Shown: piece by piece, positions 1 to 64,000 of the stretch
How the letters are laid out: each line of letters starts with the position of its first letter
How positions within the stretch are numbered: position 1 is the first letter of the stretch
Source of the DNA: Malacoraja senta
Lineage: Eukaryota
DNA length: 64,000 nt
Assembly (NCBI GenBank): GCA_038087875.1
Contig: CM075992.1
Span: forward strand, 4,900,001 to 4,964,000
Reading direction: 5' to 3'
Made by a program: the position numbers and the translations under genes
Notes under the pieces: generated by a model
What the model was told of the DNA's origin: nothing
The model's database searches: none
What the model saw: the letters and a program-made list of their open reading frames with translations, nothing else

Positions 1-1136
1 ATAGTCTCTTGTGTCACTACTCTTTGAATTAGCCTACAATCAATAGGCTGCAAAGCATGTTTGGGTTAGTATAGAGATACAGTGTGGAAACAGGCCCTTC
101 GGCCCACCGAATCTGCGTTGACCAGCGATCACCCTGTACATTGGCACTATCCTACACTCTGGGGGCAATTTACAATTTTACCAAGCCAATTAACCTACAT
201 ACCTGCACGTCTTTGGATTGTGGGAAGAAACCAGAGCACCCATAGAAAACCCACACAGGTCACGGGGGAGAAGGTACAAACTCCGTACAGACAGCACCCG
301 TAGTCAGGGTCGAACCCTGGCCTCTGGCGCTGTAAGGCAGCAACTCTACCGCTGTGCCATCGTGCCGCACCAATCCTCTTCCATCATCTGTATCCCTCGT
401 CTATGCTGTTCTGCTCTCTGATTCACTGTTTAGGACATTGAAATATTAGTTTCGTGAGTTCAAAGGCAAAAGTTCCTGGACCTGCTCCTCACATCTCCAC
501 ACAAACCATCTGGACCAATACCAATGCAAACAAGTCCACCTCGAGTAGCTTGGCTTCCTGTTTACACTTGTAATCCTGTGCAAGGCTGCTGAACAATTGA
601 GGGGTTTTCTTAGAGTTTCTTGGAACGGATAATGAATCTCCAGGGCACTAGTGTATAACCCCAAATGAAAATACAAAGCCATTTTAAACAAATTTATTTT
701 GTTTTCTTTAAATTGGTTATAATAACATTGTGCCTGGTAAATGGATCATAACACCAGCAAGTGTTTATTATTCCACTGAACCACATTATTTTACCACTTC
801 AAAGGAGGCCATTTGGCCCTTCAAGTCTTGCCAACTCGCAAGGCAACTTCTCACTAGTTTACCTGCAACCTATTCACCACTAGCTACAACCCCCCCCCCC
901 CCCCCCCCCCCCACCCCACACACAAGATTCTAACGCTCATCAAGGGGCAGTTTACAGAGGCAAATTAACATACCAACCTGCTCATCTCAGGGAGGAAAGC
1001 AGGGCATATGGAGGAAACCCACACTGCGAACGTGAAAACTCCACATCCAAGGTCAGGCTTGAACCCAGGTTGCTGGATCAGTGAGGCAGCAGCTTAGCCA
1101 GCTATACCATTGAGGGCCCATAATAGAGACATAGAG

Positions 1137-1361
1137 CAAGGGTTCCCAGCCTGTGATAACTTTACCCCCAGGGGGTAAATCTCGCCTACCCAGGGGGTAA
1201 ATCTGTTGATTCTGGATTTGTACATATTTTTTCTCATTGACTGACTGTGTTTGGTTCTGGTATATCGGTATCTGTTCATAAATACTGTAAGTGGAATAAC
1301 ATTGTTATGTGCTATTAAAGTTGCCAGGGGCAAACGGGACGTAAAAGGTTGGGCATCCCTG
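1137..1361. mobile_element. hAT MITE, same family as 28664-28870, opposite orientation
   Basis: Shared internal sequence; degenerate 8-bp TSD ACATAGAG/TCATGGAG. Confidence 0.8.
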
Positions 1362-2531
1362 TCATGGAGTCATCCAGTGAGGAAACAGGCCATTTGGCCC
1401 TACTCATCCATGCCGACCGAGGCTTGGATAGATTGGATGTGAAGAGGATGTTTCCACTAGTGGGAGAGTCTAGACTTGAGGTCACAGCCTCAGAATAAAG
1501 GACGTTCCTTTAAGAAGGAGATGAGGAGGAATTACTTTAGTCAGAGGGTGCTGAATCTGTGGAACTCTTTGCAACAGAAGGCTGTGGAGGCCAAGTCAAT
1601 GGATATTTGTAAGACAGAGATAGATAGATTCTTGATTCGTACGGGTGTCAGGGTCCACGAGGAGAAGGCATGAGATTGGGGTTTGGAGGGAGAGATAGAT
1701 CAGCCATGATGGAATGGCGGAGTAGACTTGATGGGCCGAATGGTCTATTCTACCCCTATCTGCTAGTTTCCGCTCCTGTCACTTATGACCTTAAGACAAG
1801 ATGCTCCGTGAGTCCCATTTGGCCCATATTCCTCTAAACTTTTCCTATTCATGTATATGTCCAAATGTTTTTAAAATGTTGTTGATGTGCCTGCCTCAAC
1901 TAGCTGCTCTGACAACCAATTCCATACAACCACCACCCTCTGAGTGACGAAGTTGCCCCTCGGGTTCTTATTAAATCTTTCCCCTCTCACCTTAAACCTA
2001 TGTCCTCTGATTCTTGATTCCCCTACCCTGGATAAAAGACTGTAAGTTCCTTCTATAACGAACCCTATCTATTCGGCTCATGATTTTATACATCTCTATA
2101 AGATCACCCACCCCTGAGTACCTGGAATAAAGTCCGAGCCTGCCCAACTTTTCGCTACAGCTCAGGTCCTTGAGTCCTGGCAACATCCTTGTAAATGTTC
2201 TCTGCACATCGTTCTAGCTTAAAGACATCCTTCCTGCATTAGGGCGACTCAATAAAAGTTTAGTTTCTTGACTCGTAGTCTGAAGAAGTGTCTGGACCCG
2301 AAATGTCACCCATTCCTTCGCTCCCAAGAAGCTGCCTGCCCTGCTGAGTTCCTCCAACGTTTTGTGTCTATCTTCAGTGAAAGAGAAAGTCTTCAAAGGT
2401 CGAGGGCTTACACGACAAGGGGCTAGATACTGTAAACATTTAAAGTGGTCATGGCAGCTTCAAGCATGGCTAACTAACACTGGTGGGGGAATTGATATTT
2501 GGGGAAGTTCAGCAGGAAAGAATTTTAAGAG

Positions 2532-2717
2532 TTAAAGAAGGAACTGCAGATGCTGGAAAATCGAAGGTACACAAAAATGCTGGAGAAACTCAGCGGGTGC
2601 AGCAGCATCTATGGAGCGAAGGAAATAGGCAACGTTTCGGGCCGAAACTTTGGCTATTTCCTTCGCTCCATAGATGCTGCTGCACCCGCTGAGTTTCTCC
2701 AGCATTTTTGTGTACCT
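2532..2717. mobile_element. Fold-back Penelope-derived short element
   Basis: Perfect 64-bp inverted arms 2565-2628 and 2654-2717; 14-bp direct repeat AAGAATTTTAAGAG at 2518-31 and 2718-31. Confidence 0.8.
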
Positions 2718-4932
2718 AAGAATTTTAAGAGCTCTGATATAGTCAAGTATCAAGTGTATTTAATTTTCAAAATGTAGAATCTCGGAATTGTAGGTGCTGG
2801 TTAATATACAAAAGGATGCAAAGTGCTGGAGTTTCTACCCGAAGTGTCATCTATCCATATTCTCCAGAGATGTTGCCTAGTCTGCTGAGTTGCTCCAGCA
2901 CTTGGTGTCCTTTGTTTTTCATTGCCATATGTGCATATTTTTACAAGCAGCAGAATAACAGGCCTGTAAACACAATTATAGGCAATAGACAATAGGTGCA
3001 GGAGTAGGCCATTCGGCCCTTCGAGTCAGCACCGCCATTTAATGTGATCAGGGCTGATCATCCCCAAACAGTACCCCGTTCCTGCCTTCTCCCCATATCC
3101 CCTGACCGCTATCTCAAAGAGCCCTATCTAGCTCTCTCTTGAAAGTATCCAGAGAACCAGCCTCCACCGCCCTCTGAGGCAGAGAATTCCACAGACTCAC
3201 AACTCTCTTTGAGAAAAAGTGTTTCCTCATCTCCGTTCTAAATGGCTTACTCCTTATTCTTAAACTGTGGCCCCTGGTTCTGGAAACTGTGGCCCCTGGT
3301 TCTGGAACTGTGGCCCCTGGTTCTGGACTCGTAGTCCGAGGAAGTGTTATTAGATATTTGGATTTAATAACAACAGGACTACAGACAAACTTCAAGAATT
3401 TTATAATCCAACACTGCTAAACCAGGAACCATATTTGGTTGGCAAACACAGTCACATGATACAAATTAGGACACAGGGCAACAGTCCTATCTGTTGATCT
3501 TTAATTTTTTAAGCCCTGTAGTTTGTACGTGCAGGTTGGCAGCTTTGATAAAGCTCGGTAGGGTTCGAGAATAAATATATATTTTGTTGCTGATCCATAT
3601 CAAGCCACTCCCTACACCCACACGACTGAATTAGCATTAGTCCAGTAGGTTGTAAAAACTCTCTGATTGCCTGGGACTTTCAGCGCACGTATAGTTTTAC
3701 ACGCATGTCAATACTCCAGTTGAGCACCTGCCACCCAGACTCTTCCGACCAGGGTTCAGGGTTAACGACAGTCTTCCTATTGTTTGTGGAATCACAATGT
3801 GACCCTGGTACTCAATGTGTAGTTTAGTTTAGTGAAACAGTCGGGATCGAACCCGGGTCTCCGACGCTGTAAGGCAGCAATGTGTGGCCTTTAGTTTTTT
3901 TTTAGTTTTAGTTTAGTTTAGAGATACAGCGTGGAAACAGACCCTTCAGCCCACCGAGTCCACATCGACCAGTGATCCCCACACTATAACACGATCCTAC
4001 GCACACTAGGGACAATTTACACTTAGAACCAAGCCAAATAACCTACAAACCTGTACGTCTCTGGAACTCTCTGCCACAGAAGGTAGTTGAGGCCAGTTCA
4101 TTGGCTATATTTAAGAGGGAGTTAGATGTGGCCCTTGTGGCTAAAGGGATCAGGGGGTATGGAGAGAAGGCAGGTACAGGATACTGAGTTGGATGATCAG
4201 CCATGATCATATTGAATGGAGGTGCAGGCTCGAAGGGCCGAATGGCCTACTCCTGCACCTATTTTCTATGTTTCTATGTTTCTATGTCTTTGGAGTGTGG
4301 GAGGAAATCGAAGATCTCGGAGAAAACCCACGCAGTCAAAGGAGAACGTACAAACTCCGTACAGACAGCAGCTGTAGTCGGGATCGAACCCGGGTCTCTG
4401 GTGCTGCAAGTGCTGTGAGGCAGCAACTCTACCGCTGTGCCACCGATCCACCCGTTCTCCTGCACCATTCAGTCTCAGTCAAGAAAATGAAGTTGTGCCA
4501 ACTCAGGGACACAAAATGACCGGCACTTCAGCCCACCGAGTAAATGCTGACCATCCATCATCCAATCACACTAGTTCTATGTTATCCCACTTTCTCATCC
4601 ATCCCCAAGAGTAATCATAAAACAGTCACTAATAACCTCAAGAGACTGTCTAAGGGTGGAACCTTTACCCAACAGTGTGAGGAGAATGTAGGACCTGCTA
4701 CTTTAAGAATACAAATCTAATCAGGGGAAATCAAAGGTATAGCAGCTCTCTGAGATGTGCAATTCACTTCCTGTTCCTTATCATTTGGCTTCCCCTTGAT
4801 TGAATTTTAAATTCTTAAAGTGGCAAGTCCTGCATTCTTCTCACACTGTTAAGTAAAGGCACCACCCTTGGACTGTCTCTTGACGTTATTAGTGACTGTT
4901 TTAAGATTACTGCAGAGCTTCCTTCACAAATA

Positions 4933-5240
4933 GCACGGTGGCGCAGCGGTAGAGTTGCTGCCTTACAGCGCCAGGTTCGATCCTGGCTGCGGGTGCTGTC
5001 TGTACAGAGGTTGTATGTTCCCCACGTGACCAGCATAGCTTTTCTCCAGGTGCTCTAGTTTCCTCCCACACTCCTTAGAAGAACAGGTTTGTAGGCTAAT
5101 TGGCTTGGTAAAATTTGTAAATTGTCCCTAGTGTGTGCAGAATAGTGTTAGTGTGCGGGGATCGCTGGTTGGCGTGGACTTGGTGCGCCAAATGGCCTTT
5201 TTCTGCGTTGTATCTCTAAACTAAACTAAACCAAACTAAA
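4933..5240 (+). mobile_element. tRNA-derived V-domain SINE (HE1-like)
   Basis: TGGCGCAGCGG A-box, GGTTCGATCC B-box, V-core and (CTAAA)n tail. Confidence 0.85.
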
Positions 5241-5885
5241 TCGGTATATCTGTGCTGATTGGATCAATCCATTAAATCAAAAGGCTGGTTAGTTAATTAA
5301 CTGGGAATGAGTCAGAACAATCGTAATATGCTTAAGATTTTAATCATAAAACTGTCAGTTTTCCCCTTGCCAAGTCTATACATAACTATCTTACAGAAAA
5401 CATTTACTCTGGATGATTGTGTGAAATGCATAATTCAGCAGGGAATACATTAGATATAAAGAATATGTAAAGGGAGGAGAGGCACAAAACGGTGGAGTAA
5501 CACAACGGGTCAGGCAGCATCTCTGGAGAAAAGGAATAGGTGCCGATTCGGGTCGAGACCCTTCTTCAGTGCATGCCTTGTTCCGTCACACCACAATGTG
5601 TATATCAATATGATGGTATGATCAGGCTGTGCTAAGATGAAATGGAGGGATAGTGTTATTGAGTCATTCAGCACAGAAACAGGCCCTTTGGCCCCACTAG
5701 TCCATGCTGTACAAGTTTGGGTTGGTTTATTTATTGTCACGTGTACAGAGTTGAAGTGAAATGCTTGTTCTACATGCTATCCAGTCAACTCACACCATGC
5801 CACATTCCAGTGCAATCTTGCAAACAGGCCCTTTCGACCCACAGAGTCTGCACCGACTTGCGATCCCCGCACATTAACACTATCC

Positions 5886-6085
5886 NNNNNNNNNNNNNNN
5901 NNNNNNNNNNNNNNNNNNNNNNNNNNNNNNNNNNNNNNNNNNNNNNNNNNNNNNNNNNNNNNNNNNNNNNNNNNNNNNNNNNNNNNNNNNNNNNNNNNNN
6001 NNNNNNNNNNNNNNNNNNNNNNNNNNNNNNNNNNNNNNNNNNNNNNNNNNNNNNNNNNNNNNNNNNNNNNNNNNNNNNNNNNNNN
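5886..6085. other. Assembly gap (200 N)
   Basis: Run of N. Confidence 1.
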
Positions 6086-8519
6086 GGGTGAGGGAGAAGG
6101 GAATGGGAGCTACACTAACATAGACTCCCGAAACCATAAATGCCAGCATGAAGGGGTTGGGCTGAATGGCCTTTTAGGGTATCCTAGGTAGCACTATGCA
6201 GGCTGGATGATTAATTATCTGTTCTTTGAAAGAGTTGGAAGGGACGTGGCTTAACCAAAGATTTCGACCCGTCTCTGGTTCCTGTCTGGGCTCACAGAAT
6301 CTCAAGGGAAAGTCGGGATAACATCCAGCTGGGATGCGGAGAGACTTCCTTTCCCTGAATCTTCGCCAGCTCTCTTGGGGGTTGGAAGCATATCCATCGG
6401 AATTGATCCTGGTGTCCACTCCCCCCTCTGTTGTCATTGTGTGGCCTTCTCACACTTGCAATCTGCACTTGCATGAGGAATGTTTTTCTCCCCCCACTCC
6501 TGACCAGAGAGCTCCACTCTATGATCTTTGCTCCTGACTCTCAGTCTGAACAAGGGTCTCGACCCGAAATGTCACCCATTGCTTCTCTCCCGAGATGCTG
6601 CCTGTCCCGCTGAGTTACTCCAGCATTTTGTGTCTTATCTTGCATGAGGAATAATGGTGTGAGTAAGATACTGAAGCAAGCAACCCAATGCCCAGAAAGA
6701 AGTTAACTCCACAAAGGAGAGGGGAAGGGGCAATGATTGGATCGACCAAGGAAACAGCGGGCACAGTTCAAGTTGAAGCTAGACACAACATGCTGCAGTA
6801 ACTCAGTGAGTCAGGCAGCATCTCTGGAGAAAAAGAATAGGTGATGTTTCGGGTCGGAACCCTTTCTCAGACTGAAAGTTGAGGTGGGGGTGGGGGAATA
6901 AACTGGAGATGAGATAAGGCCAGAACAAATCAGGACATCCAAAGTGCTTGTAGGTTTTCTTTCTATAGGGTTCAGAAGAATACATGAATCATTGCTACCC
7001 CAGAGACCACGAGGCTTGTGTCAGTTTGAGGTCTTGACCTTCAAGCACTCTGTTCCTCCGATGTCCAAAAGCAGTGCTGGTGTGTACTGCAGGCACTGGT
7101 GGATATAATCATTGATGCCTGTCTTTGAGTGGTGGCTCCCATGATATGAGAAGTGGTCCATATTGTCCAAGGTCTCGTCATGTCAGTGGGTGGTGTTGTG
7201 AGGGATAGGTTGGTAGAGGACCTAGTTTCATGGATATTAATCTCTTCTGTGTTTCAATGATCTGGAGCTCAGCCTTCGAACATGCCTGCCTGCAAACGTC
7301 ATGGTGCTCTGCAGCTCGATGTTCAAAGCTAGGGTGACATTGGTTCTGGAGTGGAGGCAAGAGAGTTTGAACAGCTTCCCGTTTGTGCTGTGTGAGCAGG
7401 AACTGCAGATGAAATGTGTACAATGGTTAAACCAGCATCTGCAGACCCTTCTTCAGACTGCAGATGCAGGTTTAAACTGAAAATAGACACAAAATGCTGG
7501 AGTAACTCAGCGGGCCAGGTAGCATCTCTGGATAGAAGGAATGGGTGAGGTTCTGGGTTAATACCCTTCTTCAGACTGAAGTCTGGGGAGAGGGAGATAG
7601 AGATAAGAAAGTTTAAGGTGTGAAAACAAGACAAAGTGGGGTGGAGTTCAAGGAACATGTAGAATAGATCATTGTTAGCTGGGCGAAGGTAACAACAAAG
7701 TAACAGATAAAATGTAATCAGAGACAGTCAGACTGTTCGGTTGTCCTATTGATTGATTGAACCTTTTCACGCAAAATGTGGTGGGTGTATGGAACGAGCT
7801 GCAGGAGGAGGTAGTTGAGGCAGGGACTATTGCAAAGTTTAAGAAACAATTAAACAGGTACATGGATGGAACAGGTTTAGAGGGATTATGGGCCCAACGC
7901 AGACAGGTGAGACTAGTGTAGATGGGACGGTGTGAGCAAGTTGGGCTAAAGCGCCTCTTTACATGTTGTATGACTCTATGATTAGGTCTACCTTTGTAGG
8001 AACATGCAACCAAAAGGAGTGAGAAAAGCCAAAAGGACTGAGAGAAGTGTGTACAGTATCTATCTTTTGGTTACGATAATGTTCGAATGAAACTATCTAC
8101 CTGATCGATTAAAGTTTTGCAATCAAAGAGAAATGAATACACTGGAGAGAGATGCTAAGTGTTGGAGTAACTCAGAGGGTCTGATGAAGGGTCTCAGTCG
8201 AAACCTCACCTATTCCTCTTCTCCAGAGATGCTGCCTGTCCCGCTGATTTACTCCAGCATTTTGTGTCTATCTTCGGTGTAAACCAGCATCTGCAGTCTC
8301 TTCTTATACAAAGAATGATCAATGTTTGGTTCATCTTCAAAGTAAAATCCTGCAGCTGAATTCATGACATTTTGAAAAAGGTAAAGTTTGAGAAGGATGA
8401 GTCTTAATGGGTTTTTGGATTATTTTAGGATTTCTAGAATAAACAAGGCTATTTTGCATTGTTGAAATCCATTGATAGTGTCATCACCAGCCATAGAAGC
8501 TGTGATTAATGCCCTGAAA

Positions 8520-9158
8520 CACTATTTCGCTGAACACATCCTTTCAGTCCGCCTAAACCTACATGATCTCCCAGTTGCTAAACACTTTAACTCCCCCTCC
8601 CATTCCCATACTGACCTTTATGTCCTGGACCTCCTCCACTATCAGAGTGAGGCCCAATGCAAATTGGAGAAACAGCACCTCATATTTCTCTTGGGCAGCT
8701 TACACCCCTGCGATATGATTTTCGACTTCTCTAACTTGAAGTAACCCTTGCTTTCCCTCTCTCTCCATCCCCCTCCCATCCCAGTTCTCTGACTGAAGAA
8801 GGGTTTCGGCCCGAAACGTTACCTATTTCCTTCGCTCCATAGATGCTGCTGCACCCGCTGAGTTTCTCCAGCATTTTTGTGTACCTTCCAGTTCTCTGAC
8901 TAGTTTGACTGTCCTGATTAGATGTTACTTTGTATGCCTCGTTGTCACCTTCCCTGAGCTAACAATGATCTATTCTACATTCTCCTTGAACTTCAACCCC
9001 TTTGATCTCTCATTTTCACACCTCACCCTTCCATATCTCTTGTTTCTCTCAGTCCGAAGAACGGTCTCAACCCGAAACGTCGCCCATTCCTTCTCTCCAG
9101 AGGTGGTGCCTGAGTTAGTAGTATTGCTGCCTGAGTTACTCCAGCATTGTGTGTCTCT
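8520..9158 (+). mobile_element. Penelope-like 3' fragment with a nested short terminal unit
   Basis: FAEH...[19 protein letters not shown] tail plus 3' UTR. Nested unit 8795-8887 is flanked by duplicated CCAGTTCTCTGACT (8781-94, 8888-8901). Confidence 0.8.
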
Positions 9159-12100
9159 CTTCGCCCTGAAACAGAGGTTCAGTCAAAGTGATCTGAATCG
9201 TAGTCTGTCTTTTTCCTGGCTTTCAGCAGCTGTTTCAGAAAGCTATTGCGTTGCCATGCCACAGGTATCGGTATTGGACACCATTACCTCTTGAACTCAA
9301 AAGGAGCCAGACCACTGTTTATTTTACCTGCAGAAAATGTCCCGGTGCCAGTCGAGGACATTTTCAGCTAGGATTCCTGCTTCTGGTGTTGTCAGGGGGA
9401 TATTTCATTGGCAGGGGGATATTTCATGATCTGGGGACCAGAGACATACATTGTGAGGTGCATTAAATGTAAACACCACTGTAACATAAGAAGCTGGTTT
9501 TCAAGGAGCAAAGTCACAGATGACAATGACATTAATTAGATAACAGATTTTTAGCAAAGAAGGAAATGCATTGACCAGATAATGTGGAGAATTCTGAATC
9601 CAATACCTTCCATCTCATTAGCAAGAATAGGGCGAAGAATCTCTCAAGTATTTGTGGAGCACATGATAGGTCTCGCTGTGGGTTAGATCCCTGACTGAGT
9701 AGTGAATGCTTATTGTTTAGGATTCTGTTTTATGATTAACATTGTAGGCACCATTGCAATTGGATCCCTGGTTGAACCTTCACCTTGGGAGGCAGGAAGG
9801 AAAGTGTATAGGCACACTTGCTCAATTATATTAACACACACGCTTTTGGTCAAGACACTTTACAAGAATGCGTTATTATGTTAAGGAAGGTACTGCAGAC
9901 ACTGGTTTAAACTGACAATAGACACAAAAGCTGGAGTAATTCAGCAGGTCAGAGCGCTTTCAAGAGAGAGCTAGATAGGGCTCTTAAAAATAGCGGAGTC
10001 AGGGGATATGGGGAGAAGGCAGGAACGGGGTACTGATTGGGGATGATCAGCCATGATCACATTGAATGGCTCGAAGGGCCAAATGGCCTGCTCCTGCACC
10101 TATTGCCTATTGTCTATTGTCTATTGACAGCATCTCTGGAGAAAAGGAATAGGTGATGTTTCGGGTCGAGACCTTCTTCACACTGAGAGTTAGGGAAAAG
10201 TGAAACGAGAGATATAGATGGTGATGTAGAGCAAATGAATGAAAGATATGCAAAAAAGTAACGAAGATAAAGGAAACGGGCCATTGTTAGCTGTGGGCTG
10301 GGTGAAAAGGACTTGCAGACAATGAGACTCAACAAGACGACTTTGAAGCTAGGGTGGGGGAGGAATGCAAGGAGAGAGGGATTGCAAGGGTTACTTGAAG
10401 TTAGAGAAATCAATATTCCTACCGCTGGGTTGTAAGCTGTTATGTTCCTAAGACTAAGACTAATAAGAGTTCCTAAGACTAATAAATTTGTAAGAACTAA
10501 GGAATCTGTACATAACATTTATTCACAAGTCATAGGCTTCTTTCCTACGTCAGGAATGTAGGTGATAATTATCACCCAGTTAAACACATTGAATCCTATC
10601 TGCTCTGGATCAAAAACAGAGTTTACAAAAACAGAGACTAGTGACAGGCTACAGAAGCAAAGGTTGGCCATTTGGCCCTTTGATCTTGTACACACCTACA
10701 AGCACCATAATGTGTGCCCCATGAATGCATTCCATCACCATGTACCCCGATCCCTACTTGTCCAAAACGCTATCGATCTATGCTCAGACACTGAACATCC
10801 AGTGCCCTCCAAGATGGATTGTATATCGAAAGGGTAAATTGTGGAATTAAAAAGCAAGATTCATACCACACTTCAACCAAAGGTTAATGGTCACACTAGA
10901 TGAGACACATTACATGGTACATCCTTTATCATTTGATAACATAAAGATTTTCCTAGCGCACTAGGGCAACACAGCTGGTAGAGCCACTGCCTCACAGTGC
11001 CAGAGATCTAAGCTCGATCCTGACCTTGGGTGCTGTCAGTGTGGAGTTTGCATGTTCTCCCTGTGACCACATGGGTTTCGTCCGAGTGCTTTGGTTTCTT
11101 CCCACATCCCACAGACATGCGGGTTTGTGGGTTAATTGGCCTCGGTGAAATTGCCCCTATTGTGTAGGGAGTGGATGAGAAAGTGGAATAACACAGAATT
11201 AGTGTGAAGGAGTGATCGATAGTCGGCATGGACTCGGCAGGCCAAAGACCTGTTTCCATGCTGTATCTTTCAGTCCCTAAGTACATTGCAATCAGTTGAG
11301 CACAAAAATGATGACGTCCGGATGCGATTGAACGAGGTTTTCCTCTGAGACAGCAAAGATAGATAGTAGTTATATAGAAGATAGACACAAAATGCTGGAG
11401 TAACTCAGCGGGACAGGCAGCAACTCTGGATGGGAGGAATGGGTGACATTTCAGGTCAAGAATATGTGTTACGGGTTGCTAATGTGCTGTGGTTTTTATG
11501 TTTATTGTTAAATTCTTTAATGTTATCTCTATTTGTGTGCTGCAATGGCAAGTCAAATTTCACTACACCAATTGGTGTACGTGACAATAAATGTCCTTTG
11601 TCCTTTGGTACAAGGTAGCCTGCCCACTGCAGTACCTCTCAGAAGATACAAAGCATAAATACTTCAGCTGTGAGAAACCCGATGAAAGGACTCAACAGCA
11701 CGAAAAGGCTTCATGTGACAGGAAGCTTTTGCAGACAGAGAGAGTGAATGTCTCAGCTGACTATAACCGAAAAAAAACCCGGTACAAATGTGTAAAGCAT
11801 AATGAAAAAGTGAAAGTGAGGGAAGATTAGCTGAGAAGGTCTCCGATTTAAGAATAAGGAGTAAGCCATTTAGAACGGAGACGAGGAAACACTTTTTCTC
11901 ACAGAGAATGGTGAGTGGAATTCTCTGCCTCAGAGGGTGGTGGAGGCAATTTCTCTGGATGCTTTCAAGAGAGAGCTAGATAGGGCTCTTAAAAATAGCG
12001 GAGTCAGGGGATATTGGGAAAAGGCAGGAAACGGGGGTACTGATTTGGGATGATCAGCCATGATCACATTGAATGGCGGTGCTGGCTCGAAGGGCCAAAT

Positions 12101-13766
12101 GGCCTACTCCTGCACCTATTGTCTATTGTCTATTGATGTGGTAAATGTTACGAAAGATTATAGGAAATGTTAGGAAAGATTACATGGATAGGACAGGTTT
12201 GGAGGGATATGGGCCAGACGCAGGCAGGTGGAATTAATGTAGCTGGGACATGTTGGCCAGTGTGGGCAAGTTGGGCCGAAGGGCCTGTTTCCACGCGGTA
12301 TCACTCTATGACTCTATGAACTTATGGATGCATTGAAAGACAGGTCCTAACTCAAAACATTTGTCAATTTCCCTCCGGGGACACTGTCTGATCTTCTGAG
12401 ATCCTCCAGCAGTTTTTTTTTCACTCTTGTGTGCCTCAAAGATTAAGGACTGTGGACACAGGGTCAGGGTTCAGTAATAGGAGAACCTATAAACAAAAGC
12501 CTGTTCTGGGAAGGTGCATATGGATACAGCCAAATTGTGTTCAACATATATATATATTAACAGAACTGTACAGTACAGGAACACGCCCTTCGATCCACAA
12601 TGTCTGCTTAACATGATGCCAAGATAAACTTATCTGTCTGCACATGATGCATACCCCTCCCTTCCTTGCATGTGTCTATCTAAAAACCTCTTAAATGCCA
12701 CTATCATATCTGCCTCCACTACCGCCCCAGGCAACGTGTTCCAGGCCCCCACCACCCTCTGTTAAAAACCTTGCCCCACGCATCAAGTATATTCTGCTAA
12801 AACCTATAAGCATAAATTCCTAATAATGTTGAGGTAATGCCTGCCAATACTGACAACGGTAATAGATACAGCATAGCAATTCTTTCCAAGCTAAACATTC
12901 CTGACCTTCACAATGAAAAGATTAGTTTTTTCACTGTGCCACTTAGTACAATGTAAAACAACACACAAAAAAAACTGAAATAAATACACGTCAATCTTTT
13001 CCTTCAGATGATCTGTTTAACATTGACATGTTACATTTCGGTTTAATGTAACAGGGAACAGTCTGAAGAAGGGTTTCGACCCGAAACGTTGCCTATTTCC
13101 TTCGCTCCATAGATGCTGCCTCACCCGCTGAGTTGCGCCAGCACTTTTGTCTACCAGGGAACTGCGGATGCTGGTTTATACCATAGACACAAAATGCTGG
13201 AGTAACCCAGCGGTTCAGACAGCATCTCTGGAGAGAAGGAATGGGTGACGTTTCGGGTGGAGACCCTTCTTCACACTGATGATGATCCATTACAGACGAT
13301 AAATACCCCGTAGAACAAATCAATGAAAGGTATGCAAAAAGCACTCAGCAGGTCAGGCAGCATATCTGGAGAAAAGGGACGCTACCCTTCTTCGAATTTT
13401 GTTTTAATTGCCATTCATATGTATCTGAATTTTCAATGTGTAGGAAGGAACTGCAGATGCTGGTTTAAACCGAGAGACACAAAATGCAGGAGTAACTAAG
13501 CAGTTCAAAAAACATCTCTGAAGAGAAGCAATGGGTGACGTTTCGGGGTCAAGACCCTTCTTCAGACTCAATAACAATTGAATTTTCAATTATTTATTTC
13601 GGATCTTTTGATATATTTCCTTACAATTGGAAATTAATGCTGACATATGTTTCTGGTCTGATGTGGCAAAATGTGATGACGGTGTGAAGGCTGGTTGACA
13701 TTCGTTTCCTGCCCTACCTTGAGATTGTGTAAAAGCTTTAGACTTGTTTGGTAGTTACAGGGTGTG

Positions 13767-13920
13767 CCAATGCTGACGCCAAGCGGGTGACCGGGGCTTT
13801 CCGCGTCGTCGTGCGGAAACCAAGTCCATATATGGGCATATCGGAATGAGTGTGACGTCAGAGCGGCTGGCTTTCCGGGAACCCCCGCCTACGTGTTGAT
13901 CCAGAGCAGCTGGAGTTTCC
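13767..13920. promoter_or_regulatory. Immediate-early-type enhancer module (CRE, NF-kB, Ets, CArG, CRE, STAT/kB)
   Basis: CCAAT 13767; TGACGCCA 13774-81; GGGGCTTTCC 13793-802; CGGAAA 13814-19; CCATATATGG 13826-35; TGACGTCA 13853-60; TTCCGGGAA 13873-81 overlapping GGGAACCCCC 13877-86; TACGTG 13890-95. CpG-rich unique DNA. Confidence 0.75.
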
Positions 13921-15444
13921 AAACTGGCGTACAAAGCGCGTAGAGAAGGAATTTTAAAAAAACTCCAATTTGCAAATAGATCTATTTTTATAAAGCGACG
14001 CTTTCAAGAAAAGACGAAATTAGGCCCTAAAATAACATTTTGTTCAAAGGTCTGACTGCAAAAACATCCATCTTCCCAGCAGGACCTGATGAACGTTTCA
14101 CAGGCCAACACAGATAAATGGTTACAGCTCCCTTTGCCCTATGACTAACTCGCAACAGTTCTAACAGCTTGATGAACCTAGGGTTGCAATGAAAATCCAC
14201 GTTTAAAATATTGAATAGAGTATTAAACTTCATGGACACAGGATAGAACAACATTCAGGATAGAACAACATTGTCATCTGACAGGAATAAGGAATAATGT
14301 ACAAAAATAATGCAAGACCTCATTGTCCTTGTGAAATAGGCTTTCGGTATTTTAGTTTAGTTTCTTGTCACGTGTACCAAGGTACAGTGAAAAGCTTTAG
14401 TTGCGTGCTATCCAGTCAGCAGAAAGACGATATATGAATACAATCGAGCCATTACAGTGTATAGATACATGATAAGGGAATAATATTTAGGTTTTTTTAA
14501 ATTTCAAAATAGACTTTATTCAAGTAATAAATCTGAAGGGTGTGTTTTAATACTTATTTAATACTTAATATTTAAGTATTAAATAAGTATTAAATATTTA
14601 ATACTTTTGCCTTGGCAGTGAAATAGATACAGGAAGTACACAGAATTACACGGCTTGACATCTGTGAAGTTTTGGATGAAGCTTCAATATGCAGTTCCAG
14701 TTTTGACTGTATTTGATTCGACTATTTCTGTGTAGTTGCAGCTATGAGGCATGACATAATTTATGTTATGATGATGTCAGAGGAAAGTGACACAAATCAT
14801 GAGATGAGCTAATTTGGATAATTTTATTGTGTGTTTGTACACACGTATAATAAGTCCACCATTTTCTTCTGTAAAGGCAATGCCTTTTACAAAGCGGTTA
14901 CCAGTTCAGTGAATTGAAATGGAGTTTGTACTTTATGTAGTTCTTCATGTCTGTGACACTGATCAGTGTGTATATAGGTTAATTGACCTCTGTAAAATTG
15001 CCCATAGTGTGTTAGGGAAAGTGGGATAACATGGAAATAGTGTGAAGGGGTGATCTATGTTTGGTGGGGGCCAAAGGGCCTGTTTCCATTGAAGATAGAC
15101 ACAAAATGCTTGAGTAACTCAGCGGGTCAGGCAGCATCTCTAGAGAAAAGGAATAGGTGATGTTTCGGCGCAAGACAATTTCTTCAGACGTCACCTATTC
15201 CTTTTCTCCAGTGATGCTGCCTGACCCGCTGAGTTACTCCAGCATTTTGTGTCTATCTTCAGTGTAAACAAGTTGCAGTTCCTTCCTACATGGGCCTGTT
15301 TCCATGCTATATATCTAAAACCAAAGCTAACACTTTATACGCCCCATGTCTATTGTCAGACACCGATCATTTTCAATAAAGGGAGAGATGATTCCAAAGC
15401 TCTCTGCCTTTAGGCAGTTTCCATAAGGAGTAGCTGATATGTCG

Positions 15445-16062
15445 GCATATCCCCTACAACTCTCACAAACCTCTACAGATGCACCATAGAAAGCATTTTA
15501 ACAGGATGCATCGCAGCTTGGCTTGGGAACATCTCCATCCAAGACCGCAAGAAATTGCAGCAAATTGTGGACGCAGCCCAGACCATGACACAAACCAACC
15601 TATTGACTCCATTTATACCTCACACTGCCTCGGCAAGGCCAGCAGCATAATTAAGGACGAGTCGCACCCTGGCCACTCCCTCTTCTTCAATCTCCCATCA
15701 AGCAAAAGGTATAGAGGTGTGAACAAGCACATTTCCAGACTCAGGGACAGTTTCTTGCCAGTTGTTATCAGGCAACTGGATCATCCTACCACAACCAGAG
15801 AGCAGTGCTGAACTACTATCTACCTCTTTGGTGACCCTTGGACTATCCTTGTTTAAGAAAGAACTGCAGATGCTGGAACTTGGACTATCCTTGATCAGAC
15901 TTTGCTGGCTTTACCCTGCACTAAACGTTATCCCCTCATCTTTTATCTAAACACTGTAAATGGCTCGATTGTAATCATGTATTGTCTTTCTGATGACTGG
16001 ATGGCATGCAACAAAAGCTTTTCAATGTACCACGGTACACGTGACAATAAACTAAACTGAAC
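15445..16062 (+). mobile_element. Rex1-like LINE 3' fragment (related minus-strand copy at about 33304-33740)
   Basis: SIYTSHCLGKASSIIKDESHPGHSLF..LPS.KRY; ends GACAATAAACTAAACTGAAC. Confidence 0.75.
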
Positions 16063-16541
16063 TATGGAAATTGACCAAACATAGGTATGAGTAATGCATA
16101 AAGAGACCCTAAGCAAAGAAAAAAGTGCCGGAGGAACTCAGTGGGTCAGGCAGACTTGAAAAAGGGACCCAACCCAAAACACCGCCTGTACATTCTATCC
16201 TCTGAGTTTCTCCAGCACTTTGGGTAGTGGACAAGATTCAAGCATTTCCAGTCTCTTGGATCACTATAATGTGCTCAGTGGTCTTCTTTGAGTCCTGCTT
16301 CCACCATGAACACCTCAAATCTGTTGTTCAAATCCCTCTACAGCTTTGTCCCTCCCCATCAATAAACACCCCCTCCCAATCCAAAGCTCTTTTTGTAATT
16401 AATGTTGCATTCATCTTTTTGATTTTAGAATAGGAATTTCCTTGCTTTCTTAAAACTTCTTTAAACAGTCACTTCCACCAAGCATTGGGGCATCTGACTG
16501 AATGCCATCTTCTTTGACAATGTGCCGTAGCATTCTAGTAA

Positions 16542-16794
16542 GCAAAATGTGTGAGAAAGAACTGCAGATGCTGGATAAAATCAAAGGGAGACACAAAATG
16601 CTGGAGAAACTCAGCGGGTGCGGCAGCGTTTTGGAATGAATGGGTGGAATTGGTGACGTTTCGGGTCGAGACCCTTCTTCAGACTGATTCTTCAGTCTGA
16701 TCAGTCTGAAGAAAGGTCTCGACCCGAAACGTCACCCATTATTTCTCTCCATAGATGCTGCCTCACCCGCTGAGTATCTCCAGCATTTTGTGTC
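16542..16794. mobile_element. Fold-back Penelope-derived short element with two opposed hammerhead-like motifs
   Basis: Inverted copies meet near 16690; flanking duplication TAGCATTCTAGTAA at 16528-41 and 16795-808. Confidence 0.8.
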
Positions 16795-17716
16795 TAGCAT
16801 TCTAGTAAAGTCTGAAGAAGGGTCTAGACACGAAACGTCACTTTTTTTTTCCTCCAGAAATGCTGTCTGACCCGCTGAGTTACTCCAGCTTTTGTGTGAT
16901 CATTCCTATAAAGCATCTTTATATATTTGACAGTGTATAAGGCGAAAGAAAATGGGCACTGCAAATTGCCCCTTAAGTGTGGATGAGTGGTAGAAACTGG
17001 GTGAGTGATGGGATAGTGAAGGAGAATTGGTTTAAAGCAATGTTGATGGGCAGCACAGAGTAGATGGGCTGAAGGGCCTGTTACTATGCTTGTATACACC
17101 TGTGGCTCTATAAAAAGACTGGTTTGAGCCGTGACTAAAATCTGAGGAAAGACGTAGGCAAGTTTATTGCACCATATTATCTGCAAAAATGTTTCAACAG
17201 CAGGGTTCAGGAGAGGGCCTGAAGAAAGGTCCTGACCCGAAACGTCACCTACTCATGTTCTCCAATTATGCTGCCTGACCCGCTGAGTTACTCCAGCATT
17301 TTGTGTCTTTCCTTGGTAAACCAGCATCTGCGTTTCCTCCTTTCTACAAATGTTGTTGCGATTAGTGTTTATACAATGCTATTTTCACACTGAAGAGAAC
17401 TGGCGAGGTTTACCGAAAACAGATTGCATCTCTGATATGCAACGTCTATCCTTGCAGTAATAATGACCCAAATCCAGCAACTAACCCAAGTTCTGGTAAA
17501 TTTAGAAGCGGGTTACGTAGCTGTGAATCTCAAATATAACTCCAGTCCATTAGATAATGTAAAACACTGCCCCTTCCACAGACTCCACCATCAATAATCC
17601 CCAAACAAACATTATTATGTGTCGGAAAGAACTGCAGGTGCTGGTTTAAATCGAAGGTAGACACAAAAAGCTGGAGTAACTCAGCGGGACAGGCAGCATT
17701 TCTGGAGAGAAGGAGT

Positions 17717-17750
17717 GGGTGACGTTTCGGGTCGAGACCCTTCTTCAGAC
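17717..17750 (-). ncRNA. Minimal type-I hammerhead ribozyme-like motif (representative consensus copy) in a Penelope terminal unit
   Basis: Minus strand reads GU-CUGAAGA-A-GGGUC-UC-GACCC-GAAAC-GUC-ACCC: core CUGANGA, 5-bp stem II, GAAA, palindromic minimal helix III and GUC triplet. Confidence 0.6.
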
Positions 17751-17960
17751 AGATTTTAAATTTATTTATCCTTAAAAGATGTATTGAAATAAAGATATTG
17801 GACAACTGTACCAAAAAATGTAGCGTCTCATAAATACATGAAATACAACAACTCATAAAAACATTCATTTCTCTTACCAGTCCTCCTACAGTTTTTAGAT
17901 GACTCTGACCACAAATGTCACCATAATTTCTCACTGCATCTCTTAAATAGAGTGTAATAA

Positions 17961-18738
17961 AGGGCCTGTCCCACTTTCATGACTTAATTCAAAACCTCTG
18001 CCGAGTTTAAAGGACCTAAAAAAAAAAATCAAGATCGTGATGATCTACGAACTCCTACGACCTTCCACGACTATGTTCAAGAACTCCTACGAACTCCTAC
18101 GAGTATGTCTACGAATTCCCACGACTATTTCGATGCCCTCCTTAAGCCCCTGTCCCACTGTATGAGGTAATTCACGAGTTCTCCCGAGTTTTCCCCTGAT
18201 TTGAACTCGGAGAATGCCCGTAGGAGTTCGTGGATGTCTCGTAGCGGCTCGTACGAGTAACGGTAGGTAATCGGGACATCCGGTGAACTCGTGACGTTTT
18301 TTCATCCCTGTAAAAAATGTCCAAGTGTAAAAAAATACTCGTGATGAAAAAAATGGTTACTTTTTACTCGTAGTTGACCATTACGAGCCGCTACGAGACA
18401 TCCACGAACTCCTACGGACCCACTACGGATCCGAGTTCGAATCAGGGGAAAACTCGGGAGAACTCGTGAATTACCTCGTACAGTGGCACAGGGGCTTTAC
18501 GAGTAAAAAGTTGCAATTTCCTTCATCCCGACCATTTTTTTACTCGTGGACATTTTTTATCAGGCTGGAAAAAACGTCCCGACTTACCTGATGCCACGAG
18601 TACCTACGGCTAGCATAACGAGCCGCTACGATATATCTACGAACTCCTACGGACTCGTTACGAACATTCTGCGAGTTTGAATCAAGGGGAAAACTCGGGA
18701 GAATTCGTGAATTACCTCCTGAAAGTGGGACAGGCCCT
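17961..18738. mobile_element. PIF/Harbinger-type MITE containing a nested related MITE (18145-18496)
   Basis: Outer TIR AGGGCCTGTCCCACTTTCA with TAA/TTA flanks; inner TIR AGCCCCTGTCCCACTG with TTA/TTA TSD; many CTACGA subterminal repeats. Confidence 0.85.
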
Positions 18739-21700
18739 TTACAAAGCTGAGTGCATGCAAACCTCCTTTGTATATTCTTCACAAATCCACAAGGCAATGG
18801 CAACTTTTCAAAAGATTCTGGCTTCTGAATATATTCATTTATTTTAATAAAGATAGATTGACAATGCCTACTTTGGCCCTTAATGGTTAGCACTTTATAT
18901 TTTGAAGCAGACTTATAAAGCATTAACAAGGTGGCAAATCTTAACTGGTTCAATGGATTGCGTAGATAAACACAAAAAGCTGGAGCAGCGGGACAGGCAG
19001 CATCTCTGGAGAGGAGGAATGGGTGATGTTTCGGGTCGAGACCCTTCTTCAGACTATCTTCGGTTTAAACCAGCATCTGCAGTTCCTTCCTACACAGTTA
19101 CAACGTCCAAAGTCCTCAACGAGGGAGAGGTGAATCAGACAGTACCCTAGCTTATGGAAGGACCGTTCAGAAGTCTGATAAGTGGGGAAGAAGCTGTTCC
19201 TGAGTCTGGTGATGCACACTTTCAAAAGAGTTAAGGTGTTTGAAATTCTTGCAGGCATTGGTGACGGTCCCGTCTCTGTCAGAACATTGTGGGGTTGACT
19301 CCTGCTCCAGACAAAACCCTTCTTCAGACTAGGACATCTTGCCGACTGATTGATATTAGTCACGCTCTTGTGATATATGGAATTTATATATTGGTCCTTA
19401 ATTCCTTCTATGGTTGATGATTTGGCTTGTTTTTCTGAGTCCATGTGCCTGTGATGCTGCTCCAAGCAAGATTTTAATTGTATAGGAAGGAACTGCAGAT
19501 GCTGGTTTACCTGTACCTCACCCTAGTTGTGCATTTGGTAATAACCTCAACTTGACTTGCGTTCGAGTCATAGAGTGATACACCGTGGAAACAGGCCCAT
19601 TGGCCCAACTTGCCCACACCGGCCAACACGTCCCGGCTATACTAGTCACACCTGCCCGCATTTGGTCCATATCCCTCCAAACCTGCCTTATCCATGTACC
19701 TTTCTGACTGTTTCTTAAACATTGGGATAGTCCCAGCCTCAACTACCTCCGTTGGCAGCTTGTTCCATACACCCACCACCCTTTGTGTGAGAAAGTAACC
19801 CCTCAGATTCCTATTAAATATTTTCCCCGTCGCCTTGAACCTATGTCCTCTGGTCCTCGATTCACCTACTCTGGGCAAGAGACCCGATCTATTCCTCTCA
19901 TGATTTTATACACCTCTACAAGATCACCTTTATAAGTCTATATAAGACGACTTGGGTAGAGGGGATTAAAAAGCTCCTGATTATTCATTTCATTGACTTT
20001 GAATAAAAGATCGAGTGAAAGTTAGCAACAAGCAACAAAAGCTCTCACGCTAAGACTTGCATGCCAGACACCAGATCGTTTTCATTGATAGATATCTCTT
20101 ACTGAAGATGTGCTACCTTACAGTAAAGTATCATCGGGTATCAGGGTTGATCTACCAATGGTTGTAAAGGGGTATTGAACTTGTGGAATAAACTGTTGCA
20201 AAAATGTTGATGTCTGATAGTTTCGGCTTCCTGGTAATTTTTGTTTGTAAGCTAAACGCTGACAATGCACTTTATCTGCAAAAAAATGTGTGGTCATAAA
20301 AATCCCGGCACCTTTACCTAATGAGAGATTTATTTCTGTGTGTTTGTTCGTTAAATGCTGTTTGCTTGCTTTGCAAATTAATTAGCACTATCTTTGTCAG
20401 CAGGGATTTTAAAACAACTGAATTAGGTAATTCGGCCCATCGAGTCTACTCCGCCATTCAATCGTGGCTGATCTCTGCCTCCTAATCCAATTTTCCTGCC
20501 TTCTCCCCATAACCCTTGACACCATTATAAGAATTTGTCTATCTCTGCCTGAAAAATATCCACTGACTTGGCCTCCACAGCCCTCTGTGGCAATGAGTTC
20601 CACAGATTAACTACCCTCTGACTAAATAAGTTCCTCCTCACCTCCTTTCTAAAAGAACGCCCTATAATTCTGAGGCTGTGACACCTGGTCTTTGATTCTC
20701 CCACCAGTGAAAACATCCTTTCCACATCCACTCTATGCCTTTCATTATTCTATGTTTCAATGAGGTCTGCCCTCATCGACCTGAGAATAAGGGGTAGGCC
20801 ATTTAGGACTGAGATGAGGAAAAACGTTTTCAGCCAGAGAGTTGTGAATCTGTGGAATTCTCTGCCACAGAAGGCAGTAGAGGCCAATTCACTGGATGTA
20901 TTCACGAGAGTTAGATATAGCTCTTAGGGCTAATGGCTATGTTTCTATGTTTCTACTTGAAAATGCAAGGAACTACAGATGCTCGAATCTTGATTGAACA
21001 CAAAGTGCTGGAGTAACTCAGTGGGTCAGGCAGCATCACTGGAGAACATGGATTGGTGACGTTTAGGGTGATGTTTATGTCATACTTAGCAATAATAGAA
21101 ATTATTGCCCGACCCACAGTTCCTTGTGCCTGTAATACTTTATTTCAAAAGAGTTGAAAAAAATTGGCTAATCACATTTAGATGCAGTATCCAAGACCAC
21201 TATGATTTACTGAAGAAGCAAAACATCACCCATTCTTTGTCTCCAGAGATGCTGCCTGGTCCACTAAGTTACTCCAGCATTTTGTTTCTATCTATGATTA
21301 CCAATATATTGATTGATTGATTGATTGATTGAAAGATACAACATGGAAACAGGCCCTTCGGCCCATCAAGTCCATGCCGACTGTCATTCACCCATTCACA
21401 TTAGTTCTATGTTACCCCACTCTCACATCCACTCCCTACACATTAAGGGGCAATTACTCTGCAAGCACGCGTGTCTTTGGGTTGTGGGAGGAAACCGGAG
21501 CACCCGAAAGAAAACCCACACGGTCACAGGGAGAACGTGAAAAATACACACAGACAGCACCCGAGGTCAGGATCGAACCTGGGTCTCTGGCGCTGTGAGG
21601 CAGCAACTCTACCGCTGCGCCACCATGCCATCCTAATGAATCAATGCCATTGTAGTGTAATTGATAATGATTTGAGGAGTCATAGAGTGATACAATGTGG

Positions 21701-22920
21701 AAACAGGCCCTTCAGCCCAACTTGCCCACACCGGCCAACATGTCCCAGCTACACTAGTCCCACCTGCCAGCATTTGGTCCATATCCCTCCAAACCTGTCC
21801 TATCCATGTAATTTAGAGAGGATTTTTAAAGATGGGAGAATTAAATAAATAAATGATAAATTTATGATGGGGGGGGGGGATTAATTAATTAAATAAATGA
21901 TAGATTAATGATGGGAGAATTAATTAAATAAATAAATGGTAAATTAATGATGGGAGAATTAAATAAATAAAATCAATAAATAAAATATAGTCTGAAGGGT
22001 CTCGACCGGAAACGTCACCTATTATTCCTAATCTCCAGAGATGCCGCCTGTCCCGCTAAATTACTCCAGCATTTTGTGTACATTTTGAGAATATAACGAT
22101 TTGGGGAGAGGCGTGCTGATTTTTATTTTTTAAGTGACATTATACCCCCGAGCCTCTCTCCCACCCGCCAGCCCACCATCCGCCTTCCTTCAGAAGGCTT
22201 GGTGCGTTATTGCAAGGACCATAGGTCACATTGATCACAGGTACCTGTGCGGCATGATGACAGCCTGTACATCCCCTCCCCTCCTGCAGCCCTTTCCACC
22301 CACTGCGCCTTTTACCCAGGTTGGCGTTTACAGTGACGTCCGAGCCCGCTGCCAGCGCGTCTGAAGTGAAGGTTGCAGTGTTCGCATCCTTGCGTGCGTC
22401 AAAGTGACTGTGGGGGAGGTGTTTCAATGATTTAATCGATTCCATCTCACCCCCCCCTCTCCCCTCCCCTCCCCCGACACACAACCGCCAGAAGGACCTG
22501 TGACATCAACGAAAACACACAGTCGATTAACATCACTATCTTAATCCGTGCAATAAATTCACCATCGTGCAATATAGATACCCATCCTGTGTCTAACTAA
22601 CTCCCTTCACCATGTTAACCACTGTCTCTCTGCAAAGTCTGCCGCATCTAATTCACCACCCCCCCCCTCCCCCTCCCCCTCCCCCCTTTCAGATTTCCCT
22701 CAAGGTGGTAAAATTATATTAATAATAACATTCCTTGGATATCACAACCAAATCCTATTAAGCCCTATAGGATTATTCAATATCCCATTGAAGTTCAGGA
22801 ACAGCTTCTTCCCTACAGCCATCGGGCTATTAAACACTACAGCCTTCAATAAGCCCTGAAGTACAAAGACTTAGGGGGCATTGGTTTTGTGTTTATGCCC
22901 TATTATTGTTTGTTTATTTA

Positions 22921-23128
22921 CGTGTGTGTATGTGTTGCGTGTGTATGTGTTGCGTGTGTATACGTTGTGTGTGTGTATTGTGTGTGTGTATGTGTTGCGT
23001 GTGTGTATGTGTTGCGTGTGTGTATGTGTTGCGTGTATGTGTTGTGTGTGTGTATGTGTTGTGTGTGTGTTGTGTGTGTATGTTGTGTGTGTGTGTATGT
23101 GTTGTGTGTGTGTGTATGTGCGTGTGTA
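22921..23128 (+). repeat. Degenerate (GT)n-type microsatellite
   Basis: TGTGTATGTGTTGCG-like units. Confidence 0.95.
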
Positions 23129-23539
23129 TATATAAGATAAACACAAAATGCTGGAGTAACTCAGCAGGACAGGCAGCATCTCTGGAGAGAAGGAATGGGT
23201 GATGTTTCGGGTCGAGACCCTTCTTCAGACTCTAAATATATATGTATAAACACATCCTTGTTTTCCCCCATCGCCTTCCACCTATATCCCTCCTGCTGGC
23301 TTTACATTCTACTCATCTTCTCTCCATATCTGCCACCCTTTCATCTCCTGTTCACCTCTAGCCTCTCACTTACTCCACAAATCTGCCAATCCATTTTCCC
23401 TCCCACACCTGTATCCACCTATCACTTGCCGGGTCTTGTCCCACCCTACCGCTTTTCCAGCTACCCCCATCCCTCCACCCTTTCCGCCACACAATCAATC
23501 TGAGGAAGGGCCCCGACACGAAACGTCACCTATTCATTC

Positions 23540-24930
23540 CATACACTCCATCATCAAGTTCGCTGATGACACCACTGTTGTGGGACATATCGCTGATGGA
23601 GATGAGTCAGAGTATAGAAGTGAGATTGACCAACTGACCAAATGGTGCCAGCACAATAACCTGGCCCTCAACCCCAGCAAAACCAAGGAACTGATTGTGG
23701 ACTTTGGAAGGGGTAGGATGGGGACCCACAGTCCTGTTTATATCAACAGGTCGATGGTGAAAAGGGTCAAGAGCTTCAAATTCCTGGGCGTGCATATTTC
23801 CGAAGATCTTTCCTGGTCCCAGAAAACTGATGCAATTATAAAGAAAGCACATCAGCGCCTCTACTTGCTGAGAAGATTAAGGAGAGTTGGTATGTCGAGG
23901 AGGACTCTCTCGAACTTCCACAGGTGCACAGTAGAGGGCATGCTGACAATACAATACAATACAATACCATTTATTGTCATTTGAACCTCAAATTAAATTT
24001 GGTTTCTGCAGTCATAATACAAGAAAAGAACCAAGACACACAGCCAACACAATTTACACAAACATCCATCACAGTGAATCTCCTCCTCACTGTGATGGAA
24101 GGCAAAGTCTTGTCTCTCCCCTGCTCTCCATTCTTCTCCCGATGTCAAAGCCCCCGGCGGGCGATGGTAAGTCCCGCGGCCATTAAGGCCGCGCCAGGCG
24201 ATGTAAGGCCCCGCTCCGGGTCTTGATGTTGGCGCCCCCGGCGGGTGCTGGCAAGACCCGCGGCCATTTAAGCCACGCCGGGCGATGTAAGGCCCCGCTC
24301 TGGGTCGCCTTCAACCCCGCAACTCGGGCGGGAGAAGTTGCCGTTGCGGGAGCTCCTAAAAGCGGTCTCCCACCAGGGACCCGCGAGCTCCCGAAGTTCC
24401 TGTCCACCGGACCTGCGGCTGGAGCCTCCGAAGCTCCGGAGTCGGGTCGCAGCCGCGCGCCACCACAGCTCTCCACGCTCTGAAGACCAGTTGCATCGTG
24501 GCTTGGTTCGGCAACTTGTGCGCCCAGGAGCGGAAAAGACTGCAAAAAGTTGTAAACACTGCCCAGTCCATCATCAGCTCTGACCTCCCTACCATCGAGG
24601 GGATCTATCGCAGTCGCTGCCACAAAAAGGCTGGCAGCATCATCAAGGACCCACACCAACCTGGCCACACACTCATCTCTCCGCTGCCGTCAGGTAGAAG
24701 GTACAGGAGCCTGAAATCTGCAACATCCAGGTTCAGGAACAGCTACTTGCCCACAGCCATCATACTATTAAAAACTCAACTGAAACAAAAATCTGAACTT
24801 TAATAGCCTATTGCACTTTATCTGCTTATTTATGTGTGTATATATATATATATATATATTCAATGGTATATGGACACACTGACCTGTTCTGCGTTTATTT
24901 ATGCCTACAATATTCTGTTGTGCTGAAACA
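23540..24930 (+). mobile_element. Rex1/Babar LINE fragment interrupted by an opposite-orientation insert (about 23948-24488)
   Basis: IIKFADDTTVVG...WCQHNNLALN.SKTKELIVDF resumes as AWFGN...PSGRRYRSL. The insert begins with a (CAATA)n tail. Confidence 0.85.
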
Positions 24931-26869
24931 ATGTACTTGGTGTTTTACTCAGGATTCCATCATCTGCAATACCTAGTGTCTCCACAATATGCAGACCTTC
25001 CATTACCTAGCTTGTAATAGTTTTCTTCAAATATAATTTTTTTCAAATTTAAGAATGGCACCCAAGCCACCCAACTCTCTGCCTGCTGGTCCCAGAATTG
25101 GATTTGCAAACCATCATTACTATCACTGCACTCTCTTAAACCTTTCCTCCAACATCAGCATTTCGTAGTCTAACTATGCTGTCTGTACACTGTGGATGGC
25201 TTGATTGTGCCTTCTGCAAGTGAGCAGATAGTGGTTGAAGCATAATGCCCGCAACATCCCATTGAAGATAGGCACAAAGTGCTGGAGCAACTCAGCGGGA
25301 CTGGCAGCATCTCTGGAGAGAAGGAATGGGTGACGTTTCGGGTCGAGACCCTTCTTCAACTGTACCGAGGGATTTGTGTGTTTAACCTGTACCCTGAATG
25401 TGGCTTTCATGTGAGGGATAGCTGGCCTCTTAATTACGACTCAGACTTCTTTTCGTCTCCATCTTGTTACAAATGTTGGCCTCGCTGTCATCGTCCGTCC
25501 TGAAAAGGACAAAGGACATTTATTGTCACATACACCAACTGGTGCAGTGAAATTTGAGTTACCATGCAGCACACAAATAAAATAAACACAACACTTTAGA
25601 ATTTAACATAAAACATTAAAAAACATCCTCCCACAGTGGAATCAACGTTTCCCACTGTGAGGGAAGGCAACAAAGTTCAGTCATCTTCCTCTGTTCACCC
25701 GTGGTCGGGGCCTATTGAGGCCTCCGCAATCGCCGCAACGGTGGCCCGATGTTTCAGGCCCTCGAACGGAAGAACACAAGGACGCAAGCTTCTGGCGACA
25801 ATCAGTGGGAGCCATCACTTGTCGCAGGTGATGATGGTGGTAGCAAAATTACCTCAGGATACTTCCAGTTTCCAGCCCCGTGACATAAACAAATGAGAAA
25901 AACATTTTTCACACAGAGAGTGGTGAATCTCTGGAACTCTCTGCCACAGAAGGTAGTTGAGGCCAGTTCATTGGCTATATTTAAGAGGGAGTTAGATGTG
26001 GCCCTTGTGGCTAAAGGGATCAGGGGGTATGGAGAGAAGGCAGGTACAGGATACTGAATTGGATGATCAGCCATGATCATATTGAATGGCGGTGCAGGCT
26101 CGAAGGGCCGAATGGCCTACTCCTGCACCTATTTTCTATGTTTCTATGTTTCTATAAACGTTTCTGCTATGGGGACACGACTCAGACTGGGACAGCTTGA
26201 AGAAAATCACTTGTAGCTGTGGTGAGTTTCTCCAAATGGTCGGTTCATTCAGGCTTTATTGCTGCATAGAATGGAGTGTATGTGTAGGAAGGAACTGCAG
26301 ATGCCAGTTTAAACCGAAGATAGACACAAAAAGCTGGAGTAACTCAGCAGGTCGGTGAGCATCGCTGGAGAAAAGGAATAGGTGACATTTAAGGTCGACA
26401 CCCATCTGGAGAAGGGTCTCGACCCGAAACGTCACCGATTCCTTTTCTCAAGAGATGCTCTCTGACCCGCTGAGTTACTCCAGCTTTTTGTGTCTATAAT
26501 GGAAAGTAATCCTGAGATTACTCTCCATTATTCTAACGTCCCAAAAACCTTCCAGTGCTTCTAAGTTTTTGTTTTGCAATATTTATAGAAGGATTCTACA
26601 GGTGCACATTAAATCACCACAATCTTGATTTACTTAATTGGGGATAGTAATCATTAGTTATTGATTTACATGGGTCTTGCAATTACACACCCATCTTGTA
26701 GACAATGTCTCCTTCATTGTGGACCTGCATTCCTGCCCTTATCATATCTTGCTTATCCCGTGAATAGCCCTACATTGTAACTGCCACACATAACTACCAC
26801 TGTTCAAAAAGACGGAGGCGGAAGAACCTGGGGACACCACAGTGGCACAGCGATAGAGCTGCTGCCTTA

Positions 26870-27076
26870 AGGGCCTGTCCCACTTGGCCGTCATTTACGC
26901 GTCACGCAGATGGCGCGCAAAGGTTTTGGACATCACAAAATCCTGCGACGTTGCGCGCGGCCGCGCGTCACTGCCTATGTCATCACGCACCATGCACGCA
27001 TAATACGCACCATGCGCACATCGTATATGATGTAGCGTAAATTACGCGCAAATGACAGCCAAGTGGGACATGCCCT
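26870..27076. mobile_element. Harbinger-type MITE inserted in a SINE
   Basis: TIR AGGGCCTGTCCCACTTGGC; TTA TSD confirmed by the SINE empty-site consensus GCTGCC-TTA-CA. Confidence 0.88.
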
Positions 27077-28663
27077 TTACATTGCCTGACACCTGGGTTC
27101 GTTCCTGACTGCTGGTGCTGTCCGTATTGAGTTTGTACGTTCTCCTTGTGACCACGTGGGTTTTCTCCGGGTGCTCCGGTTTCATCCCACACTCCAAAGA
27201 CATACGTGTTTGTAGGTTAATTGGCTTCGGTAAATTTGTAAATTGTCCCGAGTGTGTAGGATAGTGTTAGTGTACGGGGTGATTGCTGGTAGGCGTGGAC
27301 ACGGTGGGCTGAAGGGCCTGCTTCCATTCTGTCTCTCTAAAGTAAAGTCTAAACTGCACATGTCGGAAATGGAGCAAAAACATAAAATGCTGGAGGAACT
27401 CAGCGGGTCAGGGAGCATCGGTGGAGGGAATGGACGGACAACATTTCAGATCTGAAGAAGGGTCCCGATTCAAAACGTCGTCTGTTGATTCCCTCCACAG
27501 ATGCTGTCTGACCCGCTGTGTTCCTCCAGCACTTTTGCAGCCCAGGGACTTGCCCATTCTAATCACTGCACAAATCTTTTCTAGTGATTTTTCATTATCT
27601 TCACTAAGTTTGCTTAATTTCCCATCATCCTTTTCCAGTAAGGCATTTAGATTGATCATATTACAAACTTGCACCATTTTGTTATTTAGTTTAGTTCAGA
27701 GATACAGAGCGGAAACAAACCCTTCGACCCACCGAGTCCACGCCAACCAGCGATCCCCACACACTCACACTATCCTACACACAGTAGGGACAATTTACAC
27801 ATACACCAAGCCAGTTAACCTACAGACCTGTACGTCTTTGGAGTGTGGGGAGAAACCGGTGTGGGGAGGTCCCGGAGAAATGCCACACGGTCACTGGCGC
27901 TGTAAGGCAGCAACTCTACCGCTGCGCCATCGTGCCGCCCATTATGATTTCTGGCCATTTCTTCTTCAAATGTCTGCTTCCTAAAGTTAAAAAAAAATGC
28001 ATGGCAGGAATGTTGCAGAAGTATAATTCCATCATAAATCATATTTTAATCCACCCTTGATACAGCAATTATATAGCTGTAACTTAATATGTAGCACCCT
28101 CGTCTGTGAGCGAAAGATTTGCAGATTCACAATTCCCCCTCTACCCACCCAGAATTAGAACACACATCTCAGCTAATCACTGCAGTATCAGTGATTAGGG
28201 AGTGGTGCATTGTCATTAGTGAACTTTGTTACTGAGATAGTGATCCTGGACTAATGATCCCAAGGCATGATCAGATCCTGCCATGGCAGTCATGCCTTTA
28301 TAGAGTCATAGAGTGATACAGTGTGGAAACAGGCCCTGAAGCCCAACTTGCCCACACCGGCCAACATGTCCCAGCTACACTAGTCCCACCTGCCTGCATT
28401 TGGCCCATATCCCTTTAAACCTGTCCTATCCATGCACCTGTTTCTTAAATGTTGCAATAGTACCTGCCTCAAATACCTCCTCCAGCATCAGTCCATACAC
28501 CTACCCCCCTTTGCGTGAAAAAGTTACCCTCAGGTTCCTATTAAATCTCCCCCCCCCCCCCCCCCCCCCCTTCACCTTAGACCTATATTCTCTGGTTCTC
28601 AATTCCTCAACTCTGGGCAAGAGACTCTGAGCATCTACCCGATCTATATTTATACCTCTATAA

Positions 28664-28870
28664 CAGGGGTTCCCAACCTTTTTCGTCCCGTTTACCCCTG
28701 GCAACTTTAATAGCACATAACAATGTTATTTCACTTATTTATGAACAACTAATGATGAACAGATTCCAGAACCAAACACAATCAGTCAATGAGAAAAAAT
28801 ACATACAAATCCAGAATCAACAAATTTACCCCCTGGGTAGGTGAACTTGACCCCAAGTTGGGAACCCTTG
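28664..28870. mobile_element. hAT (Charlie-like) MITE
   Basis: TIR CAGGGGTTCCCAAC; perfect 8-bp TSD CTCTATAA (28656-63, 28871-78); inserted in a CR1 fragment. Confidence 0.9.
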
Positions 28871-29796
28871 CTCTATAAGATCACCCTTTAGTTTAGTTTA
28901 AAGATGCAGCATGCATACAGTCCCTTCCACCCAACGAGTCCACACCAACCATCGATCACCTGTTTATATCAGTTCCACATTATCCCACAATCACTTCCAC
29001 TCCCTACACACTAGGGGCAATTTACAGAAGTCAATTAACCTACAAACCTGCTTATTATCTTTGGGATGTGGGAGGAAACCCGAGTACTGTGAGGAAACCC
29101 AAGCAGTCACAGGTTGAGTGTGCAAACTTCGCACAGACAGCACCCGGTCAGGATCGAACCTGTGTCTTTGACGCTTTGAGACGGCAACTCTAGCAGCTGT
29201 GTTAACGTGCTGCCCTTTAACTTTGGTTGAACAAAAAACATGAATCTGAAATTAACAATAAGGTTAAAAATCCTTCCTTGTTGGAAAAATCCTAACTGGT
29301 CATTAATATCCTTCTGAGGAGCTGCATAATGGATTATTGGAGTTTTGCTGTGATTCCGTTACAACATGTTTCCCCGCCCATTCCCACACTGACCTTTCTG
29401 TCGTGGGCCTCCTCCATTGTCAGTGAGGCCCAATGCAAATTGGAGGAACAGCTCCTCATATTTCACTTGGCCAGCTTACACCCTAGTGGTATGAACATTG
29501 ACCTCTCTAACTTCAAGTAACCCTTGCTTACCCCCTCTCTCCATCGCTGTTCTCTGACCAGTCTGACTGTCTCTGAGTACATTTTATCTCTGTTTGCTTT
29601 CCTGTTACCTTCTCCCAGCTAACTATGATCTATACATTTTCCTTGATCCCCATCCCCTTGTCCTGTTCTCACACCTTACACTTCCTTATCTATGAATCTC
29701 CCTTTCCCCTGAGTCTCGACCCGAAACATCGCCCATTCCTTTTCTCCAGAGATGTTGCCTGTCCTGCTGAATTACTCCAGCATTTTGTGTCTATCT

Positions 29797-30420
29797 GATG
29801 GTATACACGGCCGTGTTCTAAAAACCTGTGCGGACCAACTGGCTGGAGTTTTTACGGACATTTTCAACCTCTCACTTCTGAGGTCTGAGGTTCCCACCTG
29901 CTATAAAAGGGCATCAATTATACCAGTGCCCAAGAAGAGTAAGGTGACGTGCCTCAATGACTATTGACCAGTGGCACTAACGCCTGTGGTGATGAAGTGC
30001 TTCATCGGCTCTGACCTCCCTTCCATCGAGGGGATCTATCGCAGTCGCTGCCTCAAAAAGGCTGGCAGCATCATCAAGGACCCACACCATCCTGGCCACA
30101 CACTCATCTCCCCGCTACCTTCAGGTAGAAGGTACAGGAGCCTGAAGACTGCAACGACCAGGTACAGGAATAGCTACTTCCCCACAGCCATCAGGCTATT
30201 AAACCTAGCTCGGACAAAACTCTGAACATTAATAGCCCATTATCTGTTATTTGCACTTTATCAGTTTATTTATTCGTGTGTATATACGTATATAATGGTA
30301 TATGGACACACTGATCTGTTTTGTATTCATGCCTACTATGTTCTGTTGTGCTGAAGCAAAGCAAGAATTCCGTTGTCCTATCAGGGACACATGACATGAA
30401 ACTCTCTTGAATCTTGAATC
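29797..30420 (+). mobile_element. Rex1/Babar fragment with internal deletion
   Basis: [21 protein letters not shown]...VPKK...CLNDY is joined directly to LPSIEGIY...PSGRRYRSL; (TCTTGAA)n tail. Confidence 0.85.
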
Positions 30421-31087
30421 TATCTTCGGTTTAAACCAGCACCTGCACAACATGTAACGTTGCTTCACTGCCCTCTGATGGGAAGGGGGAATAGTTTTGT
30501 ATACTAATAATTTCTGTGCAATTGCACCACCTGCTGGTCAAAGTATAGAATAATAAGCAAAACACAAAGTGCTGGAAGAATCAGCGGGTCAGGCAGCATC
30601 TGTGGAGAGAATGGATAGGCGACGTTGCAGGCCGAGACCCTTCATCGGACTTTGATATTCACATTTTATTGTAACCCAATATCTAGAATCGTGAAAATTG
30701 GCCTCTTATAGATCCCTTCGATGGTGGGGAGGTCAGTACCTGTGATGGATGGAGCAGTGGTCACTATTTTAATTCATATTTCATTTTAACTGGAGCAGCC
30801 TGAACGAGGCACATTGTGGGATATCGTCTAAACAGATCTTTGACCATTGTGCCTTGTACCAACCACCTTCCATGAGGATAATTTCCAGTCACTTATTGAC
30901 GCCGAGCTAATGAGGGGTTATGTTTATCGATGGCCCAGTTAATCAATTATAATTGGCACAGATTGCAGGAAATATGACAGCTTATCTCAGCATTTGTAAA
31001 GGGAAAAGCGGATTAAGGTTGTCTCATGAGTCCTCTCTGCCCTTACCAACAAGACAGCGTCTTGTGTAAGAAATTCAGTTGCTTAAT

Positions 31088-31108
31088 TTCCGGTAAATGG
31101 TGACGTCA
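31088..31108. promoter_or_regulatory. STAT-CRE composite element
   Basis: TTCCGGTAA (31088-96), 4 nt spacer, then TGACGTCA (31101-08), inside about 400 bp of non-repetitive sequence. Confidence 0.45.
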
Positions 31109-32480
31109 AAAGATGGAGCAATCCAATAGCTTGGGGTAGAAGGTCATGTGGAGGTAAACTGCTGGAATCATAATCCAGATTGTGAATAATAAAGTGTAGG
31201 AAGGAACTGCAGATGCTGCTTTACACCGAAGATAGTCACAAAAAGCTGGAGTAACTCAGCGAGGCAGGCACCATCTCCAGAGAGAAGGAATGGGTAGTAT
31301 TTCGGGTCAAAGGGTCTCGACCCAAAACGTCACCCATTTCTTCTCTCCGGAGATGCTACTAGTGTGTGTAGGATAGTGTTAATATGCGGGGATCGTTGGC
31401 CGGTGACGACTCGGTGGGCCAAAGGTCTATCTCTAAACAAATACAAAATAAAGTAAACTGTATTATCATAGATGGCGTGTGAAAAAACATTAGATGTTCC
31501 TCTCACCCTGCCCACAAACTCTTTGAATCACTTCCCTCTGGAAGGCGACTCCGGATTGTCAAAGCTGCCACGGCCAGACATAAAAACTGTTTTTATCCAC
31601 GAGTAGTTGCTCTACTCAACAGCCAAAAATCTGTAGCCAACCTTTTTGGTATTTGGTATTTTGTTGGTTCACATGCTTGATCAATGGTGTTTTATCATTA
31701 ATGTTTTATTATTATTAATGTTTAGTGTTTTCAGAGTCATTCGTAACTGTCACTGTATGTCATGTTGTTACTTGTGGGCGGAGCACCAAGGCAAATTCCT
31801 TGTATGTGAATACTTGGCCAATAAACTTACTTACTTACTTCCTTATTTTCTAAGCAGATCTCTGAAGATTCCATGAACTGCAGATGCTGGAATCTTGAGC
31901 AAACCATCAAGTGCTGGAGGAACTCAGTGGATCGGGCAGCATCAGTAGAACAAATGGACCGATGACATTTTGAGGCGGGACTCTTCTAGACATTGCTTGA
32001 TCTAAAGAAGGATCTCAACCCGAAACAATGTTTGTCCATGCCATCCACAGATGCTGGCTGACCCTTGAGTTCTGCTAGCACTCTGTTTTGCTAAAGTGCA
32101 GATCTCCATCTGACCTCTCAACTCTTGGCTGGCCTTGTAGTGTGCAGAGAATTATTTTAAGGTTCATTGTGTTTGAATTGGTTGTGAGCCAGCAATGTTC
32201 CTGCAATAACCTAAAAAAGTATTTAGTACGGTGTTTACAAACCTGTTTGGCTGCTGCTGCTGCCAGCAAGAATTTGATTGCTCTGTTTTAGGACATATAA
32301 CAATAAAACACTTCTCTCTCTCTCTCTCTTAACTCTTGAAATATATTTTCCTTCATATTGCACAGCAGCAAACCCTGTGGCCTAATGCCTAGTTCAGTTT
32401 CAGTTTAGTTTATTGTCACGTATAGCGAGGTTCAGATGAAAGTTTTTGTTGCGTGCTAACCAGTCAGCAGAAAGACAAGA

Positions 32481-33303
32481 CAGTATAATGTGGATAAATG
32501 TGAGGTTATCCACTTTGGTGGCAAAAACAGGAAAGTAGACTATTATCTGAATGGTGGCCGATTAGGAAAAGGGGAGATGCAACGAGAACTGGGTGTCATG
32601 GTACACCAGTCATTGAAAGTAGGCATGCAGGTGCAGCAGGCAGTGAAGAAAGCGAATGGTATCTTAGCATTCATAGCAAAAGGATTTGAGTATAGGAGCA
32701 GGGTGGTTCTACTGCAGTTGTACAGGGTCTTGGTGAGACCACACCTGGAGTATTGCGTACAGTTTTGGTCTCCTAATCTGAGGAAAGACATTCTTGCCAT
32801 AGAGGGAGTACAGAGAAGGTTCACCAGACTGATTCCTGGGATGTCAGGACTTTCATATGAAGAAAGACTGGATAGACTCGGCTTGTACTCGCTAGAATTT
32901 AGAAGATTGAGGGGGGATCTTATAGAAACTTACAAAATTCTTAAGGGGTTGGACAGGCTAGATGCAGGAAGATTGTTCCCGATGTTGGGGAAGTACGGAA
33001 CAAGGGGTCACAGTTTAAGGATAAGGGGGAAGTATTTTAGGACCGAGATGAGAAAAATATTTTTCACACAGAGAGTGGTGAATCTCTGGAATTCTCTGCC
33101 ACAGAAGATAGTTGAGGCCAGTTCATTGGCTATATTTAAGAGGGAGTTAGATGTGGTCCTTGTGGCTAAAGGGATCAGGGGGTATGGAGAGAAGGCAGGT
33201 ATGGGATACTGAGTTGGAAGATCAGCCATGATCATATTGAATGGCGGTGCAGGCTCGAAGGGCCGAATGGCCTACTCCTGCACCTATTTTCTATGTTTCT
33301 ATG
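32481..33303 (+). mobile_element. CR1/HER1-type LINE, 5'-truncated young copy nested in a Rex1-like fragment
   Basis: Uninterrupted 240-aa ORF2 C-terminus (KCEVIHFG...[15 protein letters not shown]...VVNLWNSLP), 3' UTR and (TTTCTATG)n tail. Confidence 0.92.
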
Positions 33304-34634
33304 TAAAACATGATTACAATCGAACCATTTGCAGTGTATAGATCATGATAAGGGAATATCATTTAGTGCAAGGTAAAGCCAGCAAAGTCTCATCAAGGAT
33401 AGTCCGACGGTCACCAATGAGGTAGATAGCAGTTCAGCACTGCTCTCTGGTTGTGGTAGGATGGTTCAGTTGCCTGATAACAGCTGGGAAGAAACTGTTC
33501 CTGAATCTGGAGGTGTGTGTTTTCACACTTCTGTACCTTTTGCCTGATGGGAGAGGGGATAAGAGGGAATGACCAGGGTGCGACTCGTCCTTGATTATGC
33601 TGCTGGCCTTGCCGAGGCAGCGTGAGGTGTAGATGGATTCAATGGAAGGGAGGTTGGTTTGTGTGATGGTCTGGGCTGTGTCCACAATTTAATTTCTTGC
33701 GGTTTTGGATGGAGCCGTTCCCAAACCAAGCTGCGATACATGTGTGACTATGTGATATGATTATTATTATACTATTAGGATGACACAAAAGGAGGTCAAT
33801 GTGGCCTCTCAGGAGAGAAATACCATCAGCCTCATTCCCCCCTCTCTTTATTTCCTATAATCTAGAGATACATCATGCAAGAGGCCCTTCTGGCCACCGA
33901 GCCCATGCTGACCATCAATCACCCATTCACACTAGTTCTTTACACACTTGGGGCACTTTACAGAGGCCAGTTAACCTATAAACCTCTACATCTTTGGGAT
34001 GTGGGAGGAAACGGGAGAAAACAAAAAACATTGGAGCATTTTACTAGATTAAATGGGATAAATACTGGTGGAAATTCAGGATGTTTAGTGAATGCTGGCC
34101 TTGCTGGTATGTTAAAATGTCGGAACCCCCCCTTAAATTTAGTTAAATGTGCCAAAATGTATTCATGAGATATCAGCAGGCAGAGTAATTAGGCAAATAT
34201 ATTTGTTGCTCTCCAATCAAGGGCAAAGGAGTGAGTAGGAAGGAACTCCAGATGCTGGTTTATACCAAAGATAGACACAAACAGCTGGAGTAACTCAGCG
34301 GGACAGGCAGCATCTCTGGAGAGAAGGAATGGGTGACGTTCTGGGGATGGGCTCTCTCTAAGTGCAAAGGAGTGTTTTAATGATGGAGAGTGCTTACCGG
34401 CTTAAATTTTAAGCCAACTTCCCTCAAGAAATGTACATGGATGTGCAGGGAATAAGGGGGATGTAGATCACTTGCAGGCAGAGATTAGCTCAACATGGCA
34501 TCGTGTTCGGTATGGACATTGTGGGCCGTTTCCTTGCTGTACTGTTTAATGCTCCAATCTGCTCTTCTGGATGAGTATACAAGCCTCATTGCTCTGTTAT
34601 GAAGAGGCATCGGTGACTCCTCTCTGGTGCTGGG

Positions 34635-34733
34635 CCAATGTTCATCACGCAACCAACGTCACAGGGACAAACTTCACTTGCTCACTGATCTCAGTTTACA
34701 AAATGGCCGTTCTCTTTGAGTTGCTATGGCAAC
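34635..34733. promoter_or_regulatory. CCAAT / YY1 / RFX X-box cluster
   Basis: CCAAT 34635-39; CAAAATGGCCG 34699-34709; GTTGCTATGGCAAC 34720-33 (near-perfect palindromic X-box). Confidence 0.4.
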
Positions 34734-34843
34734 ACATCAGAGATAACATGAAAGACGCATTTACCGAACATGAAAGATGCTTTACCGAAGCAACTCCTTA
34801 GAGTCGTCAGGATCCACAGGTGACCAGTGGTTACAGTGTTGAG

Positions 34844-35434
34844 CAGGGGTGGGGAACCTGCGGCCTTAAGGCTGCATGCGGCCTTTGAGGCCATTAAGTG
34901 CAGCCTTTTGAATGAATCCAAATTTTGTGGAACAAATCCTTTTATTTTAATTTAAGAAGGATCTGCAGATGCTGGAAAATCGAAGGTAGACAAAAATGCT
35001 GGAGAAACTCAGCGGGTGAGGCAGCATCTATGGAGCGAAGGAAATAGGTGACGTTTCGGGTCTGGACCCTTCTTCAGACGCTGAAGTAGGGTCTTGACCC
35101 AAAATGTCGCCTATTTACTCTGCCTCACTCGCTGAGTTTCTCCAGCATTTTTGTCTACCTTTTATTTTTATTAATATGTTTTTGTTCGTCTTTTATTATT
35201 TTTATTTTTATCTTAAAATGAACGTATTTAAAATACCAACGAGTAAAAAAGATTCAACGAAATAATCCTCCCCGACTGACGGCCACAATTAAAACATTAG
35301 TAAGTCATGAGGGCTATTTTAACAAAATAATGTACATTTTGAAGTATATCTAATTGAAGTTTCTTGGATGCGGCCTTATTAGATTACAGCTAACTTGATG
35401 CGGCATTCCAACATGAAAAGGTTCCCCACCCCTG
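34844..35434. mobile_element. hAT MITE with a nested Penelope fold-back unit (about 34955-35160)
   Basis: TIR CAGGGGTGGGGAACCT; TSD GTGTTGAG/GTGTAGAG. Confidence 0.85.
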
Positions 35435-35445
35435 GTGTAGAGTAA

Positions 35446-36028
35446 AGGCTCTGTCTTACGTGTTTGCGGTCATCGGCGGTGAACCGCGGCTTCGCCTGTA
35501 GAGTGGACCGCACGGCAACGGCGAGAGCGCCGAGCCTATGCCACAGGAGCGCCGCACGGATGCTGCGCGGGGGCCGAGTGATTCAAATACGGCTGGTCCC
35601 ACGTGCTTGCGGTAAGTAAAAAAAAGGGCTGGCCGACTGCGATGACGTCGGCCCGCCGCACGTGACTCACGAGCGGCGGCTGTGGCGGCGGCCGTCCTGA
35701 TCGCGGCGCTGTAGCGGTGGCTGTGCCAGCGGCCGTGCCGCACACGTGCCTCACTGGCGGAGGCTGTGACGGTGCAAGTTCGACGCACGGCGCTCGAGCC
35801 ACACTGGCGGCGGCTGTGGCGGCGGCCGTGCCGCACTCGTGCATCACTGGTGGAGGCTGTGCGGTAGGAAAATATTTTTCAACAGTGTAGGTTTTATTTT
35901 AGCACCGTGCGGTGTTGGGAACAACGCCGCACGGCCCCGGAATTGTGCGTTCTCACGAGTGCGCGGTCTATGGCGGCAGATTCTTCCCGTTTCGCCGCCA
36001 ATGACCGCAGACTCGTGAGACAGGCCTT
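35446..36028. mobile_element. CpG-rich Harbinger-type MITE
   Basis: About 38-bp imperfect TIRs (AGGCTCTGTCTTACG.. / ..CGTGAGACAGGCCTT) with TAA TSD at 35443-45 and 36029-31. Confidence 0.75.
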
Positions 36029-36392
36029 TAAGTGTGACTCCTTAGGAGAGATGGGGAGAATGATCTAACTTGATTTATCTCTTCACCCCTGTAATGTATT
36101 CATGCATATTCATGTGTATGTTAATGAGTTGGTGTGCAATATAAGCAGGGAATGTTGGGTAATAAATCTGTCTCTCGTGATCCAGGCAACCAGTGTGTAA
36201 GTTGTTATTCATTCTGCCGTCCGGAATATAACAAAAAAATCCAATTGCAATCTTGGCTAAATGACTTACACCTGAGAAGGCAGGAACAATGCCAGCACAT
36301 CCTAATACTATCCTTATTTTGTCCTCACCCGAACACTTTGTGTCCTTTTGCATATTCACCAGCATCTGCATTTCTTTGTTTCTAATTGGAGA

Positions 36393-36885
36393 TACTGACT
36401 TACTTACTGCCTATTCAGCCTCCTGGCATGTCAGGCAGCAATGAAGGTCCTCCACTCCTGTCTGCTCTGGGCCAGCTTCTGGACACTACCCCAGGTCAGG
36501 ACCCTTCCAGTGTCCAGTGCAGGGCTACTGTTGGAATGCTGTCTGGTTCTCTTCTCAGTATATGGCCAATCCAGTTCTTTCACCATTGACATTCATCCTA
36601 GCATCTGTCGATAGCCCTGGAAGTCCATCACGCCCAGTAGTGTTGATTCCTCCAGTTGCTGTTTCCGTAACATATTTGTTTTACGAGACAGGGTTGTTAG
36701 CCCTGTGCTCAACCTCCAATCTGGAGGGCCAGTGGATCGCTCTCCATCTCGCCTCTACCCTTCGACCTGTCCAGCATGGGAGACCCTAACAGGAGACGAA
36801 TCTCCCGCTGGCACAGCTCTAGGGGTCACTGAGACACACAAGCTCCCCGACCACGACAAGGTTGCAATCCAACAGGGAGGGAGAT
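36393..36885. mobile_element. RTE-type LINE remnant
   Basis: (TACT)n tail with a minus-strand RTE-like 3' end, joined to an RTE-like UTR segment (GGGTTGTTAGCCC...CTGGAGGGCCAG). Confidence 0.45.
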
Positions 36886-38186
36886 ACTGACTTTCAATGT
36901 AAAGAGGCTGAAACGGAGTGACATTCGCCATGATCTTGGTGTTCATGCACGAATCATAAGTTAGCAGGCATGTCAAGGAGTAATTAAGGTAACGAACGTA
37001 TAAGCACTTTATACAATGAGGTTGGATCTCACGAACAGGGAGTTTTTGTTAGCGTTGTGCAATGCTCTAGATGTTGGCAAGTCCACGCCTGGAATATTGC
37101 ACCCAGATTTGCTCCTCTTATACAAGAGGTTTCAAGGTCAAGGCCAGCTTATTGTCACGTGTAATAATTAAGGTACAGTGAAATTCAAATGAGCATATTT
37201 GGGGAGAACGTACAAACTCCGTACAGACTGCACCTGTAGTCGGGATCGAACCCAGGTCTCTGGTGCCGCAAAGCAGCAACTCTACCGCTGCGCCGTGTTC
37301 ACAATTCACGAGTAATATGGGTCGGGCACAAAAGAATGTTTGACCTTGTGGACCTACTTCACTATACTGGAGTTTCAAAACTTGAAACATAACCTGCTTA
37401 CACCCAAAATCCCACAAGCATGATGAAATATCCATCGCCACAGCAATGTATTGCAGCAATCTGTCACGAGTAGCAAGCCCAATGCTGCAATTCAAGAACT
37501 GTCTTCAATTACTGTGCTCAGACTTGACTTGCATTTCTCAGGCAATTTCATTTGAAACAAGCAACTATATTGTGTAGGAAGGGACTACAGATGCTGGTTT
37601 ACATCGAAGATAGAAACAAAATTCTGGAGTAACTCTGCGGGACAGGCAGCATCTCTGGAGAGAAGGAATGGGTGACGTTTCAAAAGACAATAGGTGCAGG
37701 AGTAGGCCATTCTGCCCTTTGAGCCAGCACCACCATTCAATGTGATCATGGCTGATCACAGAAATCATGGCTGAGTTCAGGACAAGACCCAGTCTGAAGA
37801 AGGGTTTTGACCTAAAGCAACATGTATGCAGCTGTGCTACATACTTCAGCTTGCACTATGATTTGGTTACCTACTATAACTGAAATATACCACAAATTAT
37901 CATTAAATACTTCAGCAAGGGTTTGGTTCTGTTCCTGTTGCCTATGAGAATTTAACACTAGGCTCTAGAGCATTTTTGATGCAGTCATGATTCAATGCAG
38001 CAAACACCACTGCATCCATTGGCAAGCTTCCAACAACAATGACCAGAAATCTTATCACAAGAAATAACTAATTATACAATCAGTGGGTAGTTCATAGCAT
38101 GGAACTCAAGAGATGTTCGGAATTTAAATCCAGGGATGAATGGAATGTTTTGGGGATTGGGAATTGCCATCAACCCCAGTGTTTAC

Positions 38187-38858
38187 AGATTATGTAGATA
38201 GGGTGGTAAAGAAAGCTTTTGGTGTGCTGGCCTTTATAAATCAGAGCATTGAGTATAGAAGTTGGGATGTAATGTTAAAATTGTACAAGGCATTGGTGTA
38301 TGGTACAATTCTGGAGTATGGTGTACAATTTTGGTCGTCAAATTATAGGAAAGATGTCAACAAAATAGAGAGTGTACAGAGGAGATTTACTAGAATGTTG
38401 CCTGGGTTTCAGCAACTAAGTTACAGAGAAAGGTTGAACAAGTTAGGTCTTTATTCTTTGGAGCGCAGAAGGTTAAGAGGGGACTTGATCGAGGTCTTTA
38501 AAATGATGAGCGGGATAGACAGAGTGGACGTGGATAAGCTTTTTCCATTGAGAGTAGGGAAGATTCAAACAAGAGGACAAGATTTGAGAATTAAGGGACA
38601 GAAGTTTAGGGGTAACACGAGGGGGAATTTCTTTACTCAGAGAGTGGTAGCTGTGTGGAATGAGCTTCCAGTGGAAGTGGTGGAGGCAGGTTCGATTTTA
38701 TCATTTAAAAATAAATTGGATAGGTATACGGACAGGAAAGGAATGGAGGGTTATGGTCTGAGTGCAGGTAGATGGGACCAGGGGAGAATAAGTGTTCGGC
38801 ACGGACTAGAAGGGCCGAGATGGCCTGTTTCCGTGCTGTAATTGTTATATGGTTATAA
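38187..38858 (+). mobile_element. CR1-type LINE 3' fragment
   Basis: ORF 38140..38841 encodes the CR1 ORF2 C-terminus (LEYGVQFW...ERRRLRGDLIEVFK...VWNELP). Confidence 0.9.
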
Positions 38859-40933
38859 TTTTTAATTTTCTTTGCGAAGTTAGCAAGATGTCATCTTGAA
38901 CCAATGCACTCTTGCTCAATGCTCTTTACTGCGTAGACTCCAGATTTGGACCAAGCAATGAGAGATCAATAATATCGGGTCTGAAAAAGGGTCTTGACCC
39001 GAAACGTCATCAATTCCTTTACTCTATTGATGCTGCCTGACCTGCTGAGTTACTCCAGCATTTTGTGTCCATCTTCAGTAATATCAACACTTGCTTCAGC
39101 TGATGCCTCAGACCAAGCACATTTGCATGGGGAGTATTATCTTTAGTTCTTGTTAGCCCTTATTGATGAACAGAGAAAGTAGGTTTGACCCAAAGGGAGC
39201 AGACGGGAAGCTGCACTCAGTTAACCATGAGGAATTAAAATTGGGAGACCACAGAACAAAACAGTAAAAAAAAGCGCAAGTCACCTCGGAGGAAGAATTA
39301 CTGCTCTTCCCCCATTAGATATTAGCAGTGGGAGAGTCTAGAACTAGAGGGCACTGCCACAGAATAAAGGACACACCTTTTGAAAGACGAGGAGGAATTT
39401 TAGTCAGAGGGTGGTGAATCTGTGGAATTCATGGCCACTGATGGCTGTGGAGGCCAAGACATTCTGCATTTTTAAAGCGGAGATGGACAGATTCTTGATG
39501 AGAACAGGTCCCAGGGGTTATGGGGAGAAGGCAGGAGAATGGGGTTGAGAGGGAGAGATAGATCAGCCATGATTGAATAACAGAGAAGGCTTGATGGGCC
39601 AAAGGCCTGTTTCTGCCCCTATGACTTGAATTTATGAGCTTAAGGCGACTAGGAACATCAATTCAGGAAGATAGTCATTGCAAAAAAAAAAGTTGCGTGC
39701 AATGTTGATAAAGCTTGACAAATGGTTGCAGCATGGGCAATGTTTCACAAGTGAACCACCAACATTCATTATGGGGAACTCCCAAACTTGATGTTGCACT
39801 GTGAGCACTGCCTATAAAACTCATCATCTGGTCACAACCAAGTGCTTAGGAAGGAACTGTAGTTGCTGGTTTATATCAAAGTTAGACACAAAAAGCTGGA
39901 GAAACTCAGCAGGACAGGCAGCATCTCTGGATAGAAGGAACGGGTGACATTTTGGGTAGAGACCCTTCTTGAGCCCCAAGCTCGGACTGGATGACTGTTT
40001 CTCTGAACACCTCCGCTCAGTCTGTCTAAACCTACCTGATCTCCGCATTGCTAAACACTTTAACTTCCCCCTCCCATTCCCACACTGATCTTTCTGCTCT
40101 TGACTTCTCAAACTTCAAGTAACCATGGCTTTCCCCACTCTCTTCATCCTTCCCCTCTCCAGTCTGGCTGGCCCCTTTATTACATTTTATCTCCGTATGC
40201 TTCATTGTCACCTTCTCCTAGCTAACAATGATCTATTCCATAGTCTTTGATCTCCATCCCCTTTGATGTCTCATTTTCACACCTAACACTTCCTTATCTT
40301 TGTCTCCCTCTCCCATGACAATCTGAAGAGGGATCTCAACCTGAAACATCACCCATTGCTTCAATTCAAAGATGCTGCCTGTCCCGCTGTGTTACTACCA
40401 AGTTCTGTTGGAAACTCTGCACTTTCAGGGTCAGTCTCAGTATAAAAGCAGAGAACAATAGTCAGCCAATCTTGCACACAGCTTGATTGCAATCATGTAT
40501 TAATTTTGATGACAGGATAGCATACAAAAGAGCTTTTCACTGTACCTCTGTACACACGACAAACACACACACACGTCTTTGGAGTGTGGGAGGAAACTGG
40601 AGCACTCTGAGAAAACCCACATAGGTGACGGAGAGAATGTACAAACTCCATACAGACACCACCCATAATCAGCATCTCTGGCACTGTAAGGCAGCAACTC
40701 TATCGCTGTGCCACTGTGCCACTCTATATTCTGATAATTCTCTTCTGCACAATTTGTGATCATACTTCATGGCAATGCAAGATAGTGCAAGTCAATGGGA
40801 TTGCCCTTCAATGGAGACCAAATTAATCTCACAAGGCAATTCCACCCTCTGGGCAGTGAATTCCAGTTCATGCCAATACGTCATGTCTTGAAAGTAAAGC
40901 CACATGCAGACATATCATCTCTTTCAATTGTGT

Positions 40934-40939
40934 TTTATT
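40934..40939 (-). terminator. PRDX1: PRDX1 polyadenylation signal AATAAA
   Basis: TTTATT on the plus strand about 130 nt past the stop codon, giving a short 3' UTR. Confidence 0.75.
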
Positions 40940-41070
40940 CTGGTGCAGTACAAAACATTTACAAGTTTGCCTGGACAAACACCAAATTGATCCTGGGAGA
41001 TATTTTTTCTTTTTCACATTTTACAAAAAGACAACATTCAGTGCTCAGATCTGGTCCCAAGTGAAGAAGA

Positions 41071-41156
41071 CTAGTTCTGTTTCTCAAAGTATTTCTTGCT
41101 GTCGTGTACATCAGGCTTGATGGTGTCACTACCGGGCTTCCAGCCTGCCGGGCAAA
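41071..41156 (-). CDS. PRDX1: PRDX1 last coding exon with resolving Cys173 ([28 protein letters not shown])
   Basis: 86 nt; acceptor TTCTCTCCCAG; TAG stop at 41073-41071; YF motif retained (Y194/F195). Confidence 0.96.
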
Positions 41157-44100
41157 CTGGGAGAGAATGTGGACATTAGGTTAATAACACTAGGAAAAGC
41201 GCTCACAATGAACTGCTCAGGCGAAGGGCAAGATCAAGACAGTAGCAGCCCCCAATTAACCGAAGGTTGAGATTTCGTCACCTTGACATCTCTGGCCTGT
41301 GTCTAACCACCCACCCATCCAAACAACCCTCACCTGTATCCACCCATCACTTCCCAGCCTTTGTCCTGGCCCCTTCCAGATTTCTTCCTCTCCCACCATC
41401 TGTGTGAAGAATCCTGACCCAAATTATCACCCATCCATGTTCTCCAGAGATGCTGCCTGATCTGCTGAGTTACTCCAGCACTTTGCATCACTCCTCCCAC
41501 CACCCCGTCTCCACAATAGCACATTGGCCAAGGTCCATATTTCCAGGAGCTCCTTTGGTCACAAGGTCTTGAGGAATAAGCGTAGAATTGGGCCATTCAG
41601 CTCATCAAGTCTACTCCGCCACTCAATCATGGCTGATTTATCTCTCCCTCCTAACCCCATTCTCCTGCCTTCTCCCCATAACCTCCGACATCAGCACTTT
41701 GGTGGTCATCTAGATCCAAGGAACTGTCGAGTCTTGGGAATCGCTGGACGCTTGGGATAATAAGTATTTATATGAACTTGGAGGCACAAGATCAATCTAA
41801 TCAGAGTGCCCAAATAGGCTGAAGTAGGTTCAAGGTACAATGCTGGCTCAGAAACTAGCTTGTGAACAGCATGTACTAGACAGGTAGGGTTGTCACTGAA
41901 GCAAAGAATAGCAAATATGGACAGTTCCCAGGTTACATCAAGGCCACTGTTCTTGACAACAGCAAGCAGATATTTCTGCAAGTCAGATGAGAATTTTCTG
42001 TAGTACTCATATTGTATTGTTCTACGGTAGACAATACGATTTTCCAGCCTCTGCAGTTCCTTCTTAAACATTGTATTGTACTACAATTCTTTGATTAAAG
42101 AAGCACCCTAATTTTTAGTTTAGATATACAGCGCAAAAACAAGCCCTTCAGCTCAGAGTCTGCATCGACCAGCCATCCCCGCACATTAACGCTATCCTAC
42201 ACACACTAGGGACAATTTACATTTATACCAAGCCAATTAACCTACAAACCTCGACGTCTTTGGAGTGTGGGAGGAAACTGAAGATCTCGGAGGAAATTCC
42301 TTGGTTATGAGGAGAATGTACAAACTCCCGTAGTCAGGATCGAACCTGGGTCTCTGGCGCTGTGAGACAGCAACTATACTGCTGCGCCACTGGCCACTAA
42401 TATTACCCATAAGTTAATGGAATATAAACTGCATCCAGCCATGAAAACCACAAAATTTTACTAGCTTGCTAAATGCATGGGAGGATTTCTGCAAAGTCAG
42501 ATTGCCACAAGTCAGGATATTAACGACCCTGTGAGCCACTGCACTAAAGCCACATTTGTAATCGCCCCACTGCGTTTCATTACCTTCTCCGTGTTTGTCC
42601 GTGAATTGGTAGGCTTGCACCAGCCTTAGGGTCTCGTCCACAGATCGACCTACTGGAAGGTCATTGATGGTGATCTGACGCAGGATTCCTTTCTCATCAA
42701 TAATGAAGAGACCTCTTCAATGCAAAAGAATCAAGAGTTAATCGTCCAGTGGATTCAGGGGATCAGAATACATTGTGGAATGAAAACACGTTGAAACATC
42801 TGGCTGAAGAAGGGTCTCCACCCGAAACGGAACTCATTCCTCATCTCCAAAGATGCTGCCTGTCCCACTGAGTTACTCCAGCTTTGTGTCCATCTTCAGT
42901 TTAAACCAGCATCTGTAGTTCCTTCCTACACAAGCCTGCCTTTAAGGGCCTGTCCCACTTACGCAACTTTATCGGCAACTGCTGGCACCTGTCACAGGTC
43001 AGCGAAAATTTTCAACATGTTGAAAATTCAGCGGCGACCAGAAAGACGCTACGACTCTTTGGGTGACTGAGCAGACGACTCACGACCATACAGGCAACAC
43101 CCTGGAGACATGTCGCGGGGTGAAGCCTCTATGGTCGTGAGTAGTCACCCGAAGAGTCGTACCTTATTCTGGCCGCCATTGGATTTTCAAACATGTTGAA
43201 AAATTTCAGCAGCCTGCAACGACCTATGACGGGTACCGGCAGTCGCCGAAAAAGTTGCGCAAGTGGGACAGGCCCTTTACTCTGGCTTTGGAACTGTGCA
43301 GTGTGGCACAGCGGTGGAGCTGCAGCCACAGAGCCAGCTTGTGGGTTCATTCTCGGCGGGTGTGGTTGCCATGTTCTCCTGTGCCCATGCCTCCTTTAGG
43401 TGCACAGCTTTCCTCATGTCAACGAGATTAGGCTGGCACAGCATGTTCCCAGCAAGCAGAGCCAAGCTCTCCAGTGAACGGGGCCCCTGCCGAGAGAGAG
43501 AGGGGGCAGAGAGAGCTGTGAGACAGCGAGGAGGGCCATCGATACGCACTGTCCACGGGCGCCCTGGGGGATTTCCGGGCACCGCAAGGGGTGGTTCCTT
43601 GACAAGGATTGTAATAGCAGTATAATAGCATATTTAGTTTTAAGTATATAAGAATAGTATAGAAGAATAGATGTTTGGATAATTGGGTGATTTTGTATTA
43701 TGGTGGCAGGTTTGTTGGATATTGTATATATTATTGCAATAATCGATTCAATTTATTTTTGTTATTTTTGTTTTAAAAAAGGGTCACCGAGAACAAAGGT
43801 GGGGGGGGGGGGGGGGGAGAGACTATGCGGTGGGGTGGATGGAAGGCAGGCAGCAGATTAGACTGTTCAGTGAACTTTTGTCACTTAGTAAGCGCCAAAA
43901 TGTGGTGCCTCTTGCGTACTGCCCAGGTGAGGTCTGCTGCATTATTCTACCAGGTTGTCTTCAAAACAATGCATTTCACTGTACCTAGGCACACAAAGCC
44001 TATAAGGTACCACTGGGTCATTAATTAGCCAGTAAATTGCATCTAGGTTTAATGATTGGCAGGATCTGGGGGAATAAAATCAATCTAATGCAAATGGATG

Positions 44101-47100
44101 GACTCAAAATGCTGGAGTAACTCAGCGGATCAGGCAGCATCTCTGGAGAAAAGGAATAGGGGGAGACACTTCTTCAGACAGCGACCCGAAACGTCACCTA
44201 TTCCTTTTCTCCAGAGATGATGCCTGACCCGCTGAGTTACTCCAGTATTTTGTGTCTATCTTTGGTGTAATCCAGCATCTCTGGAGAGAAGGAATGGGCA
44301 ACATTTTGGGTCGAGACCCTTCTTCAGACAGCGCCATTTTGTGGCTACCTTCAATTTAAAACAGCATCTGTAGTTCTTCCTTACACATCTGCAGTTCCTT
44401 CCTCCACATTATGCAAGTGGATAATTGGTTGGCACAGACTGTTCCCTCCCACATGCCAAACACATAGTGAAGGCCAACTGAATTTTCCTGGTATGGGAGT
44501 GATATAATCTGGGAGATTTGATGGGAAATACAGGATGTGTAGGTGTAGGAAAATTAGATTACTGCGAACTGACAAACTCAATGTGCTAAATGCCCAATGT
44601 CATACGCAAATATGAAGTATTAGTCATTTTGATCAACTGAAAGATACAGCATGGAAACAGACCTATCAGCCCACTGATCATTGAATACCTTTCCACACTA
44701 GTTCTGTGTTATTCAACTGTCTCATCCACTTCCTACACACTAGGGGCAATTTTACAGTCAATTAACCCACAAGCCCACATGTTCGTGGGATATGGGAAAA
44801 AATCGGAGCACTCGGAGGAAACCCACGCAGACACGGGGAGAACATGCAAACTCCACATAGGCAGCTCCCAAGGTCAGGCTCGAACCCATTTGCAGAGGCC
44901 AATTAACTTACAAACCTGCATGTCTTTGGGATGTGGGAGGAAACCCACATGGCAGAGCTGCCAAGTTTTGTCAGAGCATTTCAGTATTCTAGTACCTGAA
45001 AATCAGTATTTTGCTGAGGAAATCAGTATTTTTACGCTGCGCCATCTTGCTGAAAAAAATGTTCTTTTTTATGTGCGGTCATACTCATGTAAGAGTACAA
45101 GAATGCACAACATTGCTACCAATTGGCATGTCTTCTATGCACCTTACTTGACAGCACATTCATTGCCATCTCTTTGTATACTTCTGTTTGAACGGCTGCT
45201 CCCTGCTTTTAGCACCACATGATGATGTAGAAGCCATTTTGGAAGCCTCCCTCTCCCTCCTTCCTTTTTTTTTTCCCTCCCCGAACAGTCTGACCCATAG
45301 CGCTGTGGCCATAGCGCTAAGTGTAAAGCCCCCCCAAAGCGCTATGTGTAAAGGCAATAGCGCTCCAGCTGGTAGTGCTATAATTAGAACCCATAGCGCT
45401 GTACGTTTAAATTCCCACGAGTTAAATTGACAGCGTTGTTTAAACCTGAAGCGGGACAGGCAGATCAAAGTGTACAAAAATAATCCAGATCTTGAAATTT
45501 AAAATACTAATAGCTTTAATCTGCTATAATTTTTAGTGTTACAGTATGACTTTTTTATATCCTTGCATTTTTTAAGCAGCAAGATGAAACAGGAAGTCAG
45601 GCTGATTTAAAAAAAATCCGTATTTTACAAAGCAAATCCGTACATCCGTATTCTTATCGCATTTCCGTACAAAATACGGAAAATCCGTACTACTTGGCAG
45701 CTCTGACATGGTCACAGGAAGAATGCAGCAGGACCTTTATAAAGGCAGGATTAAAACTAGAATGTCTAGTACTGAGGCAGAGGCTCTAATAGTGCACCAC
45801 TAATCTAGTCCAGTGAAGGTGGCCAAACCTTCAGGCTCAGTTAATGACCAGGGATTGGTTCAAATTGTTGAATGTGTCCATGGTGAACTTTTTGTAACTT
45901 TGGCAGTGCCAGAAACAGGGCACACTTGTGTACTGCCCAGGTGAGGTCTGCTGTATGATTTTACCGGGTTGTATGCAATGCATGGATAGAGTGGATGCGG
46001 AGAGGATGTTTCCATTAGTGGGTGAGTGCAGCACCAGAGGTCTTAGCATCAGAATTAAAGGATGTTCCTTTAGGAAGGAGACAAGGAGGAGGGAACCAAG
46101 TGTAATATATCAAAATTTGCGGACGATACAAAAATGGGAGGAAAAGTAGGGGATGAGGAGGATAGGAAGAGTCTGCAAAAGGATATAGATAAGCTAGGTG
46201 AGTGGGCAACAACTTGCCAGATGAAATTTAATACTAATAAATGTGAAGTCATTCACTTTGGGAAAAAAAATGATAGGGCAAGTTATTTTCTAAATGAGGT
46301 GGAGCTGCGTTGCAATGCAACGCAAAGGGATCTAGGGGTAGTAGTACATGAATCACTAAAAGTTAGTATGCAGGTGCAGCAAGCAATCAGGAAGGCCAAT
46401 GGAGTTTTGGCCTTTATTGCTAGGGGGATTGAGTATAAAAACACGGAGGTCTTGCTGCAGCTGTACACAGTATTAGTGAGACCACATTTGGAATACTGTG
46501 TACAGTTCTGGGGTCCATTCTTAAGAAAGGATGTACTGGCCCTGGAGGCAGTGCAGCGAAGGTTTACAAGATTAATTCCTGCAATGAGGGGATTGACATA
46601 TGAGGAAAGGTTAAGTAGGCTGGAACTCTACTCTTTGGAGTTTAGAAGAATGAGAGGCGATCTCATTGAAACATATAAGATCGTGAGGGGCCTTGATCGG
46701 GTGGATGCACCGAGGATGTTCCCAATGATTGGGGAAACTAGAACTAGGGGACATAGTTGTAGAATAAGAGGGGGCTCTTTTAAAACTGAGATGAGGAAGA
46801 ACTTCTTCACCCAGAGGGTGGTTAATTTATGGAATTCACTGCCCCAGGGAGCAGTGGAAGCAGAAACATTAAATATATTTAAGTCTAAAATAGATGGTTT
46901 TTTAGCTGCCAAGGGGATAAGGGGCTACGGGGAGAGGGCAGGGATATGGACCTAGGTATGGTTAGTATAGTAAGACCTGAGTGATCTCCTGGACAAGTGT
47001 CGATCGCCTGGATTGGGGTCGGAGAGGAATTTCCCGGATTTTTTTCCCGAATTGGACCTGGGTTTTTATCCGGTTTTTTGCCTCCCCCAGGAGATCACGC

Positions 47101-50100
47101 GGTTCTTGGGGTGGAGAGGGGTGATAGCAATATAAAGGGGAGGGTAGTGTCTTGTGTCTACTGTTTGTGGGTAAGGGTGTCTGTTTAGTGTTCAGCCATG
47201 AGCGAATGGCGGTGCGGGCTCGATGGGCCTGGTGGTCTACTCTCGCACCTACTTTCTATGTTTCTATGTTTCTAGATGAGGGTGGTGAATCTAAGGAATG
47301 CATTGCCACAGAAGGCTGTGGAGGCCAAGTCAATAGATATTTTTTTTACTTCAGAGATAGATAGATTCTTGATTAATACAGGTGTCAGGAGTTATGGGGA
47401 GAAGGCAGGAGAATGGGGTTAGGAGGGAAAGATAGATCAGCCATGATTGAATGGCAGAGTAGACTTGATGGGCTGAATGGCCTAATTCTGCTCCTATCAC
47501 TTATGAATGCAAAGCATTTTACTGTACGTTGATAAATGTGGCAACAAAGTATCACAGAAGCATTGGGAAGGACCGGTATCTGACCCAAGCTTCGTTTACA
47601 CCGACCTGTACGAAATGCCTTCATCTTCCTTTAGAATGCCATAGTCTTTGGAGATGGAATGCGTCAGGTCGGCCACCAGTGGAACCTTCATGTGGCCAAT
47701 GCCACCCTGTTTCCGAGGTGTGTTGATCCTGAAAACACATGGAGACAAGAGCTTTGAAAACGCATGAATATCCAGGGTAGAGATGTGCAAACCCATGCAA
47801 AAACTCCATACAGGCAGCACCCATGGTTAGGATCGAACCTGGGTCTCTGGCGCTGTAAGGCAGCAACGTTACTGCTGCACCACCTTGCACCCCCCCTCCC
47901 CTTCAGGTTGTGTCCCTTCTTCAGCATGCAGCATAGGGTCCACTCTGACCTTCGAGTTCCCATTCTTGCATGATCCTATCCCAACTCAGTTTATTGCCTC
48001 TATATTCCCCATGAATTGCCACCTGCTGATTTTCTATCTCAATGCAACTGGGGACAATTTAAGGATCCATTAATCTACTAACCCAGGCAGAAACAGAAGC
48101 CCATGTGGTCACAGGAAGAATGTGCAAACTCCACTGACAGCAGAGGTCAGGATTGAACATGTGTAGCTGGAGCTATAGGGGGCAGCAGCTCTACAAGCCG
48201 CATCAACCAGTAGTATACCTGCTGCCAGAGAAATGCAATATTGTAGAGCATCTAGTTCAACAAATGAAAAAGCAACTCAAAGACCTTAGGCCTGGTTCTG
48301 TTTTGGAAGCATCTTATGAAGTTCAGCTTCCACGGGCCAGGAGCCTCTTTACCCATGAACACAATTGAAAGCCCGGGGTAGAATTGAAAGCTGGGCGGCA
48401 TGGTGGCACAGCGGTAGAGTTGCTGCCTTACAGCGCCTGAGACCCGGGTTCGATCTTAACCATGGGCGCTGCCTGTATGGAGTTCATACGTTCTCCTTGT
48501 GACTGCGCAAATTTTCTCTGGGTGCTCTGTGTTCCTCACATACTCCTAAGATGAACAGGTTCGTAGGTTCATCGACTTGGTATAATTGTAAATTGTCCCT
48601 AGTGTGTTAATGTGCGGGGATCGCTGGTCGTCACGGACCCGGTGGGCCGAAGGGCCTGTTTCTGCGCTGTGTCTCTAATCTAAATAAAATAAACACGTAG
48701 TGAATTGGTTTACCGATTTCCAGCCTTTCACCCAAACCATTGTGTTCAGTGTTTAACGAGTCAAAAGGTTAGCCCCAAGTTCAAGCGTACACTCAAACAC
48801 AGCATCAAAGCAGAGGAAGACTTACCAGGCTAAGTGACTGAAGTGAGAGTCTGTTGAGGCACCAATAACTTCACAGTTGATCTTGCGAAACTCATCCGCC
48901 CGGTCACTAAATGCGATGATCTCCGTCGGGCAGACGAAGGTGAAATCCAGTGGATAGAAGAAGATCACAACATACTTTCCTGGATTGCAGAAGAGAGAGA
49001 GAGAGTTAACATTACACACTATTTCTCAATCTGGCTTTGGGTATTGATTAGTGTGCAAACAAATCTGCAAGTTAAGTCCAATGCTGGAGAAACTCAGCGG
49101 GTGAGGCAGCAACTATGGAGCGAAGGAATAGGCGACATTTCGGGTCGAGACCCTTCTTCAGAATGTCCCAACCTCTGTTGACTTCTGAATGGAGTTAGCA
49201 CAAACCACATCTGCACAGGTGATAGAATCTGGGGGTGCGGGGGAGGGGGGAGGTGGAGTACCAGGGACATAAGGAACTGCAGAGGCTTGAGTTTAGTTTA
49301 GAGATAGTGTGGAAATAAGCCCTTCAGCCCACCAAGTCCATACCGACCATGATCACCCGTCACTTCCCTACCATTCCTTGACCTCACTATCTCCATCGCA
49401 GGTGATAGACTTCTTACCGACATCCATTACAAACCTACCAACTCCCATGGCTATCTGGACTACACTTCTTCCCACCCTGCTTCCTGTAAGGACTCCATCC
49501 CCCACTCCCAATTCCTCAGTTTACACCGCATCTGCTCCCAGGATGAGGCGTTCCACACCAGGGCATCCGAAATGTCCTCATTCTTCAGGGAACGGGGTTT
49601 CCCCTCCTCCACTATAGATGAGGCTCGCACCAGGGTCTCTGCCATACCCCGCAACACTGCTCTCTCCCCATCCCCCCACTCACAACAAGGGCAGAGTCCC
49701 CCTAGTCCTCACCTTTCACCCCACCAGCCATCACATACAACAAGTGATCCTCCGTCAGTTTCGCCACCTCCAACGTGACCCCACCACTCGCCACATCTTC
49801 CCATCTCCCCCCCATGTCTGCCTTCCGCAAAGACCGCTCCCTCCGTAACTCCCTTGTCAATTCTTCCCTTCCCTCCCGTACCACCCCCTCCCTGGGTATT
49901 TTCCCTTGCAACCGCAAGAGATGCAACACTTGTCCCTTCACCTCCCCCCTCAACTCCATTCAAGGACCTAAGCCGTCGTTCCAGGCGCGACAGAGGTTCA
50001 CCTGCATCTCCTCCAACCTCATCTATTGCATCTGCTTCTCTAGATGTCAGCTGATCTACATCGGTGAGACCAAGTGGAGGCTTGGCGATCGTTTCGCCGA

Positions 50101-53100
50101 ACACCTCCGCTCGGTCCGCATTAACCAACCTGACCTCCCGGTGGCTCAGCACTTCAACTCCCCCTCCCATTCCGTATCTGACCTCTCTGTCCTGGGTCTC
50201 CTCCATGGCCACAGCGAGCAACACCGGAAATTGGAGGAAATGCACCTCATATTCCGCTTGGGCAGTCTACATCCTGGGGGCTTGAACATTGAATTCTCCC
50301 AATTCTGCTAGCCCTTGCTGTCCCCTCCCCTTCATCAGCCCTCTGGTTGTCTCCTCCCCTCCCCCAGCCCTCGGGCTCCTCCTGCGCCTTTTTTCCTTTC
50401 TTCTCCCCACCCCCTAACAGTCTGAAGAAGGGTTTCGGCCCAAAACATTGCTATTTCCTTCGCTCCATAGATGCTGCTGCACCCGCTGAGTTTCTCCAGC
50501 TTTTTTGTGTACCTTCACCCATACACTAGTTCTATCTGAGGCACTAGGGACAATTTACGGAAGCCAATTAACCTACACACCTGCACATCTTTGGAATGTG
50601 GGGGAAAACCGAAGCACTCGGGGGGAACGTACAAACTATCCACGGATAATACCCATAGTCAGGTTCTCTTGCACTGTAAGGCAGCAACTCTACTGCTGTG
50701 CCATTGTGCTGTCCATTCTCGAGTGGGGATAAGTGTGGGTGCAACTCAGCAGCCCAGATTAGCATCGTTGTCCCTAACGGGTTGTCACTGAACTCAAAGA
50801 AAAAACATGTCATTGGACTTAGATGCACTGATACTTTCTATGTAAAATCCAAAGATCTTCACTGTACCTAGTGAGGACAATAAATATCATCATCATCACA
50901 ACCAGGCAGAATTGGAGGATAGATAGTCAATGCTTCAGGTCAAGACCCTTCTTCTGAAATGCATCACCTCACTCCAGGGAAAGTGGTCCCAGCTTACAAT
51001 CTCCTTGTAACACGAGCCCTCCGGTCTCAGTAATATACTTGTGAATCTTTTCCATGCCTCCTCTCATCACATCTGACTAGGACTGTGCACAATATTCCAG
51101 ACAATGTCATTATCTGTCTATTCCCTGCTATGATGTTGCCCGACCTGCCGAACCCCTCCAGCACTCTGTGAAGAGTAGAGGGGAGCGTGCAGAGAATGAA
51201 TGGTAGTGGAACTGTGTGCATGGCAGGCAGACTGGGTGGGCCAGCAAGCCTGCTTTGAATGGCACGCATGTGCCTACAAATAGGCTGACATCCTGCCACA
51301 ACTTCCTTTAAAATGGAGGATTCACTTCTCTTAAAAGATAAAAGCAAAACTATTCATAGTTGACTCACTGTCCTGCATGTTTCTCAATAGGCCGCTTAAA
51401 CAAAGTCAGCATGACTGTGCAGGGAAAATCAAGGCACATGAACTGATTTGAGGTTTTGAAGAGGATTTACAAAGCAGTAGATGACATCTCCTTAGAGGCT
51501 TTTAACACAGTCTCGCCAAGTAGACACAAAAGGGCTTGGTTTTGGTGGAAAGAGTATGGTCGCGGAGGTTGGTTTTTTCAGATCAGCAGCCTGTGGCCAG
51601 TGGGATCAGCATTGGGGCCACTGTTATTCCTATGTCATGTGGATGAGAATTTAGATGGCACAAAGAGCAAGTGTGCAGTTGACCAAAGTGGTGGCATGAT
51701 AGAGGCAGTGAAGAAGGTTGTCCAAGGTTACAACTGATCCAAATCAAAAGGGAAATTGGGCCAAGAATGGCGAAGAAAAAACCCAATGTTGGCAAGTGTG
51801 AAGTGATGCGTTTTGTAAACTTAATATCAGGGTGGGACATTTGCAAATAGCAGGGCCCAGGCAAGTGTTGCAGAATAAAGCTGTAGGGTCTTGTGCATAG
51901 GGGCTCCCTGAAAATGTGGACAAGGCAATGAAGGCATGGAGATGCTTGCCACCAAAGGGACAAGGCATGTGGTACAAGAGATGGGACATCGCTGTAATGC
52001 TGTACAAGACATTGCTGTGATCGCACCTGGAATATTGTGTACAGTTCTAGTCACAAGGCGTGGAAAAGATTCACAAGGATATTGCTGAGAGTGGAGGGCT
52101 CTAGTTACAAGGAGACAATATAGACTGGGACCATTTCCCCTGGAGCAGAGGATGGTCAGGACTGAACTTATAGAAAGTGTAATTATACTCCTTGTGATTT
52201 ATGCAAAATGGATTGCCGATCTTTTTCGCAGGGTCAGAGGCCAAAATAGGGGACATGGCTAAGGTCATAAGGAATAGGAGTAGAATTACGCCATTCAGCC
52301 CATCAAGTCTTCTCTGCTATTCAATCATGGCTGATCTATCTCTCCCTCCTAACCCCATTCCCCTGCCTTCTCCCCATAACCTGTGACACCCAAACTAATC
52401 AAGAATCTGTTAAGGTGAAAGTAGAAAGAGTTGAAGGGACCCAAGGAGCAGGTCTTTCCACCCCCAATCCCATCAGATAGTGGTGGGTACATGGACCACA
52501 CAGCAAATGGTAGAGTGGGTACAATTACAATGCATAAAGATATTTGGACAGGTACATGGACAGATATGAATGGTTTGGAGGGATAAAGGTCAAGCATGGG
52601 CAAATGGGACTAGCTCAGGGCGTTAGCTACAGATGAATTGGGCCAAATGCCCCACTTCCATGCTACAAAACCTGTACCTGTACCACCAGAACACATTGCA
52701 TCCCTAGGTGGGAAAGAGGACAGTACAGGACCAGCCCCTTTGGCCAGCAATGCCCATTGCAAACATGATGCTATGGTAAACTAATCTCCTCCGATCGCAC
52801 GCAATTCAAATCCCTCTATTCCTTGCATTTCCATGTGCCTATCCCAAAGCCTCTTAAATGCCACTCACACCTGCCTCCAGCACCTCTGGTAGTGGGTTCC
52901 AGTCATCCTTCACCCTCCAAAAAGAAACACCCCACATATCTTCATTAAACGTTTCCCCTCTCACCTTAAAACCACGCCTTCTAGTTTTTGAGATATCCAT
53001 ACAGTTGGGGGGGGGGGGGGGGGGGAGAAGGTTCTGACTGTTTACCGCATCTGTTCCTCCATTTACTACACCCCCATCACATCTCCCGACAGCCTCCAGT

Positions 53101-53373
53101 TTTCCAGATGGCATCAGGCAGCTTATTGAATTACATTTCTATTAATAGTTATGACTGGATTAAAGTCTGTGCTCATAGCACATCTAAGGCGAAACTGAAA
53201 CAGGGATCCAAACAATGGAATATTTGACTAGCAAGCTGCAAGGGGAAAGATTATTTAACTGCCTCACCTTTGTAACTGGACAGAGTTAAGTCCGCAAATT
53301 CTCCATTGGGCATCACGGCCTTGGCTGTGAAGTCGGGTGCAGGGTGGCCAATTTTCGCATTTCCAGCTGCCAT
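41071..53373 (-). CDS. PRDX1: Peroxiredoxin 1, typical 2-Cys Prx, 199 aa; join of 5 coding exons
   Basis: Manual splicing gives [199 protein letters not shown]. All introns are GT-AG and the coding exons total 600 nt. The VMP motif and 199-aa length favour PRDX1 over PRDX2. Confidence 0.95.
42584..42714 (-). CDS. PRDX1: PRDX1 coding exon 4 ([44 protein letters not shown])
   Basis: 131 nt; acceptor TTCTTTTGCATTGAAG, donor GTAATG. Confidence 0.96.
42945..43276. mobile_element. Harbinger-type MITE in a PRDX1 intron
   Basis: TIR AGGGCCTGTCCCACTT; TTA TSD at 42942-44 and 43277-79. Confidence 0.88.
43425..43780 (+). mobile_element. Tx1/L1-like 3' fragment
   Basis: Degenerate GC-rich ORF end followed by an AT-rich UTR and an A-tail. 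Confidence 0.4.
44953..45705. mobile_element. Non-autonomous hAT-like DNA transposon with a 6-bp TSD
   Basis: 14-bp TIR CAGAGCTGCCAAGT; ACATGG at 44947-52 and 45706-11; splits a SINE at AAACCCACATGGTCACAGG. Confidence 0.8.
46098..47272 (+). mobile_element. CR1-type LINE 3' fragment in a PRDX1 intron (antisense to the gene)
   Basis: [10 protein letters not shown] motif followed by the 273-aa ORF 46134..46955, 3' UTR and (TTTCTATG)n tail; nested in an older CR1 fragment. Confidence 0.92.
47606..47728 (-). CDS. PRDX1: PRDX1 coding exon 3 ([40 protein letters not shown])
   Basis: 123 nt; acceptor TGTTTTCAG, donor GTCGGT; phases compatible with the neighbouring exons. Confidence 0.96.
48393..48693 (+). 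mobile_element. tRNA-derived V-domain SINE (HE1-like), near full length
   Basis: A-box TGGCACAGCGG, B-box GGTTCGATC, V-core, CR1-like tail GGGCCGAAGGGCCTGTTTC and an A-rich end. Similar copies at about 64-368(-), 10960-11280(+), 21330-21630(-), 42115-42390(-), 58415-58670(-) and 59169-59483(+). Confidence 0.85.
48826..48979 (-). CDS. PRDX1: PRDX1 coding exon 2 with peroxidatic Cys52 ([14 protein letters not shown])
   Basis: 154 nt; acceptor ...CTCTTCTGCAATCCAG, donor GTAAG; Cys52 codon at 48932-48930; matches ORF 48822..49019. Confidence 0.97.
49370..50515 (+). mobile_element. Penelope-like retroelement 3' fragment (RT C-terminus, GIY-YIG endonuclease, terminal repeat with hammerhead-like motif), in a PRDX1 intron
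   Basis: ORF 49775..50311 has CNRKRCNTC...NLIYCI...[14 protein letters not shown]...VAQHFN (Penelope GIY-YIG). The upstream part is frameshifted. It ends in the CTGAAGAAGGG... terminal unit at 50420-50515. Confidence 0.9.
53268..53373 (-). CDS. PRDX1: PRDX1 first coding exon ([36 protein letters not shown])
   Basis: ATG at 53373-53371, 106 coding nt, donor GTGAG at 53267-53263. Probable acceptor CCTCTCCTTCAAG places the exon start at 53386 (13-nt UTR). Confidence 0.95.
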
Positions 53374-54884
53374 CTTGAAGAGTTGCCTTGAAGGAGAGGG
53401 TCAACATTAAAACCATCTGCTGAACTGCACCAACAAGGGACTGCAGATGCTGGTTTAACCATTGAAGGACACAAATTGCTGCAGTAACACAGCGGGTTAG
53501 GCAGCATCTCCGGATAGGTGACGTTTCAGGTTGAGAGCCTTCTTCACACATCTGAAGAAGGGTCTTGTCCCGAGACATCACTTATCCACGTTCGCCAGAG
53601 ATGTGGCCTGACCCGCTGAGTTACTCCAGCATTTGTATCCTTTTGTTGAATTACACAATAGCCCTAGATATTGATACCAATTTCAGATCATTGACTAACG
53701 TCGATGCTACCGGCATAGAAGTTTACTTTAAAAAGCTGTTCTTTTATCAGCAAGGACCACTGATCTACTTTGTAAAAGGTCTAACCTTAGAGGCATTAAG
53801 ACTCAATTTTCTTCTGGACCGATTTAAGAGTGCTGTTCATTTGCCAAAGATAAGACACAAAAAGCTGTAGCAACTCAGTAGGACAGGCAGCATCTCTGGA
53901 GAGAAAGAATGGGTGACGTTTCAGGTCGAGACCCTTCTTCAGTCACCCATTCCTTCTCTCCAGAGACGCTGCCTGTCCCGCTGAGTTACTCCAGCTTTTT
54001 GTGTCCATCTTCGGTTTAAACTAGCATCTGCAGTTCCTTCCTACACATTCTTGCACTGTTGTATTGTAGTTGGATCAACTATAGAGTTTGGGCTAGAACT
54101 CTAACTAGATGCAGGATCAATGCAGTCAAAATACTAGGAGATACATGAAACTGCAGACATTGTTTTTCTCCACTGCTGCATTTTGTCCCATCAAATACTG
54201 GATTTGCAAGCCCTTGTACACACTCTGCATAAGTGGTGCATTTGTCCATGGGACATGCAGAATACCACCAGCATCACTTGCAATGATCACAACAAACAGA
54301 TATGCATCAACACAAATGTGCTTAGCATGTGTAGTCTTTAAATGACAATCAGGGTTTGCAAAGAGCCCCCCTGCCTGCCAGTTGTAACTGCTGAAGAATC
54401 AGTCTAGCATGCACATTAAAAGGTTAATGGCCATTTACAGGCTTAAAGGCACTAGATTATTTGGGTTTGCATTGTTGATTTACATATTTATAGAGCCAGG
54501 AACACTAGATTGTGACCTGTGATTCGGAAAGTCAGCTAACAGGTTTAATTTAATGTAGGCAAAAATGCTGGAGAAACTCAGCGGGTGAGGCAGCATCTAT
54601 GGAGCGAAGGAATAGGTGACGTTTCGGGTCGAGACCCTTCTCCAGACCAGGTTTAATTTAATGATCTATATTTTATATGTAGGAAGGAACTTCAGATGCT
54701 GGTTTACACCAAAGATAGACACAGAATGCTGGAATAATTCAGCAGGACAGGCAGCATTTCTGGAGAGAAGGGTGACATTTTGAGTCAAGACCCTTCTTCA
54801 GACATTGACCCAAAACGTCACCTATTCCTTCTCTCCAGAGATGCTGCTTGTCCCACTGAGTTACTCTAGCACTGTGACCTTGTA

Positions 54885-55198
54885 TACAGTTCTTGGTTCA
54901 AAATATTCCAAATGGAATTTAAACTGGAGGTGGTGGAGGGAGGACTTAAGCCAGAAAGGGTTTTGTGGAAGAAAGAGCTACCTTAAATTTAGTTGCATCT
55001 GGTTGGGTAACTATAGTAGGGTGGAGATTATTCCATGCTGTAATTGTGCGGGGGAAGAATGAATTGCTGTACACATCTGTCTTGGTAGCTGGAATCACAA
55101 ATTGGATCGAATGCCCTCGTCTGTTCCTAATTGGTTTGGGTTTGGTGTAGGTCTTGTAATCTATGTCGAGCTGACCATTTAACATTTTGTAAAAACAG
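54885..55198 (-). mobile_element. Divergent CR1-group LINE 3' fragment
   Basis: CFYKMLNG...SFFPRTITAWNNL, typical of non-LTR ORF2 ends; a different family from the HER1-like copies. Confidence 0.65.
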
Positions 55199-56333
55199 TA
55201 TACAGTATTAGCCAGCATCCACTGTTCTGTGTCTGAACAAGGGTCTCGACCAGAAACGTTACCTATTCCTTTTCTCCAGAGATGCTCTGACCTGTCGAGT
55301 CACTCCAGCTTTGTGTCTATCTTGTGTTTCTATATGCCTAGAACTCCGATTAGTTTTAATGTTACGAGAATGCAGTTCTACTGTAACCAGGTTATTTGTC
55401 AACAATAATTAAAAACAAGTTATTTCCCTTCTCAATTTGAAAAGAGTGCAAAACTATTAGGAGCTACAAATTAACTGGGAAAGACCCAAATTTCTTACAT
55501 GCATGAACTGAACTCATATTTTGACAGCACAGATTGAATAAGTGTTAAAACTTTGTAGAGCAAATCTCAACATAATACATGCGAAGGGAGGAACTGCAGA
55601 TGCTGGTTTGAACCGAAGATAGACACAAAAAGCTGGAGTAACTCAGCGGGTCAGGCAGCATCTCTATTAATGGAATAGATGATGTTTCGGCTCGACATGA
55701 TACACTGTAGCTCATGGGGTTATAAACAAAGGGAAAACGTGGGCCCAAAGCTGCTTTCATCTCATTTCCAAGGTATTTAATCTGCTACAATTTGGCAACA
55801 TGTAGTTAAATGTTGCAAGATGAATGGGGGAATTGAGACCTCACCGAGCCAGGACTGTTTCAACCAGTTAGATACACTTGATACACATAGAACGATTAAA
55901 GTTGTTGCAAAAATCTGTGGCCGAGAGAGCAGTGGGTGAATTCTTGAAGTCGAGTGGTTGATGTTGCAAGCAGACGCTCTACATCCGTCTGAAGAAGGGT
56001 TTCGGCCCGAAACGTTGCCTATTTCCTTCGCTCCATAGATGCTGCTGCACCCGCTGAGTTTCTCCAGCATTTTTGTGTACCTTCGCTCTACATTTGATCG
56101 GATTACCAGCAAGTCAATCTGCACCACACGTGAAACCCTTTGTCACGGCTCCACTTGAAAGAGAATACAATGCAGCAAAACAGCCAGGATGTTCAAGAAC
56201 ATTTAAAACCACGTATTACATACTTTGCAAATGTTAAATTAAACACATAGCTGTGCAAATTGACTTTTAAAAAAAAAATGTAGGCAAAAAAAACAACCCC
56301 AAAAAACCGGCTCAGCAGATCGAGGAGACAAAC

Positions 56334-56404
56334 CTTGCAGTGTAGGTCTTGCAGGGAGGCGAACACACGACAAATACTCCCTCTGCAACGCTCCGGCGGC
56401 CAAT
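56334..56404 (-). other. PRDX1: Probable non-coding first exon of PRDX1
   Basis: CpG-enriched unique sequence; Inr-like CATT about 32 nt downstream of TATAAG; donor CAAG|GTTTGT at 56333. Vertebrate PRDX1 has a non-coding exon 1. Boundaries are inferred. Confidence 0.6.
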
Positions 56405-56430
56405 GCCCGCTGCCTCGCCGTCTCCTCCTA

Positions 56431-56484
56431 CTTATAGTCAGAGCAAAGATCGCGAGAGACGCCTGGGTCCACAATGACTCTGCA
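56431..56484 (-). promoter_or_regulatory. PRDX1 core promoter: TATA-like box plus antioxidant response element
   Basis: TATAAG on the minus strand at 56436-56431; ATGACTCTGCA at 56474-56484 matches the ARE consensus RTGACnnnGCA. Confidence 0.65.
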
Positions 56485-56656
56485 GAAAGCGAGGTCCCTG
56501 CTCTTAAAGGTGTAGCTCGAGTGTTGATCTCAGCATGACTGTCAGCGCTCACCCCTCCCTATGTCCCAAAAGCCACAACTAACCGTGGCAGGTTTCGGGG
56601 AGCAGAGAACGCAGCAAAAGGTGGGGGGTTGGAGGAAAAGTTGGGAATGAGCCAGA

Positions 56657-57262
56657 GAGAGAGAGATGGGTGGAGGATGAGGAGGAGAGGAGGAGAGGAG
56701 GAGAGGAGGAGAGGAGGAGAGGAGGAGGGGGAGGAGAGGGGAGGAGGGGAGTAGGAGAGGAGGAGAGGAGGAGGGGAGGAGAGGAGGAGAGGAGGAGAGG
56801 AAAGGGGTTGGTATGTTGTAATGAAAGAACTGCAGATGCTGGTTAAAATCGAGGTAGACACAAAATGCTGGAGTAACTCAGCGGGGCAGGCAGCATCTCT
56901 GGAGAGAAGTCTGAAGAGGTGTCTCGACCCGAAACGTCACCCATTCCTTCTCTCCAGGAAAGGAGGGTGGTTGGTGGAAGAGAGGAGGGTGAGGGGAGGA
57001 AGAGTGGAGGAAGAGGGGAGGGTGGGTGGAGAGGAAAGGAAGGTGGATGGAGGAAGAGAGGAGGGTTTGTGGAGGAAGAGGAGGGTGGAGGAAGAGAGGA
57101 AATTGAGGAGGGTGGGTGGAGAGGAGGGTGAGGGGAGGATGAGGGGAGGAAGAGGGTGAGGGTGGGTAGAGAGGAAAGGAAGGTGGATGGAGGAAGAGAG
57201 GAGGGTTTGTGGAGGAAGAGAGGAAATTGAGGAGGGTGGGTGGAGAGGAGGGTGGGTGGACA
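56657..57262 (+). repeat. Purine-rich (GGA/GGAGA) low-complexity tract upstream of the PRDX1 promoter, interrupted by a Penelope unit
   Basis: Read directly; internal duplication with 140-nt period (57021 vs 57161). Confidence 0.9.
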
Positions 57263-60080
57263 GGACAATGGGTGGGTGGTGAGAAGTGGTAAGCGAGCGT
57301 TGGAAATTGGAGAGAAGAGAAAGAGCGAGAGAGATAGAGCAAGAAACAGGAGCAGGAGTAAGATACCCGGCTCTTCGAATATGTTCTGCTATTCGAGTCA
57401 TAGAGTCACATATCAAGGAGAACAGATCCTTCAAACCCAACTCATCCATGCAAACCAATGATTTGACTATTCAATGAACTTAGTTGTCTCCTACCAACCA
57501 AGATTCCTCATTCAAGCTAATCCCATTTGTCCACATCGCTCTAAATGTTTCCTATCGATGTGCCTGTACATTTACCATGGTGATGTATGACCAAGCATTC
57601 CCTCATTCCTGAAGAAGGGCCCCTGACCTGAAATGTCACCTATCCATGTCCTCCATGGATGCTGCCTGACCTGCTGGGTTACTCCACGACTTTATGTTTT
57701 TTTACTCAGGATTGCTGCATCAATACCTCCAAATCCATGTTTTGATTGAATGATATATAGCATGGAAACAGACCCTTTTGGCCCGCCAAGTACATGCCAA
57801 CCATTGATCATGGCTGATCTATCTCTCCCTCCTAACCCCATTCTCCTGCCTTCTCCCCATAACCTCTCACACCCATACAAATCAAGTTTGGAATGGACAT
57901 TGTGGGCCGAAGTGCCTGTTCCTGTGCTGTACTGTTCTATGGTCTGTGTATTTACTGTCTCCTCATGCTGCAACCTGCCACTCCTGGCACTAGGCCAGTG
58001 AACTCACTGTAATGCACGCTACATCATTTCCTTTGGGTAAGCAGGCCAAAACTGTGCACAATGTATGTAATCTCCCCTAGGTCCCACACATTCTTCAATA
58101 CGATCTACTTACTCTGCTGTATGCATCGTAAGCCTGACATCCAATTAGCGTCCTAACAAGTAGAAACAAGGAACTGCAGATGCTGGACCTGAAACGTCAC
58201 CTATCCATATTCTCCAGAGATGCTGCCTGACTCGCTGTGTTACTCCAGCCACCTTGTGTCCTTTGTGTCCTATCCTAACTACCTGCTGCACCTTGTAGGT
58301 TGGCCTTTAGTGATTGTGCACAAACGCATCTAGTTTTGTTTTTAACCTCAACACCACCCAAATTGTCAACATATAATAAATACAGTACAACTCTGACAAT
58401 CTAGTATTCGATTCGATTTAGACTTTAGGAATACGGCGCAGAAACAGTCCCCTTGACTCACCGAGTCCATGCTGACTAGCGATCACCCCGTACACTAGTT
58501 CTATCCAACACACCTACACGCTAAGGACAATTTACAATTTTAACGAAGGCAATTAAGCTACAAACCTGTACATCTTCGGAGTGTGGGAGGAAACCGGAGC
58601 ACCTGGAGGATCGAACCCGGGTCTCTGGCACTGTAAGGCAGCAACTCTACCACTGCACAACACTGCTGCCCTGCAGACCAGGAGCAAATTATAGCATCCA
58701 CAATTCCAATATGAATTATTTTATTTTAAAACGTTCAGAAGGTCCACCACAAAAGCCTGTAAAATGTGGACTTTTTCATTTGTATTTCACTCAGTGAAGA
58801 TAGTTATTCACCCAGAGATTCATGACCATCTACACAGCCTGTGGCCAATTGCGGAAAACTGGTTAAAACATAAAGTGCTGAAATAACTCAGTGGGTCAGG
58901 CAGCATCTGTGGAGGACATAGATAGGTAATGTTTCAGTTTGGGACCCTTCTTAAGTCTGAACATCCCAAAACGTTGCTTATCCGTGTTCACCACAGATGC
59001 TGCCTGACCCATTGAGTTACTCCAGCACTTTGTATTTAACTCACTCCAGCATCTGCAGTTACTTGTCTGTCAAGGAAAAATAGTTATTTGTAGAACAAAA
59101 TACCAGGTAGCAATGATCTCTGCTCCCTACATTTTTAGAACCTGAACTCCTTGCAACAGGCACCTCAAGGCAGCATGGTGGCACAGCGGTAGAGTTGCTG
59201 CCTTTACAGCACCAAAGACCCAGGTTTGATCCTGACTACGGGTGCTGTCTGTGCAGAGTTTGCACATTTTCTCCGTGACTTTGTGGGTTTTCTCCAGGTG
59301 CTCCAGTTTCTTCCCACACTCCAAAGACGTTCAGGTTTGTAGGTTCATTGGATTCGGTAAAAGTTGTAAATTTACCCCTGTGTGTAGGATGGTGCTAGTG
59401 TAAGGAGTGATCGCTGGTTGACGTGGACTCGGTGGGCCGAAAAGCCTGTTTCCATGCTGTACCTTTAAAGTCTAAAACCTAAAGGCACTATTATACATGC
59501 TAGTTTATTTTAACAGCATTTTTTATCTGCAGTATTTTCAGTGAAGATATTAGCAAACATGCTGGGTGTGTACAGTATTTCTGTTTTCTTATTTTCTGTC
59601 AGTATAGTTTTCCCAGCCTTATGGTTTGCAGATGATCAAACATAACAACAAACGTTTATAACAAAAAGAAAAGTCAAAGGTTTTTTGAAATGTTATTTCG
59701 ACCGAGATAACTGTGAGCTTAAATTATTTCAACGGTGCTGAACTAACACATATTCGCCAGAGCATTGGTGGAGGAATTACACTTCGCTCTGATGGGTAAG
59801 AGATACTGTATATTCTGTCGGCAGTGGCAGGTGTGGTTAGTGTGTGTTATGTAAAGATATGTTCACATTTGGTGGAGAGTTGCATTTTTTCCAATCGTGA
59901 TCATTTTGCAGGCTAACATGCCCTATGGTTCAAACAAGACAAGGAAGCCAAGTCTTGTTTAAGCATATATAGACACAAAATGCTGGAGTAACTCGGCGGG
60001 TCAGACAGCATCTCTGGAGAAAATGGATAGGCGACATTTCGGGCCATGAACCTTCCTCGCGGCCCACCAAGTCTGCGCCG

Positions 60081-60217
60081 ACTAGCAGTCACCCCGTACA
60101 CTAGCAGTCACCCCGTACACTAGCAGTCACCCCGTACACTAGCAGTCACCCCGTACACTAGCAGTCACCCCGTACACTAGCAGTCACCCCGTACACTAGC
60201 AGTCACCCCGTACACTA
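60081..60217 (+). repeat. 19-bp minisatellite, 7 perfect copies (ACTAGCAGTCACCCCGTAC), within a SINE
   Basis: Read directly; the unit corresponds to the SINE 3' segment CGATCACCCCGTACACTAG. Confidence 0.95.
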
Positions 60218-60719
60218 ACACTATCCTACACACTAGGCACATTTTACAATTTTACCAAAGCCAATTAAACTATAAACCTGCGTGTCTTTGGAGTGTGAGA
60301 CGAAACCGGAGCACCCAGAGAAAATCTCCTGACCCGTTAAGTTCCTGAAACAGTTTTGTATTTTTGCACAAGATTCCAGCATCTGCAGTCTCTTGTGCCT
60401 CTAATTTCCTACAGTCCTTCTATGTGGACGTTTGCTGTTCTATGTTGTAGGCAAAAACATGTGAAGCTGTTATTCCAGTTAAACCAAACTCAGTCTCATA
60501 ACGAAGAATATTAGTGGATTCTTTGTTACAGAATAATCCCCTTGGGTGTGTTTGTGATGTTAGTTCTTTCATATCGCACAAGGAATGCTTCTTTGGAAGG
60601 TGCAAAAGTGTTCGCGGAAAAGGTATTAAAAAAGGATTTAGACATTAGGATGTTGTGATCTACATGATGGTATAAAGTGTTGCTGTCATTCACCTTGGCT
60701 TGCAGCCCATGACACTTTG

Positions 60720-60735
60720 GATATATATATATATC

Positions 60736-60778
<43 letters not shown>

Positions 60779-60882
60779 AAATATATATATATATATTAGA
60801 CCAAATATGTGTGCGTGTGTATATAAATAAATATATATATATATATATTTATATACACACGCACACATATTTGGTCTAATAT
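60720..60882. repeat. (AT)n microsatellite with a 90-bp hairpin
   Basis: 37-bp perfect inverted arms spanning 60793-60882. Confidence 0.9.
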
Positions 60883-61998
60883 TTGATTTGACTTTAACAG
60901 GGATAAAACAGGAGGCTAAAGTAATATCACCCACCACCCATTCAATGTACTAGAGGCTGGGAAGAGTCTGGGCAAATGTATTCATATTGCAACCGCTGTT
61001 GCTGTCCAGTGAGTAATAATACCAGTCTATTATGGTTTAGATTAACCTTGAGTTTGAAGGTTATTGCCTTCCGTCACAGTGAGGAATATGGGGAATCTGC
61101 TGCAGTGGATGTAAATGTCACTTTTATGTAGTTGTGTGTCTTGTTGCTTTTTTCTGTTATGACTGTATGGTAAATCGAATTTCACTGTAACTTAATAAAG
61201 GACCGTTGAACCGTTGAACTATGAATGTAGACAACATGCTGGTAAACCTCTCCGGTCCTCTCTTCAAAGCCTCCACACTCTTCATGTAATAGGGTGACCA
61301 AAAACATGGACAATATTGTTGCAGGAATTCCGTGAACACGAGGCTTGGAGGGGAACCAGATCATCGCAGAGTAATGCCTGCGGGCTTTTTTTTAAGCTTA
61401 GTTTAGAGATACAGCGCGGGAAACATGCTCTTCAACCCACCGAGTCCGGGCCAACCAGCGATCGCCCACACACTGGTTCTTTCTGACACACTAATGCTGA
61501 TTTACAGAGGCTAATTAACGTACAAACCCGTACGTCTTTGGAATGTGCGAGGAAACTGGAGCACCCGGAGGTTAGGATTGAACCCGGGTCTCTGGCGCTG
61601 TGAGGCAGCACCTCTACTGATGCGCCACTGTGCCACCCTAATCAGATCAGTCGGGTTAACCACTCCATCTGGCCCTGTGACCCAAAATGGGGCATGTAAG
61701 CGGGCATGAGAGGAGAAATCTGATGGCCTATGAGGATGAACATGGGGGGTGGCACTGTCTGGTAACTGTGTCAAAAGGATGGCGCACCCCATCCTTCTAA
61801 TCTGTATCATTCTATGTTTATAATGCAGTTGTTTCGGACTTTGGTTAGGCCGCATTTGGAGTATTACACGTATTTCTGGTCACCCCATCGCAGGAAATAT
61901 GTGGAGACTTTGGAGAAGGTGCAGGGAAGTCTACCAGAATGATGCCTGAATTAGAGGGTGTCATCAGCAGTGAGAGGCTGCATAAACATGGATTGTTT

Positions 61999-62580
61999 AT
62001 GCTTGGAGTAACGGAAGACGGGAACAAACTGAACACATTTCAAAATTCATTTTTTAATTATGGGTTAATAACGGCAAAAAAAAACGTATATTTAAATTTT
62101 GGAAAAATACACCCATACCAACGCTTAAAATGTGGATTTCAAACATGTTGGACACCGCACATCTTGAAGAAATGCGATTCCTCCTAACAGACAAAACCAG
62201 ACCAATTCTTAACGAGTTGGTCTCCATTTATCGACTTCTTGGAAGCATATGGTGCAACAAAATCGTAGAAACCAACTGTTTCAGGACTGGGTGAAGGATG
62301 GTCAAGAATATAAATAACTATCTCCTATAATCTCGTACTCTCTACTACTTCTCTTTCTCTCTCTTTTTTTTTCTTCCCCTCTTTCCCCCCTTTTCCTTTT
62401 CACACACCTAGACATCACACGCTTTTCTATTTCTTTATTACCTATTCTATCTTTCTCTCTTTTATTATTAAAGGAAAAAAAACCCCGAAGCTGTACATGA
62501 AATGTAACATGCCAATATATATTAGGCACCTTGGTGTCACATTACTGTACTTCTAAAATAAAAATATTTTAAAAAAAAGC
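61999..62580 (+). mobile_element. L1/Tx1-like LINE 3' end inserted in a CR1 fragment
   Basis: GLITAKK..LNFW-like ORF2 end, AATAAA and an A-tail at 62558-78; 15/16-nt flanking duplication TAAACATGRATTGTTT (61983-98, 62581-96). Confidence 0.65.
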
Positions 62581-62618
62581 TAAACATGAATTGTTTTCTC
62601 TGGAACATCAAAGGTTGA

Positions 62619-62808
62619 GGGGAGACGATAAAAATATATAAAATTTGGAGAGCATAGATTGGGTAGACAGTCAAAACCTTTTTTCCCAGGGTGGCAATGT
62701 TGAATACCAGAGGGGGAGACGATAAAAATATATAAAATTTGGAGAGCATAGATTGGGTAGACAGTCAAAACCTTTTTTCCCAGGGTGGCAATGTTGAATA
62801 CCAGAGGG
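62619..62808 (+). repeat. 94-bp tandem duplication inside a CR1 fragment
   Basis: GGGGAGACGATAAAA... begins at both 62619 and 62713. Confidence 0.9.
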
Positions 62809-63556
62809 CATAGCCATGAGATGAGAGGGGGAGAGTTTAACGGAGATGTGCGTGGCAAGTTCTTTACACAGAGAGTGGTGGGGCCTAGAACACGCTGACA
62901 TGGGCGGTGGTTGAGGCAATAGTGAAGTTCGAAAGGATTTTAGGTAGGCACATGGAACTGCAAGGAATAGATGATATGGACCATGTACAGGCAGAGGAGT
63001 TCAGATCAGCTTGGCATCATGTTCGGCACAGACATTGTGATGGAAAGGCCTATGCTTACAGTTCTGTGTCCTATATGATGTGCAATAATGGGGTAAGTTT
63101 ATTTAAAAAATGATTAGCAATAATCAAATAAACTTTGGTTAACATAAGAAGAGGCATCACCTGAATAGTCCTTGAAATAAACACTGTTTAATCATGTGCC
63201 CAATATTTTAATTAGTTCGGTTTCATAATATACATGGCATTAAAATTCAATGTTTTTTGCGAAAATTCAAAAGATTTTCAGTGTGTTTAGTTCCATTTTG
63301 TTTTGTTGCCCAGCAACCAAAAGAGGATGAGAACACTCAACAATGGCTTGTATTTCCATAGCCAGTTTAATATCAATGAACATGGCAGAATGTTTCACAA
63401 AGGTAGAATAACAAAATATGAATGCCAAGCTAATTAACCCAAAAGAGTAGGCTGTAAAATGGTGCAGGGTTTTATGGAGTTGGAAAATGAACCAGGGCAG
63501 AAATCTAGACTATACAGTGAAGATCACTAGACTATCTAGACTATACAATAGATCAG

Positions 63557-64000
63557 TGGATGAACGCAGTCAACCTAGGCCTGCACTTCATCCTCCAGCA
63601 CAAGGGGACCTATGCAAGGATTTTGTTTGTTGATTTTAGCTCTGCATTCAACACCATTGTGCCAGAGCTACTACACTCCAAACTCTCCGAGTTGACTGTG
63701 CCTGAACCCCTCTGTCAGTGGATCACCAACTTCCTGTCAGACAGGAAGCAGCATGTGAGGCTGGGATAGCACATCTCGGACCCACTGACCCTCAGCGTAG
63801 GAGCACTGCAAGGCTGCGTACTATCTCCTCTCCTTTACTCTCTCTACACCAACGCCTGTACCACCACTGACTCCTCTGTCAAGCTTCTCAAGTTTGCGGA
63901 CGACGCAACCCTGATTGGACTGATCCAGGATGGGGAGGAATCTGCCTACAGACAGGAAGTGACACAGCTGGCATCCTGGTGCCATCGCAACAACCTGGAG
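63557..64000 (+). mobile_element. Rex1/Babar reverse transcriptase fragment running off the window end
   Basis: ILFVDFSSAFNTI...QGCVLSPLLYSLYT...KFADD with an in-frame stop. Confidence 0.88.

Follow-up and report, generated by a model that had tools for sequence, protein, structure and literature searches.

A junB-enhancer-like cluster of signal-response motifs tail-ward of a PRDX1/2-type peroxiredoxin gene in the skate Malacoraja senta

Promoters of the c-fos / egr1 type are laid out with a SIE, a serum response element made of Ets and CArG sites, and a CRE. In the mammalian junB enhancer an SRE lies between two CREs, and in mouse a STAT site and a kB site overlap by five bases; the enhancer is also said to contain an APRF/NF-kB site. 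The peroxiredoxin gene that faces junb in mouse is one that we take to be Prdx2.

According to the available portions of two papers, the mouse junB downstream (E) enhancer extends from +2022 to +2237, an element of about 200 bp situated some 200 bp downstream of the poly(A) site, and is pre-looped to the paused promoter (PMC3799436, PMC2833204). As far as the accessible text of the sources goes, the enhancer has four kB sites (PMC3799436), the serum response of junB is mediated by the downstream CArG (PMC516031), and a CRE-like octamer, one base off the perfect form, lies within a mouse ChIP primer (PMC3799436 Table 1). Among the matches listed from the open-access literature, we found no description of a cartilaginous-fish junB enhancer and no printed motifs or coordinates of the mammalian element, and the available parts of PMC10507257, PMC3074129 and bioRxiv 10.64898/2026.08.04.742722 hold no enhancer sequence.

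Here we analyze a stretch of 64,000 nucleotides of Malacoraja senta DNA (the window), in which a first-pass annotation had noticed a likeness to the junB 3' enhancer. This likeness is borne out in the motif content of the module and in its position tail-ward of a PRDX1/2-type gene. We class the module as like the junB enhancer and not as a proven member, because adjacency to junb, one of the defining features, was tested and was not found in the scanned part of the window. The reading that we favor, and which the sequence makes rather probable in our estimate, is that the module corresponds by orthology to the mammalian junB downstream (E) enhancer, and that its target would be a junb gene predicted within the assembly gap on its left or further out. 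In support of it stand the motifs themselves, how densely they are packed, the substitutions of one other species that spare them, and a location relative to the PRDX1/2-type gene that agrees with mouse.

Motif content, density and conservation of the module

Every motif that the first-pass annotation had placed between 13774 and 13895 was confirmed when the window was re-scanned, and the second Ets core, the GC box, the third kB-like site and the TATAAAG box, all missing from its list, were added (Table 1). The CRE-like octamer at 13774 is present but did not prove to be conserved, since G13775 is replaced by T in both other species whose contigs cover the site (X6 and X19), and it probably lies outside the core, or ancestral, module.

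Table 1. Positions of the module's sites and of the surrounding features in the window
Feature	Position	Strand	Remark
CRE-like octamer TGACGCCA	13774-13781	+	second base differs in two other species
kB site GGGGCTTTCC	13793-13802	+	from motif scan
Ets core CGGAAA	13814-13819	+	just 5' of CArG; predicted ternary-complex-factor site
Perfect CArG box CCATATATGG	13826-13835	.	predicted SRF site
Second Ets core CGGAA	13842-13846	+	
Perfect palindromic CRE TGACGTCA	13853-13860	.	
STAT (GAS) site TTCCGGGAA at 13873 and kB site GGGAACCCCC at 13877	13873-13886	.	five-base overlap
GC box	13883-13889		STAT/kB overlap site runs into it
TACGTG (HIF/E-box-like)	13890-13895	+	weak alone: 12 copies in the window
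Third kB-like site	13911-13920	+	matches the consensus at 9 of 10 bases
CCAAT (13965) and A/T-rich TATA-like box TATAAAG (13989)	13965-13995	+	
Repeat-free island around the module	13574-14341	.	768 bases
Assembly gap	5886-6085	.	200 N, true size unknown; 7.7 kb left of the core
Typical 2-Cys peroxiredoxin gene, PRDX1/2 type	41071-53373	-	199 aa; 3' end points at the module
Peroxiredoxin coding exons (5)	53373-53268, 48979-48826, 47728-47606, 42714-42584, 41156-41071	-	

The module has one of just 2 perfect CREs, one of 3 CArG boxes and one of 4 strict GAS sites in the whole 64 kb. Five motif classes (kB, CArG, CRE, GAS and CGGAA) are brought together at 13793-13895; three or more of them occur in 11 of 3,193 tiles of 154 bp, and all 11 overlap the module. 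When the 154 bases of the module were subjected to dinucleotide shuffling (n = 20,000), 16 shuffles reached three classes and none reached four, compared to five observed, although these odds are somewhat overstated because the classes were picked post hoc, after the finding had been seen. The CpG o/e ratio is 1.37 at 13801-14000 vs. 0.45 window-wide. The stretch from 13574 to 14341 has no repeat partner within the window and no tandem array lies over the core, while the flanks of the module are 38-58% self-repeated inside the window; Rfam gave no match at gathering score in the 64 kb. The original descriptions of the segment as CpG-rich unique DNA with a motif density unlikely to arise by chance are thus upheld.

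A chance cluster, or a sequence derived from a repeat, is therefore largely refuted as an origin of the module, and we regard it as highly improbable. The motif classes were chosen after the fact and many windows were scanned, both of which leave some room for chance, but the result of the shuffles, the uniqueness within the window, the single X6 contig of flat depth and the changes in X19 that spare the motifs all argue against it. The first-pass annotation had named a high-copy repeat as an argument against its proposal; the absence of a second copy in the window and the single X6 contig indicate that the segment is not a repeat.

Words from 13620-14100 were shared by 22 of 24 sequencing runs, from 13 studies, and 4 of the runs were compared (X6, X15, X19 and X20); X16-X18, X21 and X22 share few of the words and do not enter the comparison. 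Contigs of three other organisms (X6, X19 and X20) cover the core, so the module is present beyond its source species, a point on which the earlier proposal also depended. In X6, one contig of flat depth spans all 768 bases of the repeat-free island with 28 differing letters. The X19 contig covers 13761-14132, also with 28 differing letters, 26 of them listed, and that of X20 covers 13790-13926 with 7 substituted places, 4 of which are listed and lie without exception outside motif positions. X15 shares 0.19 of the words and yielded three short pieces only, at 13584-13664; its missing record of the core may be a filter hole and proves nothing.

None of the 54 motif positions is hit by the 9 substitutions of X19 at 13793-13895 (P 0.0008, or 0.009-0.011 when wider spans are taken, with 0.011 for the 154 bases of the original finding). 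The substitution rate of X19 as such is hardly lower in the core than in the right flank (6.6 vs. 7.8 per 100), and flank divergence cannot be read from X20, the contig of which ends 18 bases beyond the core. No run on record as RNA was among those listed; X19 and X20 are guessed, not known, to be RNA, and so they are silent on transcription of the module. Left of 13761, the X19 contig continues with 29 further GC-rich bases that are unlike the window and contain a CACCC-type box; a GC box is found in the mouse +2018 primer at the proximal end of the enhancer.

The neighboring peroxiredoxin gene and the search for jun

The last exon of the peroxiredoxin gene is 27.3 kb and its start codon 39 kb distant from the module. 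The encoded protein differs at 4 positions from the proteins of Amblyraja and Rhinoraja, which marks the animal as a skate, and in the tree it joins 11 cartilaginous-fish homologues in one starred clade; among the best 120 matches there was no second PRDX1/2-type group of cartilaginous fishes. NCBI names these proteins peroxiredoxin-2 in 6 species, peroxiredoxin-1 in 2 and “peroxiredoxin-1-like” in most others. The tree assigns the cartilaginous-fish clade to neither PRDX1 nor PRDX2, and in AU tests none of its placements was rejected, be it with PRDX1 (p 0.59), with PRDX2 (p 0.48) or outside both (p 0.58). Five columns tell 14 PRDX1 rows apart from 14 PRDX2 rows; at these the window protein is 3:2 for PRDX1, with every state also seen in outgroups, and Cys-83, found in most PRDX1 rows, is absent. 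The protein keeps the N-terminal extra residue of PRDX1, but amphioxus carries the same insertion, which is therefore ancestral. Judged from these sequences, a single PRDX1/2-type group with ancestral states may indicate that one ohnologue was lost. The peroxiredoxin records of relatives are mostly on sequences of 12-45 Mb, with exceptions of about 90-376 Mb; the smaller sizes fit a microchromosome location and decide nothing.

The first-pass annotation had labeled this gene PRDX1 and, on that basis, had read the module as a possible paralogous copy from an ancestral jun-Prx block. The label is unsupported in view of the one cartilaginous clade, the peroxiredoxin-2 names in 6 species, the missing Cys-83 and AU tests that reject neither placement, and the paralogy that rested on it is consequently unsupported as well. 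In its full form this model proposes a copy from whole-genome duplication that lies beside PRDX1 and serves jun or another jun paralogue. The tree does allow the placement with PRDX1 (AU p 0.59), two species carry peroxiredoxin-1 names and many others “peroxiredoxin-1-like”, and the N-terminal residue of PRDX1 is retained. However, that residue is ancestral, since it is also found in amphioxus, Cys-83 of PRDX1 is absent, peroxiredoxin-2 is the name given in 6 species, and the window shows no motif of AKR1A1 or MMACHC, which we take to be the neighbors of PRDX1. We therefore consider a paralogous origin distinctly unlikely; orthology is the simpler reading.

The earlier statement that no jun/bZIP ORF is visible in the preceding 13.7 kb agrees with our searches. 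Of the 529 stop-to-stop frames of at least 50 aa, 273 lie mostly in repeats; Jun/bZIP families had no match in the other 256, which were scanned, and Jun peptide motifs gave no credible match in the six frames of the window. As the frame scan recovered 2 of the peroxiredoxin exons, short coding pieces can escape it. Besides the peroxiredoxin, no synteny anchor was found in the window: motifs of RNASEH2A, AKR1A1 and MMACHC produced chance matches only. At human 19p13 the neighbors of PRDX2 are HOOK2, RNASEH2A, MAST1 and NFIX. The nearest possible hiding place for junb is the assembly gap, followed by the window edge beyond it. A junb-like gene is named in T cells of the bamboo shark in the available portion of one paper (PMC11372145).

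Elsewhere in the window, unique DNA at 31088-31127 combines an Ets core, the only other perfect CRE of the window, a YY1-like site and a CCAAT box, and by its motifs it could be another enhancer or promoter, lying between the module and the peroxiredoxin. Unique DNA at 34633-34733 contains a CCAAT box, a YY1-like site and a perfect palindromic RFX X-box, and the CpG-island-like stretch at 22201-22550, which is not repeated elsewhere in the window and gave no Pfam match, is a candidate conserved element. A further unique, CpG-island-like stretch is located at 56276-56600, 3 kb upstream of the start codon of the peroxiredoxin, and is likely the promoter or a non-coding first exon of this gene. 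A candidate exon at 60515-60652, a short frame with a hydrophobic stretch and a splice-acceptor-like site before it, had no Atlas match and was rejected.

Comparison with mouse primers and the origin of the module

The mouse +4704 antisense primer (PMC3799436 Table 1) encodes GSDTIKP and matches the last peroxiredoxin exon of the window at 19 of 21 bases (minus strand, 41133). In mouse, the last exon of the peroxiredoxin faces junb 2.6 kb past the CRE-like site of the enhancer, compared to 27.3 kb in the skate window. The module and the peroxiredoxin are thus laid out as in mouse, and synteny therefore predicts junb on the plus strand, left of the module.

Four primers of the mouse enhancer (taken from Table 1 and from Supplementary Table 1) were each tried in both orientations, and only the +2237 kB antisense primer was significant. 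With a tile p of 0.014 it shares 13 identical bases with 13793-13805, but in the orientation opposite to that of synteny; ten of the 13 make up the kB site, and X19 and X20 have another letter at the 13th. Primer matches to the window in the orientation of synteny have p values of 0.39-0.67. A chain of three primers gives p 0.003 when inverted vs. 0.084 when direct, a result driven by the single kB site. In the context of the CRE, the letters of X19 at 13850-13851 make 11 of 12 bases equal to the mouse primer in the orientation of synteny; this comparison was made by reading, and the direct-sense scores of the window itself are not significant. A location of junb to the right of the module, taken from the kB primer alone, was dropped after the layout of the mouse primers in PMC3799436 Table 1 had been considered. 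Several results count against the orthologue reading, among them the lack of a jun frame in the scanned part of the window: the spacing between junb and the enhancer would have grown at least 38-fold, compared to about 10-fold on the peroxiredoxin side, and the only significant primer match has the orientation opposite to synteny.

Could the module descend from the junB enhancer and yet have lost its junb? In such a scenario junb was lost or moved, and the orphaned element was kept to drive the peroxiredoxin or another neighbor on cytokine or growth-factor signals. No jun frame was detected in the scanned part of the window while the motifs are still constrained, the departure of the X19 contig from the window left of 13761 would be in line with a rearrangement on the side of junb, and the inverted primer match would fit a local inversion. 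On the other hand, the gap and the window edge leave space for junb, the start codon of the peroxiredoxin is 39 kb off, and the divergent end of X19 amounts to 29 bases in one contig. We consider it unlikely that the module outlived its link to junb in skates and was kept, perhaps inverted, making the peroxiredoxin an antioxidant gene inducible by cytokines and growth factors.

Searches in other collections yielded no vertebrate homologue of the module, be it from metagenomes, prokaryotes, plasmids or viruses. The pattern of the module returned 0 and then 7 matches in metagenomes and 3 in prokaryote genomes, with no CArG or Jun motif nearby in any of the 10, and no match in the plasmid collection. 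One of the 10, of low CpG, lies by our reading inside a DnaJ-like gene on an intron-rich eukaryotic contig. In viral contigs the mouse junb primer had 0 matches, while the combination of CArG and CRE occurred in 2 copies, both in one contig of 174 kb. The terminal repeats of this contig (L012 751-1093, equal to L011) contain several CArG boxes, a perfect CRE and a kB site. The repeat with CArG and CRE has no BLAST similarity to the module, and motif content alone is therefore no proof of descent.

The viral contig illustrates that pairs of CArG and CRE arise independently, and the skate module might likewise be an immediate-early-type promoter or enhancer assembled from common motifs, possibly firing rightwards from 13989 into a non-coding transcript. 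The CCAAT and TATA-like boxes fall within a run of 42 bases (13963-14004) that is free of listed X19 substitutions, the region is CpG-rich, and no mouse primer has a significant colinear match in the orientation of synteny. However, the position relative to the last peroxiredoxin exon is that of the mouse enhancer, the motif classes are those of the mouse enhancer down to the STAT/kB overlap, and no coding family follows downstream. An independent origin therefore seems quite unlikely to us.

Proposed mode of action and relation to known systems

If the module is the orthologue of the junB enhancer, as we favor, the specificities of the factors suggest how it would integrate signals. SRF bound to the CArG box would, jointly with an Elk/SAP factor on the Ets core next to it, receive ERK and Rho input, CREB/ATF on the CRE would respond to cAMP and calcium, STAT3 on the GAS site to cytokines of the IL-6/IL-11 type, and NF-kB on two or three kB sites to TLR and TNF signals. 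By analogy with mouse, it would form a loop with a junb promoter at which polymerase II is paused, and stimulation would release the polymerase. Insertion of transposons may have stretched the locus to 27.3 kb vs. 2.6 kb to the peroxiredoxin exon and, on the side of junb, to at least 7.7 kb vs. about 0.2 kb in mouse.

Orthology would mean that a single enhancer through which an AP-1 gene receives ERK/Rho, cAMP, IL-6-family and NF-kB signals dates to the last common ancestor of jawed vertebrates. Among the matches listed, the literature on deep conservation, in its available portions, deals with developmental enhancers and not with stimulus-response ones. If orthologous, the locus in skate would also put the short-loop model derived from mouse to a natural test, the distance to the gene being at least 7.7 kb as opposed to 0.2 kb. 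A locus that has lost its junb would instead offer a clear example of an enhancer taken over by a bystander gene. Surprise is limited by the fact that the mammalian enhancer has long been known.

In common with the non-coding enhancers conserved from sharks to mammals, such as those of Dlx URE2, Pax6 and Gli2 in the accessible parts of their descriptions, the module is short and constrained in cartilaginous fishes. It differs from them in that its motifs are of the stimulus-response and not of the developmental kind, and in that its conservation to mammals is inferred and not aligned. With promoters of the c-fos / egr1 type it shares a stretch of about 100 bp that holds an Ets core beside a CArG box, a CRE and a STAT site, followed by a TATA-like box at a distance of about 100 bp. 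Unlike these promoters, it has kB sites and a STAT/kB overlap, and no coding sequence follows.

The closest system is the mouse junB enhancer E. At base level the two were compared by way of primers, the matches of which conflict in orientation and do not establish the colinear motif order by which the first-pass annotation had proposed to test its reading. Mouse junB has its enhancer about 200 bp from the poly(A) site, whereas the skate module has no jun within 7.7 kb; it has two consensus kB sites and one near-match compared to four kB sites in mouse, and its CRE is perfect where that of the mouse enhancer is a one-base variant. Both are compact clusters in which several kB sites are combined with a CArG box, a CRE-type octamer and a STAT/kB site, both lie tail-ward of a peroxiredoxin gene with the last exon pointing at the element, and the two share one 13-base identity at a kB site.

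What the first reader, a model, noticed from the sequence alone, without database searches (positions are those of the whole stretch)
17717..17750. The most abundant short repeat carries a minimal hammerhead ribozyme motif
Seen: roughly 50-60 copies by eye of a 90-150 bp unit. Intact copies start CUGAAGA-A-GGGUC(UC)GACCC-GAAAC-GUC (e.g. 17750-17717 minus, 16686-16652 minus, 13061-13093, 8793-8824, 55987-56020). Stem II variants keep pairing (GGGUUUCGGCCC; GGGUCCAGACCC near 35060). The same unit terminates the Penelope GIY-YIG fragment at 50420-50515. Known: Penelope-like elements carry minimal type-I hammerheads with a palindromic, near-absent helix III thought to cleave as dimers, and an extra nucleotide between A9 and G10.1 is tolerated in a viroid hammerhead. 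Inference: this genome may hold a very large population of ribozyme-headed non-autonomous Penelope derivatives.
Basis: partly seen in the sequence, partly recalled or inferred. Interest (0 to 1): 0.7.

Follow-up and report, generated by a model that had tools for sequence, protein, structure and literature searches.

The report
Ribozyme-tipped Penelope stubs, cartilaginous fish
The commonest short repeat here is the end piece of a known kind of jumping gene (a Penelope-like retrotransposon) that carries a known minimal self-cutting RNA motif; most copies look like dead, decaying by-products, but their very regular ends give a testable clue to how these elements insert.

Summary
The motif is real. 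The repeat gives 90 pieces in 70 insertions covering 11.7% of the window; shuffles give none. It is the pseudo-LTR end of a Neptune-type Penelope-like element: it ends GIY-YIG fragments here, and 19 of 80 loci encoding relatives of that protein carry the same minimal type-I hammerhead about 100-210 nt after the ORF, with compensatory changes in helices I and II. The commonest relative motif matches the published Acropora Neptune ribozyme. So the ribozyme is a new member of a known kind. Activity is untested and doubtful: helix I is 2 bp, only 6 copies pass a strict descriptor, core CpGs decay like other CpGs, there is no intact tandem dimer, and RNA reads from related species span the cut site. 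The 'non-autonomous family' reading is unproven. Copies start at the ribozyme's 5' edge, not at its cut, end at two fixed sites about 40 nt apart, and have 10-15 bp target duplications. Twenty are head-to-head pairs, 18 with the tail on exactly one arm. Best reading: short cDNAs of the transcript leader, primed from both nicked strands.

The parts
17719..17750 (-). Minimal type-I hammerhead motif of the cited copy: helix I 5' strand 17750-17749, CUGAAGA 17748-17742, extra A 17741, helix II 17740-17729 (4 bp, loop CUCG), GAAA 17728-17725, ACGU palindrome 17725-17722, predicted cut between 17721 and 17720, helix I 3' strand 17720-17719
   Evidence: sequence; passes strict descriptor; numbering follows PMC4209133
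17653..17718 (-). Body of the unit, up to the first common 3' end (about +92 from C3); inferred first reverse-transcription start site
   Evidence: 42 of 90 pieces end at +79..+105; start-site role inferred from PMC11167929
17617..17652 (-). Optional 35-40 nt 'tail' up to the second common 3' end (about +131); inferred second start site
   Evidence: 37 of 90 pieces end at +115 or later, 1 between the two zones; the same split in RNA reads of related species
49353..50311 (+). 5'-truncated, frameshifted Penelope-like ORF remnant: end of RT region, Cys linker, GIY-YIG endonuclease
   Evidence: 62% identity to a Mobula hypostoma protein and 44-54% to seven unnamed ones; tblastn; GIY-YIG weak, E 0.012
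50312..50516 (+). Pyrimidine-rich 3' UTR (50312-50419) then a decayed copy of the unit without tail (50420-50516)
8493..9163 (+). Second Penelope 3' fragment (GIY-YIG remnant 8493-8741, UTR, unit 9052-9163) with a young unit inserted in its UTR at 8795-8887 between 14-bp target duplications
29376..29796 (+). Third Penelope 3' fragment ending in a partly deleted unit
16528..16897 (.). Head-to-head pair (16547-16684 minus with tail, 16704-16796 plus without) between 14-bp duplications, followed by a tandem copy 16810-16897; both plus copies have a helix II mismatch
2518..2731 (.). Young head-to-head pair meeting inside helix II, tail on the minus arm only, 14-bp target duplication
15076..15305 (.). 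Head-to-head pair joined by a 2-nt overlap, tail on the plus arm only, 14-bp target duplication
34938..35172 (.). Head-to-head pair (starts at -2 and 0), tail on the minus arm, 15-bp duplication with 1 mismatch; the minus arm passes the strict descriptor
55975..56093 (+). Young single copy without tail, intact motif (GUU triplet, U.G in helix II), 10-bp target duplication
13049..13276 (.). Single copy 13061-13153 (intact motif) inserted in the tail of another copy (13158-13276 minus)
15837..15893 (-). Tail-only insertion of 27 nt between 15-bp target duplications

Best explanation
The unit is the pseudo-LTR end of a Neptune-type Penelope-like retrotransposon of a cartilaginous fish, and its first 32 nt are the element's inherited minimal hammerhead (shown by position, homology and covariation; about 0.93). 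The short copies are most likely one-step, dead-end products (inferred; about 0.6). Step 1, inferred: a promoter in the 3' end of longer copies makes RNA that begins 2-3 nt before the ribozyme core. Step 2, inferred from the anole element: the element's protein binds this leader and starts reverse transcription internally at about +92 or about +131. Step 3, shown as a footprint: the endonuclease makes a staggered cut (10-15 bp duplications) and copying runs to the RNA 5' end, giving 95 or 135 nt inserts. Step 4, inferred: when both nicked strands are extended, one from each start site, the two cDNAs meet near the ribozyme and join head to head, leaving the tail on one arm only. The template was uncleaved RNA, so self-cleavage does not set either end. 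The ribozyme is kept in the master lineages and probably cuts only as a dimer or with the protein's help (about 0.5); inserted copies decay without selection.
For: Unit ends GIY-YIG fragments at 50420, 9052, 29713 and 40322. Same motif on the same strand 101-210 nt after the endonuclease match in 19 of 80 related loci; 2 of 50 shuffles gave one locus. 5 of 9 pairs change on both sides across families, score 0.463 against 0.181 +/- 0.022. 49 of 90 pieces start at -2..+2, 2 of 90 at +26..+30; shared sequence fades between -2 and -5. Two 3' end zones, also in reads of related species and in the related loci. Tail on exactly one arm in 18 of 20 pairs, p = 2e-4. 17 of 70 insertions have flanking repeats of 10 bp or more against 1-3 in 6 controls; 3 of the 17 I judge artefacts. 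The anole element cuts and extends both strands, starts internally at two sites flanking the tail and does not need cleavage (PMC11167929). In related loci a TATA box lies 37-39 nt before C3 in 33 of 58 hits, 0.015 expected per window, which by the usual spacing (recalled) puts the start just before helix I.
Against: No transcription start was measured; the lay found no pile-up of read starts anywhere, including at -3, though fragmented poly(A) libraries from other species are a weak test. The window's own long copies have no TATA box near the motif; the initiator-like TCAGT is a recalled consensus and reads equally well as a splice acceptor. The reference used for the start count begins at -2, so about ten long copies are inside the 49. 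In 4 of 20 pairs neither arm starts within 6 nt of C3 and the second arm is usually cut shorter. Only about 14 of 70 insertions keep a clear duplication. No full-length element and no whole genome were available. The covariation set was hand-picked (25 rows, about four independent families).
Confidence: 0.6

Rival explanations
1. Self-propagating non-autonomous family: the 95-135 nt unit carries its own internal promoter and reverse-transcription start sites and is copied from short copy to short copy by the Penelope protein, like a SINE.
For: Short copies outnumber UTR-linked ones about 6 to 1; several subfamilies; reads on the unit are roughly 7-20 times deeper than on the ORF in run X21; D. 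virilis Penelope has an internal TATA-less promoter (PMC2377424 passages).
Against: The subfamilies I could sort have UTR- or ORF-linked members in this same window (50422; 9054, 40323, 29703; 41404). Unit reads in X21 and X24 lie about equally on both strands, as for passive read-through. No tRNA gene in the window. Internal priming explains fixed ends without a short master.
Confidence: 0.2
2. The fixed 5' end comes from splicing: pyrimidine tract plus CAG before UCUGAAGA is a 3' splice site, and the template is a spliced RNA with a very short first exon or one on which copying stops at the junction.
For: Long copies show a pyrimidine tract ending in CAG directly before the motif. In D. virilis the intron ends at the 5' end of a 2-bp helix I (PMC4209133).
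Against: No shared upstream exon in short copies (background composition beyond -5); no clear donor near the motif in 11 long copies; the commonest related family has no AG there; no joint into the motif among the 15 of 298 joint rows shown.
Confidence: 0.13
3. Retrozyme: tandem units are transcribed, self-cleave, circularise and reinsert by a rolling-circle route.
For: Carries a type-I hammerhead; tandem retrozymes were reported in one chondrichthyan genome (bioRxiv 10.64898/2026.07.22.740005); one 106-nt tandem dimer exists.
Against: 3 of 26 neighbouring pairs are same-strand, 20 are head to head; the dimer is damaged; no copy ends at the cut; over 1,000 reads per RNA run span the cut site.
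Confidence: 0.05
4. Chance resemblance of an abundant repeat to a loose descriptor.
For: No Rfam hammerhead match; helix I only 2 bp; predicted folds prefer other structures by about 3-9 kcal/mol; no two-sided covariation inside the window.
Against: Same place and strand in distant relatives with compensatory changes; match to a published Neptune ribozyme; 2-bp helix I has published precedent (Culex, Drosophila, Oikopleura rows).
Confidence: 0.02

Closest known systems
Minimal type-I hammerheads of metazoan Penelope-like elements (Cervera and De la Pena 2014, PMC4209133), in particular the Acropora digitifera Neptune motif
   Same: CUGANGA core, extra base after A9, G10.1-C11.1, GAAA-CG-UH palindrome, place in the pseudo-LTR, mostly single dispersed copies, some pairs on opposite strands
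   Different: Helix I is 2 bp (GU/AC or GU/GC) against 3 bp in Acropora; no cartilaginous fish among the chordate rows I saw; local density about 1.1 insertions per kb against about 4,000 (coelacanth) and 9,000 (Xenopus) motifs per genome reported there
Poseidon element of the green anole, PAc (Frangieh et al. 2024, PMC11167929)
   Same: Ribozyme at the pseudo-LTR/ORF junction, two internal start sites with a tail between them, cutting and extension of both strands, insertion into its own repeat, no reads ending at the cut site
   Different: Different clade (Cys linker here); that paper shows the 3' ends, not a fixed 5' end at the ribozyme edge or head-to-head pairs of short units
Canonical Penelope insertion structure (Craig et al. 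2021, bioRxiv 10.1101/2021.04.23.441226)
   Same: 5' truncation, inverted truncated copy at the 5' end, 30-40 bp tail usually on one end only
   Different: Here the same layout is shrunk to 95-135 nt arms with no ORF, and truncation points are concentrated at one place
Non-LTR retrozymes (PMC7229834; bioRxiv 10.64898/2026.07.22.740005)
   Same: Non-coding, hammerhead-bearing, related to Penelope pseudo-LTRs
   Different: Retrozymes are tandem arrays (170-400 nt RNAs, canonical ribozymes in the 2020 paper); this unit is dispersed or inverted, shorter and minimal

Membership tests
PLE minimal type-I hammerhead | Core CUGANGA ... GAAA ... UH in type-I order | tested here: met
PLE minimal type-I hammerhead | Unpaired base between A9 and G10.1; G10.1-C11.1 pair | tested here: met
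   A at +7 in 50 of 54 copies; G-C in 22 of 25 rows
PLE minimal type-I hammerhead | Palindromic positions 15.2-16.2, no monomer helix III | tested here: met
   ACGU; C-G in 23 of 25 rows
PLE minimal type-I hammerhead | Helix I closing the motif | tested here: met
   only 2 bp in window copies (36 of 41 and 34 of 34 paired); 3-6 bp in relatives; 2 bp has precedent
PLE minimal type-I hammerhead | Compensatory change in helices I and II | tested here: met
   across families 5 of 9 pairs (hand-picked rows, about four independent families); not met inside the window alone
PLE minimal type-I hammerhead | Located in the pseudo-LTR of a Penelope-like element | tested here: met
PLE minimal type-I hammerhead | Self-cleavage as a dimer or with protein help | not testable with these tools
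   no pile-up at the cut site in three RNA runs of related species; weak test
Penelope-like element (EN+) | RT plus C-terminal GIY-YIG in one ORF | tested here: met
   remnant only; relatives P0003 and P0005 carry RVT_1 and a weak GIY-YIG
Penelope-like element (EN+) | Optional 30-40 bp tail, inverted 5' copy | tested here: met
   definition
Penelope-like element (EN+) | Full-length partial-tandem copy with two pseudo-LTRs | not testable with these tools
   none in the window; no genome held
Neptune clade | Cys zinc-finger linker between RT and EN, CCHH motif | tested here: met
   C-x4-C-x2-C and invariant C86, C100, H119, H135; the linker is shared with Nematis
Neptune clade | Placement in an RT tree with named references | not tested
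   no named reference proteins in hand; inferred from the Acropora Neptune motif match and vertebrate clade range
Non-LTR retrozyme | Tandem units each with a complete ribozyme | tested here: not met
   one damaged dimer in the window
Non-LTR retrozyme | Circular RNA joined at the cut site | not testable with these tools
   poly(A) and single-cell libraries only
tRNA-derived SINE | tRNA-derived head | tested here: not met
   ARAGORN 0; no Rfam match; the head is the hammerhead

The most novel reading that the evidence does not exclude
The genome of this fish holds on the order of 10^5-10^6 tiny inserts that record Penelope transposition directly: a protein dimer extends both nicked strands from two different start sites on uncleaved leader RNA that begins at the ribozyme's 5' edge, so the inverted repeats and the one-sided tail of these elements come from one twin-priming event, and the minimal hammerhead works mainly as a dimerising or protein-docking RNA head (its ACGU palindrome pairing two templates) rather than as an end-cutter. 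In the boldest form the bare 95-135 nt unit also spreads on its own, as a ribozyme-headed short element that outnumbers all reported minimal-hammerhead families a hundredfold.
Probability: 0.25. Interest if true: 0.75.

Novelty: new member of a known kind. Interest (0 to 1): 0.45.

Why it matters
What the hammerhead does in Penelope elements, and how their inverted ends and one-sided tail arise, are stated as open in the papers read. A family this dense with sharp ends turns both into counting problems on a public genome, and gives small RNA substrates for bench tests. If the local density (70 insertions in 64 kb) holds genome-wide it would be far above the published counts of minimal hammerheads; that extrapolation is not shown. 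Practical point: the head-to-head pairs form long hairpins that score as sub-threshold microRNA precursors and could mislead annotation.

Tried and rejected
Whole-genome count: not possible, no genome held. Rfam: nothing at gathering scores, no hammerhead at E up to 10 in a 7-kb stretch. Viral contigs: 0 exact matches to the motif. Earlier findings of this scan: none by sequence or words. Pfam on the ORF remnant: nothing at 0.01, weak GIY-YIG at 0.012. Search for a full-length chondrichthyan protein: 70 hits, none such by name; the N-termini of 7 of them showed no likeness by eye to the short frame opening at +49 in the youngest subfamily. Cut site as copy end: rejected. Excess core conservation among inserted copies: non-CpG core 299 of 314 against body 1372 of 1538, but the body includes subfamily differences and core CpGs decay (C15.2/G16.2 48 of 62, body CpG 49 of 64), so I read it as constraint on masters, not on copies. 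Branch-point stop of reverse transcription: rejected, it would start copies near -8. Downstream promoter element like that of D. virilis: spacing does not fit an A at -3. Summed contig depth in run X1 was not used as a copy number (the tool says it is not one). Small-share rows were not used. Lunse et al. (dimer cleavage) is not held; I saw only its citation in a review. Literature searches for this element in sharks, skates or rays found no description; passages of the skate genome paper and the Squalomix preprint do not mention Penelope, SINE or ribozymes by the terms searched. Repbase and Dfam could not be checked, supplementary file 1 of PMC4209133 and the supplements of the 2026 preprint were not visible, so prior annotation is not excluded.

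Full report
Numbering. Position 0 is C3 of CUGAAGA; the predicted cut lies between +27 and +28.

1. Observation. The cited copies are there. A profile from 15 copies finds 80 hits; a profile built only from the part downstream of the ribozyme finds 75, and none in 5 shuffles. blastn with a 134-nt reference gives 90 pieces in 70 insertions, 11.7% of the window. It is the most repeated family (depth 69 against 17). The core pattern occurs 27 times with up to one mismatch, 12 exactly, against 0.03 by chance. A strict descriptor passes 6 copies and 1 hit in 20 shuffled windows. Rfam reports nothing.

2. Host and parent element. No genome is held. The ORF remnant at 49353-50311 is closest, among named hits, to a Mobula hypostoma protein (62%), and the repeat decays at CpG; I infer a cartilaginous fish, probably a ray or skate. 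The remnant has a Cys linker and the CCHH residues; the linker marks Neptune and Nematis (passages of bioRxiv 10.1101/2021.04.23.441226). The unit ends GIY-YIG remnants at 50420, 9052, 29713 and 40322 and follows several different pyrimidine-rich UTRs in about ten long copies. No full-length element lies in the window.

3. Is it a hammerhead? I fetched 80 metagenome loci encoding relatives of the endonuclease region, mostly 40-55% identical (the best 80 of 284). In 19 of 80 (62 have 300 nt or more downstream) the strict descriptor hits on the coding strand 101-210 nt after the match; all 20 hits are on that strand; 2 of 50 shuffles gave one locus. A relaxed pattern hits 48 of 80. The window's own distance is about 120 nt. 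On 25 hand-picked rows (11 window, 14 loci) 91.6% of cells pair, 5 of 9 pairs change on both sides, and the score is 0.463 against 0.181 in shuffles and at most 0.111 when slid; the rows stand for about four independent families, so this is strong but not a probability. The commonest relative motif (35 of 58 hits) is the one printed for an Acropora digitifera Neptune element in the supplement of PMC4209133. That paper (parts 1-2 of 4 read; supplement part 2) defines the class, reports low activity for dimers and none for a monomer, and lists no cartilaginous fish among the chordate rows seen.

4. Is it active? Untested, and doubtful for the copies. Helix I is 2 bp. Predicted folds prefer structures that bury the core by about 3-9 kcal/mol in 7 copies. 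Inside the window helix II changes on one side only, and core CpGs decay like body CpGs. A dimer needs two same-strand copies: 3 of 26 neighbouring pairs are same-strand, 20 head to head, 3 tail to tail; the one tandem dimer has a helix II mismatch in each copy. In three RNA runs of two related organisms laid on 49300-50600 there is no pile-up of starts or ends, and 1,195, 1,904 and 1,712 reads carry an intact motif across the cut (1-6% of each run read; fragmented libraries; other species than the best DNA holder). The anole study likewise saw no reads at the cut and found a protein-assisted ribozyme not needed for insertion in vitro (PMC11167929, parts 1-2 of 4).

5. Anatomy of the inserts. 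5' ends: 49 of 90 pieces start at -2..+2 (about ten of them run on into UTR), 2 near +28; in 53 copies T at -1 is seen 41 times, G at -2 36, A at -3 24, and composition is near background beyond -5. 3' ends: 42 at +79..+105, 37 at +115 or later, 1 between, 10 shorter, none at the cut. RNA reads show the same split (tail in 1,251 against 1,046 mixed ends in X21; 2,370 against 2,094 in X24), and the related loci have two end zones too. Of 20 head-to-head pairs 18 have the tail on exactly one arm, one on both, one on neither (p = 2e-4). Flanking repeats of 10 bp or more occur at 17 of 70 insertions against 1-3 in controls; 3 are artefacts by my reading, the rest are 10-15 bp. Two tail-only inserts of 27 and 44 nt have 15-bp duplications.

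6. Mechanism. Shown: the ends, the pairs, the duplications, the link to the ORF. From the literature: inverted 5' copies and a one-sided tail are standard for these elements; the anole protein cuts and extends both strands and starts at two internal sites that bound the tail. Inferred: the template is uncleaved RNA whose 5' end lies at -3..-1, so internal priming on the leader yields only 95 or 135 nt; priming on both strands, one from each site, gives the pairs. In the related loci a TATA box 37-39 nt before C3 (33 of 58 hits) fits a start just before helix I, and the few copies there not attached to an ORF often begin within 26 nt of C3 (6 of 55 hits in a sample chosen for ORFs). The fish copies lack a TATA box; their TCAGT fits an initiator (consensus recalled) or a splice acceptor, as in D. 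virilis. I give the leader by-product model 0.6, a self-propagating short family 0.2, splicing 0.13, a retrozyme 0.05, chance 0.02.

7. Novelty. The ribozyme class, its place and the dispersal of single truncated copies are published. I found no description of this family in five literature searches, but repeat databases and some supplements were out of reach; a 2026 preprint (parts 1-3 of 5 read) reports tandem retrozymes in one chondrichthyan genome. What is new here is the host group, the density and the regular geometry. Verdict: new member of a known kind, interest 0.45.

Noticed in passing
window 15852-15878 and 42026-42069: Insertions made of the tail alone (27 and 44 nt) between 15-bp target duplications; look like very early stops from the second start site.
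   Followed up: partly
window 13049-13276, 7389-7576, 8781-8901: Copies inserted into the tail or UTR of other copies of the same element, suggesting a preference for its own sequence.
   Followed up: partly
window 16651-16739, 15094-15254, 13118-13220: Inverted pairs score as microRNA precursors below Rfam's gathering scores; an annotation trap and a possible source of double-stranded RNA.
   Followed up: no
L008, L012, L022, L024, L038, L043, L073, L077 (about 100-115 nt after the endonuclease match, or inverted upstream): A recurring relative family has C instead of U at core position 4 (CCGACGA); CCAAT and TATA boxes lie upstream of the motif in these relatives.
   Followed up: partly
window 2537-2648 minus and 34953-35079 minus: In the youngest subfamily an ATG at +49 opens a short frame that stays open through the tail; it may be the start of the element's ORF. 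No likeness by eye in 7 full-length relatives.
   Followed up: partly
window 17617-17750 minus, 34953-35079 minus: The purine run at the 5' end pairs with the pyrimidine run near the tail end in predicted folds, closing the long unit on itself and hiding the ribozyme core.
   Followed up: partly
window about 324, 21582, 27193, 29058, 42256, 48428, 58608: Second most repeated family (self-hit depth 15-17), SINE- or LINE-end-like by recall; not analysed.
   Followed up: no
window 46074-46955, 23250-23984, 32460-33212, 38140-38841: Open frames resembling LINE reverse transcriptase ends; weak RVT_1 scores for the first two, none for the third, the fourth not scanned.
   Followed up: partly
window 62619-62808: Perfect 94-nt tandem duplication, possibly recent or an assembly artefact; the window also holds 200 N.
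   Followed up: no
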